Virus record (IMG/VR): IMGVR_UViG_3300031703_000599
Coordinates: 34,609 to 98,608 of that record
Length of the DNA: 64,000 nt
Strand: one strand, 5' to 3'
Origin: a virus
Made by a program: the position numbers and the translations under genes
The notes under the pieces: generated by a model
What the model was told of the DNA's origin: nothing
The model's database searches: none
What the model saw: the letters and a program-made list of their open reading frames with translations, nothing else
Part shown: positions 1-64,000 of the stretch, piece by piece
How positions within the stretch are numbered: the first letter of the stretch is position 1
Layout of the letters: each line of letters opens with the position of its first letter

Positions 1-717
1 TTTATTAGTCTCCAAAATAAGTTGCTGATATTACTGTGTCCTTCTGGACCAGGATGATCGTTATCGAGTGCAAAAGGAAAAGCTCCATAAAATTTGGACT
101 GAGCAACGTCTACTATATTAATGTCATCTGTGTTAAGAAAAGCAGGAGTCCAATCATTGGGACGAGCGCCTGCAACTTCTCTGTACGATGGACTTAATGA
201 AAACCCAGATAACATATGGTAGCTGTTAACTCCGGCTGCCTTGCAAGCTAAATGTGCATAATGTATTCTAGTCCAGTTAGATACGTACATGTCATGTGGT
301 TCTGCAATGGAATCATTATATATTTTTTCTAATTTAAGATTCTTGCCGTTGCTATTTTTAGTTCTGCCCTTTGATACATCATATGTTTTTTCAAACTCTT
401 CACGTATCACACAATGGCGATCAAAGAACGACCATAAAAAAACTACAGTATCATTTGGTTTTATGTCAGGAAGTACATGCTGGAAACGCCATAATATTTC
501 TTTATTACTTGCGCCCGCTGTGCCGAAATTATAACAAGATTGATTAAGTTTATCAGCTAGAAGCGAAGGCCATGCTAGCTTGCTTGCTCCGCTTGTGTAT
601 GGATTGTAAGTAGGCACTACATAATGCGCTTCGTTAGTTGGGTCCCATACATCAGCTAGGCCGTACCCATATGTTTGACTGTCGCCAAATGCATATAGAT
701 TACCTAAAATGATAATT
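1..717 (-). CDS. SGNH/GDSL-like hydrolase or acyltransferase, runs off the window edge; start codon unclear
   Basis: Manual translation of the minus strand gives LYAFGDSQTYGYG...FGTAGASN...DNDHPGPEGH (GDS block I, DxHP block V). No in-frame ATG/GTG/TTG between the upstream stop and the GDS motif. Confidence 0.7.
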
Positions 718-853
718 TATCCAATTCTCCACGGCGACTTAATTCATCTTCAATTGCTAATTCGTCACCTGGGTATGCGTTTGCGAGAATTGCATTCCAC
801 ATATCAACTAATACTGATGTTTTTATTTCCACTAAAGGCTTTAATTCTGTCAT
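704..853 (-). CDS. small hypothetical protein (49 aa)
   Basis: Manual ORF MTELKPLVEIK...ELDKLSF with GGAG RBS, directly downstream of promoter 887-915. Confidence 0.55.
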   Translation of the reverse strand: MTELKPLVEIKTSVLVDMWNAILANAYPGDELAIEDELSRRGELDKLSF

Positions 854-886
854 TTTGCACTCCGATTGTTTAACGTACTAGTATTA

Positions 887-915
887 ATAATACAGTGAAA
901 CACGCAATCTGTCAA
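887..915 (-). promoter_or_regulatory. sigma70-type early promoter
   Basis: TTGACA-N17-TATTAT. Confidence 0.65.
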
Positions 916-923
916 GTTATAAA

Positions 924-1085
924 TTAAAAAAGATCTAGTGCAGATTTTGCGTTAACACGATCCTCAAACGCTTGGCTAGTAGACCCATTTTTTTGACAAG
1001 AGTCACATAGTTCTAGCGCATAGCCAGGTTCTTCGTCACTTGCAAACAGTTTATTGCATTGTTCACATTCATATACATAACTCAT
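924..1085 (-). CDS. small zinc-ribbon protein
   Basis: Manual ORF MSYVYECEQCNKLF...LCDSCQK with two CxxC pairs; start overlaps the stop of the upstream gene. Confidence 0.55.
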   Translation of the reverse strand: MSYVYECEQCNKLFASDEEPGYALELCDSCQKNGSTSQAFEDRVNAKSALDLF

Positions 1086-1285
1086 TTTGCTTTACTCTTA
1101 TTAGTTGCGGCTTTGCCATTTGCATCATTGATTAATATCTGTTCCTTAGAAACAAACTCACGGTCGCATCTTGCGCACACCGAATATTCCATTGGTACGT
1201 GTAATATAGTACCTTTATAATCTATATCAGTTACTTCGCTAAATTGTACGATGTTGTGAGACTTACAATATTTACATATAGCCAT
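1082..1285 (-). CDS. YgiT/MqsA-type zinc-finger protein (no HTH)
   Basis: CKYC...IDYKG...VCARCDREFVSKEQ pattern matches the MqsA N-terminal Zn domain. Confidence 0.65.
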   Translation of the reverse strand: MAICKYCKSHNIVQFSEVTDIDYKGTILHVPMEYSVCARCDREFVSKEQILINDANGKAATNKSKAK

Positions 1286-1286
1286 A

Positions 1287-1532
1287 TTAAATATCCTGTA
1301 CTAATGTATTGTAACATTCAACACATACAGTTATCTCAACTATATTACCATACATATCTTCATTGTAAGGACAATTAACTGTCTCAACTGTAGCATCAAT
1401 GGCGCTGCAATCTTCACAAGTTAAATGTGTTGCAGGTTTACTAAATGCAAGATCCCAATTGCTACTCACTTTTTCAGTGCTCACTAGCGCCTTGCGGCGT
1501 TGATCACCTTTACCACCATGCCATTGACTCAT
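1287..1532 (-). CDS. hypothetical phage protein (WHGGKG N-terminus, Cys-rich C-terminus)
   Basis: ORF track; tight packing with neighbours. Confidence 0.55.
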   Translation of the reverse strand: MSQWHGGKGDQRRKALVSTEKVSSNWDLAFSKPATHLTCEDCSAIDATVETVNCPYNEDMYGNIVEITVCVECYNTLVQDI

Positions 1533-1811
1533 TAAATTTCCTTACTTGGTTTTACTATCTTAACACAATCATATGCGTGTGCTACTGCATCCATTGTTTC
1601 TGTTGCTCCAATAGCATATCCAACAGCGAATGTAATCGCTATTAGTGCTGACACTGTTACTACTATACTAAATCCACTCATAATGTGCTACTCTCGTATA
1701 CGCATATTGCAACCATTGCAAGTGTGGCGTAAATTACTAATATTGCCCAAAGGTACCTATCAAACATTATATTCTCCCAACATAGTCACTACTTCAGTTG
1801 TGCCTTGTTTC

Positions 1812-2585
1812 TTATTTAGTGCTATTTATAATATTTGGTTCTACTTCAAAATATTTGTTCACTTCAAATTCATCGTTTAAATCATCTGGCGCATAACCTC
1901 TTGGATTACACAACACTCGTGTTTGATCAACAACATAATCGCTACTGTTATGCATGTGACCATGAACCCAGAATGATGGCTTAAATGTCATCATAAACGC
2001 GGTTCTATCGCTGTAATATGACGCATTCAATAGTTGCCCTTTGAAACATTCATGACTTGAATTCTCATGTGGCGCATGGTGAGTAATAACTACATCACCT
2101 TCTTTCACATTGTTATTCATATATGCCATTGTTCTCATATGCTCGTATGCGGCATCAGTAGGTCTAAATTTACGAAAATCTGGACCCATACGGATATACT
2201 TGTGGTCACTCATCTTCTGGCTAGCATCCCACATTGCTAATGGTTGATTACCAGATGATTGATAATCAGTCCACAATGTAGCGCCGTGAAACACAACACC
2301 TTTGATCTTGCGCCACTCGTTCTGTAACACATGGACATTCTCATACACATCTTCTTTAATATGTTTTAATGTGTTTTCAATATGCCCACGATAGAATTCA
2401 TGGTTGCCTTGAATCAATATAACATCTTCATACCGCAATGCCATTTCGTTGACCCAATCAATTCGGTGCTTCACGTTAATGTCGCCAGCAAGAATCAATA
2501 CATCTGCTTCAACAGTTGGTTCTTCAGTCATACGACCAAACTCCAAGTGTAGGTCAGACATGTATAGACACTTTACTTTGCTCAT
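1812..2585 (-). CDS. calcineurin-like metallophosphoesterase
   Basis: SDLHLE, AGDI, GNHEFY, THHAP, HGHMH, NPRGY motifs. Confidence 0.9.
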   Translation of the reverse strand: MSKVKCLYMSDLHLEFGRMTEEPTVEADVLILAGDINVKHRIDWVNEMALRYEDVILIQGNHEFYRGHIENTLKHIKEDVYENVHVLQNEWRKIKGVVFHGATLWTDYQSSGNQPLAMWDASQKMSDHKYIRMGPDFRKFRPTDAAYEHMRTMAYMNNNVKEGDVVITHHAPHENSSHECFKGQLLNASYYSDRTAFMMTFKPSFWVHGHMHNSSDYVVDQTRVLCNPRGYAPDDLNDEFEVNKYFEVEPNIINSTK

Positions 2586-2618
2586 TTAATTCTCTTCTAT
2601 ATATTAATCTATACCTAT

Positions 2619-2647
2619 ATTATATCACAAATATAGACATTTGTACA
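2619..2647 (-). promoter_or_regulatory. sigma70-type early promoter
   Basis: TGTACA-N17-TATAAT. Confidence 0.6.
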
Positions 2648-2653
2648 CCTTTA

Positions 2654-3049
2654 TTAATCTTTTATTACAATTAATTGAGGGCACATCTTATCTTTCATAG
2701 AACTTAATTTAACACTAAGAATAGACGGACTCTTTGATTCTTTCTCAACTTTAATCATCTTAGCAGACTCTTTGCGACCTGGCATACCATTACGCAACAC
2801 ATCATTAACGATCAGTGCGAATGGTATTAATAATATCATCTGTGGTTCATTTGCCATAACGACTACAACTGAGAGCGGCAATACAATTACTGCGGACAAT
2901 ACACACGCGGTGAAAATTGTTATAATCATCGCAGATAGTGTGAAATAACGCCAGTAGGTACAAAAGTCTCTCTCAAACTGACTGTGACTGAACCATTGAT
3001 TTATAAAACGATAATGCCATGCTGATTCACTTACTTCATATGTGTTCAT
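2654..3049 (-). CDS. hypothetical membrane protein
   Basis: ORF track; hydrophobic central segment. Confidence 0.6.
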   Translation of the reverse strand: MNTYEVSESAWHYRFINQWFSHSQFERDFCTYWRYFTLSAMIITIFTACVLSAVIVLPLSVVVVMANEPQMILLIPFALIVNDVLRNGMPGRKESAKMIKVEKESKSPSILSVKLSSMKDKMCPQLIVIKD

Positions 3050-3288
3050 TTGTCTGCTCCCAGTGTAGTATATGTACTAGTGACAACAAATTGTTTTGCA
3101 TTGTATTCATCTAGTGCTTCTTGGTATGTATCATACACCCCTGTGAGATCAGCATCAACGTTATCTGGATTATACCACCATAATACACCAAACAGGCGCT
3201 TCTGTAGTACGTGCTTAGATTGTTTAACACCATATGAATTCACACCATATGTAACACTTTTAATACGCCAGTTAGTCAAACAGATCAC
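3046..3288 (-). CDS. hypothetical protein
   Basis: ORF track; overlapping start/stop coupling. Confidence 0.5.
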   Translation of the reverse strand: MICLTNWRIKSVTYGVNSYGVKQSKHVLQKRLFGVLWWYNPDNVDADLTGVYDTYQEALDEYNAKQFVVTSTYTTLGADK

Positions 3289-3499
3289 CTAAATCCTTGC
3301 TGTCTTTGCTAAGTGCAATAGATGCGCCTGTAATCATTCCGTCTAATAGAGTTGTTGTTACAATAACAGCGAGTGCAACTAATAACCCTGTTGCCTGTAA
3401 TATTGTATAACCACCTGTAGCAGAAACAACGACTACAATTGCCATTGTCCCAACGCTTGTTATTGCAGTCAATATACGTGTTATAGTTTTGTTTTGCAT
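3272..3499 (-). CDS. hypothetical membrane protein (2 TM)
   Basis: ORF track; GAGGA RBS. Confidence 0.55.
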   Translation of the reverse strand: MQNKTITRILTAITSVGTMAIVVVVSATGGYTILQATGLLVALAVIVTTTLLDGMITGASIALSKDSKDLGDLFD

Positions 3500-3517
3500 A
3501 TCAGTTCCTCTTGTTAA

Positions 3518-3733
3518 TTACTTGTTGTACTGCAATTTAGCAAATTGCAGCAAGGCCGTTAGCTCATCTATTTTTTCTTGTTGTTCATTAACGTCAAATT
3601 TTAGTTCTTCAATTAATGCAAAGTGATCATCAAATTTGACCCATTCGCCATTACGGCGAGATTCCAAGCTCGCGCCGCTTCCGCTTTTACTGCGATATAC
3701 AACCATGTCCCATCGTTCTATGTCATTGCTCAT
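3518..3733 (-). CDS. hypothetical protein
   Basis: ORF track. Confidence 0.55.
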   Translation of the reverse strand: MSNDIERWDMVVYRSKSGSGASLESRRNGEWVKFDDHFALIEELKFDVNEQQEKIDELTALLQFAKLQYNK

Positions 3734-3957
3734 AATATATTTTCTCGTCTTAATACCTTAGATGCGTTCTCCATGAATACCGGAGTTAGCGTTGTGCCAT
3801 CGAAGTTAATGCAATCATTTAATAAATCATTTAATGCATCACGGAATATAACGACTTCATCTTGTAAGTCATAAACTCTTTGGTCAGTCCAATCTGCACC
3901 GCATCCGCATTCGCATTCCCCATACGCAGCACAAGTACAATCCATTCCATTACTCAT
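3730..3957 (-). CDS. hypothetical Cys-rich protein
   Basis: Likely start MSNGMDCTCAAYGECECGC within ORF 3730..4047. Confidence 0.5.
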   Translation of the reverse strand: MSNGMDCTCAAYGECECGCGADWTDQRVYDLQDEVVIFRDALNDLLNDCINFDGTTLTPVFMENASKVLRRENIL

Positions 3958-4267
3958 CTGTCTTACCTTTGTGCTTAGGTTTAGTAACCTTCTTTTTGTT
4001 AGGCACAACTTGCGATTTGAACTGAGGCGATCGCAATGCGTGTGCAACTGGGTCTCTACTCTTAGGCACTTTAATATTCTTAGGCATTTTCTTTGCTTCT
4101 TTCTTTAATGGATAAAAGTTTAAACTACCAAATAATAACGTATATCTGCCTTGGTCAGTGACTAATTCGTGTCCGTTAAATGTCTTAACTTTTTCAGACC
4201 CTGTGCGTACTAAATGGTCTCGTAAGTCCACTAAGTTATTCCAGTTTTTAGTTCTATGCTTTGTCAT
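3950..4267 (-). CDS. hypothetical basic protein
   Basis: ORF track; Lys-rich C-terminus. Confidence 0.55.
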   Translation of the reverse strand: MTKHRTKNWNNLVDLRDHLVRTGSEKVKTFNGHELVTDQGRYTLLFGSLNFYPLKKEAKKMPKNIKVPKSRDPVAHALRSPQFKSQVVPNKKKVTKPKHKGKTDE

Positions 4268-4589
4268 GTTATGCAGCTTTAACCAGTGTTAGTGTTGGTG
4301 CGCATACTATACGAGCACCATATAATCGTACTTGCATTTCAGCGTATCCACGTATGTAGAAGCTTTGTTGCGTACCATCTAGGTAAACAACTGTGTACTT
4401 TGTATCAGTCATTACATTTGGCCTTTGCGCATGTAGATTACGCCTTTAACTACACATGGGATTAATAGTGCAACCAATAACATATCAAACGCATGAGTAG
4501 CTTCTACTAAACGTGTAACTGGTAAAACGGTAAACTCTAAAAAGTCTTTCATATGCTTCGCCTTGTGTACTTAATTAACTTATACTACT

Positions 4590-4618
4590 ATTATAACAAA
4601 TACTTCAGGTGATGTCTA
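4590..4618 (-). promoter_or_regulatory. sigma70-type early promoter (extended -10)
   Basis: TAGACA-N17-TATAAT preceded by TG. Confidence 0.65.
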
Positions 4619-4641
4619 CCTTTATTGCAAAATAAATTTAA

Positions 4642-4648
4642 ATAAATA
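4642..4648 (+). promoter_or_regulatory. putative T4-like late promoter
   Basis: ATAAATA upstream of the GGAGG RBS of ORF 4671. Confidence 0.4.
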
Positions 4649-4670
4649 CAATTAACATACGGAGGAAATC

Positions 4671-5288
4671 ATGAAGTTTTTAAAATCAATCAAATCAAAA
4701 TTTGTGCTGTGGCTAATGTCAACTACATTGTACAAGTATCTATTATTTCACGTTATACCTTATATAAGATTCACAACATATTACACATCCATGCGAGGCA
4801 GAACGTATCACAAATTATACAAGGCAGTTAAGCCAGGACATATCCTATTAACAAACGATAGTAAAAAACTAACAACTCTTTTAATAGGCGGCGAGTTTTC
4901 ACACGCTGCATATGTAGTATCAAAGGATGGAGATTGGGAAGTATCAGAAATGACCCACAACAATTACACTAAAAGTACTGTTGCAGATTTGTGCTTTGAG
5001 GCTGATCGCGTTGTTGTGCTTGAATGTACTACATTTGATGCAGCATACACTAAGAAGACTATTGCTAAGTGCAAGTCGTTTGAAGGTGTTGCATATGATG
5101 TTCAATTTGAATTGGGATTGGAAGCATTGTCATGTGCAGAAATGGTATACGAAGCAGATTTTGAAAGGCGCTTAGATGTAAACCTAGAAGACGTTATAGG
5201 AATAGGCCAATTGTATATTTCACCAACTGGCCTATATAATTCCAAGAATGTCAAAGTGATATTTGACACAGCTAATGTTAGCAACTAA
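4671..5288 (+). CDS. permuted papain-like NlpC/P60 enzyme (YiiX/YebB-like)
   Basis: PGHILLT, FSHAAYV (His), YDVQF, SCAEMVYEA (Cys) in permuted order; N-terminal hydrophobic segment. Confidence 0.75.
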   Translation: MKFLKSIKSKFVLWLMSTTLYKYLLFHVIPYIRFTTYYTSMRGRTYHKLYKAVKPGHILLTNDSKKLTTLLIGGEFSHAAYVVSKDGDWEVSEMTHNNYTKSTVADLCFEADRVVVLECTTFDAAYTKKTIAKCKSFEGVAYDVQFELGLEALSCAEMVYEADFERRLDVNLEDVIGIGQLYISPTGLYNSKNVKVIFDTANVSN

Positions 5289-5299
5289 CATAGTGAATT

Positions 5300-5370
5300 T
5301 ATCTCGATAGGAGTTGAACCTATGTACACAAGCCATACCCTGTGATCTAGCACTATATTGCTACGAGATA
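5300..5370 (-). ncRNA. tRNA-like structured RNA without canonical anticodon loop
   Basis: TATCTCG/CGAGATA stem, TAGCA/TGCTA arm, CACA/TGTG arm, T-arm ATAGG-TTCAACT-CCTAT; no encoded CCA. Confidence 0.55.
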
Positions 5371-5374
5371 AAAC

Positions 5375-5449
5375 TGGAGCGGGTGGACGGAATCGAACCG
5401 ACATCTAAAGGTTGGAAACCTCCAGTAATAACCATTATACTACACCCGC
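5375..5449 (-). tRNA. tRNA-Gly(TCC)
   Basis: GCGGGTG acceptor, anticodon loop TT-TCC-AA, GGTTCGATTCC T-arm, CCA end. Confidence 0.92.
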
Positions 5450-5457
5450 AAAACTAA

Positions 5458-5558
5458 TTTGACCCTTAACAGTTGCTCCATCTGAGAAGATGTTTTATCG
5501 GTTCTACCAGCAACTTAATATTAAGTGAGTTGTCTCGGTTACTCTCACAAGGGTCAAA
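5458..5558 (-). ncRNA. structured ncRNA candidate (~100 nt, multibranch)
   Basis: Closing stem TTTGACCCTT/AAGGGTCAAA; internal GTGAG/CTCAC, AGTTGCT/AGCAACT, CATCT/AGATG. Confidence 0.55.
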
Positions 5559-5562
5559 ACTT

Positions 5563-5635
5563 TGGTGTTCGATGAAGATTTAATTCTCCGTTTCTGACTT
5601 ATCAGTGTCAGCGTTCTCTCTTGAACTATTCGAAC
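5563..5635 (-). tRNA. atypical or pseudo tRNA-Ile(GAT) with 8-nt anticodon loop
   Basis: GTTCGA/TCGAAC acceptor plus ACCA, D-arm GTTC/GAAC, CTGAC-ACTGATAA-GTCAG; degenerate T-loop. Confidence 0.6.
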
Positions 5636-5643
5636 AAAACTAA

Positions 5644-5748
5644 TTATCTCGGTAGGATTCTAACCTACATGCATGAAAACATCATCAGCGTAGCCCGGTC
5701 AATGGGGTGGCTGGATTTCACTGCTTTAACCTTTAAGCAACGAGATAA
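5644..5748 (-). ncRNA. tRNA-like RNA with greatly extended anticodon arm
   Basis: TATCTCG/CGAGATA acceptor, D-arm GCTT-AAAGGTTA-AAGC, T-arm GTAGG-TTAGAAT-CCTAC, ~50-nt paired arm in place of the anticodon. Confidence 0.6.
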
Positions 5749-5750
5749 AC

Positions 5751-5836
5751 TGGCGGAAAACTAAGGAATCGAACCTTAACCCTTTCGAGTCCACGCGGTT
5801 AGCAACCGGCCCTAGATCCAATCTAGATAATCTTCC
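5751..5836 (-). tRNA. tRNA-Ser(GCT)
   Basis: Anticodon loop TT-GCT-AA, long variable arm, GGTTCGATTCC, GCCA end. Confidence 0.88.
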
Positions 5837-5841
5837 AAACG

Positions 5842-6044
5842 TGGTCCCGCACCGCCCTTTCAAAGCGACTTAACTATGACAGGTTTACTAGGTTTATACT
5901 AACGATCAACTGGTTAGGAATACGCTTCATATCATTGGGCGATTCTGATCTGTGTTCATTGAGCGACCAAGCACAACTACTAACTTCACTATCTACCCAT
6001 CCCTAGCATTTACCAGAGAGATCATACTCAAGTGGTCATGCGAG
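5842..6044 (-). ncRNA. ~200-nt structured RNA with tRNA-like acceptor stem and 3' ACCA
   Basis: CTCGCAT/GTGCGGG-ACCA terminal stem; CGCTTT-GAAA-GGGCG hairpin; nested GATC, CTGGT/ACCAG, TAGGGAT/ATTCCTA pairings. Confidence 0.55.
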
Positions 6045-6051
6045 TTAAAAA

Positions 6052-6127
6052 TGGCTCCTGAAGTTGGGCTCGAACCAACGACAAATAGATTAACAGTCTA
6101 CTACTCTACCAACTGAGCTATTCAGGA
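6052..6127 (-). tRNA. tRNA-Asn(GTT)
   Basis: TCCTGAA acceptor, AGCTCAGTTGGTAGAG D-arm, CT-GTT-AA loop, GGTTCGAGCCC, GCCA. Confidence 0.93.
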
Positions 6128-6139
6128 ATTAAACTTCAC

Positions 6140-6283
6140 TTTCAACTATGCTGGGTAGTATAGTCTACTTACAAACGTGACTAACCATTTGCATTGGTAG
6201 ACTAGGGACTATGTAATGTCCTAAAGCATTCAACGAGTGTCACTCGCTTACTGGCTTAAGGAATCGTCCCAGCATATGTGAAA
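6140..6283 (-). ncRNA. structured ncRNA candidate (~145 nt, multibranch)
   Basis: TATGCTGGG/CCCAGCATA closing stem; TAGTCTAC/GTAGACTA, GGAC/GTCC, CGAGT/ACTCG internal hairpins. Confidence 0.55.
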
Positions 6284-6305
6284 ATAAAGTTTTACGATAA
6301 GGGTG

Positions 6306-6494
6306 TTAAGCCTTAAAGTTGTACTCTGTATAAAGGATATCTAAGATATCGTCTATAGTATCTCTATCTGTTGCTAAAATGTTTTGAGGAGTTGCGTTGA
6401 TAACTTCCTTAATAGCAGCAATTTGTGTATAACGATCTGCGTCTTGTGATGTAGTTTGCGAAACAGTTTTAGCGAATTGCGATAGAGTATACAT
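6306..6494 (-). CDS. hypothetical protein
   Basis: ORF track; follows promoter 6530-6558. Confidence 0.55.
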   Translation of the reverse strand: MYTLSQFAKTVSQTTSQDADRYTQIAAIKEVINATPQNILATDRDTIDDILDILYTEYNFKA

Positions 6495-6529
6495 TTTGTA
6501 CTTCTTTCTCTTAATTAATTTATATAACT

Positions 6530-6558
6530 AGTATAACATCTTGCTATTCGAAAGTACA
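6530..6558 (-). promoter_or_regulatory. sigma70-type promoter, likely driving the RNA array
   Basis: TGTACT-N17-TATACT with TG extension. Confidence 0.55.
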
Positions 6559-6571
6559 CCTTTATTTTATT

Positions 6572-6793
6572 TTATTTTAAAACTTCTTGGTCAATTTCTA
6601 GTGGCCAATCAAACCACAATCCACAATCCGTACAGTACTTAATAAACTGTGAACGGATAAGTCCTAAATGAACTCCTCCGCATTGTGGGCAGTGCTTAGT
6701 GCTTACTGGGTCTTTACGACGAACAGGCAAGCTTTGTAAGAAAGTAGGATTAAGCATTGTATTCACGCAGCTTTTTGATGTTCCACTTCTCAA
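6572..6793 (-). CDS. small zinc-ribbon protein
   Basis: CPQCG...CTDCG; true start probably at the internal MLNPTF. Confidence 0.55.
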   Translation of the reverse strand: MRSGTSKSCVNTMLNPTFLQSLPVRRKDPVSTKHCPQCGGVHLGLIRSQFIKYCTDCGLWFDWPLEIDQEVLK

Positions 6794-7022
6794 TTATAGC
6801 AGTTCCATCATCTGCTTCGTCTACTGCAATATAGGCAACAGTCTTCTTAACATTTGCATAACGATAGCCTTGTTCATTTACAATGCCGCCTACCCATACC
6901 TTGTGGGAATAATCTTTGCAGAAGTCCTGTGTATCATTGTTAAGTGAGAATTCAAACGTATTACCGTAATCTTTTTCAACAAATTCGCCAATTGGATTAA
7001 CAGTGTGTGTCCAGTATGCCAT
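6750..7022 (-). CDS. conserved-looking phage hypothetical protein
   Basis: ORF track; GGAGAG RBS after a promoter. Confidence 0.65.
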   Translation of the reverse strand: MAYWTHTVNPIGEFVEKDYGNTFEFSLNNDTQDFCKDYSHKVWVGGIVNEQGYRYANVKKTVAYIAVDEADDGTAIIEKWNIKKLREYNA

Positions 7023-7054
7023 ATGCTTCTCTCCTTACCCTAATTTGTAATACT

Positions 7055-7084
7055 ATTATAGCATTTCTAGTTAGGATATGTCAA
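7055..7084 (-). promoter_or_regulatory. sigma70-type early promoter
   Basis: TTGACA-N18-TATAAT, TG-extended. Confidence 0.6.
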
Positions 7085-7091
7085 CCTTTTA

Positions 7092-7370
7092 TTATGAATA
7101 ACGTAACTTTAATATCATCTTTTCTTTGTCAGGCAAAGGTAAAATATTTAACCATTTGTTGAAACTATATTCTTGTCCGTATATGTACCAATGCTCGGTA
7201 TTATATGGATATTCTACTATAGCAGGTCCGTCTTCTCTGTGTACCTGGCCAGCGGAATTGTAATAATAGATATCGCCATCTGCATGAAGCCAACTACCAT
7301 TAGTTTGTTCCATAGCGCCGTGGAATGCTTGATCTTCTGCAAGAGCACGTGTTGTATAATCTTCATCCAT
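7092..7370 (-). CDS. HRxDGPA-motif protein (paralog 1)
   Basis: VHREDGPAI motif; C-terminal KMILKLRYS. Confidence 0.7.
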   Translation of the reverse strand: MDEDYTTRALAEDQAFHGAMEQTNGSWLHADGDIYYYNSAGQVHREDGPAIVEYPYNTEHWYIYGQEYSFNKWLNILPLPDKEKMILKLRYS

Positions 7371-7593
7371 ACCGTAACCTCAGCAACATCTTTTGTTCGT
7401 CACTAACACCTACACGAGTACACCATTTGTCAAACGATAACATATTCCCTTCATATATCCAACACACTCGGCCATCTGGATGTATTATCGCAGGACCATC
7501 GTCACGATGTGAAACTCCCGTGCCGTTTATACCATCAGTACAATGCCGCCATACTTTGGCACCCGTTGGTGTTGTATGCGATTCACTACCCAT
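7363..7593 (-). CDS. HRxDGPA-motif protein (paralog 2)
   Basis: SHRDDGPAI; SDEQKMLLRLRYG. Confidence 0.7.
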   Translation of the reverse strand: MGSESHTTPTGAKVWRHCTDGINGTGVSHRDDGPAIIHPDGRVCWIYEGNMLSFDKWCTRVGVSDEQKMLLRLRYG

Positions 7594-7885
7594 GCTGTAA
7601 CTTTAACAGCATCTTCTGTTCATCACTTATGTCTATTTGTTGTAACCATTCTTTAAACGGACGCTCACAACTCCTATCAAACCACCTAATATTACCATCA
7701 GGATTAATCACTGCTGGACCATTGTCTCTATGAACATACCCAGCATCATTGTACCAAACCTTTAATCCATTATCGTATACCCAACTGCCATCTTCTTGTT
7801 CTGTTGCGGCACGATAGTCTATAGCATAATCTCTATGCTTGGGCTCTAAGTTTTTAGGCAATTGCATCCATTTGTTAAAATTCAT
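7586..7885 (-). CDS. HRxDGPA-motif protein (paralog 3)
   Basis: VHRDNGPAV; SDEQKMLLKLQHG. Confidence 0.7.
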   Translation of the reverse strand: MNFNKWMQLPKNLEPKHRDYAIDYRAATEQEDGSWVYDNGLKVWYNDAGYVHRDNGPAVINPDGNIRWFDRSCERPFKEWLQQIDISDEQKMLLKLQHG

Positions 7886-8066
7886 TAGAAGCAACTTTTT
7901 CAAACTTACGATGACTCTTACTCCAACTCTTCATTGGCTTAGAGAACATAACTTCTTCAGTAGTACCTTGTTTAATATATCCAACTAACCAGTCCACATC
8001 GTTAATGATGTAAGTATGATTCTGTACTGGACTATCCCACACTGTAACTTCTTTTAGATATTTCAT
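7875..8066 (-). CDS. hypothetical phage protein
   Basis: Likely start MKYLKEVTVWD within ORF 7875..8126. Confidence 0.6.
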   Translation of the reverse strand: MKYLKEVTVWDSPVQNHTYIINDVDWLVGYIKQGTTEEVMFSKPMKSWSKSHRKFEKVASNEF

Positions 8067-8278
8067 GCTTTGTACTCCGCTAACATAAATTCGCACCATT
8101 GTTTTGTTACAAGTGCCTTGTTCCACGCCTGGTAATTAGCATCTGTAAGATCCAAATCACGCTTTTCCATATCTTGTTTGTATTTGACCCAAGCACGGTG
8201 CTCAATCCCAACAGCAACACTTGTTTCATATACAGCACTTTCTAAGCTGAAAATTGCAACGCCATGCTTGATAGTCAT
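8063..8278 (-). CDS. hypothetical protein
   Basis: ORF track. Confidence 0.55.
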   Translation of the reverse strand: MTIKHGVAIFSLESAVYETSVAVGIEHRAWVKYKQDMEKRDLDLTDANYQAWNKALVTKQWCEFMLAEYKA

Positions 8279-8514
8279 TATACCTTTTCCTTTCGGTTAG
8301 TTTCTAGCCATTCATCACACGCACGATTGAACTCTTTGTAGTACAGTTCTTCGCTTGCGTAATTGTCACGTATAACTGCATAACAGTCTGCTTCGACAAA
8401 GTCCCAGTTAACCCGATTCCATTTTTCATATGTGTCTTCAGGTAGGTCATAGTAATTTTCTGGTAGTTGCAATGCCTTACGAACTGCGGCTAACATCTCA
8501 TTGACAATTTTCAT
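8278..8514 (-). CDS. hypothetical protein
   Basis: ORF track; VNWDFVEAD segment. Confidence 0.6.
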   Translation of the reverse strand: MKIVNEMLAAVRKALQLPENYYDLPEDTYEKWNRVNWDFVEADCYAVIRDNYASEELYYKEFNRACDEWLETNRKEKV

Positions 8515-8660
8515 TACTTCTTCTCTTTCTTTTGCGGTGTCTTGCTACCCATTGTAGTTTCCTCTATTTTATTAATTGGCAGTACTTGTGGGTACCATAC
8601 TTTCTTTGGTACAAATGCTGTGTTAATGTACATATACTTCCCTAATTAATTTATACTACT

Positions 8661-8689
8661 ATTATAACAAAATTTGCCGTGAAGGTCTA
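8661..8689 (-). promoter_or_regulatory. sigma70-type early promoter
   Basis: TAGACC-N17-TATAAT, TG-extended. Confidence 0.6.
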
Positions 8690-8718
8690 CCTTATTTTAA
8701 AAATAAAGTGAAATAAAT

Positions 8719-9042
8719 TTATAGTTTAAATTCTAATCCAAAAACAACGCCAATATTATTACGTTCCAGTGCTGGTGCAACGAAGTAATTCTTGTATGTT
8801 ATTCGTGTGTATGGGATAACGTCTGCAACTGTATAGCCGCCTGCTAATGCAAGTTCAAACCCCCAGTCGCCGTATTCGTGCCGATAGCCAGTGTATGGGC
8901 TTATACGTTCTTCACTGTTGTAGTATAGGCCAGTGATGTAATTATCCTGTGTGTAGCGAATGTGTGGATGAAGTTCATTGTATTCGCTTGCAAGTCCAAG
9001 GTGTAGACTTACTCCTAATGTTAGTACAAGTGCTCCGTTCAA
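8719..9042 (-). CDS. small beta-strand-rich (possibly outer-membrane) protein
   Basis: Alternating aromatic/Gly strands, ends VVFGLEFKL. Confidence 0.5.
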   Translation of the reverse strand: MNGALVLTLGVSLHLGLASEYNELHPHIRYTQDNYITGLYYNSEERISPYTGYRHEYGDWGFELALAGGYTVADVIPYTRITYKNYFVAPALERNNIGVVFGLEFKL

Positions 9043-9737
9043 CTGTTAGGCGTGCCAGTCTTGTTATCTTGCAGCCATTTAATAGCAAATCTATTAGTAG
9101 GTGGACTAGTTATAAATGCACGTATTAATTTTTCCACGTTATCAAAGTTTTGCTTGCGAGCAGGGTCTTCTAAGCCGCCGCTGTTGTCCACGATATGGAA
9201 GTTGCTGGCGCCAAATACTTGTTGAAATTTCATGATATTGCTCTGCACCGCGTTCCACATTTTAGAAACCATTTCAGTTGGGAGCTTTCTAGGACGTTGT
9301 AAGTTACGTGCTTGTGCAACTTCAAGGTCAGTATTAACAAATAACATCATTGTACTGTAGCCTAGTTTTCTTAGATCATCAGATGCTTTTTTTACTTTGT
9401 CTGTATTCTTGCCTGTGCCATCAATTATAATACCTAGTCGGCCACTAAGGTATGCGTTCTCACGATGAGATGTAAGTTTTTTTGCACGGTCTCTAATTTC
9501 TTGGCCTTCTGGACTTGCAACAGCATCAGGGTCGCCTAAATCCAATTCTTGTTTATGCGCCATGTATTCATATATGTCATCACTGTTAATGGCTTTCAAT
9601 CCATACCCAGATAATAGTCCTTTTGATACATAGCTTTTGCCGCTGCCTGGGCCGCCAGCTAGGAAGACTGCTTTAAATATGTGCTTATCATGTGGTCCTT
9701 CTGCTAAATTCTGTTCTGTGATTTGATGTATTTTCAT
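9039..9737 (-). CDS. P-loop kinase (zeta-toxin/AAA_33-like)
   Basis: GGPGSGKS Walker A, INSDD, IIDGTG, ARNxxRxR. Confidence 0.8.
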   Translation of the reverse strand: MKIHQITEQNLAEGPHDKHIFKAVFLAGGPGSGKSYVSKGLLSGYGLKAINSDDIYEYMAHKQELDLGDPDAVASPEGQEIRDRAKKLTSHRENAYLSGRLGIIIDGTGKNTDKVKKASDDLRKLGYSTMMLFVNTDLEVAQARNLQRPRKLPTEMVSKMWNAVQSNIMKFQQVFGASNFHIVDNSGGLEDPARKQNFDNVEKLIRAFITSPPTNRFAIKWLQDNKTGTPNS

Positions 9738-9745
9738 ACTAGTAT

Positions 9746-10090
9746 TTATCTAAATCGCAATACATCGCGTGGATTTGATGACAGGCGTTCTAACATGCGT
9801 TCCTTCTCTACTTTTGTTCTATAGTTAGTACGTCTGTTGTCTTTGTCGTTTAACCAATCGTTGTATTTTTCTCTGCTGCCAACTGATTCCTTGGGCATGC
9901 GTCTAAACAGAACACTATAAATATTCTTTATATTCTTTGAATTCCACACATCTGCTCTAGTACGAGCATCTTGTAGGTCATCGACTATTAATGCAGTAAG
10001 AAACCCGCCTGGTTGCAACCCGTGAAATAGATAGTTCTCTAATCCACTATCTAAATAGTTGTTGCCTGTTGTAAACCCTAGTAATATCAT
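9746..10090 (-). CDS. hypothetical phage protein
   Basis: ORF track; YLFHGLQPGGFLTA segment. Confidence 0.6.
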   Translation of the reverse strand: MILLGFTTGNNYLDSGLENYLFHGLQPGGFLTALIVDDLQDARTRADVWNSKNIKNIYSVLFRRMPKESVGSREKYNDWLNDKDNRRTNYRTKVEKERMLERLSSNPRDVLRFR

Positions 10091-10101
10091 TGTTAATCCT
10101 G

Positions 10102-10341
10102 TTACTTACATACGTGTGCTATTTTAAACATCATTGCGTCTTCGTCTTTCTCAAACCAGAAGTAATCGTGTATATACGAATACTCGCCTTTGCAGTTATC
10201 AGCACACCATTTATATGGATCTTTAGTGCCGTCACGTCCTGCATGACTTAGTTGTAATCGCAGAGCAAACTTACCAAACTTTTCATATGCATGTGCTTCT
10301 GCTTCTGCTACTTTCTTAGATTTAAGCTTATCAAGCCACAT
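10102..10341 (-). CDS. hypothetical phage protein
   Basis: ORF track; WCxxNC...FEKDEDAMMFKI. Confidence 0.6.
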   Translation of the reverse strand: MWLDKLKSKKVAEAEAHAYEKFGKFALRLQLSHAGRDGTKDPYKWCADNCKGEYSYIHDYFWFEKDEDAMMFKIAHVCK

Positions 10342-10531
10342 TGATTGCTGCGTTTGGTAGTTGTTGCTTAATGATGTAGCATGGCTTTGTTGGATCTAAC
10401 CGCAGGCTTTTATGTGCTTCGGGTACGCCCATTAATACTGCAAGAGTGTTAACTGGAATGCCGCCTTTAATTAACTTGCTTAAATTATTCATACTAGTTG
10501 TCCTTTGAGTTTTGTTATTAACTTATACACT

Positions 10532-10560
10532 ATTATAACAAGATGTCTTGCTAATGTCAA
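10532..10560 (-). promoter_or_regulatory. sigma70-type early promoter
   Basis: TTGACA-N17-TATAAT, TG-extended. Confidence 0.7.
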
Positions 10561-10591
10561 CCGGTTAGTCTAAAATAGTTGAATTTTATAT

Positions 10592-11236
10592 ATGATAAAT
10601 AAATGTATGGATAATAGATATGATTTTGAATTTAGTGTGACAAGTTTTTGTCAGGCTAAATGCAGGAGCTGTAGCCGGTTTGATGATGATGGCGAATTAA
10701 TAAAAGGGTTAGTGCCTGCTCACGTGCCAATAGAACGATTCAAACAATCAGTTAATAACTTAGAGGGTGTGCATGTTGGGCAAATTATATTATGCGGCGA
10801 GCATGGTGATCCTATGATGCATCCAAAAATTGGTGAAATCATTGAGTACGCAAGCAAGAACCATATTGTGAATATAATGACAAATGGTGGATTGCGTAAT
10901 CCTGCATTTTATGAGAAATTAGCAAAGAACAAGAGGGTGGCAATAAGTTGGGGAATTGATGGATTAGATCATGATACTAATTGGAAATACAGGGAAGGTG
11001 TTGATTTTAATCGTGCATGGGATAATATGACTACTTGGTTTAAGCATACAACAATGGGGCGATGGGAGTTCTTAATATTTGAATGGAATTATCACCAGAT
11101 ACAAGATGTATATAATACAGCCAAGAAATTAGGTATACAAATAGAATTTAAACTAAACACTAGACAGTGGGGCTATCTCCAATCACCCAAGCGCGAAGAA
11201 GTAATCGAACAGCTTAAACATCTACACAAGGGTTAA
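10592..11236 (+). CDS. radical SAM core domain (no SPASM)
   Basis: CQAKCRSC, GEHGDP, TNGG, GIDG...YR; true start probably 10607. Confidence 0.85.
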   Translation: MINKCMDNRYDFEFSVTSFCQAKCRSCSRFDDDGELIKGLVPAHVPIERFKQSVNNLEGVHVGQIILCGEHGDPMMHPKIGEIIEYASKNHIVNIMTNGGLRNPAFYEKLAKNKRVAISWGIDGLDHDTNWKYREGVDFNRAWDNMTTWFKHTTMGRWEFLIFEWNYHQIQDVYNTAKKLGIQIEFKLNTRQWGYLQSPKREEVIEQLKHLHKG

Positions 11237-11240
11237 TAAA

Positions 11241-11933
11241 ATGATATACACACACAGTGACATTGACTCAATTAAGACTGAGATTGAAATAACTACATAT
11301 TGCAATGCACGGTGCAAGAGGTGTCCTCGAACTAATCCAGAAACTGGTGCGGCAATTGACTGGTTAGTACAAGAGCACATGTCGCTTGATACATTTAAAA
11401 TGATTTTTAATAACCAAAATGCTGCATCTAATAAATTACGACATGTTAAACTATGTGGTCAATACGGCGATCCTATGATGCATCCGCATATTAATGAGAT
11501 TATTGAATATACATTAGAAGATAAAAATGTATCAATGCTTATAAACACAAACGGTGGTCTCAGAAATGCAAGTTGGTATAAATCCATTGCTGAAAAATAC
11601 GGCAGAAGAATTTATATAATATTTGGCATTGATGGACTGGACCATGAGACTAACTGGAAGTACAGAGAAGGTGTGATGTTCGATAAAGCGTATGCTAATA
11701 TGGTGAGTTATCAGCAAAGCGGAGGTGAAACCTCTTGGCAATTTATAGTGTTTAGCTGGAATGTACATCAAATAGAAGATGTACATAAGCAAGCAACCGA
11801 ACTCGGCGTAGAGTTGACATATATTGTTGATCTGGAGTACGGACAAGAATTACGTATACAATCTGATTATAAAATAGAAGAATTAAAGCAGAGATTTTCA
11901 AACTTGGGAGTGGATAATTATCAAGGCATCTAA
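11241..11933 (+). CDS. radical SAM core domain (no SPASM)
   Basis: CNARCKRC, GQYGDP, TNGG, GIDG...YR. Confidence 0.85.
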   Translation: MIYTHSDIDSIKTEIEITTYCNARCKRCPRTNPETGAAIDWLVQEHMSLDTFKMIFNNQNAASNKLRHVKLCGQYGDPMMHPHINEIIEYTLEDKNVSMLINTNGGLRNASWYKSIAEKYGRRIYIIFGIDGLDHETNWKYREGVMFDKAYANMVSYQQSGGETSWQFIVFSWNVHQIEDVHKQATELGVELTYIVDLEYGQELRIQSDYKIEELKQRFSNLGVDNYQGI

Positions 11934-11946
11934 TAAAAATGACATT

Positions 11947-12282
11947 GTGTGTTATGTGGCGGCGGAAACTCACAACGACACAGTAATGAGGCAATTTGAG
12001 ATATCCGTTACGGGAACCGTTTGGCCATGTTGTTATTACGCTACAGTTGCTAAGTATCCAGAACGTACAGAAAATGGTGTTGATCTCAGCGATCATGTGT
12101 TAGATAAACTGAAAGAAGAAGATCCCGATTGGAATAATGCAGCAGTACGTGGACTAAGTAAAGTAACAAAGCATGAAGTATTTTGGACACATCTATGGGA
12201 TGAAGGATTTGACAGTGATAATCCACCGACGCTGTGTGCATTTTACTGTACAAAGAAAAATAACACAGAAGGGGGAAAGTAA
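11947..12282 (+). CDS. stand-alone SPASM/twitch-like Fe-S domain
   Basis: C...ISVTGTVWPCC...CAFYC; the frame is open back to 11887. Confidence 0.7.
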   Translation: MCYVAAETHNDTVMRQFEISVTGTVWPCCYYATVAKYPERTENGVDLSDHVLDKLKEEDPDWNNAAVRGLSKVTKHEVFWTHLWDEGFDSDNPPTLCAFYCTKKNNTEGGK

Positions 12283-12678
12283 TTGAGCGAATCTAAAGTC
12301 TGTATCACTTGTAAATTTCACGACGGTCGCGGTAGAGAATTTTTTATTGACGAGGAACAACGAGTATGGCCGTGTTGTTATTACTACACTGATTACATGA
12401 CAGGTGCAATAGAAGACCGTGACCCCAAATTTCATCAGAAACTAGTTGATGATCCTAAGTGGAATAGCCTAAGCGATCACCCAATTAAAGATATATTAGC
12501 AACTGATACGTACAGTCACGATATATGGGTACCTGGGTGGGAAACTAATCCAACAAAGGCGTGTGTGCTAGAATGTGGGTTAAAGCCTAAAAAGATAGCA
12601 ATGGATTATGATTTCCGTGCAGACGGCGTACATTTAGATGAAAAAGAATATGGCCATAAGCCTAAGAATTCCACTTAG
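12283..12678 (+). CDS. stand-alone SPASM/twitch-like Fe-S domain
   Basis: C...FIDEEQRVWPCC...CVLEC. Confidence 0.7.
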   Translation: MSESKVCITCKFHDGRGREFFIDEEQRVWPCCYYYTDYMTGAIEDRDPKFHQKLVDDPKWNSLSDHPIKDILATDTYSHDIWVPGWETNPTKACVLECGLKPKKIAMDYDFRADGVHLDEKEYGHKPKNST

Positions 12679-12982
12679 CAATTAGTTTTAACATGTCTTC
12701 TTTTGTTGCAGGGCGGGCAGGTAATGGCGTAATTGTGTTATTATATTTGTGCTTATTCTTTCTAAGCTTAACGATATATGCGCCTGTGTTAGGATCTTGT
12801 CTATCACAATGCTCGGTCTTCTTGTGTGCGTTAACCCAGTGTCCTATTTCCTTTGACATCTTGCCATGTCCTACAATTACTGTTATTTGTTTAGTGCCTT
12901 CTAAAAACTGTGCATCAACATAACTGTTAAATTGTTTCCATGCGTCATGCACTTTGTATCCATGTAAGTCTAGTGTACTCAT
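12662..12982 (-). CDS. Smr domain protein
   Basis: LDLHG, VIVGHG, NTGAYIVKL. Confidence 0.85.
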   Translation of the reverse strand: MSTLDLHGYKVHDAWKQFNSYVDAQFLEGTKQITVIVGHGKMSKEIGHWVNAHKKTEHCDRQDPNTGAYIVKLRKNKHKYNNTITPLPARPATKEDMLKLIAKWNS

Positions 12983-12983
12983 A

Positions 12984-13181
12984 TTATATGTTTGTTTTAA
13001 TTGTAAATTCTAATCCGCTGTATGATGATACATACACGCCTTGTTTAGTTTTGTTGAACCAAAGCACAACTCCACCTTCTATCATTACTCTTACTGCATC
13101 TTTGCCAATGGTGACAATTGCAGCTGGAACTACTTTCTCGTTGTTAGTGCAGTGTACGTCTACTATGTCATCTAATTCCAT
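12984..13181 (-). CDS. hypothetical protein
   Basis: ORF track. Confidence 0.6.
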   Translation of the reverse strand: MELDDIVDVHCTNNEKVVPAAIVTIGKDAVRVMIEGGVVLWFNKTKQGVYVSSYSGLEFTIKTNI

Positions 13182-13190
13182 GTTTATGTC

Positions 13191-13526
13191 CTATTCTTTA
13201 CTCTGTAGCCAACCTGCTGATCCGCCAAGTTTGGCCATAAATGCATCACGTTCGTCAAACAACACCATTATGGTTTTATCTAAGTAATAAGGTTGTATCA
13301 TCTTGTCTTGTAATTCCATGAGAGCGCCTGCTGTTGCGCCCGGTGACTCAACTGTCCATGATTTGCATGTGTTGGTTAATAGCTTACAACCCGTGCTTGT
13401 TAGTCTTAGCGAACTAGGCGACACAAACAACACACGTGGATTGTTTATTCCATTATGTCCAGTATTTAATATACTGTCTAATACACTATTTTGTATTTGA
13501 GCCATCTCTAGTAATTGTTTCGCCAT
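13191..13526 (-). CDS. hypothetical phage protein
   Basis: ORF track; LRLTxxG...PYY motif; start uncertain. Confidence 0.6.
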   Translation of the reverse strand: MAKQLLEMAQIQNSVLDSILNTGHNGINNPRVLFVSPSSLRLTSTGCKLLTNTCKSWTVESPGATAGALMELQDKMIQPYYLDKTIMVLFDERDAFMAKLGGSAGWLQSKE

Positions 13527-13788
13527 GTAATAACTTAACCACTGTAAATTCTGTTGTGTTAAACTTCTTGTTTAATCTATCTGATAGATTAAAAGCATGG
13601 CCGCTGTTGCTAAAGCTAACTTTTTTGTACTTTGGGCCTGGGTAATTTACTAACATATTCATTGTGCGTAAGTTTATAGGCTTGTTTTCAAAGTACACAG
13701 CATAGATAGCGCCTGCTTCTAGTATCTGTTCTGTGTTATAATTACTGTCAACAATTTCTGTTAATATATTTGGTTTTGGTCTTGCCAT
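13486..13788 (-). CDS. hypothetical phage protein (MARPKP N-terminus)
   Basis: ORF track; GGAG RBS; ATAAATA late-type motif at 13832-13838. Confidence 0.7.
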   Translation of the reverse strand: MARPKPNILTEIVDSNYNTEQILEAGAIYAVYFENKPINLRTMNMLVNYPGPKYKKVSFSNSGHAFNLSDRLNKKFNTTEFTVVKLLHGETITRDGSNTK

Positions 13789-13878
13789 TAGTTGTAGCTC
13801 CAGTAGAAATGAATATGCATTCCCTTATACATATTTATGCAAGATGGCGTATTATATGGTGTTTTATCGATTTAAATC

Positions 13879-14331
13879 CTATTCATTATCTTGTTTTGCT
13901 TTTTTTAATTGTAGATTCATATCCCATTCTGTAAAATATGGACCTGCGTATCTATACTTGTCAATTGTTTCTTGCTTGGGACAAAATGCATGTTGCCAGC
14001 CCATGCCGTGGTACTTTAATATATAGTAGCCAGCTGCATACACAGTTTTACCTTTTGCTGCTTTACGAAACAATGGCAATACTTCGTGTTCTACTTGCAC
14101 CACCACAGGGCTGTTAGTTGGGAATCCATTAAGTGATTTACACTCGCTTGGTTGTGCTACATTGCGCTTAACTTCTTTAAATCCATTTAACGTCTTAAGT
14201 GTTGTGGTTGTCTGTGTACGCTGATCAAAGAATTCATATACATCGCCATGTTTACGGATAGTGCCAACTTTGCTTGCATTTGCTTCAACTATCCAAAACT
14301 TGTCTTTGACTAACTCTTTTGTATTATACAT
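13879..14331 (-). CDS. hypothetical phage protein
   Basis: ORF track. Confidence 0.7.
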   Translation of the reverse strand: MYNTKELVKDKFWIVEANASKVGTIRKHGDVYEFFDQRTQTTTTLKTLNGFKEVKRNVAQPSECKSLNGFPTNSPVVVQVEHEVLPLFRKAAKGKTVYAAGYYILKYHGMGWQHAFCPKQETIDKYRYAGPYFTEWDMNLQLKKAKQDNE

Positions 14332-14471
14332 ATCACATTCTCAACCAGTTAGGTCCTAGACGTGCAACTATTTCTTTGCCAAGCTTCTTGTGGCCTGTTG
14401 CATTTAAGTGGAAGCATTTGCATTTGACTTGTTCCTATACAAATGAGGTACTTGTCGTTGTCTATCACTGT

Positions 14472-14870
14472 TTACACATTATCACTGATGCGCTTAAAGT
14501 TAGTTACATTTGCAACACGGAAGCTTCTCCATCCTAATGCAGTCGTGTCCCATACACTTACTACTTCTACATTAAGCTCGCGTACTTTCTTTGTCGATAA
14601 CGCATCTTCTTTGATAACAACAGGAAGTAAGTTTTTGCTAAGAGTACAAGTCATAATACGCTTGTCTCCGTTTACTTTAGTAAAGCTAACTTCATATATA
14701 CCAGTTGCCAGCTTAGTGCGATAGTCTTCGTGCTGTTCTTTTAATGCGTTGTGTAACGATTCTGCCTTAGTGCGATAGTCTTCGTGCTGTTCTTTTAATG
14801 CGTTGTGTAACGATTCTGCATCTTTGTTTGTACTTAATTTATCATCATTGTATACATTTAAATCAGTCAT
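14472..14870 (-). CDS. SH3/WYL-like beta-barrel protein with an 18-aa tandem duplication
   Basis: VSFTKVNGDKRIMTCTL...VWDxxxxGWRSFR. Confidence 0.75.
   Translation of the reverse strand: MTDLNVYNDDKLSTNKDAESLHNALKEQHEDYRTKAESLHNALKEQHEDYRTKLATGIYEVSFTKVNGDKRIMTCTLSKNLLPVVIKEDALSTKKVRELNVEVVSVWDTTALGWRSFRVANVTNFKRISDNV
14712..14819. repeat. exact 2 x 54-bp tandem repeat
   Basis: 14712-14765 is identical to 14766-14819 (encodes AESLHNALKEQHEDYRTK twice). Confidence 0.95.
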
Positions 14871-14886
14871 TGTATCTTCCTGTGTG

Positions 14887-15876
14887 TTATGAGCCGTAGG
14901 CTCTGTTTAAGTAATCTGCATGATCCTGCGCACGTTCGCTAATTTTAGGCATATCCCACTTACCGCAGAATTTCATAAAATGTACGCCAACTTGTGACTT
15001 AGGTTCTTTTTGCACCTCTGCAACAATAGCAGTATCTAGTGCGACTTTAATATCTGCAGGTTGTGCAGTTAAATCAATAAGCTCTAAATTGCGATGATAA
15101 TCTTCTAGTACACGATGCTCGTCGCCATTGTGATCAGTCCAGCGTTGTAGCATAAAGTTATTCCAATTATATCCTTTTGTATTCTTATCAGCAAATGCTT
15201 CAAGCATACCAACCTTGTTTTTAGTGCCCTTCTTGCGAGCGCCTGGGCATGCACTAAAGATATTATCGCTTGTGTCGCCGCGGATGCATTTTTCAAATAA
15301 CAACCATTCTGGGTCACCAAGCATCTTATCTTCTTTAGTTTTCTTATCCTTTACTGGCTTACCGTAGTCATCAAATATTCCATTGATAGTAAACAACTGG
15401 CCGCTGATGCCATTATACTGTTGTACGTTTGGTGCCATTAGTTGATAAAAGTCGCTGTCGCTGCTTACAATACAATGCTTATCGTTTGGATGATTTTGAA
15501 TCCAACGTGCAATGAAATCATCTGCTTCGCATTGCTTATCTTGTAATACTGTACAGTTTGTACGTCGTTCAAAGAAGTCCTTTAGTTCATCAAATGCTTC
15601 CCAAAACATTTTATCTTCTTCTTGTTCTTGTACAGTTGATGCAGCTCTTGCAGCTGCTCTGTTAGCTTTGTAAGGAGTGTAGGTATCTTTGCGCCAGCTT
15701 CGGCCTTCTAAGCATAATACTATGTGAGATCCTTGCTGATTGCGCCAGACCTTATTGATGCTATTAAACATAATATGGAATGCCATGCCTACTTTTGTGT
15801 GTGCGTCCGCACCTTTTTGAATTACATGTCTTGCACGGAAGAACATGTTTGCTGCGTCAACTAAAATATAAGTCAT
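14887..15876 (-). CDS. rnh: T4-type RNase H / 5'-3' exonuclease
   Basis: LVDxxN, WRK...YKANR, EADD, SSDSDFYQL, GDTSDNI. Confidence 0.9.
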   Translation of the reverse strand: MTYILVDAANMFFRARHVIQKGADAHTKVGMAFHIMFNSINKVWRNQQGSHIVLCLEGRSWRKDTYTPYKANRAAARAASTVQEQEEDKMFWEAFDELKDFFERRTNCTVLQDKQCEADDFIARWIQNHPNDKHCIVSSDSDFYQLMAPNVQQYNGISGQLFTINGIFDDYGKPVKDKKTKEDKMLGDPEWLLFEKCIRGDTSDNIFSACPGARKKGTKNKVGMLEAFADKNTKGYNWNNFMLQRWTDHNGDEHRVLEDYHRNLELIDLTAQPADIKVALDTAIVAEVQKEPKSQVGVHFMKFCGKWDMPKISERAQDHADYLNRAYGS

Positions 15877-15907
15877 ACATTTACTCTTTTGCTATTAATA
15901 TAAAACT

Positions 15908-15936
15908 AGTATAACATAAAATGCTATACTAGTCAA
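15908..15936 (-). promoter_or_regulatory. sigma70-type promoter
   Basis: TTGACT-N17-TATACT, TG-extended. Confidence 0.6.
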
Positions 15937-15943
15937 GTTATAA

Positions 15944-16213
15944 TTACTCTACTAGATCTTGTGAAATCTGGCCGCATAGTGTAGTAAACCACAAGTCAAC
16001 AATTTCTTCTTCATTGTCGCCCGTGTATCCTGCTTCTAGTAATTGACGTACAAACAATTGGTTCCACTCGAGTTCAAAGTATCCATCGCTTGGATTCTCT
16101 TGGTCGAAGTTAAAATTTAATACATTAACAAATGGTTCGCCACGTGCTGTAGCTTTGTCCTTTTCACTTACCTTTTCTTTTCGTGTAAATAACTTCTTTA
16201 TTCTACTAAACAT
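15944..16213 (-). CDS. hypothetical phage protein
   Basis: Likely start MFSRIKK; GYFELEWN motif. Confidence 0.65.
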   Translation of the reverse strand: MFSRIKKLFTRKEKVSEKDKATARGEPFVNVLNFNFDQENPSDGYFELEWNQLFVRQLLEAGYTGDNEEEIVDLWFTTLCGQISQDLVE

Positions 16214-17301
16214 TAAATTCCCCATCCAATCTTTTCCCATGGAACATCTTTGTTGCCAAAGTGTCCATACGTACAATGTGTACTGTATTCATGGAAGTTA
16301 AATAAGTCAAATCTATCAATTATGCCTTTAGGTGTTAGGTCAATGTTTTTACGGATAAACGCCTCTATGCTTTTACTGTATCCATTTGATTCAACATAGA
16401 TACTAGTAGGCTCTTTAATGCCGATTGCATAGCTTAACTGTATGTTACACCAATCTGCCATGTTGTCTGCTACTATGTTCTTTGCTAACCAACGTGCCAT
16501 ATACGCTGCACTACGATCTACTTTCGTAGGGTCTTTTCCAGAAAAAGCGCCACCGCCGTGAGGGGCATAACCACCGTAAGTATCAACGATGATCTTGCGG
16601 CCAGTAAGTCCAGAGTCGCCATCAGGCCCACCAATAACAAAGTTACCAGTAGGATTAAGATGCCATATTGTTTTATCATCTACTAAATCTCCTAATACTT
16701 CCATTGCTGCTTCGCGACATAATTGCTGTGCAGCTTCCATGTTGCCTTCTGTGTGTTGTGTACTAACAACAACTTGATCTATACGCTTAACCACTCCACC
16801 TGCGTACTCTACACTAATTTGCGACTTAGCGTCTGGTCCAAGTACTGTACCACGCTTTGTTTTTAAGTGCTTTAATACTTCGTGTGCATAGTAAATAGGT
16901 GCTGGTAAATAAGCATCATTGTCGTTACATGCGTAACCAAACATAATACCTTGATCGCCTGCTCCAAAATCATCTGTGCCTAATGCAATATCAGCGCTCT
17001 GTGAATGAATCTCATTGTAGATTTTTAATTTATCCCAATGGAATCCATCTTGCTCGTATCCAATTTCTTTAACTTTAGCGCGGATAATTGCTTCAACTTC
17101 ATCTCTTGACACGTTGAAGTTTTTTACTTCGCCTGCTACCGTTACGTGGTTAGTAGTTACAAGAGTTTCAACAGCAACACGAGTAGTTTCATCGCCTGCT
17201 TTAAATCCAGCATCCACTAGTGCGTCACTAATTTGATCAGCAATTTTATCTGGATGTCCGTCTGAAACACTCTCGCTTGTAAAAATGTAATTCTGGTTCA
17301 T
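16213..17301 (-). CDS. metK: S-adenosylmethionine synthetase
   Basis: FTSESVSDGHPDK, GAGDQG, GLTGRKIIVDTYGG, GGGAFSGKDPTKVDRS. Confidence 0.97.
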   Translation of the reverse strand: MNQNYIFTSESVSDGHPDKIADQISDALVDAGFKAGDETTRVAVETLVTTNHVTVAGEVKNFNVSRDEVEAIIRAKVKEIGYEQDGFHWDKLKIYNEIHSQSADIALGTDDFGAGDQGIMFGYACNDNDAYLPAPIYYAHEVLKHLKTKRGTVLGPDAKSQISVEYAGGVVKRIDQVVVSTQHTEGNMEAAQQLCREAAMEVLGDLVDDKTIWHLNPTGNFVIGGPDGDSGLTGRKIIVDTYGGYAPHGGGAFSGKDPTKVDRSAAYMARWLAKNIVADNMADWCNIQLSYAIGIKEPTSIYVESNGYSKSIEAFIRKNIDLTPKGIIDRFDLFNFHEYSTHCTYGHFGNKDVPWEKIGWGI

Positions 17302-17325
17302 ATTATGTTTCCTTTAATTTATTAT

Positions 17326-18432
17326 CTATTTAGAAAAGACGTATACGCCTTCCCATTTTTCTCTTCCTGCAAGCTTGTCGTTGCCTGCGCCTGGTCTTGT
17401 GTTAAGCATCATTTTAATTGTATCTACATGCTTGAACCCAAGTTGTTCTGCTGTTGCTATCCATTTGTCAACTACTTTAAACTCTTCCTTTGTAGTTTTG
17501 TAGTCTGCAATATTAGTAGCAAATATTCCATCTTTGTTAAGACCATTGTAAATCTTTTTCATGGTTGGAACAGTGTATCCTTCGTACCATTCATCTAATG
17601 TATTAAATTGTACCATACACTGTGTAGGTTCATCACTGTACTTTTCTAAGTTAAAGTAAGGTGGGCTACTAAATGCACAATCTATGTCTTCTGGTTGAAA
17701 GTCTTGACTTGTTTCACAGTACAATTCTGCCTTTTTGCCTAGCAGTTCGTTCATGTATTCTAAATACTTAAAAGTTTCGGTGTTTGGATCTGTGCCTATG
17801 TATTTATACCCCATGTTGCTGCTACTTATACCTAATAGCCTGCCGCCATATCCACAACTGTAATCGTACACGCGGCCCCACATTACTGGACACAATCGTT
17901 CTACTATAGCACGTGCATTTTGTGCTTTAAAGTTAGTAACATTTTCTCCTGTTACTAGTTCTAAACTCCTACGCATTGCTGTTGGGTAGACTAATCCATT
18001 GCCTTTGCGGAATTCAAAACAAATACGTATTGCTCGTTTCAGTTTAGCATCATCATAAAACCTATCCTTTAAACTGTTTGATCCTCTACCCTTTGGTTCT
18101 GCTGTTTGCATATTGGTAAAGATAAAACGATTTATTGTTTGTCCTGCATTGTTGCCCAGGCCTACTTTGTTGTTGTCGACATTGTTATAATTGGTTTTAC
18201 GAAACTTGCGAATAGCATCATGCAGTCCTTGTTCAGTATAGTATATAATAGGTACGATGCCGCGGGTCCTGTACAGATTAAACACTGCATCAATTGTGCC
18301 TGCTGGATCCTTGTCGTATGTGTCATTTGTATGCTTGTCAAACTCTGCATACAAATCTTCATATCCAGTAAATTCATCTGCAAAGATATATTCAGGTTGT
18401 ATATTCCAGAACTTATGTATTGTATCTATCAT
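17326..18432 (-). CDS. DNA methyltransferase (amino-methyltransferase, N4-C/N6-A type)
   Basis: DYSCGYGGRL motif I; FSSPPYF catalytic motif IV. Confidence 0.8.
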   Translation of the reverse strand: MIDTIHKFWNIQPEYIFADEFTGYEDLYAEFDKHTNDTYDKDPAGTIDAVFNLYRTRGIVPIIYYTEQGLHDAIRKFRKTNYNNVDNNKVGLGNNAGQTINRFIFTNMQTAEPKGRGSNSLKDRFYDDAKLKRAIRICFEFRKGNGLVYPTAMRRSLELVTGENVTNFKAQNARAIVERLCPVMWGRVYDYSCGYGGRLLGISSSNMGYKYIGTDPNTETFKYLEYMNELLGKKAELYCETSQDFQPEDIDCAFSSPPYFNLEKYSDEPTQCMVQFNTLDEWYEGYTVPTMKKIYNGLNKDGIFATNIADYKTTKEEFKVVDKWIATAEQLGFKHVDTIKMMLNTRPGAGNDKLAGREKWEGVYVFSK

Positions 18433-18530
18433 GTATTTCTAGCTACAGTCCTTTTCTTCTCAATTGATCATCTAAATCTAAAATAGGAGAATTCATTGCT
18501 CGTTTATGTGCTGGATTCTCATACTCATCT

Positions 18531-19427
18531 TTATGTACCCCAGGCATTTCCGAATAAGCTGATGTGTAGTCTAGGGGTGAATCTCCATCCTTTTTCCATG
18601 CAGATGTTAGCGACTTCTTGAACATTGAGATTATACTCTTCCGAACGTCCTCCCATTGGCATAAGATATACTGGACACTCGATTCCGGCATCACGATACG
18701 CTTGAACAGCCCTGCCAGCTTCATCAATATCTGCACGATCAGCAACAACAAATTTAAAATACAAGTTACTACCGTTAACGTCGGAATACCCACGAGCAAC
18801 ACTAGGCTTAATAGCATCCTCCCAAGATTCTCCGCTAGAGGAGAGCTTAGGCGAACAACTCCATGTGACTGTAATGCTGTTATTGTTACTGAGATAATTA
18901 ACGAAGTCACTATGAAGAGACTGAGTAGTGTTTGTTTCAAATGTGACATTTTTTAAATCCTGCATCCGTGGGTGATCAAACAGCTCTACGTATAGTCGTT
19001 GCCAAGCAAGCAAAGGTTCGCCACCGGTTAAAATTAAATGGACATCTTGTCCATTTTCCATTGTCCACTTACCTTCTGGTGTAAGCGATAATAAGTGTTC
19101 TACTACTTCATCGACTTCTGCTTGTCTATTAAATTCTTTAAACTCAGGATATATGCTTGCGTAGGTATCACATCCAGTATGAATAATAGGCAAGTCTTCA
19201 AACACCTTTGTAGTCTCATGTACTTTTGCATCAATTAATGCTAATACTTCTTCGTTGTAGCGTTGACCATTTGCATGCTTCTCTGCACGGCTAGGTTCGT
19301 TCTTGCCTAGTCCAAAGTTCATGCATCGAAAATTACAACCGAATGTACGCAAGAATACACTAGGTACTCCTACATATTTGCCTTCGCCTTGTACGCTATA
19401 AAATGCTTCGCTATATCGTAGTTTCAT
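18531..19427 (-). CDS. queE: 7-carboxy-7-deazaguanine synthase (radical SAM)
   Basis: EAFYSVQGEG, FLRTFGCNFRC...(insert)...CDT, TGGEPL, ETN, SPKL, RLH. Confidence 0.85.
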   Translation of the reverse strand: MKLRYSEAFYSVQGEGKYVGVPSVFLRTFGCNFRCMNFGLGKNEPSRAEKHANGQRYNEEVLALIDAKVHETTKVFEDLPIIHTGCDTYASIYPEFKEFNRQAEVDEVVEHLLSLTPEGKWTMENGQDVHLILTGGEPLLAWQRLYVELFDHPRMQDLKNVTFETNTTQSLHSDFVNYLSNNNSITVTWSCSPKLSSSGESWEDAIKPSVARGYSDVNGSNLYFKFVVADRADIDEAGRAVQAYRDAGIECPVYLMPMGGRSEEYNLNVQEVANICMEKGWRFTPRLHISLFGNAWGT

Positions 19428-19462
19428 TTACTATACCCTTTTAATACATTACATATTAGTTA

Positions 19463-19491
19463 ATTATACTTTAAAACTTTGTGTTTGTCAA
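19463..19491 (-). promoter_or_regulatory. sigma70-type promoter for queE-MTase-metK
   Basis: TTGACA-N17-TATAAT. Confidence 0.7.
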
Positions 19492-19504
19492 CTAAAAAAA
19501 CAAC

Positions 19505-19876
19505 TTATGTGATTAAATTGCTCCATTTCTTTAGCTTATTCTTTTTTACATATACACGTTCGTGTAATTCTTCGCTTGTTACTAGCCCATGTTCTGTCAT
19601 TAGATCAATCATGCATAGCACATCGCCTGCTTCTTCTACTAATTTTGTATGCCAGTTGCTATCAATTTGATCAGCTGAATCATACTTTCGCATCACCTTC
19701 ATTGCTACTTGTGTAAGCTCACCGCATTCTTCTGCTGTAATGACCATAAGTTGTTGTAGCGCATTAATAGGACTTTCTAATTTATTATTTTCGTTTAATG
19801 TTTTTGCTAATTCGGCGGCCGATTTAATGCATGCAGAAAAAGCGTCATCTTTTAGTTTAGTCATTTGATAATCCAA
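19505..19876 (-). CDS. MazG-like nucleotide pyrophosphohydrolase
   Basis: EECGEL...EEAGDVL all-alpha NTP-PPase motif. Confidence 0.8.
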   Translation of the reverse strand: MDYQMTKLKDDAFSACIKSAAELAKTLNENNKLESPINALQQLMVITAEECGELTQVAMKVMRKYDSADQIDSNWHTKLVEEAGDVLCMIDLMTEHGLVTSEELHERVYVKKNKLKKWSNLIT

Positions 19877-19962
19877 TCCATTGTTAGCCAGTCAGTATCT
19901 TCTGGCATCATTTCAACTTTGTCGCCGTGAAGTTCTTGTACGTCCACTACCATGTCATTCTC

Positions 19963-20172
19963 CTAGTGTAATATTCTATTTGCTGTTAGTGTAGCAGATG
20001 CTTTGTCACCATATAGTGTGGCTAACATCATTAAAATAGCGTCTGGTAATTGGTCCCAATCTTCAATATCATATGGTGCATAGATACCTTGAAACGTTCC
20101 TTCTGTGTCGACTACTATTGCAAACTCATTATCTTCTAGTGTTTCTTTGTCCCAAGATTCATTGTCTGTCAT
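19963..20172 (-). CDS. hypothetical acidic protein
   Basis: Likely start MTDNESW within ORF 19963..20214. Confidence 0.5.
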   Translation of the reverse strand: MTDNESWDKETLEDNEFAIVVDTEGTFQGIYAPYDIEDWDQLPDAILMMLATLYGDKASATLTANRILH

Positions 20173-20202
20173 TGTATTTCCTTGTCTGTCATTCATATCT
20201 AT

Positions 20203-20231
20203 ATTATAGTACATATACTGATAAATGTCAA
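20203..20231 (-). promoter_or_regulatory. sigma70-type promoter
   Basis: TTGACA-N17-TATAAT. Confidence 0.7.
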
Positions 20232-20238
20232 GCTATTA

Positions 20239-21183
20239 CTACAACTGCTTCTGTTCAAACAAACTGCTAACGCTTTCTTCGTTGCTAACGCGACGAATAG
20301 CTTCGCCAAACATTGTTGCTACACTTACAACACGTGTCTTTACGTGATTTGCTGGACATTTAAACATGATACTATCTGTTATCACTAGTTCAGTTAAGCA
20401 ACTGTCTTCCACTCGTTGACACGCTTTACCCGTCAGTACGCCGTGTGTTATGTACGCCCTTACACTAAGTGCGCCCGCGTCCATAATAGCTTGTGCCGCG
20501 TTACAGAGCGTCCCACCGCTGTCGATAATGTCATCTACTAAGATGGCATGTTGTCCTTTAACTTCGCCAATTAGTCCCATTACTTCGCTTTCACCTGCAC
20601 GTGGTCGCCTCTTGTCAACAATAGCAATGTCACCGCCGAACATGTCTGCGAACTTACGTGCGCGTACTGTGCCGCCTGCGTCTGGGCTTACAAACACTGT
20701 GCCTGCTGTAGTGTCTACGTTATACTTAATGTCTTTAGCAAAGGCAATGCGCGATGTTAAATCATCAACTGGAATGTCAAAGAAACCTTGTATTTGTCCT
20801 GCGTGTAAGTCCATTGTAAGCACTCGATGTGCGCCTGCTGTTGTTAGTAAGTCTGCAACTAACTTCGCTGTAATAGGTGTACGTGATGCGCTCTTACGGT
20901 CTTGTCGTGCATACCCAAAGTACGGAATAACTGCTGTGATACGGCTTGCACTGCTGCGTTTAGCTGCATCAATCATAATTAGAAGTTCCATTAGATTATC
21001 ATTTACAGGAGTACTAGTGCTTTGAACAATAAACACATCTTCGCCTCGGATGTTCTCGTTAAATTCTACACTCGATTCGCCATCTGCGAATGTTTTAATT
21101 GTAGCTGGTACCAGTGTTGCAAAACATCTATCTGCAATTAAATTGGCCATTTCTATATTGCTGTTACCTGTGATAATCTTCAT
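20239..21183 (-). CDS. prs: ribose-phosphate pyrophosphokinase
   Basis: [45 protein letters not shown]. Confidence 0.97.
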
Positions 21184-21199
21184 GCTTATTTCCTTTTTA

Positions 21200-21505
21200 T
21201 TATGTTGCAAGTTTTTCAAGAAACTGTCGTTGTTCCCATGTTTTATGCTGTTCTATATTCATTGATGCTACTACAACATACCGTGTGCGCATCGTAGCGG
21301 CTTCCTTGTGACTGTGTATACTTAATGCCATTCCGTTATCTATAAAGAACTCACTGTCTGGGTTTTTGAGAAACTCTATCATAATAGCACGATTGGAATA
21401 AAACTTATCAGCGTAGCCTTTGTATTGGCGATCTCTGAATTCGTCTGCTTGTACCTCAAACGTCCATATTTTGTACTGTTTTACAATCTGGGTCTGGTGA
21501 TTCAT
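21200..21505 (-). CDS. hypothetical protein
   Basis: ORF track. Confidence 0.55.
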
Positions 21506-21814
21506 ATCATTTTCTCTTACATATTAGTTGTAGGAAGTGCTAGTTAACCAAGGTACAACACACTTCCACTAGCAGGTGTGTGAGGGGTTGTAATCCAAGC
21601 GACAGCGGAAAAGAGCCACCTCCTAGATTATTAAATTATAAAGATTCGTTGTCGGTTTCTTGTGTAGCTAACCATTCAAGAAACGCTGGAATCTTTTCAC
21701 ATTTGTCTTCGTGTTCAGCTAACATGTCTTCTGTGTATAGCTTATTACATGCTACACATTCGTATATATCATTTTCTTTGTATACACGATGGCGTGGTGT
21801 TAGCTCTAACGACA

Positions 21815-22372
21815 TTATTTTCTATCCCAGTGTGCGTGACATCTAGGTTCGTATGTATCAGCGCCGCCAACATTAACTCGTCCACCTGCCTTTCTCAATC
21901 GTTGTGTCTTTCCTGCTGTATTTCCGCAAACGCTGCAAAATGATGTAATTTTATAAACACTATCTGCTAACGCGAGCATACGTGCTGTGGTATCAAATGG
22001 TACACCGCGACTGTCTTGATCAAGCCCTGCGCATACAAAGTTAACACCTTGTCTTAATCCCTCTTCTACAAACCATAATGTTTCTTTTGAATCAAAGAAC
22101 TGAACTTCGTCAATGAATACAGTATGAAAATTGTATGGCTTAATTGTGTAGTTGTCTTTAACTAATTCTAAATCAATTACTGCTACTGCATCATGCCTTA
22201 ATTGATTGTGTGTTACTATACTGTTTGCATCATATCGGTCGTCCACTATTGGTTTAAGTACCAATGCTTTACTTCCTCCATGTTCTAAAAAAAGCAGTCG
22301 CTTTAATAGCTCACTGCTTTTTCCTGCAAACATTGGGCCAGCAATGACCTCAAGTTTACCTCTTGTGTACAT
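21815..22372 (-). CDS. tdk: thymidine kinase
   Basis: GPMFAGKS, IDEVQFF, AGLDQD, CSVCG...YEPRC zinc site. Confidence 0.95.
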   Translation of the reverse strand: MYTRGKLEVIAGPMFAGKSSELLKRLLFLEHGGSKALVLKPIVDDRYDANSIVTHNQLRHDAVAVIDLELVKDNYTIKPYNFHTVFIDEVQFFDSKETLWFVEEGLRQGVNFVCAGLDQDSRGVPFDTTARMLALADSVYKITSFCSVCGNTAGKTQRLRKAGGRVNVGGADTYEPRCHAHWDRK

Positions 22373-22375
22373 TAA

Positions 22376-25123
22376 TTAAAATCTCCATTTTAAGTTAACA
22401 CCAGCCGTTGTAACTGTGTTGTCTGTTCCTGCATAGTTAAGACGTGCTTCTACGTGTGTCTTAACTGTTACGTTCTCTGCAATGCTAAAGTTACGAAACA
22501 ATCCAATGTCAACTTCACGCTTTGTAGCTGATAAGCTACTATCACTGCTCATGTATTCTACATCGCCTGTTGCACTAACTGTGCTAGGTGTAGTAAACGT
22601 TGCGTTTCCGTTTGTAATAGCTACTGGAACACTTGCGACAAATCCATAGTCTCCGTTTTCTGCTTGTTGTTTAATACCCAATGTTGCACTGTTGCTAATT
22701 AGGTTACTAGCTGACTCCATTAAACTGTTGCCTACATTTAACTTAGTGATACCCATTGTTGCATTTCCAAACAGTTGTGTATTTTTACCTAAGTCGTAAT
22801 TAACATTGTATCCGGCATACACAGTTGTAGCGCCAGTAACATCCATTAATGGATTACTTGCAACATTGCCCAGGAATGATCCATCTTCTGCTACCATTCC
22901 AAACATGAAGTTATCCACTGTTGTTGCAAGGCTAATGCTAGCATCGTCAACGTTAACTGCAACTGCTTCTGTATTTATAATGTGTCCGCCGCCTAGTCCA
23001 AAGTAATAGTCTGGAGCAAAGCCTGCAACTGCTGCTTGTGTTGGATCTGCTGTACGTGTGTCTGCTGTTGTTAGCATACTATTCCCATCCATAAAGAAGT
23101 TACGATCATAATCATCAACTACCATCAAGCTTGAGATGCTTGCAATATGGGCTCCTCCGCTCATAGCAAACGCGCCACTTCCTACATTACTACGAGCTCC
23201 TTCAATGCGTCCGCTAGTTGGAATACCAATAGCGCCTTGTGGAGTGGTTGCATTGTCTAAGTCGAGCAATCCCTGTCCGTGTACATTCACATCATAGTTT
23301 GTAAGATTCTTGTCTGCTGTGTTCAATAGCAATTTAACAATGTTCTCACCTTTCATGTATGGCCACATCTGATGAATAATACCAACTGCGCCAGTGACTG
23401 CTGGCGCTGCCATTGATGTGCCGCTGTTTGTGCGGTACTCGCCATTTTTATCTGTGCTAGCAACATACTGACCTGGTGCCATAATGTACCAATCACTAAT
23501 ACGTCGATTGCTGTTACATGCGCCTGCTTCATTGAATGAGAAGCACATAGTACCTGCTTTGTTACTAGCTGTAGCAATTGCGTCTAATCGTGTATCCCAA
23601 CTTCCTACTACAATTACCTTACCGCCAAGCAACAACTCGCCCGCTTCGTTTTCAGCAATTGCATAGTGTGCTGGAAACGTTGGAGTTGCTAATCGTTGAT
23701 TGCCTGCAGCCATAACTACTACTGCTTCGTTGCCGCTCATTGAGTTAACAATAGACGGAAGCATATAGCTTGTATCAGTCATTAAGTTTGAGTAGCCTTG
23801 TGTAGCATACTGACTACGTGTATCTGTGCTACGAAACACACCTGCTTCGTTTGTTGACACGATGCTCTTCTTGTATGTACGATCTACGTTATAGTTACCA
23901 CTGACGTTAATTGCATCAGCTCCGTTGTTTACTGCCCATTCAATTCCTTTGCCCAGTACGCTCATGTCGTAATAGCCGCTGTTGGTTGCAACCTTACCAA
24001 TTAATAAGTTTGCATCATACGCGACACCTGTTGTGCCGACTCCGTCAAGTGCTGCAGCTGCAATGCCTGCTACGTGTGTTCCGTGTGAATACTTATTCTC
24101 ATCTTGTATAGTTTCCTGCCAAGCTTCGCCGTCGTATTCAGCGTTACATGCTCTCAAGAAACACTTTGATGCTAATATGCGGCCTTCAAACTCTGCATGG
24201 TCAATATCAATGCCTGTGTCAAGAATAGCTAGCGTACTACCTTTGCCTGTCCATCCGCGGGCCCATGCTGTGGGCGCATTAATAGCAGATAAGTTATTAG
24301 CACTAAGGCTTAATGATCTATTGATGTAGTCTTGGTTAATTCGACTGTTCATGTTGTGGACAGCATCACTGTATGCTTGTGTGCCAGCATAGTTAACATC
24401 GTCACGTGCTAAGTATTCGTCTACTGTTAGCACATTAGCTGTTTTAATTCCCATTCCGTCTAGTTGAGTCTCTACTACTACTTCTTCAACTACTATAACA
24501 GGACGCTCTAATTCATACGTGCGTACAAATTCACGTTCTTCTACTTTACGTGTTGTATTTTCTGTGCGAGTAGCTTGTAATTCTGTGCTTACAGATGTTA
24601 CTGTGCTGTCATCACTAAAGTGTGTCGTAGTAAAGATTCCCTTTTGGTCTTTGTACGTAACAACAGATGTGTAAACAATTGTTACATCAAGGTATACATT
24701 TACAGTGTAATCAATTGTTTCTTCTACTACAGTTTCTGTACGTTGCGCTGTTTCTGGTGCAGCTTTTTGTTGAGTAAAGTAATTATATGTGTAAGATTTG
24801 TGTGTCTCAACTGGCTTAACAGTATCTGCGGTGATACCTGCTAATAATTGGAAACGTGCTACTTCTGCTTTGTACCACTCAAATTGTTTAACAATAGCTT
24901 TTGCCCATGGGTAATGCCCATACTTCTCAACAAGAGGAGCAAAGTTTTTTACTGCACGTTCGTAGTTATGAACCATGCTCTTAGCAAAACTTACTTGGCT
25001 GCTGCCAGTGAGGCCTTGTGCATATGAATAGTATGAGTAATTAGCAACAGCTGGTGTTGCTGTGCCTAGTACAACAGCTAGTGCAAACACGCGAGCTACA
25101 GTTGTAAGTAGTGATTTCTTCAT
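22376..25123 (-). CDS. secreted S8 subtilisin-like serine protease with a probable C-terminal beta-barrel
   Basis: Signal peptide; ILDTG, HGTHVAG, AAGN, SGTSMAAP; ends GVNLKWRF. Confidence 0.9.
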   Translation of the reverse strand: MKKSLLTTVARVFALAVVLGTATPAVANYSYYSYAQGLTGSSQVSFAKSMVHNYERAVKNFAPLVEKYGHYPWAKAIVKQFEWYKAEVARFQLLAGITADTVKPVETHKSYTYNYFTQQKAAPETAQRTETVVEETIDYTVNVYLDVTIVYTSVVTYKDQKGIFTTTHFSDDSTVTSVSTELQATRTENTTRKVEEREFVRTYELERPVIVVEEVVVETQLDGMGIKTANVLTVDEYLARDDVNYAGTQAYSDAVHNMNSRINQDYINRSLSLSANNLSAINAPTAWARGWTGKGSTLAILDTGIDIDHAEFEGRILASKCFLRACNAEYDGEAWQETIQDENKYSHGTHVAGIAAAALDGVGTTGVAYDANLLIGKVATNSGYYDMSVLGKGIEWAVNNGADAINVSGNYNVDRTYKKSIVSTNEAGVFRSTDTRSQYATQGYSNLMTDTSYMLPSIVNSMSGNEAVVVMAAGNQRLATPTFPAHYAIAENEAGELLLGGKVIVVGSWDTRLDAIATASNKAGTMCFSFNEAGACNSNRRISDWYIMAPGQYVASTDKNGEYRTNSGTSMAAPAVTGAVGIIHQMWPYMKGENIVKLLLNTADKNLTNYDVNVHGQGLLDLDNATTPQGAIGIPTSGRIEGARSNVGSGAFAMSGGAHIASISSLMVVDDYDRNFFMDGNSMLTTADTRTADPTQAAVAGFAPDYYFGLGGGHIINTEAVAVNVDDASISLATTVDNFMFGMVAEDGSFLGNVASNPLMDVTGATTVYAGYNVNYDLGKNTQLFGNATMGITKLNVGNSLMESASNLISNSATLGIKQQAENGDYGFVASVPVAITNGNATFTTPSTVSATGDVEYMSSDSSLSATKREVDIGLFRNFSIAENVTVKTHVEARLNYAGTDNTVTTAGVNLKWRF

Positions 25124-25160
25124 AATATGTACCTTCTTCGTTTATTAACAATATACATAT

Positions 25161-25189
25161 ATTATAGCAATAAATTGTGATGTTGTCAA
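25161..25189 (-). promoter_or_regulatory. sigma70-type promoter for the S8 protease
   Basis: TTGACA-N17-TATAAT, TG-extended. Confidence 0.7.
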
Positions 25190-25203
25190 CCGAAATGTCT
25201 TGG

Positions 25204-25776
25204 TTATTTTGAATTATCGTGGAAAGAAAATGTCTGGCGTGTTATGCCAACATCTGTGTATTCGCTTTTTAATGTTTTCATTTCATATTCAACACGAACT
25301 AGTAATAGGTCCTCGTTGTCAATGTTTACAAATGGTAGTTGTAGTTTATTAATGTCAAACTTATCAGCGTCTACATAACATGTAAAGAATGTGCCTTTTT
25401 GTTCCCGCATACCTTTTACATAGTATCCCAGTGGCAAATCTTTAATATGCATTGCAAATCTAGGTTCGTCTGGAACTGTGCTACTTGCATAAACAGTGTT
25501 GTCGTTTTCATCAAATACATGCACATGTATGTGACACGGCCGAGGACCATTTGCATTTAGCAGTTGGCCTCTTTTTGATTTTATCATTCCTAAGAACAAC
25601 GGATCATCATCATCATTTGCTGGATTCTTTCCATCATCTGCATATGCATTTTCAAACAAATGATCTCTTACAACTTCTCTGTCCTCGAATGTACTCCAGA
25701 AGTTATACTGTGGTTCGTTGATACGTCTAATCCAGCAATTAGCACCGTATCCATTTATAATAATTTTGTAGCGCAT
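25204..25776 (-). CDS. hypothetical phage protein
   Basis: ORF track; EQKGTFF...FDINKL segment; ATAAATA at 25782-25788. Confidence 0.65.
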   Translation of the reverse strand: MRYKIIINGYGANCWIRRINEPQYNFWSTFEDREVVRDHLFENAYADDGKNPANDDDDPLFLGMIKSKRGQLLNANGPRPCHIHVHVFDENDNTVYASSTVPDEPRFAMHIKDLPLGYYVKGMREQKGTFFTCYVDADKFDINKLQLPFVNIDNEDLLLVRVEYEMKTLKSEYTDVGITRQTFSFHDNSK

Positions 25777-25794
25777 AATTGTATTTATTCACTA

Positions 25795-26238
25795 TTAAAT
25801 GTGTGGTGATGGGTCTTCTGATAGTTTGTCTAGGAACTTCTGTTGCTCAACTCGTTTGTTTACATCTATGCCTAATTCTTCCAGTGCAGTTGCAAATACA
25901 GTTTTATACAATTCTAGCTCGTCAATCATTGCTCCAACTTTTATACTTTTACCTTTTATTGTAATTGTTAAGTCGGTTTCGTCAAGGCCATCTTGTAGAC
26001 TACTTGATGTTAATTGACCAATTGAAACATTACTAGCGGTATTTACGTTGCTGTTGCCACTAGTTATAGTAGAGGTTGCCCACGTAGCCGAAGGCGTGCC
26101 AAGGCTAACATTACTTGTCATGTTAGCACCGTTGCGTTTTTTTGATGCATCAAGATCTATTTCGTAATCACTTACGTCTGGTTTGCTGGCTGTAGTGATG
26201 CCGTCAGTTGGTGATGCCCAAGGCCAGGTGTCATCCAT
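25795..26238 (-). CDS. hypothetical protein
   Basis: ORF track. Confidence 0.55.
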   Translation of the reverse strand: MDDTWPWASPTDGITTASKPDVSDYEIDLDASKKRNGANMTSNVSLGTPSATWATSTITSGNSNVNTASNVSIGQLTSSSLQDGLDETDLTITIKGKSIKVGAMIDELELYKTVFATALEELGIDVNKRVEQQKFLDKLSEDPSPHI

Positions 26239-26813
26239 TAGAAGTTACCGTAGTCGCGTTCACATTCCCATGGAAACACAATCCATGCATCGCGTTCTGA
26301 TTTATCAATATCCATTGCAGTGTAATCAACTTCACCAAAATTGCTACTTGTATTATCAAGTAATGTAGCAAATCTAACATTATTGCCCCATACTGTATCC
26401 CAATTAGAATCATTAGGAAGGCATGTACTTTGCCAATCATCTTTGATCCATTGCATTGTTTTACCGCTGTCGTTGATGTCATCAAGGATAAGAATATTTT
26501 TACGAGCGTCGATGTCTGACCGAGTAGCATCTGGATCAAATCCATCAGTGTCTTTGTCTACATAGCCAAACGCTTCCTCTGACATCCAGCAATTACTTTC
26601 TGGGCCTTCTTCTCTTGAGATGTCTCTAAAGCGAACATCTAGTGTATGCATCGGAATGCCTGTCATGTTTGACATAATCACTGATGGAACAAGTCCGCCA
26701 CGTGTAATGCCTACAATGTAATCAGGGCGCCAGTTGTCAGCGTACATTAGATTGTTTAACGTTACAATCATATGTTCCACATCTTTCCAATTATAGTGTA
26801 CTTTGTTGATCAT
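26238..26813 (-). CDS. type I (purine-like) phosphoribosyltransferase
   Basis: VGITRGGL, ILILDDINDSGKT PRPP-binding loop, WIVFPWE (Gpt-like). Confidence 0.9.
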   Translation of the reverse strand: MINKVHYNWKDVEHMIVTLNNLMYADNWRPDYIVGITRGGLVPSVIMSNMTGIPMHTLDVRFRDISREEGPESNCWMSEEAFGYVDKDTDGFDPDATRSDIDARKNILILDDINDSGKTMQWIKDDWQSTCLPNDSNWDTVWGNNVRFATLLDNTSSNFGEVDYTAMDIDKSERDAWIVFPWECERDYGNF

Positions 26814-27016
26814 TGTGTATTCTCCAAGGGTTGTGTGTATGTTACGTTCTGTGAAATTGTGCGTACTTCTAGTTGCTTTACAGTAGCTAAGTACAGATTT
26901 GTAAAACTCATATCAATATGCACTTCGTTTTCTTGTAGTAGTTTATACGTGTTGTTAAGTGCTTGCACCTGAGTGTACAAGTTGTCTACTAATTCTTCTA
27001 CAATAGGATCTATCAT
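26810..27016 (-). CDS. hypothetical protein
   Basis: ORF track; coupled between folE and the PRTase. Confidence 0.5.
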   Translation of the reverse strand: MIDPIVEELVDNLYTQVQALNNTYKLLQENEVHIDMSFTNLYLATVKQLEVRTISQNVTYTQPLENTQ

Positions 27017-27699
27017 CGAGGTGCAAACTCCTGTTGTAATTTAATGTTGTTAAAGAATTCAGTCTTGGTGCCTGAGTCATCTTTAAATGCACCTTTAAGT
27101 ACTGTTGTCTGTGTTAAGCTACTGTGTGCCATAATGCCGCGGTTCTCACAACACCCATGTGTTGCTTGAATGTACACACCTAAGTGTTCAGCGCCTGTGG
27201 CATTGCCTATTTCACGTGCAATATCATTTGCAAGTTCTTCTTGTAGCGTTCCACGCCTAGCGCACCATTGTGCAATACGTGTATACTTGGACAATCCAAT
27301 AAGTTTGTCTGATGCAATAATACCAATGTATGCTATGCCGCTTACTGGCTGGTGGTGATGTGAACACATACTTTTAAGTTCGCTACGTACTACTAACATG
27401 CCATCGTATCGATCTTCGCTGTCATTTGGAAATGCAGTTGCAGTGGGCATAACGTCATAGCGTCCTGCCATTATCTCATTAAAATACATTTTAGCTAAAC
27501 GCTTTGCTGTACCTTTTGAGTTGGGATCATTTTCACGATCAATCAGTAGTGCATCTAATACGCCCTCAAACGCAACAGTTGCGTCAAGTATGAGGTGTTC
27601 TTTGTCACCTGGTTCTAGTACTGCTGAAATGTTATCGCCGGCCCAGTAACGAATATTTTCTTTCTGAAGTAGGGCCTTAATATGTTCTGCTTTGCTCAA
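27013..27699 (-). CDS. folE: GTP cyclohydrolase I
   Basis: SMCSHHHQP, GLSKYTR, LQEEL, HGCCENRG. Confidence 0.95.
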   Translation of the reverse strand: MSKAEHIKALLQKENIRYWAGDNISAVLEPGDKEHLILDATVAFEGVLDALLIDRENDPNSKGTAKRLAKMYFNEIMAGRYDVMPTATAFPNDSEDRYDGMLVVRSELKSMCSHHHQPVSGIAYIGIIASDKLIGLSKYTRIAQWCARRGTLQEELANDIAREIGNATGAEHLGVYIQATHGCCENRGIMAHSSLTQTTVLKGAFKDDSGTKTEFFNNIKLQQEFAPR

Positions 27700-27714
27700 T
27701 TTAATTCTCCGAGT

Positions 27715-28674
27715 TTAAGACGTGGATGTCTTAGTTGTTTTGCTATAATAATTATACGCTGATTTTATAATTTCGTCAAGTCCAAATTTAGGTGTCCAGT
27801 GTAACTTCTCTGTGGAAGTTACATCAGCAACTAATTTAGCAGGATCGCCTTCTCTGCGTTCTGCGTATATTGCTTGTGGCTTCAATGGAGTGTGTTCTGT
27901 TATTGCGTTAAACACCTCTTGATTACTGTAACCAGATCCGCTTCCTAGATTAAATATCTTAGCGACTGGCATTTTATACTTCTGTAAGTATGCAAACGCA
28001 CAACTGATGCCATGCGCGATATCTTTAACATGTACATAATCTCTAATACATGTTCCATCTGGTGTATTGTAATCGTTGCCGTAAAATGTAAACGGCTTGT
28101 CTTTCATTGCTGATTCCATAATACGTGCAATAATATGTGTGGCTTGTTTTTCTTGTCCTAGATTTAAATCGGCATCAGCGCCTGCAACATTAAAGAAACG
28201 AAGACTAACACTGCTTATATCATGTGCTCTCGCATAATCAGTAAGCATTATTTCAGTCATTCGCTTGCTCCACCCATATGGATTTAGAGGAGTAGAACCA
28301 TCTTCAATGCGACAGACGCCGCTGTCAACTTCACCGTAACAGGCTGCTGAACTTGCAAACACAAACTGGTTAACGTTTGCTTCCTTACACGCGTCCAGCA
28401 ATGCTAGAGTACCTTGTACGTTGTTTTTATAATATGTACTTGGGTCTAACATGCTTGGGCCAACTAGACTAGTTGCTGCGATATGAGCAACTCCATCAAC
28501 ACCTTGAAGAAGATCTTGAATGTCACTGAAGTCACGACCACTATGGAATTCATCAAAGAATGTGTGCCGTACTTCGTTTCGGTCAATGCCAATCACATAA
28601 TGTCCTCTTTCCTTGAGATAATTACATGTCTGGCTACCAATGTAGCCTGCTGCTCCTGTTACTAGTATTCTCAT
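27715..28674 (-). CDS. galE: UDP-glucose 4-epimerase
   Basis: LVTGAAGYIGS, FASSAACYG, PYGWSK, LRFFNVAGA, TPDGTCIRDYVHV. Confidence 0.93.
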   Translation of the reverse strand: MRILVTGAAGYIGSQTCNYLKERGHYVIGIDRNEVRHTFFDEFHSGRDFSDIQDLLQGVDGVAHIAATSLVGPSMLDPSTYYKNNVQGTLALLDACKEANVNQFVFASSAACYGEVDSGVCRIEDGSTPLNPYGWSKRMTEIMLTDYARAHDISSVSLRFFNVAGADADLNLGQEKQATHIIARIMESAMKDKPFTFYGNDYNTPDGTCIRDYVHVKDIAHGISCAFAYLQKYKMPVAKIFNLGSGSGYSNQEVFNAITEHTPLKPQAIYAERREGDPAKLVADVTSTEKLHWTPKFGLDEIIKSAYNYYSKTTKTSTS

Positions 28675-29852
28675 GTATACTTTGCCTCCGAAACATGATC
28701 TCTGTAGCGGTTGCCACTTCGCAACCATTGTTTGCCATTTCCTTGCATAATATCAATCATACGATCAATTGTGCCATTGTTCCAATCACTTATTTTACCC
28801 ATGTTCTCGCTTGGTTTGTCTAGTCCTGCAAGGATTTTCTCCACTGCATGTTCTTTACTCCAAGGTGAATATAGGCGTGTGTGATCGTTAGCAAAGGTTT
28901 CAGGAAAACTACGATATGCAGGATAAACTACATTGCAACCTAGTGCATCTGCTTCACTGACGGTATTGGATACCCAGTCTTGCAATGCGCAATTGAACAT
29001 AACTTTCGAATCATTAACGATTTGATAGTATTGGTCCTTTTGTAGGTTTTCGTAAATTTTCAGCTTACCTTGTTTTTGCATACTTCTAGCACGGTCAAGA
29101 TACTTCTGGTTATTGCTACGTAGCGGTCCGCCGCTTAGTACTGAGAACTCAACGTCTGGGCGTTCAGCTAGTACCATTTCGATAACATCCATATAAAAAT
29201 CTGGTTGCTTCTCTTGATCAAATCGAGCTGCAAAAGTTACACGATTACTTCTTTGATCAAATGGCTTAACGTTATTAACTCCACCAATTCTGTTTAGTAC
29301 CTCATCCTTGCCGAAGCTAAGACCTGAGATATTATACAGTGGTGCAGTCCAATTTGCAATACGCATGTTAGCAACCATCTCTTCATTTGTTGCTAGCACT
29401 GTTGCAAATTCACCTACCATTTGCTCATACAAGCTCATCCATTTGCTCATACCCCATACGTGTACAAAGTCATCTGGATCTATTGCTTGTGCTAAACACC
29501 TTACATAAACTGTAGGGCGCTGGTCTTCTGGAATTTGATTCATAATGTATGGCAAGCTTTCAATGCCAGGTTGGAACATGTCTTCAAAGAAAACAACATC
29601 TTCACCTGAGCATTGTCCATTGCGCATCATCTGAACTAAGTTCATCAGTTGACTCATTCCAAAGTAACTACGTCCGTGAGCATCAAGTACTTGCCCTACA
29701 CTAATACTCTTAGTGTCGTCTATAGTTTCTCCTGGAACAACTACATAGTCTAACCCTCGCTTACGAAACACTGCTTCGGCCCAGTCTTGCAACTGGAGAG
29801 TATAACGGCCTTCGTATGGCTCAAGTCCCATGTAGAATAGTTTACGAAACAT
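28671..29852 (-). CDS. GT-B fold glycosyltransferase (GT4-like)
   Basis: FAARFDQEKQP; QDWVSNTVSEADALGCNVVYP...SFPE C-terminal motif. Confidence 0.75.
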   Translation of the reverse strand: MFRKLFYMGLEPYEGRYTLQLQDWAEAVFRKRGLDYVVVPGETIDDTKSISVGQVLDAHGRSYFGMSQLMNLVQMMRNGQCSGEDVVFFEDMFQPGIESLPYIMNQIPEDQRPTVYVRCLAQAIDPDDFVHVWGMSKWMSLYEQMVGEFATVLATNEEMVANMRIANWTAPLYNISGLSFGKDEVLNRIGGVNNVKPFDQRSNRVTFAARFDQEKQPDFYMDVIEMVLAERPDVEFSVLSGGPLRSNNQKYLDRARSMQKQGKLKIYENLQKDQYYQIVNDSKVMFNCALQDWVSNTVSEADALGCNVVYPAYRSFPETFANDHTRLYSPWSKEHAVEKILAGLDKPSENMGKISDWNNGTIDRMIDIMQGNGKQWLRSGNRYRDHVSEAKYT

Positions 29853-30213
29853 CTTCTGTTCCGTTGGATTTGTAAGCTAATTTCCCAACGTGGATTTTTA
29901 GCTTCTTTGATGAACGTTCGCGTTGCATCTGCACCTGAATATCAAATGTAAATGCGTTTTGCTTCTCAGTTGAAGCAACATCAAATCCAAATACTTTGTA
30001 TGATCCGCGTAGATCATTTAAGTAAGCGATAAACAACGATCGAATTGCCGACACATCCTTGTGGTTAAACATGTATCCATCAAATGGTTGAATGATTTTT
30101 AGTAGGTCGTACTTCACGTCATTAATGTTGTAATGACCGGAGATACGGTACTTGTCTGTACTCGCTGCCCGTTTGGGTGCTGTACTTTGCCTAGTTGGTG
30201 TAGTGCTTGACAT
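29842..30213 (-). CDS. hypothetical protein
   Basis: ORF track. Confidence 0.6.
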   Translation of the reverse strand: MSSTTPTRQSTAPKRAASTDKYRISGHYNINDVKYDLLKIIQPFDGYMFNHKDVSAIRSLFIAYLNDLRGSYKVFGFDVASTEKQNAFTFDIQVQMQRERSSKKLKIHVGKLAYKSNGTEDVS

Positions 30214-30239
30214 TTCATATATTCCTTCGTCAATTATTA

Positions 30240-30644
30240 TTAAATAGGTTCAAAAGTTAGTGTTGCGCCGTTTTCATTATCTTCTGCTACTGTAATAGTA
30301 ATAGAACGGCCTTTGTATTTGTTGTGAATTTCCTCTGCTAGCTCTTCTGCAATCATCTCACAACTTCTATGATTAAGCTTTAATACTGAGGTAGAACTAT
30401 CTACTTCTGCATACAGCGATTCCAGCCAACGTTTGAATTGAATAAATTCAATATCTCTGTCGTCATGGAATACTTCAATTGCTACTTTAAAGTGAAAGAT
30501 GTGCCTATGTGCCACTCCTAAAAATGAAACATCATCCCATCCACCTGTGGCAAGTAATGGATCATCTTTCGCAGCAGGATACAAGTGTACTCCTTCTCGT
30601 TGAAATGTAACCCATACTTGTCGTGTTGCAATAGCTAATGCCAT
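30240..30644 (-). CDS. queD: QueD-like / 6-pyruvoyltetrahydropterin synthase-like T-fold protein
   Basis: EGVH...HRHIFH zinc His cluster, DIEF, SCEMIA, VAED; same operon as folE. Confidence 0.65.
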   Translation of the reverse strand: MALAIATRQVWVTFQREGVHLYPAAKDDPLLATGGWDDVSFLGVAHRHIFHFKVAIEVFHDDRDIEFIQFKRWLESLYAEVDSSTSVLKLNHRSCEMIAEELAEEIHNKYKGRSITITVAEDNENGATLTFEPI

Positions 30645-30645
30645 G

Positions 30646-30825
30646 TTACTTCCTTGCTTCTTCGTCTTGCTTACGGAATAGCTTTAGCATTTCCCATAAC
30701 TTCCAATCAATTGCTTCAAGGTATTTCATTAGTGCATCAGCATCAATGTTAGATGACTGTGCAGTTTCTGTAGTTTCTGTAGTTTCTGTTTCTTCTTCGT
30801 TAAGAAGTCTTACTTTTTTAACCAT
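30646..30825 (-). CDS. small hypothetical protein
   Basis: Manual ORF MVKKVRLLNEEET...IDWKLWEML with AAGGAG RBS. Confidence 0.55.
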   Translation of the reverse strand: MVKKVRLLNEEETETTETTETAQSSNIDADALMKYLEAIDWKLWEMLKLFRKQDEEARK

Positions 30826-30836
30826 GGTGATCTCCT

Positions 30837-31385
30837 TTATTTGATTATATGGTCTGACGTGTATTGATCCCAGTTTGTAAATACACTGCGATCCATTAAA
30901 GTGCGTAGGCTATGAACCCATACACCATCGTTAGTAGAATCAAAATCAACATCGTCGATCTTAATGCTAGCGTTGTACCCCATCTGATCTACATACGGAA
31001 TTCGTACACTTATCATTGGAATAAATCTGCGATGCTCAGTGAGCCCTTCTTCAAGAACCCATTCAGCTTGCGCAGGTTGAAAGTCTAAAGTAACCCAAAA
31101 ATCAGCATCGAGCAATGCACGAATTAGTGTTGCCCAATGCTGATGTATATCTGCGTCTACTTCTGCAATAGATGTGTACTCTGAAACATCGAAGCTCATG
31201 TTTGCGCCCGTGTAAATGTGATTACATCCGTGTGCGTTTGCTTCGTCAATAATATCATCAACTGTATGGTCATTGCCTACAACAAATAGTGTAGTCATTC
31301 CATGTGCTGGTGTGCGTTCTATTTCGCTGCCAACAAACATAGTGACGCCAGTTTTATTATTTTCAGTTTCGTAATTACGTTTCAT
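30837..31385 (-). CDS. hypothetical protein of the deazaguanine operon
   Basis: ORF track; FVGxEIERTP...TLFVVG...KIDD...NxGVW. Confidence 0.7.
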   Translation of the reverse strand: MKRNYETENNKTGVTMFVGSEIERTPAHGMTTLFVVGNDHTVDDIIDEANAHGCNHIYTGANMSFDVSEYTSIAEVDADIHQHWATLIRALLDADFWVTLDFQPAQAEWVLEEGLTEHRRFIPMISVRIPYVDQMGYNASIKIDDVDFDSTNDGVWVHSLRTLMDRSVFTNWDQYTSDHIIK

Positions 31386-31580
31386 TTATCTACCTTGCAA
31401 TTCAATTTCTAATTTACGTAGTTTTTCTTTTAAGGATAACTTCAGCTTTTTCATTTCTGTTAACACTTCATCCTTTATATGTTTATTGTACGCTTCTTTT
31501 ATGCTGCTGTCAAGCTCTTTGTGCTTTTCTTTCAGACTTTTCTTGTAACGCATTAAACTATTTTTAGTACCTGTACCCAT
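31386..31580 (-). CDS. small coiled-coil protein (DUF465/YdcH-like)
   Basis: LKEKHKELD...MKKLKLSLKEKL. Confidence 0.65.
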   Translation of the reverse strand: MGTGTKNSLMRYKKSLKEKHKELDSSIKEAYNKHIKDEVLTEMKKLKLSLKEKLRKLEIELQGR

Positions 31581-31603
31581 GTTAGTCTCCTTTAATATTG
31601 TTA

Positions 31604-33097
31604 TTATAGACGCTGTAGGAACTCTTCTGCTCTCGCAGCATCTTCATCAGTAAAGTCGCTATGTAGTGTGTCGCCCCAACTTGCATCAAACAAGTTATCA
31701 AATGCAGATGATGATGTTGCAATGCTTCGTTGACCACTGAAGTCTGCTAACATTGGACGTGCATCTTCTAACATCTGCATTGGCGTTTCGCTTTTAAACA
31801 ATTCATCAATGAAGTTAACAACATAAATTACATTACGTGGTACCCATGTATCAAACTCATCAATCTTCTTACCAGGCTTGACTTTCTGCCAGTGCCTGTA
31901 ACTTGGCTTAAAGCGTTGTGTAGCGACATCAGCTAATTGGTTAGCACGTTGTACACTATCAATATGTGTGTAAACATTGTGTGCCATCATTAGGAAGTAG
32001 CTAAAGCTATCCCAACTTGTCTTGCCTTCTTTACCTATTTTATTAAGCATGCCTGGTTTGTACCAACAAATATCACCCATGTTAAGACGTTCAGCAATTG
32101 GACCTGCAAACGGGAATGGTGTTTCACTTCCTGCAAACATCTTGTCATCAATTGCTCCTTCCATTACATAACCAAACTTGTCATTGCGCAAGTTGTTTTG
32201 CGTATACATCTGGCCTTTAGCTGTAGTAATGAATGGACTTGCTGCATCATATGTAACCATCATGTTTTCATTTACAGTTTCGCGTAGATTACGCTGAATT
32301 GCTGTAAACACACAACCCCAGTCAAGTTTTGCTGTACCGAGATAGTGAACTAAGTCACGTCCAGGGTCTAGCATATGCTCATCTCGCATAACAATAAGTC
32401 TGCGTAGCATTAGATGCAACTGCTTCATGTTATAACCAGCCATTGCCCAACCCTCAAACGGGTAGTGCTTAACAGCATCGTACCAGATGTCAGCAGTGTG
32501 TTCATCGTTGCCTTGCAAGACGTTCATGAACTTTGTTTTACCTTGCCTGTTACGTACAAAGTAATCATTGTTAAACTTAGTATAGTCTAAACAATCACCA
32601 AAGCTTTTTAGTCCTGTCTTTTCATTAAGTGGTGGTAACGCTGCCAGTGTAGGAATATCCAACACCATGCTATAATCACTAGTATGTTCCAACCAGTTAA
32701 GGATACCTGACCGTAGTTTGTCGTCTGTTTTAAAGTTAGCCCAGTCGCATTTAATAACACCCTTTGCAATCTGGAATCCACCAGAGTCACCTAAGATGAA
32801 ACTTTTACTACGGTCACGCTTTTGGATCATGCACTCTTGTTCGTCACTTTTATCTGTGTCCAAGAGTGCATGTCCTGCACTATAAAGACCCCACTTATAA
32901 TTGTAGTATGTGTCTGCTTCTTTTAAGAAGTCGCATCCATCAATGCCAAACTCAAACCCATTAGGCATGCGTTCGTCACTTAGATACCCAGGCTTGCGCC
33001 GTTGGTTACTAATCATTTTAGAATAAAAGCTACTGATACTAGGCAGAAATACTGCATAGTCCTTGTTAGACTCTGTGAGGTTTCGTTGTGCTACCAT
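31604..33097 (-). CDS. dpdA: TGT-fold guanine transglycosylase, probably DNA-acting DpdA
   Basis: GDSGGFQ, VLDIP, VLQG, GWAMAG, HYLG, YDAASP, MAHN motifs of TGT/DpdA; co-located with folE and QueD-like genes. Confidence 0.75.
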   Translation of the reverse strand: MVAQRNLTESNKDYAVFLPSISSFYSKMISNQRRKPGYLSDERMPNGFEFGIDGCDFLKEADTYYNYKWGLYSAGHALLDTDKSDEQECMIQKRDRSKSFILGDSGGFQIAKGVIKCDWANFKTDDKLRSGILNWLEHTSDYSMVLDIPTLAALPPLNEKTGLKSFGDCLDYTKFNNDYFVRNRQGKTKFMNVLQGNDEHTADIWYDAVKHYPFEGWAMAGYNMKQLHLMLRRLIVMRDEHMLDPGRDLVHYLGTAKLDWGCVFTAIQRNLRETVNENMMVTYDAASPFITTAKGQMYTQNNLRNDKFGYVMEGAIDDKMFAGSETPFPFAGPIAERLNMGDICWYKPGMLNKIGKEGKTSWDSFSYFLMMAHNVYTHIDSVQRANQLADVATQRFKPSYRHWQKVKPGKKIDEFDTWVPRNVIYVVNFIDELFKSETPMQMLEDARPMLADFSGQRSIATSSSAFDNLFDASWGDTLHSDFTDEDAARAEEFLQRL

Positions 33098-33101
33098 TGT
33101 A

Positions 33102-33851
33102 TTATACCGTTAATGCTGGCAAGATATAGTCGTACTTGCCAATTCCACTATCCACACTAATTTGTAGTGCGCCGCGTTTTGAGATTTGCATTACACATGC
33201 ACCGCTCATTCCTAATTTTAAGATTGCAAGCACTTGTGCAAGTGGCCATGCATAACCTTCATTGAGCTCTCCGTTTACATTCTTAGCAAATGTACGCTTG
33301 CCTGTAAACGATCCGTCTGGCGCTCCAACTGTAATAATCAAATCACTGCCTTCAGTTTTAACTGTAAAGTTAGGCTCAATGCCTCCATAAATGCCTGCAA
33401 TTGCTTGTAGCTCACTTACCTTAGCTTTAGTTGGTTCAAATGTAACGTCCCAATCAGCACCTTTAAACTTAACAGTTTGCAGTGTTTGTTCGATAATCTC
33501 TTTAGACATAAATCGATATTGGTCTGTGTTGCCATCAACATCTTTGAACAACAAATGATCTGGTGTTTGTACACCATTGCGTTCGCGCGATACAACTTCT
33601 AATGTTGCGTCTTCTGTTTGATAGTTAGACAAAGATGATACGCCTGCTAGGAAACCTAAGTTACCTAAGCCAAACTCGCCTTTGAATTCTGGTGTTACAT
33701 CATGTAACTCTGCATGCAAAATTACTGTACGGTCTGCATCCATTGCATCAAGCTCTGTTGATTCATCTGTGCCAGTTACCTTTACATTGGTAATAAAGCC
33801 TAACCCTGCGGTGTGCTTTACGATATCCTGTACTACGTCACGTGTACTCAT
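33102..33851 (-). CDS. putative sliding clamp (gp45/PCNA-like)
   Basis: About 250 aa, beta-rich pattern, AMDxxR near the N-terminus, C-terminal YDYILPA like clamp termini. Confidence 0.5.
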   Translation of the reverse strand: MSTRDVVQDIVKHTAGLGFITNVKVTGTDESTELDAMDADRTVILHAELHDVTPEFKGEFGLGNLGFLAGVSSLSNYQTEDATLEVVSRERNGVQTPDHLLFKDVDGNTDQYRFMSKEIIEQTLQTVKFKGADWDVTFEPTKAKVSELQAIAGIYGGIEPNFTVKTEGSDLIITVGAPDGSFTGKRTFAKNVNGELNEGYAWPLAQVLAILKLGMSGACVMQISKRGALQISVDSGIGKYDYILPALTV

Positions 33852-33882
33852 TTATTGCTCCTATGGTTTTATGTATGTACTA

Positions 33883-33911
33883 ATTATATACTGGTATTTA
33901 GGTTTTGTCAA
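33883..33911 (-). promoter_or_regulatory. sigma70-type promoter for the clamp-dpdA operon
   Basis: TTGACA-N17-TATAAT. Confidence 0.7.
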
Positions 33912-33953
33912 GCAAAACTTTGATATACGAGTTAAAAACTTTGATTTTATATA

Positions 33954-34268
33954 TCATTGCTCTGTTACTAACTTATTATAAGTATTTTCAATTTCCCATC
34001 GTATCCATCCTAGAACAGTATCAGTGTCAATATTCTCATTAATCCATTCGTACTTGCCAATGCCTGTACTAAATAAATGATCTCTGAATTCTTTCTTGAT
34101 ATTATCTTCTAAGTCTTCAATGTGGTTTGAAGGGCCTTGGAATACATTTGTAAACTTTATTTCAATTCCGCAATGCCCTTCATATTTACGTTTGCGATTC
34201 TCTATGTTGCTAGTAATGCCAAAGCATGTCTTGCCTGTAGCATTACTCCATATGTATAAGTAGCGCAT
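33954..34268 (-). CDS. GIY-YIG/T5orf172-like nuclease domain protein
   Basis: YLYIW...CFGITSNIENR...LED...EWI. Confidence 0.6.
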   Translation of the reverse strand: MRYLYIWSNATGKTCFGITSNIENRKRKYEGHCGIEIKFTNVFQGPSNHIEDLEDNIKKEFRDHLFSTGIGKYEWINENIDTDTVLGWIRWEIENTYNKLVTEQ

Positions 34269-34270
34269 AC

Positions 34271-35464
34271 TTAAATTCCGTTGTACTTATTAATATGCTT
34301 ATCATTTAATGGTGGATAGTTTTCATCATTTTCATCACACCAGTTGTAGAAGTCAAGTATTAAGATGCTCAGTAAACAGTTCTCACTCCAGCCGCCTGGG
34401 AGATTATGTTGGCGGTTAAACGCTTCTAGGCGTGTCTTACATGTTTTATGAAACTTACTTGGACTTGCATATGTTTCTTTAAAGAACGACATTAATGCAT
34501 CTTGCCATTCGCGTGTGATTGTAACTTTGCTCTTACGTGCTAATTTAGCGTAACGACCTAGGGCAAGTATAAAACCGCCATCAACACCTTTTTCATTTGC
34601 AAAATAACGATCATGTAATGTTAATGCAAACTCTAGATCAGTCTTAGCACTATCAAAGTCTTCTGTTTCAGTTTCAGCAATCTTATTAAGTCCTGTAATG
34701 TAAGTAACCATTCCTGGCTTTGCGCCTTGTCCACGTGCTTCCACTGCTGGGCGCGTGTACATGTTATTGTTCTCAACAATTGATTGTACTACTTCTGCGT
34801 GTACATCTTCATCTAGTGTGCTTCCATAGTTACGTACACCACTTACACGTGATTTGTGCATAAAGTAAGGCTCAACTGCTTTGCGGCCTTTGTAATTGAT
34901 TAACCGGAATAGGAAGTTACCAAACGCTTCGCCTTTAATATCACTGCCTGGAACTGTTGCTAGCTCATCTATTACTTTGCATGGGACAACGAAGTCTTTC
35001 TCAATTACACCTGCTTCGTGTAAGATATACAATGCTATGCTTGTGTGTTGACCTTCTGGAATGCTGTAGCGGCCATTCTTTAGTTTAATTGTGTTTACTA
35101 CTTGTACTGCACGTGGGTCAAATGTGCGGATAATGTGTGCAATATGGTCCCAGTCTGGATCACGTTGGTTGTCGATGTTGACGTCCAGCTTATCAAATTC
35201 TACTAGTTCAATACGACCAAAATGTTCTGTTGTATAACTTTTGCCATTAGTGCGATTTCGCAAGTCATTGATTGCGTCTTTGATTGTTTGTCGATGTGAG
35301 GATGTTTTTGTTGGAGCTGTGCGCACTTCTAGGTCTTCGTATAGATCGTTACCGCGTTGTGCTTCTAATGCGTTCTCGATTTTGCTTAATGAGAATGGAT
35401 TCTGTGCTCGTTTGATTGGAGTACGTTCTTTGAATAATGCAGACTGTGTTGTTTCAGTTGTCAT
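34271..35464 (-). CDS. ParB/Srx-like (DGQHR-type) domain protein
   Basis: NQRD...FDP...IPEGQHT motif pair. Confidence 0.55.
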   Translation of the reverse strand: MTTETTQSALFKERTPIKRAQNPFSLSKIENALEAQRGNDLYEDLEVRTAPTKTSSHRQTIKDAINDLRNRTNGKSYTTEHFGRIELVEFDKLDVNIDNQRDPDWDHIAHIIRTFDPRAVQVVNTIKLKNGRYSIPEGQHTSIALYILHEAGVIEKDFVVPCKVIDELATVPGSDIKGEAFGNFLFRLINYKGRKAVEPYFMHKSRVSGVRNYGSTLDEDVHAEVVQSIVENNNMYTRPAVEARGQGAKPGMVTYITGLNKIAETETEDFDSAKTDLEFALTLHDRYFANEKGVDGGFILALGRYAKLARKSKVTITREWQDALMSFFKETYASPSKFHKTCKTRLEAFNRQHNLPGGWSENCLLSILILDFYNWCDENDENYPPLNDKHINKYNGI

Positions 35465-35531
35465 TTGACTTGCCTCTGTTTGTGCTATCAGTTAAGATTG
35501 AGTAGTACAGTTAATTTATACTACAATTACT

Positions 35532-35560
35532 AATATAACATTGGTTCATGTTTCTGTCAA
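35532..35560 (-). promoter_or_regulatory. sigma70-type promoter
   Basis: TTGACA-N17-TATATT, TG-extended. Confidence 0.6.
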
Positions 35561-35575
35561 CCTATAAGTATTTTA

Positions 35576-36304
35576 TTACTTCTTAAATCTTGGTAAAATA
35601 CATTCGTCTGCAAACTTATAATGCGAATCAGCTGATGGGTGCCAGTCATCCACAAACGTTAGATTATTTTTCATACACCAGTCCACTAGGCATTCGTTTA
35701 TGTATTCAACTCCTGTTCGATCAAACACCTGTTTACATTTTTCCCAGCGGTCTTCTGATTTGTTATCTGTAGCGTCGTTCCATGTTTGTCCTGCTAATGC
35801 ACCAGACCATCCTCTAAACGCAAACACAGTGGCGCCAGCTAACGAAAGTAAAGAAAGTGTACTAACTAATCTAGTCAATTTTATTTCAGGATTATCAAAT
35901 TTACGGTGATCTTCGACTATGTCATATTGCGGACCAGCCCAAATTGTATATTGCTCGTCTCCAAAATAGCTATCAAACGTATCCCAATTGCCCATCTCGC
36001 AATGTGTTGGTCTCTTGTGAGCGGGGTCTAACGTTATATTATTACTTTCTAATAATTCTTTATTATAAATGTTGCCGCCTCTATTTATTCCTGTGATCTG
36101 ATATACTATTATGTGATCTTTTAAACTATGAGTTAAAACATAATTACTAAGATAATCAATTAACTGCTGATTGCCTCCGCCGCCAAATGCATTATGTATG
36201 TGATGAACAGGTTGTAAATGGTCTGCTAATGTGCCAGCCCAGGAACAAACACGGATTGTATTACTTGGAGAGAGACTACATCCCAACGTAATTAATGTTT
36301 TCAT
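35576..36304 (-). CDS. SGNH-like hydrolase/acyltransferase
   Basis: LGCS, GGGN, DDWHP motifs. Confidence 0.65.
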   Translation of the reverse strand: MKTLITLGCSLSPSNTIRVCSWAGTLADHLQPVHHIHNAFGGGGNQQLIDYLSNYVLTHSLKDHIIVYQITGINRGGNIYNKELLESNNITLDPAHKRPTHCEMGNWDTFDSYFGDEQYTIWAGPQYDIVEDHRKFDNPEIKLTRLVSTLSLLSLAGATVFAFRGWSGALAGQTWNDATDNKSEDRWEKCKQVFDRTGVEYINECLVDWCMKNNLTFVDDWHPSADSHYKFADECILPRFKK

Positions 36305-36322
36305 GCAAATTTCCTATGTGCG

Positions 36323-36613
36323 CTATTTGGTTTTGTCGAATTCTTCTAGTTGTTTTATACGTTCTTCTAACTGATCAATCTTTGCAGAAAGGTTAGGGTT
36401 TATTTTGCGCCACGCATCAGCATCTTGATTTAACCATGTTAAATTAAACTTGTCTCTGATGTAATCGACTGCCTTGTCAAAAAGCCCATAACTCCACAGG
36501 CCTATTCGTGTATCGTGTATGTAAAATACAAACGCTGTTCCAAAAATACTACCCGCTAATGCTGTCCAAATCCAAAGACGGTCATTGGCCATATCTGTTA
36601 TCAATTCCCACAT
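36323..36613 (-). CDS. hypothetical membrane protein
   Basis: TM segment plus coiled-coil tail. Confidence 0.65.
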   Translation of the reverse strand: MWELITDMANDRLWIWTALAGSIFGTAFVFYIHDTRIGLWSYGLFDKAVDYIRDKFNLTWLNQDADAWRKINPNLSAKIDQLEERIKQLEEFDKTK

Positions 36614-36622
36614 TATACTTTC

Positions 36623-37717
36623 CTATGTAAATTGCTCTGCGTATGGGTCAAACTCTGTGCCGCATTTCTGTGCGCAGACGCCTAGTTTACCTTCTTTGAT
36701 ACTAGCTAACTTCCAACTGTCTTGTATGTTCTGCATAATACCATTTGCAAACACACCTTTAATTCCATGCACTTTAGCACTAATGCCATCTTTGCCTCCA
36801 GCTGCATCAATGAAGTCCCAGATTTGCTCAACTTTAGGATCAGCTTGCCACCACTTGTACATACGTCCTGCTGTCCAGCAACACGGCATAATAAGTCCTT
36901 CAGCAGTTACAAATATGCTCTTAACATTTGGCTTAGATACTTTACAACTCACAGTTGCTTGGTTGTAATAGTCAAGCATTGTGCCGTAAGTCTTCTCGAT
37001 CTCTTTTAGCTTTAGCACTGCTAGGTTTTGGTGCTCTGCCTTTTTAGGTTTAGCAAGAGTAGTTGTTTCTGCACCTTTGTGATTCTTAGCCTGATGTGAT
37101 TCTTTCTTCTTACTGTCTTGTGTAATGAAGCGCCCAGTTTTCTTCTTCATGAACTTCTCAACACCCCACTCTTTAGCAAGTTGTTCAGCACGTTCCACAT
37201 CGCATTCACTGTGTTCAAATATTAAATAGTCCCAACGAGCTCTACCGCCTGCTGCAATAAATGCTTTCATGTTACGCTCTACTAGTTTCCACTTTACATT
37301 TTGTCTATACAAATGATTTGTTTCTTCCAGTCCGTCTACACTAAAGATAACACACCCATTGCGACCAATGATTCTAGCAAGTGATTCCCACCAACTAGCA
37401 CTTTGCATGCCTGCGTTAGTGTTCATGCTTAACCACATGTCTTCGTTGCAGTCGCGGAACCATTGCATAATCTCTAGTGTATCACGTGCAGCAATTGGAT
37501 CGCCTAGGTTGCCGCACATATACATTACCTTGAGTTGACTAATAAAGTCTGCTGGAAATATATCTATGCAATCATCTAGTGTTAATTCTTTTTCGTCATT
37601 GCGTATGTGTTGGTTAACTGCTCCACCATTTTCATTTCTGTCACACATTGGACACGCAGCGTTGCAGCTTTGTGTTACTTCTAAGTGAACTTCGTTAATC
37701 TGTTCGTAGTTGTACAT
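36623..37717 (-). CDS. radical SAM protein with SPASM/twitch domain
   Basis: CNAACPMC, GNLGDP, SVDG...YR, C...PCC...CAQKC. Confidence 0.9.
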   Translation of the reverse strand: MYNYEQINEVHLEVTQSCNAACPMCDRNENGGAVNQHIRNDEKELTLDDCIDIFPADFISQLKVMYMCGNLGDPIAARDTLEIMQWFRDCNEDMWLSMNTNAGMQSASWWESLARIIGRNGCVIFSVDGLEETNHLYRQNVKWKLVERNMKAFIAAGGRARWDYLIFEHSECDVERAEQLAKEWGVEKFMKKKTGRFITQDSKKKESHQAKNHKGAETTTLAKPKKAEHQNLAVLKLKEIEKTYGTMLDYYNQATVSCKVSKPNVKSIFVTAEGLIMPCCWTAGRMYKWWQADPKVEQIWDFIDAAGGKDGISAKVHGIKGVFANGIMQNIQDSWKLASIKEGKLGVCAQKCGTEFDPYAEQFT

Positions 37718-38091
37718 TAATAAATCCCGTCAAATATAAAGCAATCAACTGCAAAGGTTAGCTGTGCTCCAATGAACACTGCTAGCAGCCAACTGTCTAG
37801 CCAGTCCCATAGCTTTTTAATAATAAACCAGGCAGCTATTACCCGTAACGTGTATGTTATGTCTGTTAATAGCAAGTCCACAAACTCTGGCATCTGTGTT
37901 GCACCATAATAATAATAAAATATGATGTTGTCATATGCAAAACTTATTTGGGCCATCACAAGTACAGCCAAGTAGTAACTCATTCGTAAAGTTAACAACC
38001 TAACAATAGTAGCTGATACAAACAATCTATACGCTACATATGTTACGTTAGCTATTAATAATTCTAACATGGCGTTTGTTCCTTTGTCCAA
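37717..38091 (-). CDS. hypothetical membrane protein
   Basis: Four hydrophobic segments. Confidence 0.6.
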   Translation of the reverse strand: MDKGTNAMLELLIANVTYVAYRLFVSATIVRLLTLRMSYYLAVLVMAQISFAYDNIIFYYYYGATQMPEFVDLLLTDITYTLRVIAAWFIIKKLWDWLDSWLLAVFIGAQLTFAVDCFIFDGIY

Positions 38092-38471
38092 AACACATGC
38101 ACTTGCTTGTTCTTCTTTTTAGCATAATCATGTGTGTACCATGTGCCTCCTTTATGCTGGCGTGTTAGCGCAATGGGTGCTACTATCAAACAATCAGTTG
38201 CGTTCACAATAGCCCTATTGCGTTCTAAGTAAGGAGCTGGCTCTCTTACTTCATTACCGCCAAATTTAGCATATAATTTAGTGTCAGTTGGTGGATAGGA
38301 AATAACATGCCAACTTAACGCCATTGCAACAGCAGCAACTTCAATATCTGCACCTACACAATCACCATGATGTAATTCAGCAGGCAATGGAATAGATTGC
38401 ATGAATTCAATTATTGCTTTAAGCTGATAGTCGTTAGTGCCGTGTCTAGATCCAGTTATTCCTACTTTCAT
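38064..38471 (-). CDS. SLOG-superfamily nucleotide-binding protein
   Basis: GITGSR, HGDCVGAD, ERNxxIV, GGTWYT. Confidence 0.75.
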   Translation of the reverse strand: MKVGITGSRHGTNDYQLKAIIEFMQSIPLPAELHHGDCVGADIEVAAVAMALSWHVISYPPTDTKLYAKFGGNEVREPAPYLERNRAIVNATDCLIVAPIALTRQHKGGTWYTHDYAKKKNKQVHVFWTKEQTPC

Positions 38472-38801
38472 TTAATGATTTCGCCTTCCATCAAACACAC
38501 AAACAAAATACAATATGCTGTCTGTGTTGTTTACGACTTGATGATGAACTCCATCTTCGATTAATACAACATCACCTGGTTCTACGTTACGTGGAACATT
38601 ATTCAAACACATTACACCTGTGCCTGAGATAAAGTGATACACTTCTTCTTGTCCGGGATGTGAATGTCCATTTGTACGCATAAATGGTTTAAGCGTAGTT
38701 GAACTAACAACTAAATTATTCAGTGTTGTATTGTCTTGTAATGTGTATGTGTCGTTGTCTTTAACAACTGTGCCACCAACATCCATTATATTAACTTTCA
38801 T
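38472..38801 (-). CDS. cupin domain protein
   Basis: HSHPGQEEVY...GDVVLIEDGVHH. Confidence 0.85.
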   Translation of the reverse strand: MKVNIMDVGGTVVKDNDTYTLQDNTTLNNLVVSSTTLKPFMRTNGHSHPGQEEVYHFISGTGVMCLNNVPRNVEPGDVVLIEDGVHHQVVNNTDSILYFVCVFDGRRNH

Positions 38802-39501
38802 TTGTATCTCCTAACGATTCAAATCCCCATTTGCGCTCTAAACAAAACCAGCATGTTCCGCAATGATATGTGAAGTTAGTAGTTGGATCTTCGCAACTTC
38901 GAGTAAGTGAAAATAAGGATTCCATTACACCTAAATTGGTATAAAATTCTGCCGTTGCTTTTTTATGATGATTAGCAAATGGCCTGTTGCTTTTGTAGTA
39001 TCCCATATATCCTGGTTTTGCCAACGGCCACTCATAAATGGAATATTTATCTGGGGCGTCGTGGTCACGTATTGCAACACGCTCATCTGTTAACATTCCG
39101 TGCTCTGCCATTGCAGATGTTGGTGGATTTGATGTTATGCCGCTGTACATCATTGTATATTTGTCTTGTACAGAGTCAATGAGTGCCTCTTGCTTAGGTG
39201 TGTAATCCTGTTCGTTGTTTGCTGTATTTGTTACGTGTAAATAGTCTCCCATTGGATAAACACTGTTAACATAATTTATTACTTGTTCAGCAAATATTAA
39301 TTGAAATGGTTTTGGCTGTGCAACTGTAGTCGCTATAACAAATCTCATTGTAGGATTTAATTCATGCCTGTACTTAGCTAACATGTACAATAGTATAGCA
39401 CTGTCAGCGCCGCCCGACAGCTTCACAAGTACATTAGTTCCTTGTGGTATATCAATTGTAACGTCACCGAAGCTATTAGTGAATGTCATATTATTTGTCA
39501 T
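38791..39501 (-). CDS. QueC-like PP-loop ATPase (7-cyano-7-deazaguanine synthase-like)
   Basis: LSGGADS PP-loop; TRSC...HCGTCWFCLER zinc motif. Confidence 0.65.
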   Translation of the reverse strand: MTNNMTFTNSFGDVTIDIPQGTNVLVKLSGGADSAILLYMLAKYRHELNPTMRFVIATTVAQPKPFQLIFAEQVINYVNSVYPMGDYLHVTNTANNEQDYTPKQEALIDSVQDKYTMMYSGITSNPPTSAMAEHGMLTDERVAIRDHDAPDKYSIYEWPLAKPGYMGYYKSNRPFANHHKKATAEFYTNLGVMESLFSLTRSCEDPTTNFTYHCGTCWFCLERKWGFESLGDTNES

Positions 39502-39747
39502 TTAGTTATCCATTATAAGTTTAATATCAACACCTGGTCCAACTTCACTTGGGAAGTCGCCGTGTTCTTCAATGTAGTGTCGTATTACTGCCTTGTACCA
39601 CAATCGGCTATCGTGTCTGGCAACAGCATTAAATTTGTGTATACTGTTATTGTCAGCTGGCATTGTGTTTATAGCACGTGCAGCTTCTTTTTGCAACTGC
39701 CGTGGCGTAAAGCCATCCATGATTGCATCCCATAGTTCATCATCCAT
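39502..39747 (-). CDS. hypothetical protein
   Basis: ORF track. Confidence 0.6.
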   Translation of the reverse strand: MDDELWDAIMDGFTPRQLQKEAARAINTMPADNNSIHKFNAVARHDSRLWYKAVIRHYIEEHGDFPSEVGPGVDIKLIMDN

Positions 39748-39982
39748 TCGCCTTTACAACTCCTCTTAGTTTTACTAACATTGCTGTTTCTTCAGACATA
39801 AAATTTAATACAATAACCTGGCGTCCATCTGGTTGAATATAAACATTGCTAATTTCATAATCATGTCTATATGTTAAGTCTAGCTTTGTTAACTGTGTAA
39901 CAATGTTAGCCAATGCATCCCATGCTGAATTTACTTTAAAATCAGTGTAGTCTGCTACTAAATATTTAATCTGTGTGTTCAT
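39740..39982 (-). CDS. hypothetical protein
   Basis: ORF track. Confidence 0.55.
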   Translation of the reverse strand: MNTQIKYLVADYTDFKVNSAWDALANIVTQLTKLDLTYRHDYEISNVYIQPDGRQVIVLNFMSEETAMLVKLRGVVKANG

Positions 39983-41158
39983 TTACTTAATACCAATTAA
40001 CATGAATCTGTTATACAGTTGCGTGTCTAGTTCTCCGCTGTAATACGTATCGCTCATAGGGTATTTAGCAACTGCGTCTGCTAGGTCTTTGCAACAATTA
40101 CTGTGTTGTTCGTTGTCAAAGTAATCGTTTGTTTGTAATACAACAAACGTACCTTTTGGTAAATCGTCATACCATGTGTTGTCCATATGTTCACAACTTG
40201 TATTTACTACAACATTAATTGCGCGGTCATGTAATGCTTTTATTTCTTTTTCTTTAACTGGATCTTCTATGTCTTTCCTATTGATCCAAGAAATCTGTTG
40301 CGAATCTGCAGCAATGTTTTGATAACCAAATTGTTCAAACACTTCTTGCTTTGCTTGGCTACCTTCTGTTAATCCAAACTCTTCTTTAATTCGCGTTACA
40401 TCTGCTGCCACGTTACGGTTTTTGTTTAGCCAGTCTTGGTAATGTTCTGTTTGCTTTGCAACCCATTCATCTATTTGTTCTTGTCTACGATCTGGGTAAA
40501 CCATATTAAGTGTTCGTCCATCCCATTTCATTTTATTAGCGTCTGCTGTAATGCAATGAAACCGCCTATTCGCAACTTCATCTACGTATAGTCGTTCACT
40601 TGGTCCAACTAGATCAGCATCAATGTCTATACTGTATATATTGCTTACTTGGAATTGTTCAAACATAAAGTGCGCAAGGAAGTTGTACCATCCACCATAA
40701 AACACTACGTTGCCTAGTGGGCCGTCCACGATGTTGGATAGTTCTTCCACTAACCATAACTTACTCTTAACCTGACCTCTGCTAAAGAAGTCAAGCATGT
40801 TAGGAATTTCACGTTCGTTGTTTGCAAAGTATGTTAAGAATTTATATATACGTGCTGTTAGTTCATCTTCAACAAACCAATCAACAAGTCCAATTAATGT
40901 TCTTGGATTAACATCGTAGTCCGGTAACTCGCTGTACATCGCTGTGTTGTAGTAACTCTTTAATGCAACATCACCACCAGACAACTGCTTACTATCAATG
41001 CGCTTATGCATATCAAATATTAAGTCTCGTTTACGATACTTGTTGTCGTGATACAACGCTTTAAACACAACATCAAACTTATCATTCTGCTTGTGTTTAA
41101 AGTATTCATCTAGTCCGCAGAGCCATGCGTGTTTTTCTGCAAAATCAGAGTGATTCAT
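39983..41158 (-). CDS. class I SAM-dependent methyltransferase-like protein
   Basis: SKLWL, YGGWY, SIDID, VNTSCEH, RFMLIG. Confidence 0.65.
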   Translation of the reverse strand: MNHSDFAEKHAWLCGLDEYFKHKQNDKFDVVFKALYHDNKYRKRDLIFDMHKRIDSKQLSGGDVALKSYYNTAMYSELPDYDVNPRTLIGLVDWFVEDELTARIYKFLTYFANNEREIPNMLDFFSRGQVKSKLWLVEELSNIVDGPLGNVVFYGGWYNFLAHFMFEQFQVSNIYSIDIDADLVGPSERLYVDEVANRRFHCITADANKMKWDGRTLNMVYPDRRQEQIDEWVAKQTEHYQDWLNKNRNVAADVTRIKEEFGLTEGSQAKQEVFEQFGYQNIAADSQQISWINRKDIEDPVKEKEIKALHDRAINVVVNTSCEHMDNTWYDDLPKGTFVVLQTNDYFDNEQHSNCCKDLADAVAKYPMSDTYYSGELDTQLYNRFMLIGIK

Positions 41159-41849
41159 TAAATGTTTTCCTCAACCATTCCCAGTCGTTGATTTTCTTTA
41201 ATGCTTCTTTGTTGTCCTTGTAGTGTAATCCAAACTCTTTGCCTTGGTTAGCGCCAAGAATTGCGTATTCGCCATATCGCCTGTTTGCTCCACGTGTACA
41301 CCATATTTCAAGTCTGTACGCATCATCTATCTGTTTGTTGTGATCAATTATGCTACTTGCTAGCTTAGTTCCTTCACGGAATGCACTGCGCCAGGTGTTA
41401 AATGGATCTGTATTAAACGCTGTAGTGTTACTAATCTCAAACAACGGCTTGAACTTAGCGCCAATACTTGTAGTCATATCTACTTTAAATTCAGTAGTTG
41501 CTAACAAGTTCTTCTTTGGAAATAGCTTTAACGCTCCGTTGCCGTATATCAAATCATTGATAGGATTATGACTGCGGTATGTGAATACACACTCAGTCTC
41601 CGGTACGCCTGGGTACGCCTCGCGTCTGTCGCTTGGTTCAAACTTAAACGCAAAGTTCTCGCTAATTATTGCATCCGCATCACAGACATAAAAGTAGTTT
41701 GTCTTAGACAGTTCTGCTGCGGCTTGGTGTGCATTGAGTAATCCTTCTACGTTGTCAATGCGTTGTGCATGTGGTGCTTTTTGTTGTAGTATTTTAAAGT
41801 TTTCGTCTGCTTCTGGTTCACCAAAAGTTAACATAAAGACATCTAGCAT
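41145..41849 (-). CDS. GT-A-like glycosyltransferase domain protein
   Basis: EPxADEN, AH..AA, VCDADA (DxD), YGNGALK, WRSAFRE. Confidence 0.6.
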   Translation of the reverse strand: MLDVFMLTFGEPEADENFKILQQKAPHAQRIDNVEGLLNAHQAAAELSKTNYFYVCDADAIISENFAFKFEPSDRREAYPGVPETECVFTYRSHNPINDLIYGNGALKLFPKKNLLATTEFKVDMTTSIGAKFKPLFEISNTTAFNTDPFNTWRSAFREGTKLASSIIDHNKQIDDAYRLEIWCTRGANRRYGEYAILGANQGKEFGLHYKDNKEALKKINDWEWLRKTFNESL

Positions 41850-41905
41850 GTATTGCTCCGTGTTAGTTGCGAGTGGGTATTAGTTGTATAATTACGCATA
41901 CCACT

Positions 41906-41934
41906 ATTATACTACATGGTATGCGTAATGTCAA
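41906..41934 (-). promoter_or_regulatory. sigma70-type promoter
   Basis: TTGACA-N17-TATAAT. Confidence 0.7.
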
Positions 41935-41943
41935 GTCTATTTA

Positions 41944-42537
41944 TTACTGTGCTAGAGGATTATCTAACGCACGTTGTAGACGCTTATTAAGTCTGCTTTC
42001 TAATTCAGTTAACTTACGCTCTGTGTCTTTACGTATACTGTCAGCCTTTTGTTCGTAGTCTGTTTGTAGTTGATTTCGTTTGTTCTCAAAACGACCATCT
42101 GCTATTTGAATTAACTCGCGTACATCTGCTTCGACATCTTGTACTTCATCTTCGACTTTTTCAATAATTTTTTCTTGTCTATTGATATCATCGCGCATAG
42201 ACTTCTTTAAATCCTTTAGCGACTGATAATGTTCATCGTTAATTTCCTTAATCATTTCAATCTCTTCTTTGAATAAATCAATCTCTTTACTAACGAACTC
42301 CATGTGTGCATCTACTATGGAAAACTTGCCATCCATTACTGCAATACGCTTATCAAACTCAGACAGATCAGGAGCCTTATAACTTTGTATCTTAGCCTTC
42401 ATAGTTCTATAGTCATTGTAGAATTCAAATCCACCCCATGCAGCTCCGCCCATGGTACTTAGTACGGTTACTAACAGAAATATTTTGCCGCCTGTAAACT
42501 TAACTCCTCCTACTTCGACTGTTGTTTTTTCACTCAT
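41944..42537 (-). CDS. membrane-anchored coiled-coil protein
   Basis: N-terminal TM, long heptad region, ends ALDNPL. Confidence 0.75.
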   Translation of the reverse strand: MSEKTTVEVGGVKFTGGKIFLLVTVLSTMGGAAWGGFEFYNDYRTMKAKIQSYKAPDLSEFDKRIAVMDGKFSIVDAHMEFVSKEIDLFKEEIEMIKEINDEHYQSLKDLKKSMRDDINRQEKIIEKVEDEVQDVEADVRELIQIADGRFENKRNQLQTDYEQKADSIRKDTERKLTELESRLNKRLQRALDNPLAQ

Positions 42538-42542
42538 TATTC

Positions 42543-45500
42543 TTATTCCTTGTATTGTTGGTCTACCATCTTCTCATGAAGTATTTGGCTTGCGAGACCG
42601 TTTAATAATCCTCTGCCAGGTGGCGGAGTTTTTTGGTTTCTGTATATGTCCTCTGATATATACATGTCTGCACCAGGTAATACAAGTTTGCCGTATTGTG
42701 AAAATCCAGGAACATAATTTATCAACGCACTTATTTGTGCTTGTAATGCTTGCTGGTCTTTAAGGGATTGTGCTTCGCCCATTACCTTAGCTAATTTAGC
42801 TAATTTGTTTGCGACTATCTCTTTCATCTTTTTCATCTTGGCTTTCTGTTTTTGTGCTTTGGTCATTTTCTTAACTATAGGTTTCTTAACTATAGGCTTA
42901 GGTTCTACTACTTCTTCTTTTTCTGTAGTGTCTTCACTTGTCTCTTCCTCTTCAACAAGTTCTTCGTCTATTACTTCCTTTTCAGTAGGTTCATCCTCTA
43001 CTTCTTTTTCGGTTGTTTCTTCCTCAACCTTTTCGTCTGTTGTTTCTTTTTCTACTGTTTCTTCTTCTACTGTTTCTTCTTCAACGGCCTCTTCTTCAGC
43101 GGTTTCTTCTTCCACAGTTTCTTCTACTACTTCTACTACTTCTACTTCTACTACTTCTACTACTTCTACATCTGGCTCAACTATTTCAACCTCAAGTTCA
43201 ACCTCAAACTCTGCTGCAATTTCTTGTTCAATAGCTGCTTCAAGCTGTTCAGTTGTCTCTGCTGGTGCGCCAGTTGCTATTTGTATCTGTACTTGTATAG
43301 GCTGTACTACCGGTGCAGGTGCAGCTACAACAGGCACTACCTCAACAGGCGGTGGTATCACAATTGGAACAGGTATCACAATTGGTGCTGCGATTATACT
43401 ATCAATTACTGCGTCGCCTGTTCCTGTTCCTTCTATGACAACTGGCGAGGTTGCTGGTGTTTCTATGACTGGAGCGACATACCCGCTGCACTGTGTATCT
43501 GACTGTGGATTCTGTAAACATTGCTGGTTAAAGTAAGCAGATGTGTAGCCTGCACATCGCATGTCGTACAATGTATTCAACTCACATTGCTGAAGTAAGT
43601 AAGCGCCTTCGTATCCTGTACATGAACTGTCATACGTTGCATCTAATCCGCATTGGTAATCCATGTATGCTGCTGCATAACCTGTGCATGAACTATCGTA
43701 AAGTGGACTTGCTGTACATTGCTGTAACAAATATGCAGTGTCGTATCCTGCACATGAACTATTGTATAGTGGACTTGCTGTACATTGCTGTAGTAGGTAT
43801 GCATCAGCATAACCTGTACATGAACTGTCATACGTTGCATCTAATCCGCATTGGTAATCCATATATGCTGCTGTGTAGCCTGGGCACTCTGAACTGTACA
43901 ATGCACTTACTGTACATTGCTGTCCAAGATATGCTGCGTTATACCCACTACATGAACTATCGTAAAGTGGACTTGCTGTACATTGCTGGTTAAAATAAGC
44001 ATCTGCATAACCTGTACATGAACTATCGTAAAGTGGACTTGCTGTACATTGCTGGTTAAAATAAGCATCTGCATAACCTGGACATTCGATGTTGTATAAT
44101 GTGTTTGCTGTACATTGCTGATCCATGTATGCTGTGTCGTAGCCTGTGCATGAACTGTCGTATAGTGGACTTGCTGTACATTGCTGGTTAAAATAAGCAT
44201 CTGCATACCCTGTACATGAACTATCGTAAAGTGGACTTGCTGTACATTGCTGATCATAGTACGCCAATTCGTACCCGCTACATCCGCTATCGTATAAAGG
44301 ACTTGCTGTACATTGCTGATCGTAATATGCTTCGGTGTACCCGGTACATGAACTATCGTATAGAGGACTTGCTGTACATTGCTGATCGTAATATGCTGTG
44401 TCGTATCCCGTACATGAACTATCATATAATGCGTTAGCACTACATTGCTGTAACAAGTATGCAGTGTCGTATCCTGTGCATGAACTGTCGTATAGTGGAC
44501 TTGCTGTACATTGATAATCGTAATATGCTGCATCGTATCCACTGCAACTACTGCTATACAACGCATTCTGTTCGCATTGATAACTTTCATATGCGGTTGC
44601 ATAACCAGTGCAACCGCTATCGTACATAGGGTCTGCTGTACAGTTCTGTGTGTATTGCAGTTGTTCCAACGCTGTGGCATAGTCTGTGCAACTAACATCC
44701 CATAGTGCATCAGCAGTACAATTAGTTGTCCAATACTCAATTTCTATAAAGTCATACCAGCGACCGCTATCAGGGAATACAGTATTGTTATCGCTGTCAG
44801 CAGTGTACAAGAATAAGTAGTCGCCGCCATCCCAGTTGGTGCCGCTAATATATCCTGTCTTGGTACCTGGACATTCTTCGTTGTTGGATAATTGACATTC
44901 CCATGCCCATGCTGTTAGGTTATCTAAGTTAGCAAGTAATGTATCAAACTGTACTGGATTGTTTGGTCGATAGATGAATATGTAATCGCTGCCTTCGCCA
45001 CTAACATTCATTGCAGAATCAGTTTTTTTAACCCCACTGTAGTCTATCCAATTTGGACAGCCTGCGTCATATTGTGCATCTGAACTACATTGTTGATCAT
45101 AATATGCAGTGGCATAACCTGTGCATCCACTATCATACAATGCATCCGCGGCACATGAATTATTATATTGCTGTTGTTCATATGCTGCTGTGTATCCAGG
45201 ACAACCAGGGTCATACAATTCATTTGCGCTACAATTAGCAGTGTACTCGTGTTCAGCATATGCTTCGCTATACCCACTGCAACTAGGATCGTACAATGCA
45301 GTTAGTGCGCAAGGGTTTGCTCTGTATGTAAACCATACTGCATTATCTTTGACTAATGGACCGTATGTTCCGTCCCACATTCCATTGTCTTTGCCGGTAA
45401 CTCTAAACGTTGCACTTCCTAGACTGTCAGGAGCATATATTGTGCCAGTCTTATTAGTATGATCGTACAGTTGAATAAAGTCTTCTTCTATTTGCCAGAT

Positions 45501-46070
45501 AAATCCAGTTTTGTCTGCAATCTCGTTGTTACTGTATGCGTTAGGATTTTCATAATCAAACCATTGGTCATAATCGTATGTGCGTGTTTCAATAACATCA
45601 CCGTTTGAATCTGTTATCTCAACAACTACAATTAATGTGTCGTATTGGTCTTTGTATGCGCTGTCTAGTAGATTGCCTGTGTTTAAGTCAACACGGTTCT
45701 CAATGTTTTCTCTACAATGTTCACGAGTTGGTGCGCCCTCTGATGTCTTTGTATTAAAGCAACCAGTTGACCACTTCCATGAATAATGGACTTTGTCAAC
45801 TGATATACCCTCTTGTTGGAGAGCAGTATTGATAGCAAACGATAATGCAAACGTATCGTAACACGCGCCGAATCCAATGATGTTATGGCCTTTTGCAATA
45901 GACATCGCATTAGTCTTTCCTGCAGGACAATCGCTTTGGTACGTATATACTGCATCGCCTACTACTCCTACAATTGGATCAGTTATTACTGGATCAGCTA
46001 CTGTACTAGAGGAAAAGTAGGAAAAGCAAAAGACTACCGCCAGCTTTAAGCAGATCATTATTGTTTTCAT
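42543..46070 (-). CDS. large exported Cys-rich repeat protein with Pro-rich and Glu-rich stalk
   Basis: Signal peptide; 23 C-x9-C units of ~22 aa; Pro/Val, then Glu, then Lys-rich linker. Confidence 0.85.
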   Translation of the reverse strand: MKTIMICLKLAVVFCFSYFSSSTVADPVITDPIVGVVGDAVYTYQSDCPAGKTNAMSIAKGHNIIGFGACYDTFALSFAINTALQQEGISVDKVHYSWKWSTGCFNTKTSEGAPTREHCRENIENRVDLNTGNLLDSAYKDQYDTLIVVVEITDSNGDVIETRTYDYDQWFDYENPNAYSNNEIADKTGFIWQIEEDFIQLYDHTNKTGTIYAPDSLGSATFRVTGKDNGMWDGTYGPLVKDNAVWFTYRANPCALTALYDPSCSGYSEAYAEHEYTANCSANELYDPGCPGYTAAYEQQQYNNSCAADALYDSGCTGYATAYYDQQCSSDAQYDAGCPNWIDYSGVKKTDSAMNVSGEGSDYIFIYRPNNPVQFDTLLANLDNLTAWAWECQLSNNEECPGTKTGYISGTNWDGGDYLFLYTADSDNNTVFPDSGRWYDFIEIEYWTTNCTADALWDVSCTDYATALEQLQYTQNCTADPMYDSGCTGYATAYESYQCEQNALYSSSCSGYDAAYYDYQCTASPLYDSSCTGYDTAYLLQQCSANALYDSSCTGYDTAYYDQQCTASPLYDSSCTGYTEAYYDQQCTASPLYDSGCSGYELAYYDQQCTASPLYDSSCTGYADAYFNQQCTASPLYDSSCTGYDTAYMDQQCTANTLYNIECPGYADAYFNQQCTASPLYDSSCTGYADAYFNQQCTASPLYDSSCSGYNAAYLGQQCTVSALYSSECPGYTAAYMDYQCGLDATYDSSCTGYADAYLLQQCTASPLYNSSCAGYDTAYLLQQCTASPLYDSSCTGYAAAYMDYQCGLDATYDSSCTGYEGAYLLQQCELNTLYDMRCAGYTSAYFNQQCLQNPQSDTQCSGYVAPVIETPATSPVVIEGTGTGDAVIDSIIAAPIVIPVPIVIPPPVEVVPVVAAPAPVVQPIQVQIQIATGAPAETTEQLEAAIEQEIAAEFEVELEVEIVEPDVEVVEVVEVEVVEVVEETVEEETAEEEAVEEETVEEETVEKETTDEKVEEETTEKEVEDEPTEKEVIDEELVEEEETSEDTTEKEEVVEPKPIVKKPIVKKMTKAQKQKAKMKKMKEIVANKLAKLAKVMGEAQSLKDQQALQAQISALINYVPGFSQYGKLVLPGADMYISEDIYRNQKTPPPGRGLLNGLASQILHEKMVDQQYKE
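43485..44725 (-). repeat. coding tandem repeat, 19 units of ~66 bp
   Basis: Consensus QQCTASPLYDSSCTGYxxAYxx; 4 more units near 45055-45312. Confidence 0.9.
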
Positions 46071-46551
46071 TATTTACTTTCTCCTGGCTAATATTTTCTG
46101 GACGCGGCTTAGGTCTTGGTTCACCCCAGCCTGCTTGTGCTTCGTCACCTATCTTACCCAGGTATGGACAAGGAGTGCCTGCCATTTCCATTGCATCAAA
46201 TACTCGTTCATCTTGACACATAATACTAACAGCAGCGACCTTCATGCCCATGTCGTACATTGTCTTTGCTAGCTTTAAACGTTCACAGTTTTTATCTGTT
46301 GTAGTTGTGCCTGCACTAATGCCCAGTATTTGTGTTTGTACTGCGCCGCTGGTTCCTACTACGCATAAATCAGCATTACTTCCGTTAATGCTTGGACTAA
46401 TTGCGCTAGGTGGTGGGCTTTTTACTGTTGTTTTGTTTGTGCCGCTTGTCGTTACTGTGCTGTTGCTAGTTGAATCTGTTACAATTGGTTCTGCTAAAGC
46501 AAGAGTAGATCCCATTAGTAAGACAAGCATTATTGTTATAAATTGTTTCAT
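46006..46551 (-). CDS. exported Cys-containing protein with C-terminal membrane anchor
   Basis: Signal peptide; SPPPSAISP, CERLKL, CQDxRV, GTPCP; hydrophobic C-terminus. Confidence 0.75.
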   Translation of the reverse strand: MKQFITIMLVLLMGSTLALAEPIVTDSTSNSTVTTSGTNKTTVKSPPPSAISPSINGSNADLCVVGTSGAVQTQILGISAGTTTTDKNCERLKLAKTMYDMGMKVAAVSIMCQDERVFDAMEMAGTPCPYLGKIGDEAQAGWGEPRPKPRPENISQEKVNNENNNDLLKAGGSLLLFLLFL

Positions 46552-46583
46552 GTGAGCATACTCCTAATTAAGCTGTATGTTAA

Positions 46584-46590
46584 TATTTAT
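46584..46590 (-). promoter_or_regulatory. putative T4-like late promoter
   Basis: ATAAATA upstream of the AGGAG RBS of the three-gene exported module. Confidence 0.45.
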
Positions 46591-46630
46591 GCAAATGAAC
46601 AAAAAAAGAGGCCTTAGAATTAATAGTCAT

Positions 46631-46657
46631 AAAAAAGGAAGCATTGCTGCTCCCTTT
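46631..46657 (-). terminator. intrinsic terminator
   Basis: GGGAGCA-GCAA-TGCTTCC hairpin followed by a T run, just after ORF 46670. Confidence 0.7.
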
Positions 46658-46669
46658 AATTTATTCTAA

Positions 46670-47866
46670 TTAAATGCCCATTGTTGTTTCTATAACAGTT
46701 GTTGTTTTATTGTTATCAATTGTAATGTAATCAGTATTGCTATCTTCTCTTACAATATCTACAGTGTTACAATGGTGTCCGCCATCCCAAAAGTATCTAT
46801 GTCTAAACGGAACAAAGTGTGCTGTAACATTGTGCTTGTCCTGTAATAGACTGTACAGTTCTTCGTTGTACCCGTTTAGTATAACATTCTGTTGATCAAT
46901 ACTAAATGCGTTAACGTCTATAATATTCTCACCCACAAACGGAACCCATTGCTCTATCCAGTTACGGGCGTATTCTACATGCTTGTTGTCTAATACTCCA
47001 CCTTGGTACCATGCGTTGCCAAACTCTGCTTTAGTCTGAGCATGGCCTAGCAATGCGTTTTTCTCTTTCATTGCTAAGTTGCCCTGGTTTGGTAATACAA
47101 TCACATCCCAATTAGGATATGTTGTATCATAGTTTGGTAAATCTTGTAGTGTAAGTATTAGTCCTTGCTTTAGTGTGCTGAACCTTCCATCTTTCATTCC
47201 ACCATTTGTTGTCGCATGATGTATTGTTTTGTGTGCCCATTCAGTCTCAGACCAATCCTTGATCATATGAGGCAATGACTCAATGTTTAGAATATTGCCG
47301 CACTTGTTGATACTTGCTGTAGGATATAAATGTGTTCTAATCTTTCTATCTGCGTCACTCTTTTGATATGGATGCATTATATTCTTTTTAGTTAGCTCGT
47401 CACTTGATACTTCGTTGTGACTCCACCAGTTAGCATATTCTTCTTGTGTTAAGTTTAATTGTATATCTGGATTGTTATAAGGATCAAATATGTTTGCGCC
47501 TGCGGCTTTGTATTTGTCAAACAATGCATCGTAACTTGGGTCATTTGCAAATCTATATAGTACATCGCCTAACGCTATATAATTATCACGTGGACTTAAA
47601 GGTGGACGAGGGATTTCCATATTGTGTGCTAACATACGCTTGGCATCATTGCTTGTTAATACAATATCAGGCTGTTCTATTTCAACACCAAATCCTTCAA
47701 TCTTACTCTTAAATGTTTCTAGGTCTTCATTAGTTTCTTCGCATATACGCTGAGTTAACTGACGTGCTTCCTTGTTCTTAATATAATCAAAGAACTCTGG
47801 AGGGTAACATTTGCCTACCCATGTCTTCTTTAATGGTGCAAATGCTGTGTTTGTATTAACTAACAT
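46670..47866 (-). CDS. amidinotransferase-like (pentein fold) protein
   Basis: PLKxxxVG, PRD, DVN, FWDGGHHCNTVD; likely start MLVNTN. Confidence 0.7.
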   Translation of the reverse strand: MLVNTNTAFAPLKKTWVGKCYPPEFFDYIKNKEARQLTQRICEETNEDLETFKSKIEGFGVEIEQPDIVLTSNDAKRMLAHNMEIPRPPLSPRDNYIALGDVLYRFANDPSYDALFDKYKAAGANIFDPYNNPDIQLNLTQEEYANWWSHNEVSSDELTKKNIMHPYQKSDADRKIRTHLYPTASINKCGNILNIESLPHMIKDWSETEWAHKTIHHATTNGGMKDGRFSTLKQGLILTLQDLPNYDTTYPNWDVIVLPNQGNLAMKEKNALLGHAQTKAEFGNAWYQGGVLDNKHVEYARNWIEQWVPFVGENIIDVNAFSIDQQNVILNGYNEELYSLLQDKHNVTAHFVPFRHRYFWDGGHHCNTVDIVREDSNTDYITIDNNKTTTVIETTMGI

Positions 47867-48455
47867 GAGGTTGCTTCTTCCTTTGTTCTGATAGCACTGA
47901 TGCAAACAATTCGCTGTCACACACTTCAAATCCAACCAATGGCAATATAGATAACAATCTGTGTGGTGTTGCGTATAGCAATTCATTAATTGACAATTCT
48001 ATAAACTTTGTATCGTTGTATCGCAATGAATGCCTACCCAGGCTTGCACTGACTTTCATACTGTTCCATCGTTCTTCTGTTAGTTTTACAATAGCATTTT
48101 CCCATGCTACATTATATTCAGTGTCAGTGGTCCGTGTAATTAGAATAAGTCTATCTTGTGGTTGCATGTTAGCAAGTGTTTGCTGTATGCAATCATCTAC
48201 GCTGTGAGTATCATCAACTGGCCAACCTGCCCATATCTTATATCCCCATTCAGGAAACTCTCTATCTTTTAAAAATGTGTTAACACTGCTGATGCTTTCT
48301 ATTGCACATAGACTTGCATATGCATGACTACTTCCGTTGTCTGTTAATGGATTGTCAATTACATCTGCACGTACTGTATTAAAGCGTTCTAGCATCCACG
48401 ATACAAAACTACCCATTGCACCAGGTACATAGAATATTACAATATTACTATTCAT
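47856..48455 (-). CDS. hypothetical protein (possible sulfotransferase-like P-loop)
   Basis: IFYVPGAMGSF...GSSH. Confidence 0.5.
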   Translation of the reverse strand: MNSNIVIFYVPGAMGSFVSWMLERFNTVRADVIDNPLTDNGSSHAYASLCAIESISSVNTFLKDREFPEWGYKIWAGWPVDDTHSVDDCIQQTLANMQPQDRLILITRTTDTEYNVAWENAIVKLTEERWNSMKVSASLGRHSLRYNDTKFIELSINELLYATPHRLLSILPLVGFEVCDSELFASVLSEQRKKQPHVS

Positions 48456-48651
48456 CTTGTCCCCATGTGTTGAGATTCCATAATCTCTCATGGAAGTAGA
48501 ATATAATAGTATTAAATGTTAATTGAATAAATGCTATTGCACTACTTGTAGCAATGTCGCCAAGGATGGCCCAGCTGATTAAGAATGTACAGAGTGTTCC
48601 AGTAATTCTCCAACTAATAGTCTTTAGTATACTTCTAACTTTACTATCCAT
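48448..48651 (-). CDS. DUF2061-like small membrane protein
   Basis: RSILKTISWR...YFHERLW. Confidence 0.8.
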   Translation of the reverse strand: MDSKVRSILKTISWRITGTLCTFLISWAILGDIATSSAIAFIQLTFNTIIFYFHERLWNLNTWGQDE

Positions 48652-49168
48652 TCTTGCTCCACTCTGCGTATAGTCTGCCGTACTTGTCTTCGTCTATGAA
48701 GTCTACAGCGAATCCAAATTGTTCAGCAAATTTGTAATGCTCTTGTTCTGTCCACGGATAGTAAGGAATCATGTTTACCATTTCGTGCTGGTGATCTCTT
48801 ACGCCAGTATTAGTTCTCCAATATATCCTACATTGTGGTGTTAACAAACTTACTACTTTAGTAATTTGTCTTACCATATCTGCGTGGGTTCCGTATTGTA
48901 TACTACCCAAGCATAAAGACACATTGAACAACTCTAGAGGGTTATACGACTCTATGTCTGTTATAACGTCTGCGTTGTTGTTAATAATATCAATGCCAGT
49001 TAAGTTATTGATAATTGATTTAAATTCATTATTGCCGCATCCAACATCAATTACTCTTTCATGTGGAGTAATCTTATCAGCAATTGATTCATTTGAATAT
49101 CTATATTCGGACAGTCTACTTGTCCAATGTTTTCCAAAATATTCTTTGACTATTGCTTTAGTGTCCAT
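48644..49168 (-). CDS. class I SAM-dependent methyltransferase
   Basis: VIDVGCG, GID, CLGSI. Confidence 0.75.
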   Translation of the reverse strand: MDTKAIVKEYFGKHWTSRLSEYRYSNESIADKITPHERVIDVGCGNNEFKSIINNLTGIDIINNNADVITDIESYNPLELFNVSLCLGSIQYGTHADMVRQITKVVSLLTPQCRIYWRTNTGVRDHQHEMVNMIPYYPWTEQEHYKFAEQFGFAVDFIDEDKYGRLYAEWSKNG

Positions 49169-49189
49169 GCATCAATTCTCTCTATAAAT

Positions 49190-49214
49190 GCACGTCCTAG
49201 ATTCTAGGACGTGC
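49190..49214. other. perfect intergenic inverted repeat
   Basis: GCACGTCCTAG-ATT-CTAGGACGTGC downstream of tctC; mRNA stabiliser or terminator. Confidence 0.7.
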
Positions 49215-49226
49215 TATAGTGTTATA

Positions 49227-50276
49227 TTACTGTGCTACAATTTCTGGCTTGTATGCTGAATCATAACCTAGTGACTCATTTTGGAATTTCAACATAGTAC
49301 GTAATGCATTCTCTGTTGTGAATGACAAAATGTTGTCTCGGTTGTTATCGCCATCTGCGCCGATTGCCCATTCATAGTTGCCAACTTTCTTAGCAATTGC
49401 TGCAATGGAGTCTGGGTTTTGTGACATAGCTGTTAGTGCTGCTACTAGTTTTGCACGGTCCGGTGAACCCTTCTTAATCCAAAGTGCTTTCTGCATACCA
49501 TCACGGAATGACTTAGATAGCTTGTATCCATCATAGAAGTCTCCACTTGGTGCTACGCCCCACTTCTGTTCAAACAACATCTCAAACTGCAATCCAGGAT
49601 GATTTGGATCATCTGCGTGTGATCCATCTGCTGCTAATAGTCCGTGTGTAAACCATACTTCTGATGATTCATCTTTAGCTACGTGCTTCTTGTATGCTGC
49701 AGGGTTCTCACGTGTATGAGTAAGTTCATTACGTGTGTATGCTAGGCGCCCTGCGCCCTGTTGCATTCCCTTTACCCAAGTAACATTGTCTGAAAAACAA
49801 GATGCATAGTCGTCAGCGGCGCCATCTGGTCCACACACTAGCATCATTATTGCCATCATTTCTGGCAAACGAGCTGAGTCTGCTGCCATTCTAATGTTGT
49901 TGTCTGATGCACCAATCTTACGACCAGTTACAATAGTCAAATTCATCATGCCAATTGAATCATAATCACCGTATTTGTAATCGACTGCATCTAGTAAATA
50001 CTTTAGGGCGTTGCCGCCATTAGAAACCATTACAGTTTTTTCATTATCTTGTAGTCCATTATGGAACTTGTTAAAAGCCAACAAACTACGTCCACCTGGG
50101 ATGTGTTGAATTGTGATTTTCTCTCCATCTAAGAATTTCTCTAGTTCTGCAGCTACAATTGCTGTCCATACTGCTGTGCCGCCGCCTGGCTTCTGCGGTA
50201 CGATAAACGTATAATCCGCTACTGCTGTTGTTGCAAGCATCATGCTTGCGATAATACTAAGTAAAATCTTTTTCAT
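49227..50276 (-). CDS. tctC: tripartite tricarboxylate transporter substrate-binding protein (Bug/TctC-like)
   Basis: Signal peptide; FIVPQKPGGGT, HIPGG; adjacent to tctA. Confidence 0.75.
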   Translation of the reverse strand: MKKILLSIIASMMLATTAVADYTFIVPQKPGGGTAVWTAIVAAELEKFLDGEKITIQHIPGGRSLLAFNKFHNGLQDNEKTVMVSNGGNALKYLLDAVDYKYGDYDSIGMMNLTIVTGRKIGASDNNIRMAADSARLPEMMAIMMLVCGPDGAADDYASCFSDNVTWVKGMQQGAGRLAYTRNELTHTRENPAAYKKHVAKDESSEVWFTHGLLAADGSHADDPNHPGLQFEMLFEQKWGVAPSGDFYDGYKLSKSFRDGMQKALWIKKGSPDRAKLVAALTAMSQNPDSIAAIAKKVGNYEWAIGADGDNNRDNILSFTTENALRTMLKFQNESLGYDSAYKPEIVAQ

Positions 50277-50308
50277 TATATTTCTCCATAAGTTTATATA
50301 ATATTTGT

Positions 50309-51802
50309 TTACACAAAATCAATTCGTGCTTTGTTGTAAAATAGTCCCCATATCAGTGCTGCAATTGCTGCTACTGCAAAGAACAATGGTAGTGGATTGA
50401 ATACAATGTCCTGCCATCCATAACCGAATGTATTGAACTGTATCCAACTTGATTCTATTCTTGCACTAAGAATATAACCGATTAAGAAACTAACACGTGA
50501 AAACTTTAAGTATTTCATTGTTAGACCTACTAACATACATATACCCAATACAACATAGTCTTCAATGAAGCCTGTGTACTGTACTGATGCCCACACCAAT
50601 GACGCTAAGATAGGCCAGAAGTAATAAGCAAACGGTATATTAGTAATGTATACTGCATACCTGATGAATCCATAAGCAACTGGAAGAATGATTAACAAAC
50701 TCCACATATAACTGCTTAGTAATACATCAAAGAATCTTTCATCTTGCAGGACGTCCACTGTACCTAGCTCTAAGCCAACGTACATAAACAATCCCATAAT
50801 TATAACTTCAAACGATGCACCTGGAATACCAAACAAGATTGTTGGCACATAACTGGTTGCTTTCTGAGCATTATTTGCTCCTTCGCATCCAATTACACCT
50901 CGTACATTTCCTTGTCCTACAGTGTCGCCGTCCTTGCTAGCAGCTGCAACTGTTTGACTGTAAGCAAACCAGTCTGCAATTGCTCCGCCAATACCTGGGA
51001 TTAATCCAACAAACGCTCCAATAAAGCCTCCTCGTAATCCATCCCATCTGTATATCCAACTATCTTTTATACCCTGTATTAGCTGTTCTTTGATATTGTC
51101 TGCATCTAGTTTTACTGTTTCGTATCGTGTACGGAATGCACTTAGTAGTTCTGGAAACGCTAACAATCCTGCCATAACAGGAATCATTTGCACTCCATCT
51201 GCTAGATATATCCATGGTTCCCACATAAGTGATCCATCCACTATGCTAGGCATTATGGTTGTCCATCGCAGTGTTCCATCATCTGGATCTAATCCAATAT
51301 GACCCACACATACGCCTAATACTAGTGCAATTGCACCTCTAACAAAATACTTACTACTAATGAATACCACACAGGTCATTGCAAATATCAAGAAGGTAAA
51401 CATTTCTGCTGTGCCAAAGTATAATATGATTTTAGTATAGTATGGAAGAAAGAGGAACACCAGTAAGCCCCATATAACTCCATTGACCCAGCTGGTACTA
51501 ATTGCTGCACTTAATGCTCTTGGTGCTTCGCCTCGCCTGGTCATGGGAAATCCATCTACCATTGTGGCAGCGGCACTGCCTGCGCCTGGTATATTCATTA
51601 CAATAGCAGCAAAGCTGTCGCCGATGCTACTTGTAACTACAATTGCTGTTGTAAATACAACTAACATGTATGGATCTTCGAAATAACCAACAAACCCATA
51701 TATAGCAATTAGTCCTACTGTTGCGCCTGCTACTGGAACTAAGCCTATAAAGAATCCATAGACACATCCCATTAACAAAACAATAATATATGATTCAAAC
51801 AT
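50309..51802 (-). CDS. tctA: tripartite tricarboxylate transporter large permease
   Basis: NIPG...DGFPMTRRG, GLIPGIGG, EGANNA, LFGIPG. Confidence 0.9.
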   Translation of the reverse strand: MFESYIIVLLMGCVYGFFIGLVPVAGATVGLIAIYGFVGYFEDPYMLVVFTTAIVVTSSIGDSFAAIVMNIPGAGSAAATMVDGFPMTRRGEAPRALSAAISTSWVNGVIWGLLVFLFLPYYTKIILYFGTAEMFTFLIFAMTCVVFISSKYFVRGAIALVLGVCVGHIGLDPDDGTLRWTTIMPSIVDGSLMWEPWIYLADGVQMIPVMAGLLAFPELLSAFRTRYETVKLDADNIKEQLIQGIKDSWIYRWDGLRGGFIGAFVGLIPGIGGAIADWFAYSQTVAAASKDGDTVGQGNVRGVIGCEGANNAQKATSYVPTILFGIPGASFEVIIMGLFMYVGLELGTVDVLQDERFFDVLLSSYMWSLLIILPVAYGFIRYAVYITNIPFAYYFWPILASLVWASVQYTGFIEDYVVLGICMLVGLTMKYLKFSRVSFLIGYILSARIESSWIQFNTFGYGWQDIVFNPLPLFFAVAAIAALIWGLFYNKARIDFV

Positions 51803-51979
51803 TTTTACGCCTTAAAATAACTAATTGCAATGATGAATATGTGCTCGGCACTAGGTAAACATCATTGATGTCTCAACTATGAACCGCTTGCACTCGCTGT
51901 GGTTATGTTAGGAAGGAAGGAAGTTAGAAACCATATGCTCATATGGTTAACTTGCTACTTGTATTTATCTATATAGTAT

Positions 51980-52008
51980 ATTATACTATGCTATATGTGG
52001 GATGTCAA
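51980..52008 (-). promoter_or_regulatory. sigma70-type promoter for tctA-tctC with long structured leader
   Basis: TTGACA-N17-TATAAT; ATAAATA also at 51962-51968. Confidence 0.65.
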
Positions 52009-52028
52009 GTTTTATTGTGTGTGTTTTA

Positions 52029-52907
52029 TCATTTATAGTCTCGCCATCTGTCATGCCGTTTATTATGTGCCTGTATTGTTCTATCTATTACAATTGCCAA
52101 GGCAACAATGGATAGTCCACTAATTACTCCAAGCCCAAGATATCCGTTGCCAATTGCGTTCATGACTTGCGAACCTAGTCCTCGCACTCCGATCATTGAT
52201 GCAATAACAACCATTGCTAATGCCATCATGACTGTTTGATTTATTCCACCGAGTATAACATTACGTGCAAGTGGTAATTCTATCAGTGCTAAAATATGCA
52301 TAGGTTTTAATCCCAATGCATGACCTGTTTCAACTAAGTCTTGATTAATTTCTCTAATGCCCAGGTTTGTAAATCTAATCACTGGTGGAATAGCAAATAT
52401 ACATATAGCAATTAAGCCAGGTACTTTGCCTAATCCAAATAACATTATTACTGGAATTAGATATACAAAACTAGGAATGGTTTGCATTAAATCTAGTATA
52501 GGTAGGATTATTCGTTGTGCTATTTTCTTCTTTGCCATTAGTATGCCAGTTGGTATACCAATAACTATACAAACAAATGTACTCACAACAACAATGGCAA
52601 GGGTACGCATAGTATCGTCCCACATGCCAACTAATCCAATCAATATGAAACTAGATATAAATCCTACAATCAGTTTCCAACTTCTCGCTACTTGCCAAAG
52701 CAATACACTTGATAGTATTAAAAATACATACCAAGGTGTAATAAGCAATAAGTTTTCAAACTGTATTAGTATCCATTGAAGTGGGGAGAGAAGTTCTGTT
52801 AACGACTCTCCCCAATTACTAGCAAACTCTCTAAATGTCGCATCGATTGACTTTTTTAAACTAGTTATAGTTTCCCTACCTAACGACGGAAAGTTTGCTT
52901 GTTTCAT
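52029..52907 (-). CDS. proW: glycine betaine/proline-type ABC permease
   Basis: LDLMQTIPSFVYLIP, IELPLA...GINQTVMMALAMVVIASMIG. Confidence 0.92.
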   Translation of the reverse strand: MKQANFPSLGRETITSLKKSIDATFREFASNWGESLTELLSPLQWILIQFENLLLITPWYVFLILSSVLLWQVARSWKLIVGFISSFILIGLVGMWDDTMRTLAIVVVSTFVCIVIGIPTGILMAKKKIAQRIILPILDLMQTIPSFVYLIPVIMLFGLGKVPGLIAICIFAIPPVIRFTNLGIREINQDLVETGHALGLKPMHILALIELPLARNVILGGINQTVMMALAMVVIASMIGVRGLGSQVMNAIGNGYLGLGVISGLSIVALAIVIDRTIQAHNKRHDRWRDYK

Positions 52908-52908
52908 T

Positions 52909-53913
52909 CTAGTTCAACGTTGCTTTAATTTTAGTAGCAATATGGTCTGGGACCCATGTTGTCCAAAGTTCTGGATGTAGCGTTAAGAACTCAACTGCGG
53001 CATCTTCTGCTGTTGCTTGATTATCATCTGACCAAACTAACATTTCTGTTACTACACTGCCATCCAATGACCGTGCTGTTAGATAACTAATTACATCAGC
53101 ATCAAGTCCAGGTGTAACAATAGTTCCTGTTTCTGCTAATGGAAAACTTGAGGGCTGCGGATTGGCGCATTCTTCTGGTGCAACTGAGATACAATCAACC
53201 CAATTACTATCACCTGCGTATCCGATTTCAGAAACAATTGACTTTAGTCCTAAACGACCTACTAATACAGTTGGTGTCCAGTAATAACCAAATGCTGGTT
53301 GTCCTTTGACTACGGCGCCTTCCCAGTATGCATTAAGTCCTGCACCTGAACCTGGGTCTAATAACTTCCAGCCCTTTGCTTCCATGTCGAATGCTACAAA
53401 CAAATTGTCATTGTGCTTTTTACATGACCATCCTTCTGGACAAACTACAATTCCACCTTTAGAAGAATCTTCTGGGTGTGGAAATAAATCTGGTCGTGCT
53501 AATACATCTTCAACTGTATTAAGTCCGAATTCAGTCGAAACATAATTTGGAATATACCATCCTTCTCCTGCACCAACTACTACTTCATCCCTTACTTGAA
53601 TAAGCGTTCCGTTTGCGATGTATTCTTGTGCTGAATCACCAAGTAATGATGTCCATGCTTCGCCAAATATGTTAGGTGAACCAGTTGCCATCATTGATTG
53701 AATTGTTGCGTCAATTCCACCTGGGATTAACTCTACATCATGTCCATATCCATTGGTTAAGATATACGCATCGATGTTCGCAATCATTGACCCTGATTGC
53801 CAATTTAATTCAGCAATTTTAATTTCATCAGCATGTGCAGCGTTGCCAGTTAATGCAAGCATGATTGCTGTCGTGCTCAAGAAACGTGTTATGTGTTTAC
53901 TAGTCATTTTCAT
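52909..53913 (-). CDS. proX: glycine betaine/proline-type ABC substrate-binding protein
   Basis: Signal peptide; NWQS, EGWYIP, CPEGWSC, GYYWTP, WTTWVP. Confidence 0.85.
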   Translation of the reverse strand: MKMTSKHITRFLSTTAIMLALTGNAAHADEIKIAELNWQSGSMIANIDAYILTNGYGHDVELIPGGIDATIQSMMATGSPNIFGEAWTSLLGDSAQEYIANGTLIQVRDEVVVGAGEGWYIPNYVSTEFGLNTVEDVLARPDLFPHPEDSSKGGIVVCPEGWSCKKHNDNLFVAFDMEAKGWKLLDPGSGAGLNAYWEGAVVKGQPAFGYYWTPTVLVGRLGLKSIVSEIGYAGDSNWVDCISVAPEECANPQPSSFPLAETGTIVTPGLDADVISYLTARSLDGSVVTEMLVWSDDNQATAEDAAVEFLTLHPELWTTWVPDHIATKIKATLN

Positions 53914-53972
53914 TATATCTCCATTGATATTGATATTATAGTTTATTTTACTTATATAATATAAGTGTATTC

Positions 53973-54001
53973 ATTGTAACATATATAACATATGTTGTCA
54001 A
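53973..54001 (-). promoter_or_regulatory. sigma70-type promoter for proX-proW
   Basis: TTGACA-N17-TACAAT, TG-extended. Confidence 0.6.
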
Positions 54002-54013
54002 TTCAAAATTAAG

Positions 54014-54595
54014 TTATTTCTTCTTAAATATAGTCATAACATGATATTTTTGGCCCTCATCTATTGTGACTAACGATTTAATAATTTCTTCAGAAACTAT
54101 TTCTAGATAGGTCTGATCTCTCCAGCCCATTAACTGTAACGGGTCTTCTTTGTCAACAATTGATACTGAGGCAATCAGTAGTCCATCATCCTCTAATGAT
54201 TCTGCAAACATCTTAGCACTACTTGAATGTATATGAGATTTATTAAAAGCACCTATGACTGTTATGCATCTGTACTTTTTGGGTAACGGATTATTGTTCA
54301 TATCATGTAATGTCGTAGAACGGTAATTGACAGATTCAAATGTGTTTAACATCTTAGGATTAATATCATATCCATCAATTACATAATCTTTGTTGTTAAA
54401 TCCTATTCCAATTTGTCCGTTGCCACACGCAACATCTGCCATTTCGGTTCCATGTTCAAAATTATCTCTTACCCAGTTGTTCGCATAAGCAATAGGACCG
54501 TCCATCCAACCTGCTTCAATACACCATTTATTATAATCCCAATCTTTATATAATTCGTCCACACTTATATCTAATACATTTTTAAGCCAACTCAT
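54014..54595 (-). CDS. class I SAM-dependent methyltransferase
   Basis: ADVACGNG, DGYDINPKML. Confidence 0.8.
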   Translation of the reverse strand: MSWLKNVLDISVDELYKDWDYNKWCIEAGWMDGPIAYANNWVRDNFEHGTEMADVACGNGQIGIGFNNKDYVIDGYDINPKMLNTFESVNYRSTTLHDMNNNPLPKKYRCITVIGAFNKSHIHSSSAKMFAESLEDDGLLIASVSIVDKEDPLQLMGWRDQTYLEIVSEEIIKSLVTIDEGQKYHVMTIFKKK

Positions 54596-55281
54596 TTGTA
54601 ATACTCCACCTTTTCATTTATATTCTGTCTTTCTGTTCTATACTGATTAATACTACTAGTAGTATCTTCATATCCCATGCTCATGCCACAAAGGACTATC
54701 TTGTCTTTATATTCTGGAAATTCTTCTCTTACAATATCAGCATACTCTCCAAGTGAACCCTGCGAACAGGTTGCAAGTCCATTTTCAACTGCTAACAACA
54801 TAATAGATTGTAGGAACATCCCATAGTCTAAATACGAACCTTTGCCCAGTTCTTTGTCAATGAAGAATAATAACATTACGGGCGCATCAAACCCTCTGTA
54901 ATTTTTAGCATATAGTTCGTCTTTACGCTCTATCATTTCTCTAGTAATGCCTAGTTGTGAATATAATGCTAATCCACATGCTTTTCTATTTTCTTTATAC
55001 TTACCAAACCATTTAGTATCCTTTTCAGACTTTTTATCCTGTGGATAATATTCATAATCCATTACAGGTTGCTTACCTGAAATAAATGCATTTTCTAATT
55101 TAGCACATAAATTATTTTTCGCACCACCAGTCAACACTGCTACTTGCCAAGGCTGATGATTATCTCCACTAGGAGATAACATTGATTGTTCTAATATGTG
55201 TTTGACAATAGATATGTCTACTTCCTTATCCAAGTACGCACGTATTGATTTACGTTTTTCTACTGCGTCGCTAACAATCAT
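54592..55281 (-). CDS. nitroreductase family flavoprotein
   Basis: RKSIRAY, SPSGDNHQPW, DYGMFLQSIMLLA, GMSMGY. Confidence 0.92.
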   Translation of the reverse strand: MIVSDAVEKRKSIRAYLDKEVDISIVKHILEQSMLSPSGDNHQPWQVAVLTGGAKNNLCAKLENAFISGKQPVMDYEYYPQDKKSEKDTKWFGKYKENRKACGLALYSQLGITREMIERKDELYAKNYRGFDAPVMLLFFIDKELGKGSYLDYGMFLQSIMLLAVENGLATCSQGSLGEYADIVREEFPEYKDKIVLCGMSMGYEDTTSSINQYRTERQNINEKVEYYK

Positions 55282-56711
55282 ACCTCAGAGTGAGATTTAA
55301 CGCTAACATGTTCTATGATGTGTTTTTTGTCACCATTTAACACAATATCTGCTAGCTGTCTTTTTTGTAATTTTTGTGGGGTCCTAGTGGCATCAGTTTG
55401 TCCGAAAAATAGTTTATCAGTAACATGATATATATCATGTGGTCTCTTTGATTGCTGTGCATTTTTATAGTTCTTGGCAACATCTGATGCAAGCGCGTTG
55501 CCCGTGTACATTACGTAATGTATTTCATCTTTAGAACAACTAGCAACATTTTCTACTCCTGGAACTTCTAATGCTAATGCTTCTACTAATCCTGTGTAAA
55601 CCTTAACACCACCTTTCATAAAGATAACATCATCAAATGCTCTGCCTTTGTAAAACCAAGCACCATTTTTGTTCTCAAACCTATCGCCGTCTGTTTGCCA
55701 GTCACGTGTGCCATACTTGTACCAAAGTACACCATTTTCATCATATTTAAGTTCACCATTATAAAACGCTGGATCGTATACAAACCCATAAAAGTTTTCT
55801 ATTGGATCACCGGGTCTATATTCTGCACGACTATGACAGTCTGCTTCTGTACTTGCCATCATATTGAACATACATACGAAGTTAAATTTCTTCTCAATAC
55901 TTCTAACAACTGATTCTGGAGTATGTCCACCTGAACATTCCCAATACTTGATACCGCTCCAATTAAAATCATCTGGGCATGCATCTACAATATTCTTAAT
56001 TGCAATAGGATATGAGATACAGCAATTAGGATTTGCTTTTTGTATCTGCTCTGGAATATCATCGCCATAATTTAAGAAGTGCAATCCACCGCCAACGTAA
56101 TACATTCGTAGTAAGTTGTAAGGATTGTATGTTGCTGTAAATCCATGCGTACATAGTATGTAAGGTCTTTCATCGTCTTCAAACTCGGGTGCTACTGCAA
56201 ATAAATGTTGAGTTGATGCGTGTGCTGTGCAACCTAATAATGTTTCTCCATTCACAATTGCGTTTTCGTGATCTTCATAATCCCAGAAGAAAGGATACAT
56301 TTCAAAGAACTCTTTAACTGTAGTTCCACTTGTCATTCCTCTGTATATCTCCAATGGATGCAAGATCGACGGACTTAGATCGTCAGTTAACATTGTTATT
56401 TCGTTGCTACGAATAGTACATATTGCGTTAGAGCCTGCAATTAATCCATTTAATTCCATCTTAGATTGTCTAGCATCTGCTTGTGTTGCTGATCCGCCGT
56501 TCTTAACACTAGCAAGAATCCATAAGTAATCATCTATTGTAACTTGATCTTCTGCTACTACGAAAACAACATGCGGACCGATTCCATGTTCTTTTAATCT
56601 TTCTATTTTAGCATCAAGGTTAGCATGTAACTCACCCCATGTAATTTGTTCTGTTGATGAACTTAGAAATATTTGATCATTACTAAGTTGTTTTTGTTTT
56701 TGTTTTAACAT
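55278..56711 (-). CDS. adenylate-forming (ANL/AMP-binding) enzyme
   Basis: TSGTT, ASTE, TDGD, GRAFDDVI...G.KV, KLQKR core motifs. Confidence 0.75.
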   Translation of the reverse strand: MLKQKQKQLSNDQIFLSSSTEQITWGELHANLDAKIERLKEHGIGPHVVFVVAEDQVTIDDYLWILASVKNGGSATQADARQSKMELNGLIAGSNAICTIRSNEITMLTDDLSPSILHPLEIYRGMTSGTTVKEFFEMYPFFWDYEDHENAIVNGETLLGCTAHASTQHLFAVAPEFEDDERPYILCTHGFTATYNPYNLLRMYYVGGGLHFLNYGDDIPEQIQKANPNCCISYPIAIKNIVDACPDDFNWSGIKYWECSGGHTPESVVRSIEKKFNFVCMFNMMASTEADCHSRAEYRPGDPIENFYGFVYDPAFYNGELKYDENGVLWYKYGTRDWQTDGDRFENKNGAWFYKGRAFDDVIFMKGGVKVYTGLVEALALEVPGVENVASCSKDEIHYVMYTGNALASDVAKNYKNAQQSKRPHDIYHVTDKLFFGQTDATRTPQKLQKRQLADIVLNGDKKHIIEHVSVKSHSEV

Positions 56712-57583
56712 TATCTTACTACCTTTAGTTTTTCTATACTTTCATTATAAAATTTATTAGGCCCTAGTATATTAGTATAATCGAACGCTGTTCGCCAAAT
56801 CATTCTATCAACACTTTTAACCCAAGAACGTCTATGTAACGTGAGCAATTGGTCACATATTAAAAAGTCGCCTTCTCTGAGAACAAAATCAGTTATGTTT
56901 CTTCCTTTATACAAGTCTTTCCAAAACTTATCTTTTAGTTCTTCTATATCAATTGGTTCGTTTTTATACCATGCTTTGTCAAGGAATGCAGGTTGCCATA
57001 GCATAATTTCTTTATCAGTGTATGGATGTATATTAATTACATTTTGTCTTTCGTCAACGTGTTTAAAAACTTTATAATTGTTTAAACTAGGATCTCTAGC
57101 ATGTTCTTCAGGTGTTCCATATATTCCATGTGAACCTTGATTGAGTTGTGTTTTAACATTGCGCCACCATTCTTTTTCTTCTTCTGATAGATAATTAAAT
57201 GCAACTTGCGTGTTCATTAAACTTAATACAGTATCAGGACACGAACCCACACAATATAATCCTGTTAACAATTCTTTAAATTCACCAAAATGACATACTC
57301 CAAAGTCATGGTGGTATAATAAATCTGATGGACCAAACATTCCATGTGGGTCAGTACCAGTGGGCTGTGATGTAATTAGAGAAAGATCCGGGGTGTCTTC
57401 TGGATTAAACTGCATGTGTCCCATTGATGGATTTGAATCATTTGTATCGCCAATACGCTGACTGATATCAACTAACTCTTGTCTAGTAAATTCTTGGTCA
57501 TGCAACAATATATATCCATTAATTGCTAATTGATACATTGCGTCTTTTAATTCTATGTCGGTGTAGTCTGTTAAATTTTTCAT
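56711..57583 (-). CDS. TauD/TfdA-family Fe(II)/2OG dioxygenase
   Basis: YHHD, GLYC, HPYT, GDFLICDQ..TLHRR...R.IWR. Confidence 0.85.
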   Translation of the reverse strand: MKNLTDYTDIELKDAMYQLAINGYILLHDQEFTRQELVDISQRIGDTNDSNPSMGHMQFNPEDTPDLSLITSQPTGTDPHGMFGPSDLLYHHDFGVCHFGEFKELLTGLYCVGSCPDTVLSLMNTQVAFNYLSEEEKEWWRNVKTQLNQGSHGIYGTPEEHARDPSLNNYKVFKHVDERQNVINIHPYTDKEIMLWQPAFLDKAWYKNEPIDIEELKDKFWKDLYKGRNITDFVLREGDFLICDQLLTLHRRSWVKSVDRMIWRTAFDYTNILGPNKFYNESIEKLKVVR

Positions 57584-57584
57584 T

Positions 57585-58436
57585 TCAATTTTTTCTATCT
57601 ATGGAATGTGTATAGTCTATTGCTACTCTCCATAGTTCTCTGTTTTTATCTAATATTGGCGAACGGCGGTGTAGAGTATAAAACTGGTCCATAATTAATA
57701 TGTCTCCTGGTCTAAAAACAATGTCTTTGATATATTTTGTTCTATTGATAACAGAATCAAACTTTTCTTGTAATGGTTCTATTTCTATCTGTTTGCCGTT
57801 GTGCCACGCTTTGCTTATTAATGGTGGTTGCCAATATAAGAATTCTTCGCCGCCAACTGGATGTTTGTTTACAACTGGCATTCTTTCATCGCCCGAATGC
57901 GGAGGTGCTTGTATATATTCGCCCATTCGTGCAGTTTCGGCAACCTTTCCACTATTTTTAGGTGGGTTCCAATATTTGCCCATTATACTTCCACCTTGAT
58001 TGTTTAGTTGCACTTCGACTCCACGCCACCATTCTTTTTCTTCTTCCGGCAAGTCTAAAAATGCATCACGATTATTACTCACTGATAAAACAGTATCAGG
58101 ACAATATTCCACACAATACAAACAAATTAACCATTCTTTGTGTTCCCACACATTGTCAACAACATGGTGTACTGTTCCATTTGAATGCCAATGTAAATCG
58201 CAATGTCCAAGTAACATATCCGGTTTAGGAGATACGATTGATATATCTGGATTATCACTAGGATTGAATTTCATGTACCCTAGCATATCATCGTCAGTGC
58301 TTCCTATTCGTCTGCAATAGTCAACTAATTCTTTTTGAGTGAACTGTTGGTCATAATGTAAAGTAAAGCCATCGGTTAGTATACGTTGCGCCTCATCCAA
58401 CATCTCACATTCAGTAAAGTCTTTTATCTGGTTCAT
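57585..58436 (-). CDS. TauD/TfdA-family dioxygenase (HxN variant)
   Basis: WHSNG, CLYC, HPVG, GDILIMDQ..TLHRR...RELWR. Confidence 0.8.
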   Translation of the reverse strand: MNQIKDFTECEMLDEAQRILTDGFTLHYDQQFTQKELVDYCRRIGSTDDDMLGYMKFNPSDNPDISIVSPKPDMLLGHCDLHWHSNGTVHHVVDNVWEHKEWLICLYCVEYCPDTVLSVSNNRDAFLDLPEEEKEWWRGVEVQLNNQGGSIMGKYWNPPKNSGKVAETARMGEYIQAPPHSGDERMPVVNKHPVGGEEFLYWQPPLISKAWHNGKQIEIEPLQEKFDSVINRTKYIKDIVFRPGDILIMDQFYTLHRRSPILDKNRELWRVAIDYTHSIDRKN

Positions 58437-58999
58437 TCGTTATCCGCCATGTATTGTCTATAATTTTGAAGTGCTTGTTTATATGATATATCTAATATCT
58501 TAAACTTTACAAACTTTCTCTCTGTAGGGAATGCCGGAACACTATGTTCTTTCATGATATTTAGCAAAGCACATTTGTAAGTGATAAGCCCATACGTTGG
58601 GAAATTTATAGGACCAGTGGGAGAAACTAATTGTATATTTACTGCACATTTAATAGGCTTTACTTTAGTAGTTGACCCAATATTTAATATATCACTGGGT
58701 AATTTATCTGAATGTACTGGAACTGATGTATTTGCTTCTTGAGTAAACGTCAATACTTCTATCTCGTTTGTTCCTAGTAATTCTCGTAATTGTTCGCATA
58801 TATTGTTTACTTCTGAATCAGGTTGAAGTGGGACACTTGCAATTAACCATGTCTCTGGGCCAGCGAACCAACTGTCAGTTTCAGTCTCTTTAAGTTCTTT
58901 AAAGTACGGCTCTAACTCTAACACATCTACTTCTTGTTGAAGTTTTTTGATGTCGTACTGTAGCGTTAGCTCTTGTACGTAATCTGATTCAAGTTGCAT
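58433..58999 (-). CDS. putative 2OG-Fe(II) oxygenase-like (double-stranded beta-helix) protein
   Basis: PVHSD...CAVNI...LLNIMKEHSV...R. Confidence 0.55.
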   Translation of the reverse strand: MQLESDYVQELTLQYDIKKLQQEVDVLELEPYFKELKETETDSWFAGPETWLIASVPLQPDSEVNNICEQLRELLGTNEIEVLTFTQEANTSVPVHSDKLPSDILNIGSTTKVKPIKCAVNIQLVSPTGPINFPTYGLITYKCALLNIMKEHSVPAFPTERKFVKFKILDISYKQALQNYRQYMADNE

Positions 59000-59002
59000 T
59001 AA

Positions 59003-59680
59003 CTATCGTTTCTTTAATACAAAGAATATACGTCCGTTGTCTTGACGTATAGTAACGACCATACAACCAAATGCATTGGCTGCATTAATAATAAACTCTG
59101 GTGTCCATTCAAAGAAGTCAATCCATTCAGCTTCTGGTGCAGTGTGCATCTTGCCTGGGTTAACACGAAAGAATAGTAATCCTTTGTCTGATGTAAGTTC
59201 AATTGCATGTGACAGTTCCATTAAGATCTTATCACTGCTTCCAAAGTTAATACTGCCTAAGCTGATAACAACATCATATTCTTTGTCTTTATCTACAACA
59301 TAATCCATTATTGTGCTGTTAACATCAGCTCGTGTGTTGTATGGATCAATTCCTATTAGATTATTAATCTTGCCTTTGAACTCATTGTATCCGCAGCCTA
59401 AGTCTAGTACGTTAGCGGGCTCAAGTGAATTAATTTCATCAATTATACTTAACCCGCTGTACTTGTATTTCTTTGTCTGTGGCTGCCAAACTTTACTAAA
59501 GTATTGCTCTAGTACAAGGGTGTCTATTGTATTAGTTAACTCAACTATACTGTTTGCTTTTGCGTCTACTGTTACGTCAAATGTAGCTGAAATTGCTACC
59601 TTTAAGCTCTGTGGATTCATCAACAGTGCAGGTGACGCTTTAAGCATCTCTTGTAAACGATTAAATATTTTAATATTCAT
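59003..59680 (-). CDS. class I SAM-dependent methyltransferase (paralog of 48644..49168)
   Basis: VLDLGCGYNEFK, GIDP, SLGSINFG. Confidence 0.8.
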   Translation of the reverse strand: MNIKIFNRLQEMLKASPALLMNPQSLKVAISATFDVTVDAKANSIVELTNTIDTLVLEQYFSKVWQPQTKKYKYSGLSIIDEINSLEPANVLDLGCGYNEFKGKINNLIGIDPYNTRADVNSTIMDYVVDKDKEYDVVISLGSINFGSSDKILMELSHAIELTSDKGLLFFRVNPGKMHTAPEAEWIDFFEWTPEFIINAANAFGCMVVTIRQDNGRIFFVLKKR

Positions 59681-59711
59681 TAATTAAACTCTTTATTATA
59701 CTATCTGTACT

Positions 59712-59740
59712 ATTATACATGATCAATCATGCATTGTCAA
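59712..59740 (-). promoter_or_regulatory. sigma70-type promoter
   Basis: TTGACA-N17-TATAAT. Confidence 0.7.
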
Positions 59741-59743
59741 TCT

Positions 59744-59857
59744 TTAGTCGTATATAAAAGGATCTTTCTTTGCCATTTCTTCTAGCTTTTTCTTTAATTC
59801 TTTTCTATATTTGCGTTCTTCGATTATATCTTTAATCCATTTAACTGGGTTCCACAT
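59744..59857 (-). CDS. small basic protein
   Basis: Manual ORF MWNPVKWIKD...KKDPFIYD with AGGAG RBS. Confidence 0.55.
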   Translation of the reverse strand: MWNPVKWIKDIIEERKYRKELKKKLEEMAKKDPFIYD

Positions 59858-60587
59858 TGTAGTTTCTCCTATTCCATGCGTCAAGTACGTGTTCGCCTAG
59901 CAGGCGTTGGCCTGCTTTAGTAAAGTGGCCTTGGTCACCTTTGTTGTTTAGTATATTTACTAATTCTTTATGTTTGCCAACAGCGTCAAACAATGCTGAC
60001 ATGTTTAAATATTGTGCGTGTGTATGTTGGTATTTATAGTCAACATGACTGTGTGTTTTTATTACCCATGTTGGAATGTTGTTACGTTGTAGTATATTAT
60101 TAATATGACTGCATGCAGCTTTAACAAGACTTGGTAACATATCAGTGGCCGCTAGCTTGTGTAAGTAATCAACTGCATTGTCAGTTAAGTCTAAATTCCA
60201 ATTGCTATGTAATTGCTGTTGTAATGCAGGTCTATGCTGTAGTCCTCTGCTTAGTATTACACTGTCTTCTGTTAATTCATGTGTAACTATATTACCTAGC
60301 GTAGTACGAGCCCATAATGAATCTTGTGTTAATAAAAACTTAGGCTCTATGCTTTCTTGTATGATGCATGCATCGTATGTATCTAGCTCAGTACTTAACG
60401 GTCCATCTTCAATTGCTTGTAGCCAATTTAAATACCCTACTCCGTAGCCTGTGTAATGTGTAATTGTAGTTGCATCATTTTGTAATGCATCAATCCAACT
60501 ATGAGTACTAGTTAATTCCTCTTCGTCATTATTGTTAAAGCCATAGCTTCCTCTGCTGTAACTGCATCCTAGTACAAGGAGTTTCAC
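59841..60587 (-). CDS. SGNH-like hydrolase/acyltransferase
   Basis: VLGCSYS, DQGHF. Confidence 0.6.
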   Translation of the reverse strand: MKLLVLGCSYSRGSYGFNNNDEEELTSTHSWIDALQNDATTITHYTGYGVGYLNWLQAIEDGPLSTELDTYDACIIQESIEPKFLLTQDSLWARTTLGNIVTHELTEDSVILSRGLQHRPALQQQLHSNWNLDLTDNAVDYLHKLAATDMLPSLVKAACSHINNILQRNNIPTWVIKTHSHVDYKYQHTHAQYLNMSALFDAVGKHKELVNILNNKGDQGHFTKAGQRLLGEHVLDAWNRRNYNVEPS

Positions 60588-62086
60588 TTATCATCCGTTG
60601 TAACAACTGTTACGTTATACTGTTCTGTCCAGCGTTTTGCATCCAATTCATTGTCTACCATTGGCTCACCTTTTATGTTTAGGCTAGTGTTAAGTAACAT
60701 TGGTCCATTACCTTCTGCTTGCCACTTGTCTAACAAGTTGTACAGTCCTGGATTTTGAATCTTATTAACAGTTTGTACTCTGCTTGTTCCATCTATATGT
60801 GTAATTGCAGGGTATAAGTCAGGACGTTTTGTACGACCCACAAACTGCATAAACGGACTACTGTGTACACCCTGTGGCATGTCAAAGTATTCGTGTAAGT
60901 ATTCTTCTTTAATGACTGGAGCAAATGGTCTAAACGCTTGTCGTTGCTTAACTGTATTAACTAAATCTTGCATTGATTTGCCGCGTGGGTCAGCTAACAA
61001 ACTTCTGTTACCTAATGCACGTGGACCAAACTCGGCACGTCCACTTGCTACTCCTACCATGCCTGTGTTCTGTAATTCTTTTAATGCAGCATTAACTGGG
61101 TAGCTGCCTGGGATGTTGTAACCTAGATATGGATTATTAAACTCTACAAACTCACGTGTGTGATCTAATACACACCCAATGCTGCTGCCTGCGTCGCCTG
61201 GGTTAGGCATAATCCATACACCTTTAAAGAACTTATGTGCAATGCTATTAGCAACACAATTTAATGCACAACCGCCCATTAGTACAATGTTCTTTGAGTT
61301 AACTAACAACGATGCCTCAACACATAAATGTGTAAATATCTCTTCGTACACTGCTTGAACGCCTGCTGCAATGTCTGCGTAGTCTTGTACACTGTTTAAC
61401 TCGGGTGCCCAGTCGCGGCATCCTCTGTGTAAGTTACGTTTAAATTTAACACTCATCTCGCCTCGTTTCATGGGCACAATGAAATCATTGTATATCTTAT
61501 CTTTATATTTGTTAGGATCGCCTACTGCTGCCCATCCCATTAATATATATTCATCTTCGTTTGGCTTTAATCCAATGCGCTGTGTCATTGCACTGTACCA
61601 CAGTCCTAGACTGTTTGGGTAGCTTTGACTAAATCGTTTCTTTAATGTACGGTCTCGTCCTTCCCACAGTGTAAGTGTTTCAAACTCACCTATGCTGTCT
61701 ATTACTAGTACTGCGGCATCTCTATACGGACTTGTGTAATAGCCTGCAGCGGCATGACTAGCATGATGCCTATGATTAATTACATGATTGTCTATTCCAA
61801 GGGCTGACAGTGTCTTACTTGGGCTAGGTTTATTAAATGCTGTGCTGTATTGGCCTGCACGTAGCTGACGCATCTTCTTTAACCACGGAGTCTCGTACCA
61901 GTGTACCTCTGTTGGTTCACCAAACTCTAATGCTTGTGCAATTAAAGATTCATTTAAATAAGCATCATTCTTTTTACCACTGCTTCGTTCTGCGTGTGCA
62001 GCGAATGCAATGTCGTTACCTTTAAATACTGCAAGGGCTGCATCGTGTGCGTCTGCTGTAATTCCCCATCTAATATGATTATTCAT
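60584..62086 (-). CDS. carbamoyltransferase (NodU/CmcH/TobZ family)
   Basis: HDAA, HHASHAA, GGCALNCVAN, EFGPRALGNRS, FRPFAP, LNTSLN. Confidence 0.95.
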   Translation of the reverse strand: MNNHIRWGITADAHDAALAVFKGNDIAFAAHAERSSGKKNDAYLNESLIAQALEFGEPTEVHWYETPWLKKMRQLRAGQYSTAFNKPSPSKTLSALGIDNHVINHRHHASHAAAGYYTSPYRDAAVLVIDSIGEFETLTLWEGRDRTLKKRFSQSYPNSLGLWYSAMTQRIGLKPNEDEYILMGWAAVGDPNKYKDKIYNDFIVPMKRGEMSVKFKRNLHRGCRDWAPELNSVQDYADIAAGVQAVYEEIFTHLCVEASLLVNSKNIVLMGGCALNCVANSIAHKFFKGVWIMPNPGDAGSSIGCVLDHTREFVEFNNPYLGYNIPGSYPVNAALKELQNTGMVGVASGRAEFGPRALGNRSLLADPRGKSMQDLVNTVKQRQAFRPFAPVIKEEYLHEYFDMPQGVHSSPFMQFVGRTKRPDLYPAITHIDGTSRVQTVNKIQNPGLYNLLDKWQAEGNGPMLLNTSLNIKGEPMVDNELDAKRWTEQYNVTVVTTDDK

Positions 62087-62531
62087 TTATATTAACTCTA
62101 TTCATTATTGCGGCATCATCGCCGCATATCGCTCTAATAGCAGGTATGTTGTCTGGTAATGGTTTGTTGTGTAAATCTAACCATACACCTTTACTGCACT
62201 GTACGTGCTTACCTGGGTAACACCATACCCATCCATTACTTGTTAGTGTGCAATCATCTTGGTCATGAAAGAAGAAGTGTGCATCAATGTGCATCAATGG
62301 TGGAATACATTCAATTGTTTTAGCGTGTACAATTACCTCACGCTTGGCTAGAAACTTCTCATCTGCCCATGCCTGTGGATTATCGTGTCCATACCACAGC
62401 ACTCCATTTAACAGTTGTACGTCTACTTCTACATGATGTCCAGCTTCAATTGCCTCATTCATATATTCCTGTGTGTTCTCACGTGTACTATCACGTCCTT
62501 GGTAATTGCCTCTGTGTGCAATAAAATCCAT
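62079..62531 (-). CDS. PLC-like/glycerophosphodiester phosphodiesterase domain protein
   Basis: IAHRGN, EN, EVDV, GHD, HAK. Confidence 0.75.
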   Translation of the reverse strand: MDFIAHRGNYQGRDSTRENTQEYMNEAIEAGHHVEVDVQLLNGVLWYGHDNPQAWADEKFLAKREVIVHAKTIECIPPLMHIDAHFFFHDQDDCTLTSNGWVWCYPGKHVQCSKGVWLDLHNKPLPDNIPAIRAICGDDAAIMNRVNINE

Positions 62532-62543
62532 ACACCCTGTCCT

Positions 62544-63257
62544 TTATTTGTTTAAGAAATTTTCTAAGTCTTCTGGAGTGCCTATGCCTATCATTGATGT
62601 AACAGGAATAGCAGCAATATACGTATCATGTAACAGTGCTATTGTGTAATTAAACACAGGGCATGTATAAAACTCTCCATTTACTCTGTCGTTCATATCA
62701 ATCATTCGTTCAACGCTTTCAATAAACTGCTGACTATTTTTCCAATAGTACCAGCCTGTAGTAGCCCACTCACTTATAGCAATCTTTTCTGCTACAGCTA
62801 ATACTCCATTTTCTTCATTTATAGCTGCATAACTCCATTTAGAATCCTTCTCAGGGCAATGAAATACACTAATTGCGCCAACTATCTTATCATCGTTTAT
62901 CACACTATGCATTGAGCGCAAATTCCATTCAGTGTGTTGATCACAATTACTAATGAATATACTGCATCCTTCTTCTTCGAAATGTTCCCTTGCTAACATT
63001 ATAGTACATGCTGTGCCATCTGTCAAGTCATTAATTTCAACTACTGTAGCGTCTGGATACCATTCTAATATGTCTTCTCGTAAGTTATGTGCTTTTTGCA
63101 CAATAAAGATACGTTCATCAAATTCAAGTCCAATGCATCGCTCGCTGTGAACAAACATCGGAACTCCATTAACTGGTATCATGGGCTTAGGAACAGTATA
63201 GCCAAGTTCATCGAATCTACTGCCGTTGCCTGCCATAGGCATTATTAATTTTAACAT
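62544..63257 (-). CDS. sugar nucleotidyltransferase-like protein
   Basis: PMAGNGSRF...PKPMI, NCD, VAEK, GTPEDL. Confidence 0.85.
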   Translation of the reverse strand: MLKLIMPMAGNGSRFDELGYTVPKPMIPVNGVPMFVHSERCIGLEFDERIFIVQKAHNLREDILEWYPDATVVEINDLTDGTACTIMLAREHFEEEGCSIFISNCDQHTEWNLRSMHSVINDDKIVGAISVFHCPEKDSKWSYAAINEENGVLAVAEKIAISEWATTGWYYWKNSQQFIESVERMIDMNDRVNGEFYTCPVFNYTIALLHDTYIAAIPVTSMIGIGTPEDLENFLNK

Positions 63258-63258
63258 T

Positions 63259-63855
63259 TTATTTCCTTATGTGTTGTAGTTTGGACAGCGTGTCTGCGCT
63301 GTTTATTACACTGATCACAACACAACCACTCGCGATTGCGCATTGTATTCCAACTGGACTGTCTTCAAATATCAGTGTAGTTTCTGGTGTGCTGTTAGTA
63401 TATTCAACTATGTCTAAGAACGTAGTTGTGTCTGGCTTTGCTGGAAAGTCTGTTGCTGTGTTAATCTTAACAAATAGATCTTTAATTTGCAACAAGTCTA
63501 AGCTAGCGTGTACAAACAATTCAGTTGCATTACTTGCAACGGCTAATTGATAGCCTGCATCTTCAAGTCTATGCATCTCTGCACATAACTCCACGTTGTA
63601 TATTATGTATTCATGTAAATGTGCTTGCGTATGTGATTGCTTAATTTGATTTAACTTATCTCCGTTAAACTCATATCCTTTGGCATGTAATATACGTATC
63701 TTTTCACGTGTTGGACGACCTTCTACTTCCTCATCTGTAAACACTGCAAGTGGGCAAACTACTGCAATTGCAGCACGAAACCCATCTTGATGTAGTTCTT
63801 TACAGTCTGCTAATGTACCATCAAAGTCAAATATTATTGTTTTTATGTTTTCCAT
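63259..63855 (-). CDS. HAD-family phosphatase
   Basis: FDFDGTL, ASN, KP, FEDSPVG. Confidence 0.9.
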   Translation of the reverse strand: MENIKTIIFDFDGTLADCKELHQDGFRAAIAVVCPLAVFTDEEVEGRPTREKIRILHAKGYEFNGDKLNQIKQSHTQAHLHEYIIYNVELCAEMHRLEDAGYQLAVASNATELFVHASLDLLQIKDLFVKINTATDFPAKPDTTTFLDIVEYTNSTPETTLIFEDSPVGIQCAIASGCVVISVINSADTLSKLQHIRK

Positions 63856-63876
63856 TTAATTGGTTTCTTTTAATTC

Positions 63877-64000
63877 CTAACTGCCTAACGTATACAGTTC
63901 GTAGTCTTTGGGTGTTCTCAACGGCATCATATCCCTAACTTGATAAGCAATCCACGTTGAATTAAGCTTACTAGCACTGTGTTCAACTGCTGGACACACT
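63877..64000 (-). CDS. 3' end of a probable second nucleotidyltransferase (partial)
   Basis: VCPAV...PLRTPKDYELY resembles the C-terminus of 62544..63257. Confidence 0.45.
   Translation of the reverse strand, partial: VCPAVEHSASKLNSTWIAYQVRDMMPLRTPKDYELYTLGS

Follow-up and report, generated by a model that had tools for sequence, protein, structure and literature searches.

Stable RNAs other than tRNAs have long been annotated in phage tRNA clusters, as in T4 and T5. In T4, a single transcript of ~1.75 kb is the precursor of eight tRNAs and of two further RNAs, species I and II (PMC2330249); what RNAC and RNAD do is unknown (PMC3014915). In the T5 record (NC_005859), seven RNAs whose function is unknown are annotated as "stable" or "tRNA-like stable" (RNAI, RNAIII, RNAIV, RNA1, RNA2, RNA2H, and RNA3). 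They are 73–172 nt long and interleaved with tRNA genes, with base pairing between the 5′ and 3′ ends and a terminal CCA on RNAI and RNA3. Canonical tRNAs have also been reported next to irregular ones, including (8/4) tRNA-Ser, in phage and metagenomic clusters (Mukai et al. 2017, PMC5389517). Functionally, altered anticodon loops let phage tRNAs evade host anticodon nucleases (PMC10264068), and T5 tRNAs neutralize PARIS or retron effectors (PMC11464382, PMC11555353). Here we describe an array from a large uncultivated phage whose layout is of the known T4/T5 kind and whose members are new.

The array lies in a 64,000-nt window (the whole stretch of DNA that was analyzed), which corresponds to positions 34,609–98,608 of IMG/VR record IMGVR_UViG_3300031703_000599. 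Window positions 5299–6292 on the minus strand, a gene-free region of ~1 kb, are tiled by nine same-strand RNA elements (all features below are on this strand, in window coordinates), and direct reading thus confirmed the nine back-to-back elements that a preliminary description of this DNA had proposed. They are spaced by short U-rich linkers only (3–10 nt). The T-rich GTTT(T) linker that had been described as shared is real, a GUUU-type linker preceding seven of the nine elements, and the base directly 5′ of the element is U in eight of nine. CCA is encoded on tRNA-Asn, E5, tRNA-Ser, E3, and tRNA-Gly, and is absent from E1, E2, E4, and E6. As also claimed before, no credible ORF covers the region; only TTG/GTG ORFs of 45–54 aa that overlap the tRNAs were seen. 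The array region gave no convincing promoter or terminator; sigma-70-like sites in it (8) are not above the shuffled expectation (4.6 ± 2.3), and a pair of weak sigma-70-like hexamers at 6281..6309 (TTAACA-17 nt-TATTTT, 9/12 matches), which overlaps the 5′ strand of the E6 helix, is doubtful as a promoter. No further copies of the array elements were found elsewhere in the 98.6-kb record.

Homologs of E2, E5, E4, and the Ile tRNA occur in a second uncultivated phage (L134/L135), which was found only through a pattern scan with the E2 core. L134 and L135 are identical across the array and hence provide a single independent homologous sequence, so that all covariation reported below is anecdotal. 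The proteins of this phage share only 22–28% identity with those of the phage studied here, and its array holds the shared elements in a different order and among other tRNA neighbors. The state of the 3′ end is the same in both phages, with CCA present on E5 and absent on E2 and E4. The recurrence of E2, E4, and E5, reordered, in so distant a phage argues that they are real, separate RNA genes under selection rather than decayed spacers. The preliminary description had held that an absence of discrete transcripts and of covariation among homologs would point to random tRNA decay; what we found is that the L134 homologs keep their helices.

Scores against the Rfam tRNA model (RF00005, Rfam 15, gathering cut-off 29 bits) divide the elements: tRNA-Asn (67.2 bits), tRNA-Gly (62 bits), E4 (43.6 bits), and E3 (32.9 bits) are above the cut-off, E1 (28.7 bits) is just below it, and E2, E5, and E6 gave no match even at an E-value of 10. 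Only tRNA-Gly and tRNA-Asn have an anticodon arm with a 5-bp stem and a 7-nt loop containing U33; E1, E3, E4, and tRNA-Ser do not. The array thus comprises two ordinary tRNAs, two odd tRNAs, and five other folded RNAs with tRNA-like ends. This amends the earlier division into three canonical tRNAs (Gly, Ser, and Asn) and six non-canonical RNAs: Gly and Asn are indeed canonical, while Ser is irregular and three of the six remaining elements (5563–5635, 5644–5747, and 5299–5370) are tRNA-derived.

The two canonical members, tRNA-Gly(UCC) (5375..5449) and tRNA-Asn(GUU) (6052..6127), both with encoded CCA, are the only tRNAs that ARAGORN calls at default settings, and tRNA-Asn is 86% identical to the tRNA-Asn of a related virus (G001). 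The irregular type II tRNA-Ser(GCU) (5751..5836) was called by ARAGORN with relaxed settings only, as a 7/5 tRNA, and reached 30.6 bits on the tRNA-Sec model, under that model's cut-off of 47. It has a D stem of 5–6 bp with a small loop of 3–5 nt, a variable arm, a weak anticodon stem with mismatches or a bulge, and G73 followed by an encoded CCA. The long D stem, small loop, long variable arm, and G73 are traits of allo-tRNA-Ser (PMC5389517). Taken alone, the sequence allows its 12-bp acceptor branch to be drawn as 9/3, 8/4, or 7/5; the consensus with the L134 tRNA-Ser, which has a 7-bp acceptor, a 5-bp T stem, and one compensatory T-stem pair, agrees with relaxed ARAGORN on 7/5, and an (8/4) allo-tRNA, like the 9/3 split, is not supported. 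The other irregular tRNA is E3, a tRNA-Ile(GAU) with encoded CCA (5563..5635; Rfam tRNA model match over 5566–5635; RNAfold cloverleaf z −4.0). Its anticodon loop has 8 nt, with one additional A ahead of CUGAUAA, and its T loop 6 nt (AUUAAA). Between E3 and the L134 tRNA-Ile(GAU), which ARAGORN calls at default settings, there are 3–4 compensatory pairs, including two in the acceptor and one in the T stem. The anticodon loop is non-standard in both phages, with the additional A lying 5′ of C32 here and a C at position 33 in L134, and by analogy this may be the kind of change that has been proposed to block nuclease recognition. The Ser(GCU) and Ile(GAU) RNAs are irregular but probably decoding tRNAs. 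The commonest Gly, Asn, Ser, and Ile codons of the phage are GGA, AAY, AGY, and AUY, and the anticodons Gly-UCC, Asn-GUU, Ser-GCU, and Ile-GAU together read these most-used codons.

E4 (5644..5747) has a tRNA body with intact acceptor, D arm, and T arm but no CCA (E = 1e-8 on the Rfam tRNA model). The 7-nt anticodon loop gives way to ~39 nt, which lengthen the arm by a second hairpin; the alignment to the Rfam tRNA model renders this as a 37-nt insertion in the anticodon loop. The L134 homolog (3139–3227, 76% identical) has the same acceptor and a shorter distal hairpin; a compensatory A-U to G-C change is found in the anticodon stem, and the E4 family has four compensatory pairs. The motif UGAUGA in E4 was considered as a kink-turn or box C/D element and rejected, as the opposite strand lacks the required GA by eye and the Rfam snoRNA matches are at chance level. 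E1 (5299..5370, no CCA, RNAfold cloverleaf z −2.6) is a paralog of E4: the two have the identical 7-bp acceptor UAUCUCG/CGAGAUA and discriminator A, while their interiors differ, and in their alignment the first T-stem pair is A-U in one and G-C in the other. The T loop of E1 is canonical and its anticodon arm aberrant (6-bp stem, 6-nt loop); no E1 homolog was found outside its own genome. E1 and E4 appear to be paralogous tRNA-shaped RNAs that retain acceptor, D arm, and T arm and have a lengthened anticodon arm that, judging from their predicted folds, cannot decode.

The three remaining elements have no Rfam family; when E2, E5, and E6 were scanned as small regions under lax filters, their best hits were chance-level snoRNA/miRNA models (11–18 bits versus cut-offs of 40–70), and the L134 homologs were likewise without an Rfam family match. 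E2 (5458..5558, z −3.5) is a ~100-nt three-way-junction RNA with neither tRNA features nor CCA, and its 10–11-bp closing helix was equaled or bettered in 3 of 2000 dinucleotide shuffles. Its L134 homolog (2222–2318) is 97% identical, with three substitutions, one of which changes U-A to U-G in the closing helix and two of which fall at unpaired positions. E2 is thus far better conserved between the two phages than E4 or E5, and it stands amid different neighbors, namely an irregular tRNA and Asp in L134 versus Ile and Gly here. On the reading favored below, the E2 sequence is strongly constrained; such identity could also reflect recent horizontal transfer instead of constraint.

E5 (5842..6044) is a 203-nt RNA in which, on direct reading, a discriminator and an encoded CCA follow the closing helix. 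Its fold consists of a 7-bp acceptor-type helix (including two G-U pairs, then directly ACCA), a 13-bp long arm whose distal domain is branched, and, stacked on the acceptor, a hairpin of 4 bp with a loop of 7 nt. The closing helix is marginal, as 331 of 2000 dinucleotide shuffles had an equal or better one, which is not significant, or 14 of 2000 when ranked by duplex energy, and the interior shows no excess stability over shuffled sequence (z −0.3). The L134 homolog (2680–2890, 78% identical) also ends in CCA and lies between tRNA-Ala and tRNA-Met; the discriminator varies (A or G) while the CCA end is kept. In the two-sequence consensus, 13 of 112 paired columns differ versus 42 of 98 unpaired ones, a contrast with some circularity in it, since these two sequences also served to predict the fold. 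Two pairs are altered on both sides, five changes are compatible and one-sided, and three cells are broken; a covariation shuffle control (118/500) was not significant. The acceptor helix, stacked hairpin, and CCA end are tmRNA-like, with one long helix that leads to a large distal domain in place of the D and anticodon arms. Unlike tmRNA, however, the 203-nt E5 has C3-G70 rather than G3-U70, no canonical T loop, and no open tag frame, all three frames being full of stops, and ARAGORN at default settings detected no tmRNA in the window and Rfam none in E5, so that we rejected this assignment. The only tmRNA call by ARAGORN, a "permuted" one, was an artefact spanning three tRNAs.

E6 is a ~162-nt leader RNA without CCA that extends from 6131 to 6292 rather than over 6140–6283 as first delimited, and ends 3 nt ahead of tRNA-Asn. 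Its closing helix (14 bp, a 2x2 internal loop, and 9 bp) encloses a three-way junction and was matched or beaten in 1 of 2000 dinucleotide shuffles; the RNAfold minimum free energy is −65.5 kcal/mol (z −8.6), with 0 of 200 shuffles equally stable. The earlier claim that a stem joins the ends therefore holds for every non-tRNA element, with the helices of E2 and E6 beyond shuffled expectation and that of E5 marginal. No homolog of E6 was found, and a search of 35 related virus records with its covariance model (R1) was negative. In the relative G001, a different element of ~112 nt with a ~23-bp closing helix (z −7.7) lies directly 5′ of tRNA-Asn; such a long-stem element is absent in G021 and G032 and is not a general feature of this position.

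Beyond the second phage, homology searches returned tRNAs, chance matches, or nothing. A blastn of the array, E5, E6, E2, and the L134 E5 against 50,697 phage records recovered only tRNA-Asn and tRNA-Gly parts, or nothing; when 35 related virus records were searched in full with the array, blastn recovered tRNAs only, the array being absent; and the covariance models built for E6, E2, and E5 hit nothing but the training sequence in 35–43 records. Pattern scans of IMG/VR with the tRNA-Gly D arm, the E1/E4 T arm plus acceptor, and the E6 hairpin gave 0 matches each, and a scan with the Ser D arm gave 47, all by chance within coding sequence. A metagenome scan with the E5 3′ end returned 18 chance matches in high-GC contigs, and a genome scan with the E1/E4 3′ motif 12 matches with no corresponding tRNA. 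Synteny was followed through the adjacent C92-peptidase gene (single protein and 23-sequence profile; 23 loci) and through a zeta/PNK-like kinase gene (14 loci), and none of these loci had the array. The neighboring peptidase gene has relatives of 95% and 74% identity in ENA, NCBI, and Logan.

Compared with T4 and T5, the array has the same features: its RNAs are non-coding, lie on the same strand within a tRNA cluster, and have an acceptor-like helix joining their ends. T4 species 1 (rnaC, 139 nt) and species 2 (rnaD, 119 nt) are likewise non-coding and on the same strand within the tRNA cluster, and rnaC has a canonical T arm beside the closing helix and a large internal insertion, as in E4 and E5. 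T4 has two such RNAs versus eight tRNAs, whereas the array here has five versus four, and E5 carries an encoded CCA. The T5 RNAs follow the same grammar of paired ends and, in part, CCA, but the T5 annotation describes them as observed RNA species, whereas E1–E6 are predicted from sequence. Unlike the members of the irregular-tRNA polycistrons, E2, E5, and E6 are not tRNAs. No homology of E1–E6 to the T4 or T5 RNAs was found beyond tRNA parts (blastn, word size 7, against the T4 and T5 tRNA regions), which suggests a resemblance of kind and not of family. The idea in the preliminary description that these could be novel RNA classes is accordingly retained for E2, E5, and E6 as members without an Rfam family, and not for their kind.

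We consider it reasonably probable that the array is a polycistronic tRNA operon of nine separate RNA genes (the four decoding tRNAs, E1 and E4, and E2, E5, and E6) that undergo tRNA-like processing. Mechanistically, the whole array would be transcribed as a single precursor, RNase P would cut 5′ of each acceptor-type helix, where U(−1) is nearly universal, and the U-rich linkers would be trimmed by RNase E, RNase Z, or exonucleases, with the long E6 helix possibly cut by RNase III. The outcome would be tRNAs plus stable accessory RNAs, by analogy with the tRNA regions of T4 and T5. A single precursor and cleavage by tRNA enzymes fit the location on one strand, the acceptor-type closing helices, U(−1) in eight of nine elements, CCA on five, and the T4 precedent, and co-processing by RNase P would be consistent with these features. 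As a guess, the accessory RNAs may act in trans as mimics of the tRNA upper half that engage tRNA-binding proteins of the host, for instance enzymes of tRNA processing or modification, or tRNA-targeting defense nucleases; a decoy or anti-defense role for them is speculative. It is a tentative proposal, which we think rather unlikely to hold, that E5 and E2 represent two new families of trans-acting phage RNAs in tRNA arrays and that E1 and E4 are non-decoding tRNA decoys. If so, E5, with its tmRNA-like mimic end, could undergo CCA maturation and perhaps be charged or bound as tRNAs are, and the near-frozen E2 could target a particular partner of host or phage origin, for instance by sponging or inhibiting a defense or processing enzyme directed at tRNAs.

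Three other explanations were weighed. The non-tRNA elements, chiefly E2 and E6, could be cis-acting processing modules (folding insulators or entry sites for RNase III or RNase P) that are later degraded: both lack CCA and tRNA features, the ~25-bp closing helix of E6 adjoins tRNA-Asn, and G001 has its own ~23-bp-helix element at the same place. A spacer hairpin would need structure and not sequence, however, and E2 stays 97% identical amid different neighbors, while the CCA end that E5 keeps in both phages points to a mature, stable 3′ end; we hold this explanation to be possible but doubtful. Decay of a once larger tRNA array into pseudogenes and random spacer would account for the clear tRNA derivation of E1, E3, and E4, with E1 just under the Rfam cut-off, for the lack of E1 or E6 homologs in our searches, and for the absence of the array from all 35 related virus records searched. 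Yet the acceptor helices of E1 and E4 are perfect and identical despite differing interiors, E2, E4, and E5 are kept in a phage with ~25% identical proteins, with helix changes that are compensatory or compatible, and E2 and E6 have closing helices far above chance (E5 marginal), which makes decay very improbable. Least credible to us, and only barely so, is the reading of E4, and perhaps of E1, as a tRNA-Ile gene with an intron, a ~30-nt insertion that would be spliced out. In intron mode, ARAGORN does call E4 a tRNA-Ile(gat) and assigns it a 30-nt intron, and the rest of the cloverleaf is canonical, but the insertion at 32/33 is not at a known splice position and matched no Rfam intron family, and the tRNA introns known from bacteria belong to group I and measure some 200 nt or longer. 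Moreover, the shorter insertion of the L134 homolog is still a hairpin that continues the arm and looks like a structural extension, E4 lacks the encoded CCA that all decoding tRNAs in both arrays have, and a separate tRNA-Ile(GAU) adjoins E4 in both phages.

The stable non-tRNA RNAs of phage tRNA clusters (T4 rnaC and rnaD, and the T5 RNAs) have gone without an assigned function for decades. A polycistronic operon as favored here would add three uncatalogued RNAs to this T4/T5-type class, namely E2, E5, and the E1/E4 tRNA mimic. That RNAs of the E2, E5, and E1/E4 types are common to two very distant phages indicates, on comparative support that is thin, mobile and selected modules rather than debris. 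By analogy with the phage tRNAs that withstand or counter tRNA-targeting defenses (PMC10264068, PMC11464382, PMC11555353), non-decoding tRNA-shaped RNAs would be natural candidates for decoys or inhibitors of tRNA-cleaving defenses.

The array comprises nine structured RNA genes on one strand, of which four carry anticodons suited to the codon use of the phage and three accessory RNAs are conserved in a second phage. The nine back-to-back elements of the preliminary description were recovered when the minus strand was read directly from window position ~6292 down to 5299, with nothing between them except U-rich linkers of 3–10 nt (UUUUUAA, CGUUU, GUU, UUAGUUUU, AAGUUUU, AUUAGUUUU, and GUU; the linker after element E6 is AAU, counting the extended helix of E6) and with a U immediately 5′ of eight of the nine. 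Under default settings, ARAGORN called tRNA-Gly(UCC) (5375–5449) and tRNA-Asn(GUU) (6052–6127) only. The Rfam search added a tRNA at 5566–5635 (32.9 bits; within E3, 5563–5635) and scored E4 (5644–5747) as a tRNA with 43.6 bits on a shorter input, where filters are laxer, and E1 (5299–5370) with 28.7 bits, which misses the cut-off by a third of a bit. The putative tRNA-Ser(GCU) (5751–5836) was accepted by ARAGORN with relaxed settings only, and its top match was the tRNA-Sec model (30.6 bits, under the cut-off of that model). These calls therefore replace the earlier division into three canonical and six non-canonical elements with two canonical tRNAs, two irregular tRNAs, two tRNA-shaped RNAs that do not decode, and three RNAs that are not tRNA-like. 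All four decoding tRNAs have an encoded CCA, which E1 and E4 lack, and their anticodons match the commonest Gly, Asn, Ser, and Ile codons of the phage (GGA, AAY, AGY, and AUY, respectively).

The irregular elements depart from the tRNA plan in different places. E3, a tRNA-Ile(GAU) ending in the encoded CCA, has an anticodon loop of 8 nt (the Ile loop CUGAUAA with one additional A in front) and a T loop of 6 nt (AUUAAA). In E4, the acceptor, U8, the D arm with its GG, and the T arm are normal, and ~39 nt stand in place of the 7-nt anticodon loop, folding as an additional hairpin that extends the arm. E1 shares with E4 an acceptor helix identical base for base, the discriminator A, and the T arm (the first T-stem pair is A-U in E1 vs G-C in E4), and its anticodon arm has a 6-bp stem and a 6-nt loop. 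E5 (5842–6044) opens with an acceptor-type helix of 7 bp, which a joint of 4 nt connects to a 13-bp arm topped by a branched domain; a small hairpin stacked on the acceptor follows, and the RNA ends with a discriminator base before the CCA. In outline, E5 resembles the tRNA-like domain of tmRNA, although it lacks G3-U70, a T loop, and a tag frame.

For the three gaps between tRNA-like genes, we compared the best end-joining helix with those of 2000 dinucleotide-preserving shuffles. The closing helix of E2 (5458–5558; 10–11 bp) was equalled or bettered in 3 of 2000 shuffles (8 of 2000 by duplex energy), and that of E6 (6131–6292; 14 bp, a 2x2 loop, and 9 bp) in one (none by duplex energy). With this full helix, E6 has a minimum free energy of −65.5 kcal/mol (z −8.6); z-scores were −3.5 for E2, −4.0 for E3, −2.6 for E1, and −2.5 for E4. 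The closing helix of E5 (7 bp, two of them G-U) is unremarkable when taken alone, being equalled or bettered in 331 of 2000 shuffles (14 of 2000 by duplex energy); it is directly followed by ACCA and preceded by the stacked hairpin. Inside this helix, E5 folds no more stably than its shuffled counterparts (z −0.3).

Relatives of the neighboring genes were many, and the array was absent from all of those loci; closer relatives are known as proteins only (95% and 74% identity). The sole successful scan, with a 20-nt pattern of the E2 core, retrieved two IMG/VR contigs of a second, distant uncultivated phage, L134 and L135, which are 100% identical in their overlap and were therefore counted as one, so that the outside comparison rests on one independent homologous sequence. 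L134 (IMGVR_UViG_3300031656_000482) carries a larger array of 15 tRNAs (ARAGORN and Rfam alike) with linkers of the same AGUUUU type. Its homologue of E2 (2222–2318; 97% identity) lies between an irregular tRNA-like RNA and tRNA-Asp rather than E3 and Gly, that of E5 (2680–2890; 78%) between tRNA-Ala and tRNA-Met rather than Asn and Ser, and that of E4 (3139–3227; 76%) between tRNA-Ile(GAU) and tRNA-Tyr rather than Ser and E3, such that both order and neighbors differ from those here. E1 and E6 have no homologue outside this genome. Within positions 1–4500, L134 also contains further irregular tRNA-like RNAs (~2144–2216 and 3680–3745), an ~85-nt spacer (2507–2590), two ORFs inside the array, one ferredoxin-like (~1562–1813) and one IscA/HesB-like (from ~3764), and a predicted near-consensus promoter (TTGACT-17-TATAAT, ~1914–1942).

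Changes between the two phages were then set against the predicted folds. In E5, the acceptor and stacked hairpin are unchanged, the long arm contains two compatible changes, each on one side of a pair, and one position with a G-G mismatch here vs a U-A pair in L134, and two distal pairs are altered on both sides with pairing kept. Differing columns made up 13 of 112 paired vs 42 of 98 unpaired positions (Fisher p ~3e-7, for a fold predicted from the same two sequences), and the covariation shuffle control was not significant with two sequences (118/500); the comparison is consistent with the predicted fold and is no proof of it. Among E4, its homologue, and E1, four pairs are altered on both sides, and the distal hairpin of this family persists with varying length. 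E2 differs by three substitutions only, one turning a U-A pair of the closing helix into U-G and two in unpaired positions. Compensatory pairs link E3 to the L134 tRNA-Ile(GAU) (two acceptor, one T stem), whose anticodon loop is also abnormal (C in place of U at position 33). The Ser element and the L134 tRNA-Ser(UGA) share a 7/5 consensus with one compensatory T-stem pair, which argues against filing the former as an (8/4) allo-tRNA. The CCA state is kept per element type in both phages (E5 with, E2 and E4 without).

Protein similarity between the two phages was limited to 22–28% identity in a multi-copy family of 440–532 aa and one further ORF. As the RNA modules are 76–97% identical while the remaining genomes are almost unrelated, either strong selection or horizontal movement must be at work, and E2, E4, and E5 are discrete genes under either reading. 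Separately, a gene family of ~350–440 aa has at least eight paralogues in this phage ~6–31 kb before base 1 of the window, with 21–26% identity to three tandem paralogues (440–532 aa) on the L134 minus strand.

The source virus is probably a phage with a genome several hundred kb long, because the 98.6-kb IMG/VR record, of which the window covers bases 34609–98608, is only ~28% complete by CheckV; its G+C content is ~38%, and nearly all long ORFs are on the minus strand. On one side, the array converges with a plus-strand C92-family amidase gene (4671–5288); on the other, it is bordered by a succession of small minus-strand ORFs that ends at 6306. The search for a promoter and a terminator of the array gave no convincing candidate: 3′ of E1 (5294–5240, minus strand) an intrinsic terminator is absent, a 7-bp hairpin (ATGTTAG/CTAACAT) just after E1 lacks a U tract, and a longer inverted repeat falls within the 3′ end of the amidase gene. 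A Zeta-toxin/AAA_33-type P-loop kinase (9039–9737, minus strand; also a weak match to a polynucleotide-kinase PHROG) and a calcineurin-like metallophosphoesterase (1812–2585, minus strand) both lie at most 4 kb from the array, and a link of this pair to RNA end repair is conceivable.

Other unusual elements were seen in related viruses. A ~100-nt tRNA-like gene (L009 19268–19367, minus strand; also in loci L006, L008, and L034; virus records G001, G002, and G006) combines an Asn-type loop (CUGUUUA) with a very long variable arm, and its CCA is encoded. It is called tRNA-Asp(atc) by ARAGORN, scores 47 bits on the Rfam tRNA model, and lies directly downstream of what by eye is a putative class II aaRS or AsnA-like gene. 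Another locus (L032; G001 98800–103200, minus strand) holds a large tRNA array broken by CxxC/HxxH-rich ORFs, putative homing endonucleases adjoined by duplicated 5′ tRNA fragments, and a ~112-nt element with a ~23-bp closing helix (z −7.7) directly 5′ of tRNA-Asn, which matches E6 in position and shape without sequence similarity.

Phage tRNA clusters have long been known to contain such RNAs. In the T4 record, the tRNA cluster ends with the annotated RNAs rnaC (species 1) and rnaD (species 2). A single ~1.75-kb precursor transcript serves the eight tRNAs and both of these RNAs (PMC2330249), which have no known roles (PMC3014915); rnaC folds with a canonical T arm adjoining the closing helix. 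In the T5 record, seven RNAs interspersed with the tRNAs are labelled “stable” or “tRNA-like stable” and “with unknown functions”; their ends pair, two have a terminal CCA, and blastn found no homology to E1–E6. Irregular tRNAs and “polycistrons of irregular tRNAs,” some in phage clusters, were described by Mukai et al. (PMC5389517). E2, E5, E6, and their L134 counterparts had no match in Rfam 15; together with the T4 and T5 precedents, this makes the array RNAs new members of a long-known, unexplained kind.

We infer that the whole array would be transcribed as a single precursor, in which RNase P would cleave 5′ of every acceptor-type helix; bacterial RNase P favors substrates in which an acceptor/T-type stack is preceded by U at −1. 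The U-rich linkers would be trimmed off by RNase E, RNase Z, or exonucleases, and the ~25-bp helix of E6 may be a target of RNase III or may protect the 5′ end. Our guess is that E1, E4, and E5 have kept the half of the tRNA recognized by enzymes and lost the half that reads codons, and may thus compete for host tRNA-binding proteins. Since tRNA-cleaving defences and resistant phage tRNAs are now well documented (PMC10264068, PMC11464382, PMC11555353), a decoy role of these three RNAs, though a guess, is a testable hypothesis.

Follow-up and report, generated by a model that had tools for sequence, protein, structure and literature searches.

What would a glycosyltransferase (GT) and a UDP-hexose 4-epimerase (GalE) act on when their genes lie inside a cluster for 7-deazaguanine modification of DNA? 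The question is raised by a 98.6 kb fragment of an uncultured marine jumbo phage (estimated at ~28% of the genome), from which a window of 64,000 nucleotides was analyzed. A reading of this window from the sequence alone had proposed that the GT decorates a deazaguanine base after its insertion into DNA.

Organization of the locus

All listed open reading frames of the run were verified, and all are on the minus strand behind a sigma-70-type promoter, as the sequence-only reading had described (Table 1). Three further perfect copies of TTGACA-N17-TATAAT occur, at 25189, 20231 and 19491. The run continues downstream with genes for QueE, PRPP synthetase, Tdk and a MazG-like protein. Judged by its gene content, the module is the known gene set for replacement of guanine by 7-deazaguanine in DNA, and it is located in a replication block; polymerase, clamp and helicase genes surround it in all lineages.

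Most of 80 related IMG/VR contigs share the gene order clamp, TGT-like, 182-aa protein, DpdL, GT, GalE, FolE, despite identities of only 36-85% among the TGT-like proteins. DpdL is present in 76 of these contigs. Absence of GT and galE from dpdA loci of related genomes had been named as evidence against the initial proposal, and the opposite was found: the TGT-like and GalE genes are both present in 74 of the 80 GT contigs. This arrangement is far beyond what chance could account for.

Table 1. Features of the minus-strand run and of genes considered with it (window coordinates).
Feature	Coordinates	Strand	Basis or occurrence
PP-loop protein, QueC-like C-terminus	38791..39501	-	PF06508 and phrog_1550, residues 173-232 only
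Sigma-70-type promoter, TTGACA-N17-TATAAT	33883..33911	-	12/12 positions; intergenic gap before ATG at 33851
Clamp-like protein, 249 aa	33102..33851	-	phrog_12062 E 2e-50
Divergent TGT/DpdA-superfamily transglycosylase, 497 aa	31604..33097	-	TGT fold, invariant catalytic Asp motifs
Small ORF, 64 aa	31386..31580	-	close relatives only, 10/80 loci
Conserved 182-aa protein	30837..31385	-	66/80 close loci, 28/82 distant loci, also ACP17
Small ORF, 59 aa	30646..30825	-	16/80 loci
DpdL, QueD-fold T-fold protein, predicted CDG decarboxylase, 134 aa	30240..30644	-	fold, motif, phiST homology
Basic 123-aa protein, pI 9.7	29842..30213	-	overlaps GT start by 11 nt; 36/80 close loci only
GT4-type glycosyltransferase (GT-B, retaining class)	28671..29852	-	PF00534, PF13692 above cut-offs
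GalE, UDP-hexose 4-epimerase	27715..28674	-	TIGR01179 287.7 bits, equivalog cut-off 262.3
FolE, GTP cyclohydrolase I, first step to CDG	27013..27699	-	PF01227 E 1e-37; phrog_2197 E 3e-43
68-aa ORF	26810..27016	-	not conserved
Purine (xanthine/guanine-type) PRTase	26238..26813	-	PF00156 E 5e-11; NF006613 N-terminal match; phrog_8995
PRPP synthetase, PRPP supply for PRTase	20239..21219	-	PF13793 E 2e-52; PF14572
MazG-like NTP pyrophosphohydrolase	19505..19876	-	weak match, PF03819 E 0.004, below cut-off
QueE, 7-carboxy-7-deazaguanine synthase (radical SAM)	18531..19427	-	phrog_2076 E 1e-50

Identity of the base and its insertion

The 134-aa protein had been called QueD-like. The fold is indeed that of QueD (AF2 pLDDT 92; Foldseek best matches PTPS and E. 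coli QueD, with TM 0.63-0.68 query-normalised and 0.72-0.75 target-normalised), but the protein is DpdL rather than QueD. Its invariant motif L42-x3-H46-R47-H48-x-F50 is exactly the LxxxHRHxF signature of DpdL, which in the phiST dDG system is the predicted decarboxylase of 7-carboxy-7-deazaguanine (CDG) (PMC10516641), and the protein matches the phiST DpdL region (tblastn E 1e-7; HMM E 7e-19). As DpdL, it would make the base 7-deazaguanine- or CDG-derived, and it places the pathway in the QueC-less branch from CDG to 7-deazaguanine. Insertion of preQ0, ADG or CDG, as first considered, does not fit, and the base would be neither preQ0 nor ADG. Consistent with this branch, no QueC above cut-off was identified in the five complete GT+DpdL phage genomes. 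For the gene at 38791, previously taken to be QueC-like, similarity to QueC is confined to the last 60 residues of the product, and its part in the system is doubtful. QueE was correctly recognized from the start; its matches to the NCBIfam QueE models are below their cut-offs.

The 497-aa protein has no Pfam, NCBIfam or PHROG match. Its AF2 model (pLDDT 86) finds the Z. mobilis TGT with Foldseek (E 3.5e-9), and VIA-align gives ArcTGT (Z 19.7), QTRT2 (18.5), TGT (17.8) and the DNA preQ0 insertase DpdA 7UI4 (Z 16.3), whereas generic TIM barrels fall to Z 11.7. All of 27 homologues keep GDSGGFQ (D104) and FDxASP (D284), in agreement with the original assignment as a TGT/DpdA-type gene; one homologue is PA5oct EST35_0316 (38.8% identity). 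The protein is predicted to exchange guanine for a deazaguanine base, with DNA as its probable target.

The glycosyltransferase, GalE and linkage to DpdL

The GT matches PF00534 with 28.8 bits (cut-off 26.4), and 33 of 52 representatives of its family match this model too. Donor-site motifs are conserved (SRxDxEKxP, with R210 and K215, and D292...E300), and its PDB profile matches are GT4 enzymes only. The protein is acidic (pI 5.2 overall and 4.6 in the acceptor domain; family median 5.8), which would be unusual for an enzyme that binds in a DNA groove; this is weak evidence because the TGT-like enzyme is acidic too. The GT and galE genes share a 4-nt ATGA overlap, as previously noted, by which they are translationally coupled; the galE start is at 28674 rather than at 28728. 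GalE aligns with PDB GalE 2C20 (E 2e-60), including the catalytic S...YxxxK.

Searches that started from the GT gave 162 loci with this gene on viral contigs or MAGs (80 close and 82 distant). DpdL is on the GT's strand within 3.7 kb in 154 of them (median gap 319 bp), and seven of the eight loci without a linked DpdL are truncated contigs. The pair is carried by seven cultured lineages, including PA5oct, ACP17, Xanthomonas X1 (and BUDD), BUCT-ZZ01, Phosso and BCSR5, and in all cultured lineages with this GT family the GT adjoins DpdL within a FolE/QueE/DpdA cluster. Three unrelated DpdA types, including the phrog_887 DpdA, accompany the pair. Our own models detected a DpdA-type gene in 74/80 close and 34/82 distant loci; two distant loci that they missed (L096 and L110) carry the phrog_887 DpdA, and in the others the gene is probably undetected rather than absent. 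Outside DpdL-linked phages, the GT family was not found in 50,697 phage records, and when 185,579 prokaryote genomes were scanned by pattern, only 2 contigs had it, both with DpdL and FolE. Conserved gene neighborhoods in unrelated phages are thus strong support for placing the GT and GalE in a deazaguanine DNA-modification pathway, as first proposed.

GalE is a less constant companion. It is present in 74/80 close contigs but in only 28/82 distant ones, and it is absent beside the GT in ACP17, X1, BUCT-ZZ01, Phosso and BCSR5. On this distribution, GalE is a lineage-specific helper and DpdL the constant partner of the GT.

Not every DpdL phage has the GT: it is absent from the genomes of the seven others, phiST included, so that 7/14 cultured DpdL lineages carry it. 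A quick DpdL tree intersperses DpdLs without a GT with those linked to one, and its well-supported branches require four changes or more. The GT is therefore an optional addition to a single DpdL activity.

Proposed pathway and alternatives

We consider the chances about even that the GT places a UDP-Gal- or UDP-GalNAc-derived sugar on deazaguanine. In this pathway, FolE, QueD and QueE would convert GTP to CDG, with QueD, not found on the 98.6-kb fragment, supplied from elsewhere in the genome or by the host. DpdL would decarboxylate CDG to 7-deazaguanine, if the chemistry follows the phiST literature (the activity has never been reconstituted; PMC10516641), and the TGT-fold enzyme would swap guanine in phage DNA for this base. 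PRTase and PRPP synthetase may salvage the released guanine as GMP and GTP (the simplest role) or, alternatively, ribosylate the deaza base. The coupled GalE would supply the putative donor, UDP-Gal or UDP-GalNAc, and the GT would attach the sugar to deazaguanine, which could be a free base still to be inserted or already part of DNA. Virion DNA would then contain a sugar-bearing 7-deazapurine that blocks restriction, both the acceptor and the sugar in the final DNA being predicted. If so, a GT and GalE inside the known deazaguanine set would yield a sugar-bearing purine in DNA, predicted in >150 other phage contigs too; no report of a sugar-bearing 7-deazapurine in DNA was found in the literature. 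Published results that fit this reading are the resistance of PA5oct DNA at G-containing restriction sites (PMC12191111), the plain dDG of phiST, which has DpdL but no GT (PMC10516641), and HuiG of huimycin biosynthesis, a GT that glycosylates a free 7-deazapurine (bioRxiv 10.64898/2026.04.15.718813).

The acceptor atom is the difficulty. GT4 enzymes are known as retaining O-glycosyltransferases and 7-deazaguanine has no hydroxyl, so N2, the CDG carboxylate or another atom would have to accept the sugar. No hydroxylating or tailoring enzyme was identified as a universal companion of the GT. The proteins at 30837 and 29842, suggested earlier as tailoring enzymes, are not universal partners (Table 1). 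Acceptors of the hmC or hmU type were considered and rejected, since a ThyA-family gene is absent from 4/5 complete GT+DpdL genomes.

The alternative that survives best, although we consider it unlikely, is that the GT acts on a soluble intermediate (pterin, CDG, DG or nucleotide), in which case the sugar would be a temporary handle or a by-product and the DNA would carry plain dDG. FolE, a PTPS-fold protein and a GT are the trio of the cyanobacterial pterin-glycoside route, which we treat as a lead only. The strongly acidic acceptor domain and the lack of an obvious O-acceptor on DG point the same way, as does the action of HuiG on a free base. Co-expression of ACP17 dpdL and dpdA, between which the ACP17 GT gene is located, gave no dDG, and its authors suggested that other enzymes may be needed (PMC10516641). 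However, reconstitution of phiST likewise failed (PMC10516641). Given this, and that phiST and six other DpdL phages have no GT, the enzyme is not needed for DpdL chemistry, and the interleaving of GT-less and GT-linked DpdLs on the tree argues similarly. Further, the catalytic Cys on which PTPS and QueD depend is missing from DpdL (PMC10516641), a soluble glycoside would bring the phage little benefit, and a DNA transglycosylase is probably part of the cluster throughout.

A route at the nucleotide level is less probable again. Here, PRTase and PRPP synthetase would form a deaza nucleotide for polymerisation, MazG would clear dGTP, the GT would act on the nucleotide or, as in T-even phages, once DNA has been replicated, and an accessory or repair-type role would be left to the TGT-like protein. 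Genes for PRTase, PRPP synthetase, Tdk and the MazG-like protein do share one run, the BUCT-ZZ01 and PA5oct clusters contain PRTase, and CDG-using PRTases are known from tubercidin biosynthesis. Moreover, the phiST cluster, like the present run with its weakly matching MazG-like gene, includes MazG, along with a kinase-like ATPase. That phage shows 100% replacement (PMC10516641). Yet PRTase is not a core partner (47/80 close and 14/82 distant loci) and is equally well explained by guanine salvage. A DpdA-type gene is widespread, and homologues of the TGT-like protein keep its catalytic Asp residues without exception.

We regard as quite improbable that the TGT-like enzyme modifies phage or host tRNA and that the GT forms a glycosylated deazaguanosine there, comparable to the galactosyl- and mannosyl-queuosines of animal tRNA. 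The fold is slightly nearer to the archaeosine tRNA transglycosylase than to DpdA, but neither a C-terminal PUA domain nor any other RNA-binding domain could be recognized in the protein, its neighbors in all lineages are replication genes, and the GT-DpdL pair also occurs with the phrog_887 DpdA. In addition, phiST DpdL is associated with dDG in DNA, and PA5oct, which shares the TGT-like family with the present phage, has G-modified DNA (PMC12191111).

Remodeling of a host surface glycan or protein by a GT and GalE that merely neighbor the deazaguanine genes is close to refuted: JGI pipelines label the enzyme as a 'glycosyltransferase involved in cell wall biosynthesis' and polysaccharide building is common among GT4 enzymes, but the tight DpdL linkage in very different phages, the confinement of the family to DpdL-bearing phages and contigs in the phage records and prokaryote genomes searched, and a run without signal peptide, membrane gene or polysaccharide gene all oppose it.

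Other genes of the run

The 182-aa protein has no Pfam, PHROG or PDB profile match, and its Atlas leads are weak (TIM-barrel glycoside-hydrolase only). No family match (Pfam, PHROG) was found for the 123-aa protein, and the 68-aa ORF has no homologue in the 80 related loci. The clamp-like protein probably serves replication and takes no part in modifying the base; the TGT-like gene of PA5oct has a homologue of it as neighbor, and in Phosso the annotation reads 'DNA polymerase III sliding clamp beta'.

Organization of the run

The open reading frames at 26238-33851 run unbroken on the minus strand, behind the TTGACA/TATAAT promoter that the sequence-only reading had proposed for them. The calls made in that reading for a glycosyltransferase (GT), GalE, FolE and a phosphoribosyltransferase (PRTase) in the run, and for QueE downstream of it, are upheld: FolE matches PF01227 (E 1e-37), the PRTase is a purine PRTase (PF00156), and the grounds for GT and GalE are set out below. 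Its TGT/DpdA call stands at the level of the superfamily, on a modelled fold and catalytic-Asp motifs. Megablast with the 7.6-kb region found no match in 50,697 phage records.

Features of the window and of related loci (window coordinates unless a locus is named)
Feature	Coordinates	Strand	Length	Remarks
Promoter, TTGACA-N17-TATAAT	33911-33883	-		perfect match, directly 5' of the first ATG of the run
Further perfect promoters	25189, 20231, 19491	-		
TGT-like protein	31604-33097	-	497 aa	
182-aa protein	30837-31385	-	182 aa	
DpdL	30240-30644	-	134 aa	
GT	28671-29852	-		
GalE	27715-28674	-		
Tdk, PRPP synthetase, MazG-like (weak), QueE, methylase-like, MetK		-		downstream of the run, same orientation
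QueE	18531-19427	-		phrog_2076, E 1e-50
Subtilase	22376-25123		915 aa	Peptidase_S8, E 1e-38
GIY-YIG/T5orf172-like protein	33954-34268		104 aa	adjoins the run's promoter on its upstream side
Radical SAM protein	from 36623		364 aa	in the block 36623-39501
PP-loop protein with QueC-like C-terminus	38791-39501	-		in the block 36623-39501
PA5oct EST35_0320	L002, 11419-11934		172 aa	between DpdL and PRTase-like gene
Bakedbeans gp176	L088, 7179-8360		383 aa	DpdL fusion
Radical SAM protein of distant loci	L096, 8152-9471		439 aa	between GT and phrog_887 DpdA

DpdL and a probably QueC-less pathway

The gene previously called QueD-like has the fold of QueD and not its identity: by signature, homology and modelled structure it is DpdL, a predicted decarboxylase of 7-carboxy-7-deazaguanine (CDG). 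The protein has no PTPS match in Pfam. Its AF2 model (pLDDT 92) adopts the QueD/PTPS T-fold and aligns to E. coli QueD (4NTK) with TM 0.66-0.68 by query and 0.74-0.75 by target (E 1e-4). Invariant among 25 homologues is L42-x3-H46-R47-H48-x-F50. This is the LxxxHRHxF signature that defines DpdL, in place of the CxxxHGH of QueD (Cui, Hutinet et al., Nucleic Acids Res 2023, PMC10516641). DpdL was predicted to act as CDG decarboxylase in phages that have DpdA, FolE, QueD and QueE, lack QueC, and carry 2'-deoxy-7-deazaguanosine (dDG) (PMC10516641). The window protein is 50% identical to DpdL of Acidovorax phage ACP17 (E 5e-34; HMM E 1e-50) and 33% identical to that of Cellulophaga phage phiST (E 1e-7; HMM E 7e-19). 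A plain QueD was rejected: the family profile finds nothing significant among PDB sequences and aligns to the QueD of BUCT-ZZ01 with an hhalign probability of 2%, and four phages (BUCT-ZZ01, ACP17, phiST and RHph_I1_18) each carry both genes.

The gene at 38791, also reported earlier as QueC-like, resembles QueC over its last 60 residues alone. This likeness is weak, and no QueC above cut-off occurs in any of five complete related genomes. Since the gene in the run is DpdL, the pathway is probably the QueC-less branch that leads from CDG to 7-deazaguanine (DG). The system includes a DpdA-like gene, FolE and QueE; the 98.6-kb IMG/VR source fragment, estimated to be 28% complete, has no match to PTPS (QueD) or QueF. 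The earlier remark that no QueF is visible holds for the whole fragment.

A divergent TGT-like transglycosylase

The 497-aa protein has over 6,800 metagenomic family members and matches nothing in Pfam (including PF01702), NCBIfam, PHROG (including the DpdA families) or PDB sequences. With family searches empty, fold and motifs place it in the TGT/DpdA superfamily. Foldseek with the AF2 model (pLDDT 86) recovers bacterial TGT (E 3.5e-9). When the model was run against structure representatives with VIA-align, the top five chains were all from the TGT superfamily (ArcTGT, Z 19.7; QTRT2, 18.5; TGT, 17.8; the DNA preQ0 insertase DpdA 7UI4, 16.3; Cap10, 14.3), followed by generic TIM barrels (Z 11.7). 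Further matches are viral models that carry the annotation tRNA-guanine transglycosylase, including those of Achromobacter phage Motura and Vibrio phage nt-1 and, with a weak score, phiST DpdA3. Invariant or nearly so in 27 homologues are G103-D104-S105-G106-G107-F108-Q109 and FDxASP (D284-x-A286-S287-P288), in which D104 and D284 are equated with D102 and D280 of TGT by motif and not by residue-level superposition. The same alignment contains no invariant Cys cluster corresponding to the Zn site of canonical TGT (CxCxxC...H).

Identification as DpdA3 or phrog_10773 was rejected (hhalign below 3% to the DpdA of phiST, ACP17 and X1); the likeness to phiST DpdA3 is one of fold alone (BFVD, E 1e-3). 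Given these values and the empty family searches, the protein as modelled is a member of a separate and very divergent subfamily. The nearest cultured relative is EST35_0316 of Pseudomonas phage PA5oct (38.8% identity).

The glycosyltransferase

The window GT matches PF00534 (Glycos_transf_1) with 28.8 bits, above the gathering score of 26.4, and 33 of 52 representatives of its family match as well (best E 4.5e-10). Donor-site residues of GT4 enzymes are retained in the C-terminal domain: across the 52 representatives (28-55% identity), R210, E214 and K215 do not vary, and D292 and E300 are nearly invariant. The donor-site motif aligns to GRLDxxKNP of WlaC, and a profile search of the PDB returned GT4 enzymes only (WlaC, GlgM, MshA and WaaG). 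Searches of the PDB by sequence and by profile, with E allowed up to 1, found neither T4 AGT nor BGT. The acceptor domain, at the N-terminus, is specific to the family; in it, R16, Q68, D91, D128, W138 and E143 are invariant. The protein is acidic (pI 5.2; 4.6 for the acceptor domain).

Of all proteins in the run, GT is conserved best, with 71-89% identity in 80 close IMG/VR contigs (L003-L082), where the TGT-like protein falls to 36-43%. Judged from this comparison, GT is under unusually strong purifying selection. Its family comprises about 8,000 clusters at 90% identity (857 at 50%) in metagenome protein catalogues.

Linkage of GT to DpdL

We compared the 80 close loci with 82 distant ones, two of them MAG contigs, which had been recovered by a profile built on distant family members (28-47% identity); both sets were scanned with HMMs built from metagenome clusters. 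Pattern scans with single distant representatives (P0386 and P0331) yielded no viral loci, and the alignment-based scan succeeded. DpdL is on the same strand and at most 3.7 kb from GT in 154 of the 162 loci (median gap 319 bp), and seven of the eight other loci are on contigs truncated on the side in question. A frequent arrangement in the distant set is a compact QueD-QueE-FolE-DpdL-GT operon with a phrog_887 DpdA behind it. In cultured phages, members of the GT family were found only beside DpdL inside deazaguanine clusters (BUCT-ZZ01, PA5oct, Xanthomonas X1 and BUDD, Acidovorax ACP17, Sinorhizobium Phosso and Burkholderia BCSR5). In PA5oct it is EST35_0317, between the TGT-like gene and DpdL; the Phosso protein is already annotated as a glycosyltransferase. 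The sequence-only reading would have been refuted by a lack of co-occurrence of GT/galE with dpdA in relatives; synteny across these loci and in cultured phages does not refute it. The pair occurs with three unrelated DpdA types, which argues for a GT tied to the product of DpdL and not to one transglycosylase.

A pattern scan of 185,579 prokaryote genomes placed the GT family in two only, an Alistipes onderdonkii bin (L174) and a Treponemataceae MAG (L175). Both hits are on short contigs with DpdL, QueD, QueE and FolE, and are probably phage or prophage DNA in bins.

GT is absent genome-wide from seven DpdL lineages (phiST, RHph_I1_18, Bakedbeans, D479, Ahp1, MA9V-3 and Roos), in searches whose positive controls matched. 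A quick DpdL tree, made from a short alignment with some long branches and with sampling biased to GT-bearing loci, scatters these sequences among the GT-linked ones, and its well-supported branches require four or more changes. Ahp1, for instance, is the sister of PA5oct, and RHph_I1_18 falls inside the clade of the window. Because of this scatter, DpdL looks like one activity, and GT like an add-on that was repeatedly gained or lost and acts after or beside it.

Two variants of the module were seen. In Vibrio phage Bakedbeans, which has no GT, DpdL forms the C-terminal third of gp176, following some 260 aa of N-terminal sequence. One group among the distant loci carries a radical SAM protein (that of L096 is tabulated) that is unrelated to the radical SAM protein of the window, and it could be a lineage-specific tailoring step.

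GalE, sugar donor and acceptor

GalE exceeds the TIGR01179 equivalog cut-off (287.7 against 262.3 bits), and its alignment to 2C20 (E 2e-60) covers the catalytic Ser and YxxxK. The 4-nt overlap with GT that had been pointed out is present: one ATGA contains both the GT stop and the galE start, which puts the start of galE at 28674 and not at the longest-ORF position, 28728. GalE is coupled to GT in 74 of the 80 close and 28 of the 82 distant loci, which makes UDP-Gal or UDP-GalNAc the probable donor. It is not beside GT in the cultured phages, whose hosts presumably have their own GalE. The gatekeeper, at the position corresponding to E. coli Y299, reads as Leu by eye in the 2C20 alignment, which would, with low confidence, make UDP-HexNAc compatible with this enzyme. 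PA5oct EST35_0320 matches the N-terminal (Rossmann) half of the GalE HMM only (E 2e-17), and is perhaps what is left of an earlier GalE.

DG has no hydroxyl for a sugar, and no hydroxylase or other tailoring gene was found to accompany GT universally in the loci examined. ThyA-family genes are missing from four of five complete related genomes, and an hmC or hmU acceptor was rejected for most lineages on this ground. PreQ0, preQ1 and ADG are unlikely, as there is no QueF and no convincing QueC, and without these the aminomethyl and amide acceptors are missing. HuiG, of huimycin and dapiramicin biosynthesis, transfers a UDP-sugar onto a free 7-deazapurine from the FolE/QueD/QueE pathway (bioRxiv 10.64898/2026.04.15.718813). 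By analogy with that reaction, glycosylation of the base before insertion would be as plausible as a T4-style reaction on DNA. The likeness is to the described reaction. Unlike the window system, the HuiG pathway leads from O-methylated preQ0 to a secondary metabolite of actinomycetes, and it has no DNA transglycosylase.

Proposed modification and alternatives

The module is real and conserved, and GT very probably works within the deazaguanine pathway. Whether the sugar ends up on deazaguanine in virion DNA is an evenly balanced question. Our specific proposal, tentative and held at slightly below even, is that virion DNA of the window phage group and of PA5oct, ACP17, X1, BUCT-ZZ01, Phosso and BCSR5 contains glycosylated DG made by a GT4-type enzyme that travels with DpdL. 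The base could be, for example, galactosyl- or GalNAc-deazaguanine. We would favor for the PRTase and PRPP synthetase a role in salvage of guanine freed by base exchange, which would feed GTP to FolE.

Unlikely is a GT that acts on a soluble intermediate while the DNA carries plain dDG. HuiG offers a parallel for such a reaction; against it, phiST makes plain dDG with no GT. A nucleotide-level route via PRTase, PRPP synthetase and MazG is improbable; all three genes have candidates here, MazG through a weak match, and guanine salvage is the role we favor for the first two. A tRNA target is very unlikely; tRNA enzymes are among the structural matches of the TGT-like protein, and the replication-gene context and the restriction-resistant DNA of PA5oct point, indirectly, to DNA as the predicted target. 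An unrelated neighborhood, with GT directed at a surface glycan, is scarcely credible for a gene that has DpdL at its side in nearly every locus.

Deazaguanine bases described in DNA include dPreQ0, dPreQ1, dG+, dADG, dCDG, dDG, mdPreQ1 and fdPreQ1. Searches of the open-access literature turned up neither a glycosylated deazaguanine in DNA nor any GT within a dpd cluster. New here are a GT-bearing form of the known deazaguanine DNA-modification system and its predicted sugar chemistry.

Comparison with known systems

In galactosyl- and mannosyl-queuosine of animal tRNA, the sugar is on the cyclopentenediol of queuosine. As in the proposed base, a 7-deazaguanine derivative in nucleic acid bears the sugar; the window differs in having no QueA, QueG or queuine genes and a context of DNA replication. 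The AGT and BGT of T-even phages are GT-B enzymes that use a UDP-sugar on a non-canonical base as an anti-restriction shield, as the window enzyme, a predicted GT-B protein, would. They act on hmC rather than a purine analogue. The window has no hydroxymethyl acceptor, and PDB searches by sequence and profile showed no relation of its GT to them.

In phiST, plain dDG fully replaces dG (Cui, Hutinet et al., PMC10516641). Like the window, whose set is probably QueC-less as well, phiST has a QueC-less set of FolE, QueE, DpdL with LxxxHRHxF and a divergent TGT-superfamily enzyme (phiST also has QueD), a MazG-type gene and adjoining replication genes. Unlike the window, it has no GT genome-wide and no GalE or PRTase in the 16 kb around DpdL, and its DpdA3 (259 aa, phrog_20335) shows no detectable sequence similarity to the 497-aa protein.

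The Wroclawvirus jumbo phage PA5oct has the same families in nearly the order of the window (EST35_0314-EST35_0322): clamp-like, TGT-like, GT-family (HMM E 3e-43), DpdL (57% identity), PRTase-like and QueE. It differs in lacking a full GalE, in the order GT then DpdL, and in that all these genes are annotated as hypothetical. A deazaguanine system in PA5oct is described in the literature. DNA of this phage is resistant to enzymes whose sites contain G (PMC12191111), and accessible papers do not name the modified base by mass spectrometry.

To our knowledge, the glycosylated DNA bases known so far are pyrimidines (glucosyl- and arabinosyl-hmC, base J and glycosylated hmU derivatives). If our reading is correct, the base would be the first sugar-bearing purine analogue in natural DNA that we know of, and a new class of hypermodification. 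Given the number of GT clusters at 90% identity, aquatic viromes would contain it widely. Such a base would matter for restriction, for CRISPR and for nucleases that sense modification (e.g., the END nucleases that target PA5oct), would affect nanopore and short-read sequencing of marine viromes, and would add a new DNA- or base-glycosylating enzyme to the toolbox. The module is present in at least six cultured phages, including PA5oct, and the seven GT-less DpdL phages are natural controls. In ACP17, GT lies between dpdA and dpdL; the published attempt on DpdL was made without the ACP17 GT, and the DpdL step was not reconstituted (PMC10516641).

Other genes and promoters

The 182-aa protein has no match in a profile search of the PDB, and the Atlas gave weak glycoside-hydrolase and TIM-barrel leads and nothing stronger. 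It was rejected as a mini-TGT (hhalign to phiST DpdA3, 2% probability).

The block at 36623-39501 encodes the radical SAM protein, two small proteins (one of them similar to the GTP-binding domain of phrog_289), a cupin and the PP-loop protein. These genes may together form a second module for modification or tailoring. The radical SAM protein is 71-82% identical in most of the 17 related loci that have it. The GIY-YIG/T5orf172-like gene, a candidate homing endonuclease, is absent from all related loci.

Perfect (12/12) TTGACA-N17-TATAAT matches occur four times, all on the coding strand within 16.5 kb, and each is in the gap 5' of a gene block. Promoter-like sites overall are not enriched (52 observed, 49 in shuffled sequence). 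The subtilase has one of the perfect promoters to itself; it lies between the PRTase block and tdk/prs/queE, and is kept at the same position in 20 of the 80 related contigs.

Follow-up and report, generated by a model that had tools for sequence, protein, structure and literature searches.

A recurrent phage island of importer and enzyme genes, and its possible part in the uptake and conversion of a small zwitterion

Genes, promoters and base composition

We analysed a 64,000-nucleotide stretch of DNA (the window; positions 34,609 to 98,608 of IMGVR_UViG_3300031703_000599), part of a linear IMG/VR virus record with a CheckV completeness of 28%. Between positions 52029 and 59680, on the minus strand, seven enzyme genes abut or overlap one another and are followed by genes for a binding protein and a permease (Table 1). 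A sequence-only reading had drawn attention to this block; every gene that it named is an open reading frame of the minus strand where it was placed, and its picture of tightly coupled enzyme genes with a binding protein and permease behind them stands. It had, however, counted six coupled enzymes where there are seven, since the methyltransferase MT225, separated from its neighbour by 3 nt and immediately preceded by a perfect promoter, belongs to the same unit. Junctions from 59003 down to 54014 measure +3, -4, +1, -1, -4 and -4 nt, and gaps of 100, 1 and 226 nt precede the binding-protein, permease and TctA genes respectively.

Table 1. Features of the island and its flank, in order of transcription
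Feature	Coordinates	Strand	Assignment	Match or position
Promoter	59712..59740	-	Perfect sigma-70, TTGACA-17-TATAAT	Gap just upstream of MT225 start (59680)
MT225	59003..59680	-	Class I SAM-dependent methyltransferase, N-terminal helical extension	Methyltransf_23 21 bits, below cut-off
u188	58433..58999	-	Small probable cupin-type Fe(II)/2OG oxygenase (H-x-D ... H), 188 aa; a lead	
TauD1	57585..58436	-	TauD/TfdA family	Pfam TauD 50.2 bits (cut-off 27)
TauD2	56711..57583	-	TauD1 paralogue (40% identity)	Pfam TauD 48.9 bits (cut-off 27)
Ligase	55278..56711	-	Stand-alone ANL-superfamily adenylating enzyme (by profile search)	Pfam AMP-binding 29.0 bits (cut-off 29.9)
Reductase	54592..55281	-	NfnB-type FMN nitroreductase-fold oxidoreductase	Pfam Nitroreductase 70.2 bits
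MT193	54014..54595	-	Small probable SAM methyltransferase	Weak Methyltransf_23/25
Promoter	53973..54001	-	Promoter-like TTGACA-17-TACAAT, extended TG, 11/12 matches	100-nt gap before binding-protein gene
Binding protein	52909..53913	-	DmpX-like branch of OpuAC family	Pfam OpuAC 127.6 bits
Permease	52029..52907	-	ProW/ChoW/DmpW-type ABC permease	BPD_transp_1; NCBIfam ChoW 252.8, ProW 247.7 bits
Promoter	51980..52008	-	Perfect sigma-70	Before TctA gene
TctA	50309..51802	-	Large membrane subunit, tripartite tricarboxylate-type transporter	Pfam TctA 280.3 bits
u349	49227..50276	-	Probable TctC-like periplasmic binding protein; a lead	
u174	48644..49168	-	Second MT225-family methyltransferase copy	34% identity to MT225, E 2e-28

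The window contains nine perfect TTGACA-17-TATAAT sites where 0.05 would be expected, and every one is on the minus strand. The site upstream of MT225 is likely the start of the seven-gene enzyme unit, and the perfect and near-perfect promoters together appear to split the region into three early units. There are five copies of the T4 late motif TATAAATA in the window, fewer than the 8.3 expected, and none of them precedes a gene of the enzyme unit.

The block was also said to be richer in AT than its flanks, and a GC scan bears this out, though the difference is modest: 54014-59680 has a GC content of 0.354 against 0.3865 for the 98.6-kb contig, ranking fourth of 465 equal-length segments (the lowest 1%), with per-gene values of 0.352 in the block against 0.390 (Mann-Whitney p 1e-5) and a GC3 of 0.27 against 0.33. 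Directly upstream lies a carbamoyltransferase/nucleotidyltransferase/HAD set (59841-63855), and elsewhere the contig carries a 26-kb radical SAM block and a 7-deazaguanine set accompanied by a glycosyltransferase and an epimerase. Bearing on the phage's demand for SAM, it encodes a SAM synthetase (16213-17301) and more than ten radical SAM enzymes.

Enzymes and importers

Both TauD-type proteins carry a full-length Pfam TauD domain, in common with TfdA, AtsK, BBOX/TMLH and ScoE; the distal His is conserved in both, as are Arg266 and Arg270, the residues with which E. coli TauD binds 2OG and its anionic substrate. Their structural relatives are nevertheless very distant, the best PDB match of a family profile being taurine dioxygenase 5vn6 (E 3.7e-6), with the ScoE-type 9p9p at E 2.7e-5. 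An analogy with ScoE and isonitrile pathways, drawn in the sequence-only reading, therefore finds no support: the ScoE-type match is no better than that to an ordinary taurine dioxygenase, and a carrier protein is lacking. TauD2 has the canonical iron motif (H-x-D ... H ... R), with the full triad. TauD1 and its orthologues depart from it in being H-x-N (W-H84-S-N86 in TauD1, with distal His256), Asn taking the place of the carboxylate, which is neither the canonical residue nor the Ala/Gly of halogenases; in family and profile alignments the column reads WHSD in 5vn6 and WHTD in 6d3h. We found no description of an H-x-N variant of the TauD type in the literature, and the protein may lack bound iron. 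The third candidate oxygenase, u188, matches nothing in Pfam or NCBIfam, and its closest named Atlas clusters are 2OG-FeII_Oxy_3 and viral Asp_Arg_Hydrox. Its H-x-D and distal His are kept in three homologues and align with the motifs of two Asp_Arg_Hydrox proteins of Pelagibacter phage Mosig, so that a cupin-type Fe(II)/2OG oxygenase is probable, as a lead from a match below significance.

A profile of the ligase family matched linear gramicidin synthase (E 2.9e-23) and, over residues 15-450, DltA (7vhv) among PDB structures, and on the basis of this search we assign the enzyme to the ANL superfamily. Its closest characterised relatives are NRPS adenylation domains and DltA, together with the amide-forming ligase CfaL; both ANL subdomains match, the ATP-binding motifs, hinge Arg and catalytic Lys are present, and TSGTT-K, N-ASTE, D343, G356-R357 and K447 are invariant among close relatives. 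Unlike these enzymes, the phage ligase has no carrier protein partner and alone scores below the Pfam cut-off, which intermediate related sequences exceed. That no carrier protein is visible had been remarked upon before, and none was found: neither the window nor nine related loci have, close to the module, an ORF of 45-140 aa that contains a G-x-D-S motif; the island likewise contains no condensation domain or thioesterase. Among 1.84 billion representatives the ligase has only 37 matches, and its family forms about ten full-length clusters, all from metagenome or viral contigs, with no cellular genome cluster found. These comparisons identify the ligase as a carrier-less, virus- and metagenome-only offshoot of NRPS adenylation domains.

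The reductase finds its best PDB matches in 3gr3 (E 3e-41), 7dp0 (E 9e-36) and NfnB itself (2wzv, E 1e-23). MT193 has weak NCBIfam matches to CpaM, TehB, BchM and UbiE. An AlphaFold model of MT225 (pLDDT 85.3) gives the SAM methyltransferase 3h2b as its top Foldseek match (probability 1.0, TM 0.60). The two methyltransferases that flank the region, MT225 and u174, are paralogues, as had been proposed, and are respectively 37% and 38% identical to a methyltransferase that adjoins a distant ligase homologue (locus L131).

The binding protein has a Sec signal peptide in its translation and is thus predicted to be periplasmic. Its fold is that of OpuAC, and its top PDB match is RnDmpX (7YLE, E 1.1e-40), well ahead of TmoX (2.8e-5) and ProX (2e-3). 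RnDmpX belongs to DmpXWV, an ABC importer of Roseobacter and SAR11 that is specific for DMSP, a sulfur compound of the ocean, and its pocket comprises W35, T64, W84, E113, W152, A153, Y200 and W202, of which Y200 contacts the sulfonium, Y200A and Y200F abolishing binding (Li et al., ISME J 2023, PMC10030565). The corresponding residues of the window protein are W, I, W, E, W, S, Y and W, six of the eight being retained: the four-Trp cage, Glu113 and the sulfonium-contacting Tyr. The gene is followed directly by a ProW-type permease gene, as in cellular XWV operons. There are also differences from DmpXWV: the phage set has no ATPase (V) gene (the contig has no PF00005 match), it is phage-encoded and joined to an enzyme island, and its ligand is predicted from sequence. 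Because Thr64, a contact of the DMSP carboxylate, is replaced by Ile (followed by Asp) in six of seven phage copies, DMSP itself may not be the ligand. In our tree the phage binding proteins fall inside the DmpX-like group, apart from TmoX-like outgroups; they are only 30-35% identical to true roseobacter DmpX. Those orthologues score 400 bits against 7YLE; the closest cellular group, at 44% identity to the phage protein, scores only 188 bits. This nearest group is an uncharacterised sister group. The phage permease shares 51-56% of its residues with those encoded after the closest cellular binding proteins.

The second importer is TctA/TctC-like. Its putative binding protein, u349, has no Pfam match, but its N-terminus reads as a signal peptide followed by IVPQKPGGGT, a bacterial cluster that it matches with an Atlas score of 0.96 has TctC in 17% of its members, and among relatives it always adjoins TctA (loci L003, L004, L012 and L018-L024), making a TctC-like protein probable, as a lead. 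Marine cyanophages and pelagiphages encode the phosphate-binding protein PstS, thought to aid nutrient uptake by the infected host. The island resembles this case in supplying a periplasmic binding protein that would work with host transporter parts, and differs in that a permease is supplied too, the predicted ligand class is an organic onium zwitterion, and the importer is joined to a conversion cassette.

Recurrence among phages

Relatives of the ligase occur at 22 IMG/VR loci, with 57-87% identity, and are accompanied by TauD, nitroreductase and MT193 genes, MT193 following the ligase cassette wherever the locus extends beyond it. The genes of the block thus do co-occur elsewhere, as a conserved, co-oriented phage module in which a quaternary-amine/sulfonium-type importer pair stands with oxygenases, an adenylating enzyme, a flavoenzyme and methyltransferases. 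The module is found in about ten phage lineages and in at least three gene orders, with the importer pair abutting the enzymes in about eight of eleven lineages, its place being ahead of TauD, behind MT193 or immediately in front of the ligase. In locus L003 one perfect promoter immediately precedes the binding-protein gene and no further perfect promoter follows until past MT193; importer and enzymes look like one unit there. A 26%-identical ligase homologue on another phage-like contig lies beside an MT225-family methyltransferase and a sodium:solute symporter, an importer of a different class.

This distribution is at odds with the recent acquisition suggested earlier, given the number of lineages and gene orders and the divergence of the ligases; the phage binding proteins, moreover, form one clade on a long stem (1.17 changes per site), and the GC dip is inconsistent among relatives. 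The association is also not strict. The importer occurs without the enzymes among replication genes (L145, L150) and beside an aldo/keto reductase (L155, L156), the ligase cassette occurs with no such importer within 10 kb (L014/L015, L018-L024), and in L004 a radical SAM/SPASM gene is inserted between ligase and reductase.

The cultured Pelagibacter phage Mosig EXVC030M (MT647606.1; PMC7892664) has a comparable island, hypervariable and rich in enzymes. Its TauD is 32.5% identical to TauD1, shares the WHSNG motif and is followed by a methylase, with nitroreductase, Asp_Arg_Hydrox, fatty-acid desaturase and acetyltransferase genes nearby. Mosig differs, however, in having no ligase and no importer, and its island adjoins tail-fibre genes; the TauD is its only gene with sequence similarity to a window gene, the desaturase matching only a gene of relative L012.

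Possible roles of the island

We lean tentatively, at a little under even confidence, towards an island that serves the uptake and conversion of a DMSP- or betaine-like zwitterion in the infected cell. Against this stand the separability of the importer pair from the enzymes, the importer's own promoter in the window, and the Mosig H-x-N TauD beside tail-fibre genes with no importer; adjacency could reflect a shared hyperplastic island. Nor does any enzyme significantly match DMSP or betaine enzymes (DmdA-D, Ddd lyases, BBOX), the sole match of this type being TMLD (E 0.0094). The main alternative, which we consider quite possible if on the whole doubtful, is that importer and enzymes are two unrelated morons that are merely neighbours. 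The importer pair, like TctA and its partner, would then be a stand-alone booster of osmolyte or nutrient uptake, and the seven-enzyme cassette part of a large tailoring repertoire acting on a target made in the cell, which could be a nucleotide sugar or glycan, a modified base in DNA, or a part of the virion or envelope that bears on host recognition. Such an arrangement would be in keeping with the hypervariable islands found in pelagimyophages and cyanomyophages, and it draws support from the separate occurrences and separate promoters, from the radical SAM, 7-deazaguanine and 59841-63855 sets in the same contig, from the setting of the Mosig TauD and from the insertion in L004. It does not readily explain why importer and enzymes stay side by side in most lineages though the gene order takes three forms, why both apparently share a promoter in L003, or why the distant ligase homologue likewise adjoins an importer; a small anionic substrate would suit both the TauD arginine pair and the methyltransferase fold, which is of small-molecule type, and the enzyme unit has an early-type promoter, not the T4 late motif.

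A natural-product cluster making a secreted metabolite, for example of isonitrile or amide type, from an imported precursor seems to us unlikely. The ligase's affinity with NRPS adenylation domains, CfaL and DltA, a typical tailoring set of oxygenase, flavoenzyme and methyltransferase, and the ScoE-type structures among the TauD matches would suit it, but those matches are weaker than that to plain taurine dioxygenase, the carrier protein, condensation domain and thioesterase are all missing, no exporter is present, each of the two transport sets being an importer that has a periplasmic binding protein, no cellular cluster with the ligase was found, and an infection cycle would probably be too short for a secreted metabolite to pay off. 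It is more improbable still, to the point of being nearly negligible, that the island is an assembly chimera or a cellular island wrongly called viral. What points that way is the cellular character of the transporter and reductase genes together with the modest GC dip, and nothing else in the contig; a ligase homologue has also been deposited under a Euryarchaeota MAG name. The sequence-only reading had itself raised chimerism with host DNA, but over 20 independent IMG/VR contigs, drawn from many samples, carry the module between phage flanks, and it shares contigs with gp23 (the T4-type capsid protein) and Terminase_6N in G002 and G004. Identical perfect promoters run along one strand throughout the window, block included, the closest cellular binding protein is only 44-46% identical, and the ligase was found in no cellular genome. 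The module is phage-borne, and its carrier is an uncultured marine jumbo phage with a T4-type capsid.

If uptake and conversion is indeed the role of the island, it would be an early-expressed auxiliary set, read by host RNA polymerase from near-perfect sigma-70 promoters as three units: seven cytoplasmic enzymes, the secreted DmpX-like binding protein with its ProW-type permease, and TctA with its TctC-like partner. Phage binding proteins and channels would be placed in the envelope of a Gram-negative host and, as the phage encodes no ATPase, a host ABC ATPase of DmpV/ProV type would power the phage permease. More of a small zwitterion, its head group a sulfonium or quaternary ammonium, would thereby enter the cell: perhaps DMSP, or a close analogue whose tail, as the Thr64 to Ile replacement suggests, is unlike the carboxylate of DMSP. 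Inside the cell, in an order of steps that we infer, the TauD pair and the small cupin oxygenase may oxidise the imported compound, the carrier-less ANL enzyme may adenylate a carboxylate towards a CoA thioester or amide, the NfnB-like flavoenzyme may reduce an intermediate and the SAM methyltransferases may methylate it. The phage could plausibly gain carbon or energy, or else reduced sulfur from which methionine and SAM are made.

Layout, transcription and phage context

The seven enzyme genes follow one another on the minus strand with junctions, from 59003 to 54014, of +3, -4, +1, -1, -4 and -4 nt, so that their description as tightly coupled in an earlier, sequence-only reading of this DNA is borne out. 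The methyltransferase genes at 59003 and 48644, taken for paralogues in the same reading, are indeed related (34% identity, E 2e-28), and TauD1 and TauD2 are 40% identical.

Nine perfect TTGACA-17-TATAAT promoters are found in the window, against an expectation of 0.05, and all lie on the coding (minus) strand; judged by their sequence, they have the appearance of a strict set of early promoters serving the entire window. One occupies the gap directly 5' of MT225 (59740-59712), another lies 5' of TctA (52008-51980), and an 11/12 promoter with an extended TG (54001-53973) precedes the binding-protein gene. These positions point to three early-type units, comprising the seven enzymes, the ABC importer half and the TTT importer half respectively. 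The T4 late-promoter motif TATAAATA is not enriched in the window and is absent 5' of the module genes. At the related locus L003, the binding-protein gene has a perfect promoter before it and no further one appears until after MT193, so that importer and enzymes look like a single unit there.

Features of the module, its neighbouring importer genes and the promoters
Feature	Position	Strand	Remarks
MT225, small methyltransferase	59003-59680	-	class I SAM fold; first in transcription order
u188	58433-58999	-	no family match; H-x-D ... H
TauD1	57585-58436	-	Pfam TauD 50.2 bits
TauD2	56711-57583	-	Pfam TauD 48.9 bits
Adenylating enzyme (ligase)	55278-56711	-	AMP-binding 29.0 bits vs cut-off 29.9
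Nitroreductase-fold protein	54592-55281	-	Pfam 70.2 bits vs cut-off 23.5
MT193	54014-54595	-	weak Pfam/NCBIfam methyltransferase matches
OpuAC-type binding protein	52909-53913	-	Pfam 127.6 bits
ProW/ChoW-type permease	52029-52907	-	about 250 bits
TctA	50309-51802	-	Pfam 280 bits
u349	49227-50276		TctC-like start
Perfect promoter	10532-10560	-	
Perfect promoter	19463-19491	-	
Perfect promoter	20203-20231	-	
Perfect promoter	25161-25189	-	
Perfect promoter	33883-33911	-	
Perfect promoter	41906-41934	-	
Perfect promoter	51980-52008	-	
Perfect promoter	59712-59740	-	
Perfect promoter	62998-63026	-	within nucleotidyltransferase gene (62544-63257)

The region 5' of the block (59841-63855) encodes a HAD phosphatase, a nucleotidyltransferase, a 150-residue unknown, a NodU/CmcH-type carbamoyltransferase (170 + 128 bits) and a 248-residue unknown, a set that reads as nucleotide-sugar style; a carbamoyltransferase is also close to the module in L003.

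The source record is a linear IMG/VR virus with a CheckV completeness of 28%, which suggests a genome of about 350 kb. No capsid gene was found on the window's own contig. In two related records the module shares its contig with a large terminase and with a T4-type major capsid protein (E 2e-98 and 1e-140), and one of these two capsid proteins is 71-74% identical to those of the jumbo phages Phosso (469 kb), Vibrio 2.275.O (349 kb) and PA5oct (287 kb). With a virus record, capsid and terminase genes beside the module in relatives, and promoters throughout the window, a chimera with host DNA is ruled out for practical purposes, and the module can be called phage-borne, as had been proposed. A blastn search of the block against GenBank phages gave zero matches, and ligase and binding protein were found in none of 50,697 GenBank phage records.

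Two incomplete importers

The binding protein has the OpuAC (PF04069) fold and a typical Sec signal peptide at its N-terminus, which points to a periplasm and hence to a Gram-negative host. Among solved structures it matches 7YLE best (E 1.1e-40, 143 bits), compared with E 2.8e-5 (26.7 bits) for TmoX 4xz6 and 2e-3 for ProX of E. coli. The 7YLE entry is RnDmpX from Roseovarius nubinhibens, a binding protein specific for DMSP, whose pocket is made up of W35, T64, W84, E113, W152, A153, Y200 and W202 (PMC10030565). The sulfonium sits in a cage of four Trp residues, the carboxylate is bound by T64 and A153, and Y200 hydrogen-bonds the sulfur, both Y200A and Y200F abolishing binding (PMC10030565). 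In a 38-protein alignment the window protein carries W, I, W, E, W, S, Y and W at these columns, that is, six of the eight residues including Y200, with A153 replaced by Ser (a backbone contact) and T64 by Ile. Thr64 is kept in all cellular DmpX-like proteins examined; six of the seven phage copies (the window and five of six others) have Ile followed by Asp, and the copy at the related locus L016 has Thr.

For comparison, three cellular groups were drawn from Rhodobacteraceae and other genomes: group c, the true DmpX proteins (30-35% identical to the phage protein, 400 bits to 7YLE), group b (239 bits to 7YLE) and group a (42-46% identical to the phage protein, 188 bits to 7YLE). In the resulting tree the phage binding proteins are monophyletic (support 100), with a stem 1.17 changes per site long; the successive neighbours of this clade are group a (98), b and c, and the TmoX-like proteins form the outgroup. 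The phage clade thus lies inside the DmpX-like group, with group a rather than the validated DmpX group c as its neighbour. Alignment and tree together indicate that the binding protein is a divergent member of the DmpX-like branch, with a head-group site predicted to be intact and an altered tail site. A zwitterion with a sulfonium or quaternary-ammonium group is the most likely ligand, and DMSP itself is possible.

Cellular loci have the order binding protein, permease, then ATPase, a gene of 346-372 codons being taken as the ATPase in five of the six loci read. A complete set of this DmpXWV/ProU type was not found in the contig: the 98.6 kb hold zero PF00005 matches, and across five related records, about 550 kb in total, SufC is the sole true ABC ATPase; the absence applies to records 23-51% complete rather than to whole phage genomes. 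Compared with DmpXWV and ProU, the window's importer half is a new, phage-borne variant lacking the ATPase. The permease is 51-56% identical between phage and cellular versions, the binding protein 37-45%, and the better-kept permease would be compatible with docking to a host ATPase. Beside the nearest cellular binding-protein genes, none of the module enzymes was present in 80 loci, and only the permease was common.

The ABC ATPase present in two related records was considered as a transport ATPase and rejected on its identity as SufC. One copy lies at L026:1450-2184 on the plus strand (E 1e-87 to E. coli SufC), L025 and L026 being the records of L023 and L016, and it probably serves the many iron-sulfur enzymes of the phage.

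Next to the ABC pair, u349 opens with a signal peptide and then reads IVPQKPGGGT, which resembles the start of TctC; this N-terminus and an Atlas match give a lead to a TctC-like protein. No TctB was recognised, and there is no TctB-sized ORF of at least 60 residues between 51803 and 52028; in the related locus L020, a 144-residue ORF with no Pfam match precedes TctA. The TTT importer of the window (49227-51802), lacking a recognisable TctB, looks incomplete much as the ABC pair does.

The enzymes of the cassette

A profile of the ligase family retrieves 37 proteins among 1.84 billion representatives, about 10 of them full length, and the next matches are giant NRPSs. All members come from metagenomes, one under the name of a Euryarchaeota MAG, and the family is found only in phage contigs and metagenome assemblies. 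The intermediate homologues P0046, P0049 and P0044 exceed the Pfam AMP-binding cut-off, and a broader profile matched 152 PDB chains of the ANL type, led by NRPS adenylation domains (E 2.9e-23) and followed by FadD10, CfaL, DhbE, DltA (end to end, 15-450) and benzoate-CoA ligase. Close relatives share an invariant TSGTT-K, N-x-x-x-x-T-E, the ribose-binding Asp, the hinge G-R and the C-terminal catalytic Lys. By its sequence the ligase is assigned to the ANL superfamily (PF00501), with both subdomains. An AlphaFold model built on an 11-sequence alignment was too poor for use (pLDDT 49.8). Scans of viral contigs with the homologues P0039, P0044 and P0203 found nothing, and a scan of genome contigs with P0017 gave zero cellular loci. 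P0017 (NCBI MBR20476.1) is a 73%-identical ligase on a 120-kb contig filed under a 'Euryarchaeota archaeon' MAG; a phage contig that was binned together with an archaeon is the likeliest explanation, an archaeal host being a possibility as well.

No cluster protein has a PP-binding Pfam match, and neither the window region nor nine related loci showed a small G-x-D-S ORF, in agreement with the earlier observation that no carrier protein is visible. This speaks against an isonitrile (ScoA-E) or NRPS-type pathway, the parallel drawn at the same time, which requires one. The missing carrier makes direct formation of a CoA ester or amide the likely second half-reaction.

The W-H84-S-N86 of TauD1 aligns, in the family profile, with WHSD of the taurine dioxygenase 5vn6 and WHTD of 6d3h, which puts Asn at the carboxylate position of the facial triad. 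H-x-N is found in all TauD1 orthologues, in the single TauDs of the related loci L014, L016 and L017, in the third TauD of L012, and in a TauD of the cultured Pelagibacter phage Mosig (32.5% identity). Asp is kept in TauD2 (H-H-D), its orthologues and the single TauD copy of L020, and the distal His256 and Arg266/Arg270 are invariant across all TauDs. TauD2 has the triad and 2OG-binding Arg of TauD/TfdA (PF02668) enzymes; TauD1 has H-S-N, His and Arg. To our knowledge no H-x-N enzyme has been characterised; in halogenases the carboxylate position is occupied by Ala or Gly. AspH is reported to function with two His only (PMC10915816). Literature searches on an H-x-N facial triad and on dioxygenases in pelagimyophages returned nothing relevant. 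In Mosig (L132, MT647606.1 48496-65266), the TauD carries the same WHSNG and adjoins tail fibres, with nitroreductase, Asp_Arg_Hydrox, desaturase, FMN reductase, peroxiredoxin, methylase and acetyltransferase genes as neighbours.

The reductase matches PF00881 over its full length, 3gr3 at E 3e-41 (residues 6-228) and NfnB 2wzv at E 1e-23, and on these matches is classed as an ordinary NfnB-type FMN enzyme. The H-x-D ... H of u188 recurs in three homologues and lines up with the Mosig Asp_Arg_Hydrox proteins; the earlier naming of u188 as an oxygenase thus finds its motif conserved but no family match, and is a fair lead. MT225 has an AlphaFold model with pLDDT 85, Foldseek probability 1.0 to many SAM methyltransferases and an invariant D-x-G-C-G, and is predicted from the model to be a class I SAM methyltransferase, nearest to small-molecule methyltransferases; the fold search returned only generic enzymes of this kind and no clue to the substrate. 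For MT193, weak Pfam and NCBIfam matches suggest a SAM methyltransferase.

Conservation, separability and possible function

All window proteins were mapped onto the loci of ligase relatives, of which IMG/VR holds 22 (57-87% identity). A core of TauD (one or two copies), ligase and MT193 is present nearly throughout, the reductase joining it in the lineages of 73-87% identity, so the notion that these genes do not co-occur elsewhere is refuted. Binding protein and permease abut the core in most lineages, in three gene orders: upstream of TauD1 (groups L003, L004, L010, L012 and L016), downstream of MT193 (the window and L008/L009) or immediately ahead of the ligase gene (L017). In the relatives, an MT225-family gene and the TctA-u349 pair are frequently close by.

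Additional genes are inserted at some loci. A radical SAM/SPASM gene (L004:5867-6874, plus strand) separates ligase from reductase, and a Creatinase_N plus Peptidase_M24 gene (L017:5353-6573, plus strand) separates ligase from TauD; the creatinase/M24 fold also includes the DMSP lyase DddP, ectoine hydrolase and creatinase. In L012 (13923-16766, minus strand) the third TauD, again with H-x-N, has a u188-like gene after it and, before it, a 245-residue unknown and a fatty-acid desaturase (33% identical to a desaturase of phage Mosig).

The sequence-only reading had regarded the block as AT-richer than its flanks and recently acquired. GC in the block is 0.354 against 0.3865 for the 98.6-kb contig, the fourth lowest of 465 equal-length windows, and its genes lie below the other 93 ORFs in GC (p ~1e-5) and GC3 (p 6e-4). 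The dip is thus real but small, and since the module is not consistently AT-richer than its flanks in eight related loci, it is a feature of this phage's background and not a mark of the module. With the module present in many lineages in three orders, a stem of 1.17 and no consistent dip, recent acquisition is rejected.

Whether import and conversion are coupled is a separate matter. The strongest individual argument for linking uptake with the enzymes comes from sequence comparison at greater depth. P0044, a ligase homologue of 26% identity, lies in a phage-like contig with PstS and DUF932, in the order truncated AMP-binding gene, ligase, two unknowns, MT225-family methyltransferase and sodium:solute symporter. 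The methyltransferase is 37-38% identical to both window copies (MT225 and u174), so that ligase, MT225 family and an importer recur together across a deep divergence, with an importer of a different class. This distant locus is represented by L130 and L131 (Ga0070749_10011398 and Ga0070750_10001240), where the truncated AMP-binding gene has 224 codons; the two unknowns after the L131 ligase homologue were considered as TauD-like and rejected by profile comparison.

Against coupling stands the separability of the importer half. A binding-protein scan yielded 25 viral loci, among them L145 and L150, where the importer pair sits between PRPP synthetase or primase and a DnaB-type helicase and both cassette and ATPase are absent, and L155 and L156, with a more distant, 39%-identical pair followed by an aldo/keto reductase. 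This gene (209 bits; L155:11842-12795 and L156:11885-12874, both plus strand) stands where the ATPase would be expected. Conversely, L014/L015 and L018-L024 carry the cassette with no binding protein/permease importer within 10 kb. Each can therefore occur alone, which makes the importer half a module in its own right, and mainly for this reason we put the chances of a coupled 'import then convert' system at even or lower.

The reading we favour is nevertheless a coupled one, in which uptake parts made early by the phage would be energised by host subunits, and the imported zwitterion would be oxidised, adenylated, reduced and methylated in the cytoplasm. How it would be opened we infer entirely: TauD-style hydroxylation beside the onium centre might cleave the molecule, by analogy with TauD and taurine, after which the aldehyde would undergo reduction and the acid activation. 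The phage encodes SAM synthetase and more than 10 radical SAM genes, suggesting a methionine/SAM need that DMSP-derived sulfur could meet. In the most novel form of this scheme, infected cells would import DMSP, DMSOP or a sulfonium analogue, the TauDs would attack it in an O2- and 2OG-dependent manner, and flavoenzyme and ligase would pass the carbon on as a CoA ester, amounting to a virus-encoded organosulfur route outside Dmd/Ddd with an Asn iron site. The attack could be hydroxylation beside the sulfonium, releasing DMS and malonate semialdehyde much as TauD frees sulfite from taurine, or oxidative S-demethylation. We regard this form of the scheme as improbable.

Phage-encoded binding proteins as such are already known (PstS). 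The cassette combines a virus-only ligase family and a divergent TauD lineage common to Mosig with ordinary reductase and methyltransferase folds. A literature search on phage-encoded DMSP genes gave nothing relevant, and no description of a borrowed-ATPase importer half, an H-x-N TauD lineage or a carrier-less ligase was found in searchable papers. These three features, an ABC importer half that would need a host ATPase, the H-x-N TauDs and the carrier-less adenylating family, are the oddities of the module. DMSP and related onium osmolytes are major carbon and sulfur currencies in surface seawater, and climate-active DMS is released when they are broken down. Should giant phages drive the uptake of such compounds and convert them with enzymes of their own, infection would alter the fate of onium compounds in addition to bringing about the death of their consumers.
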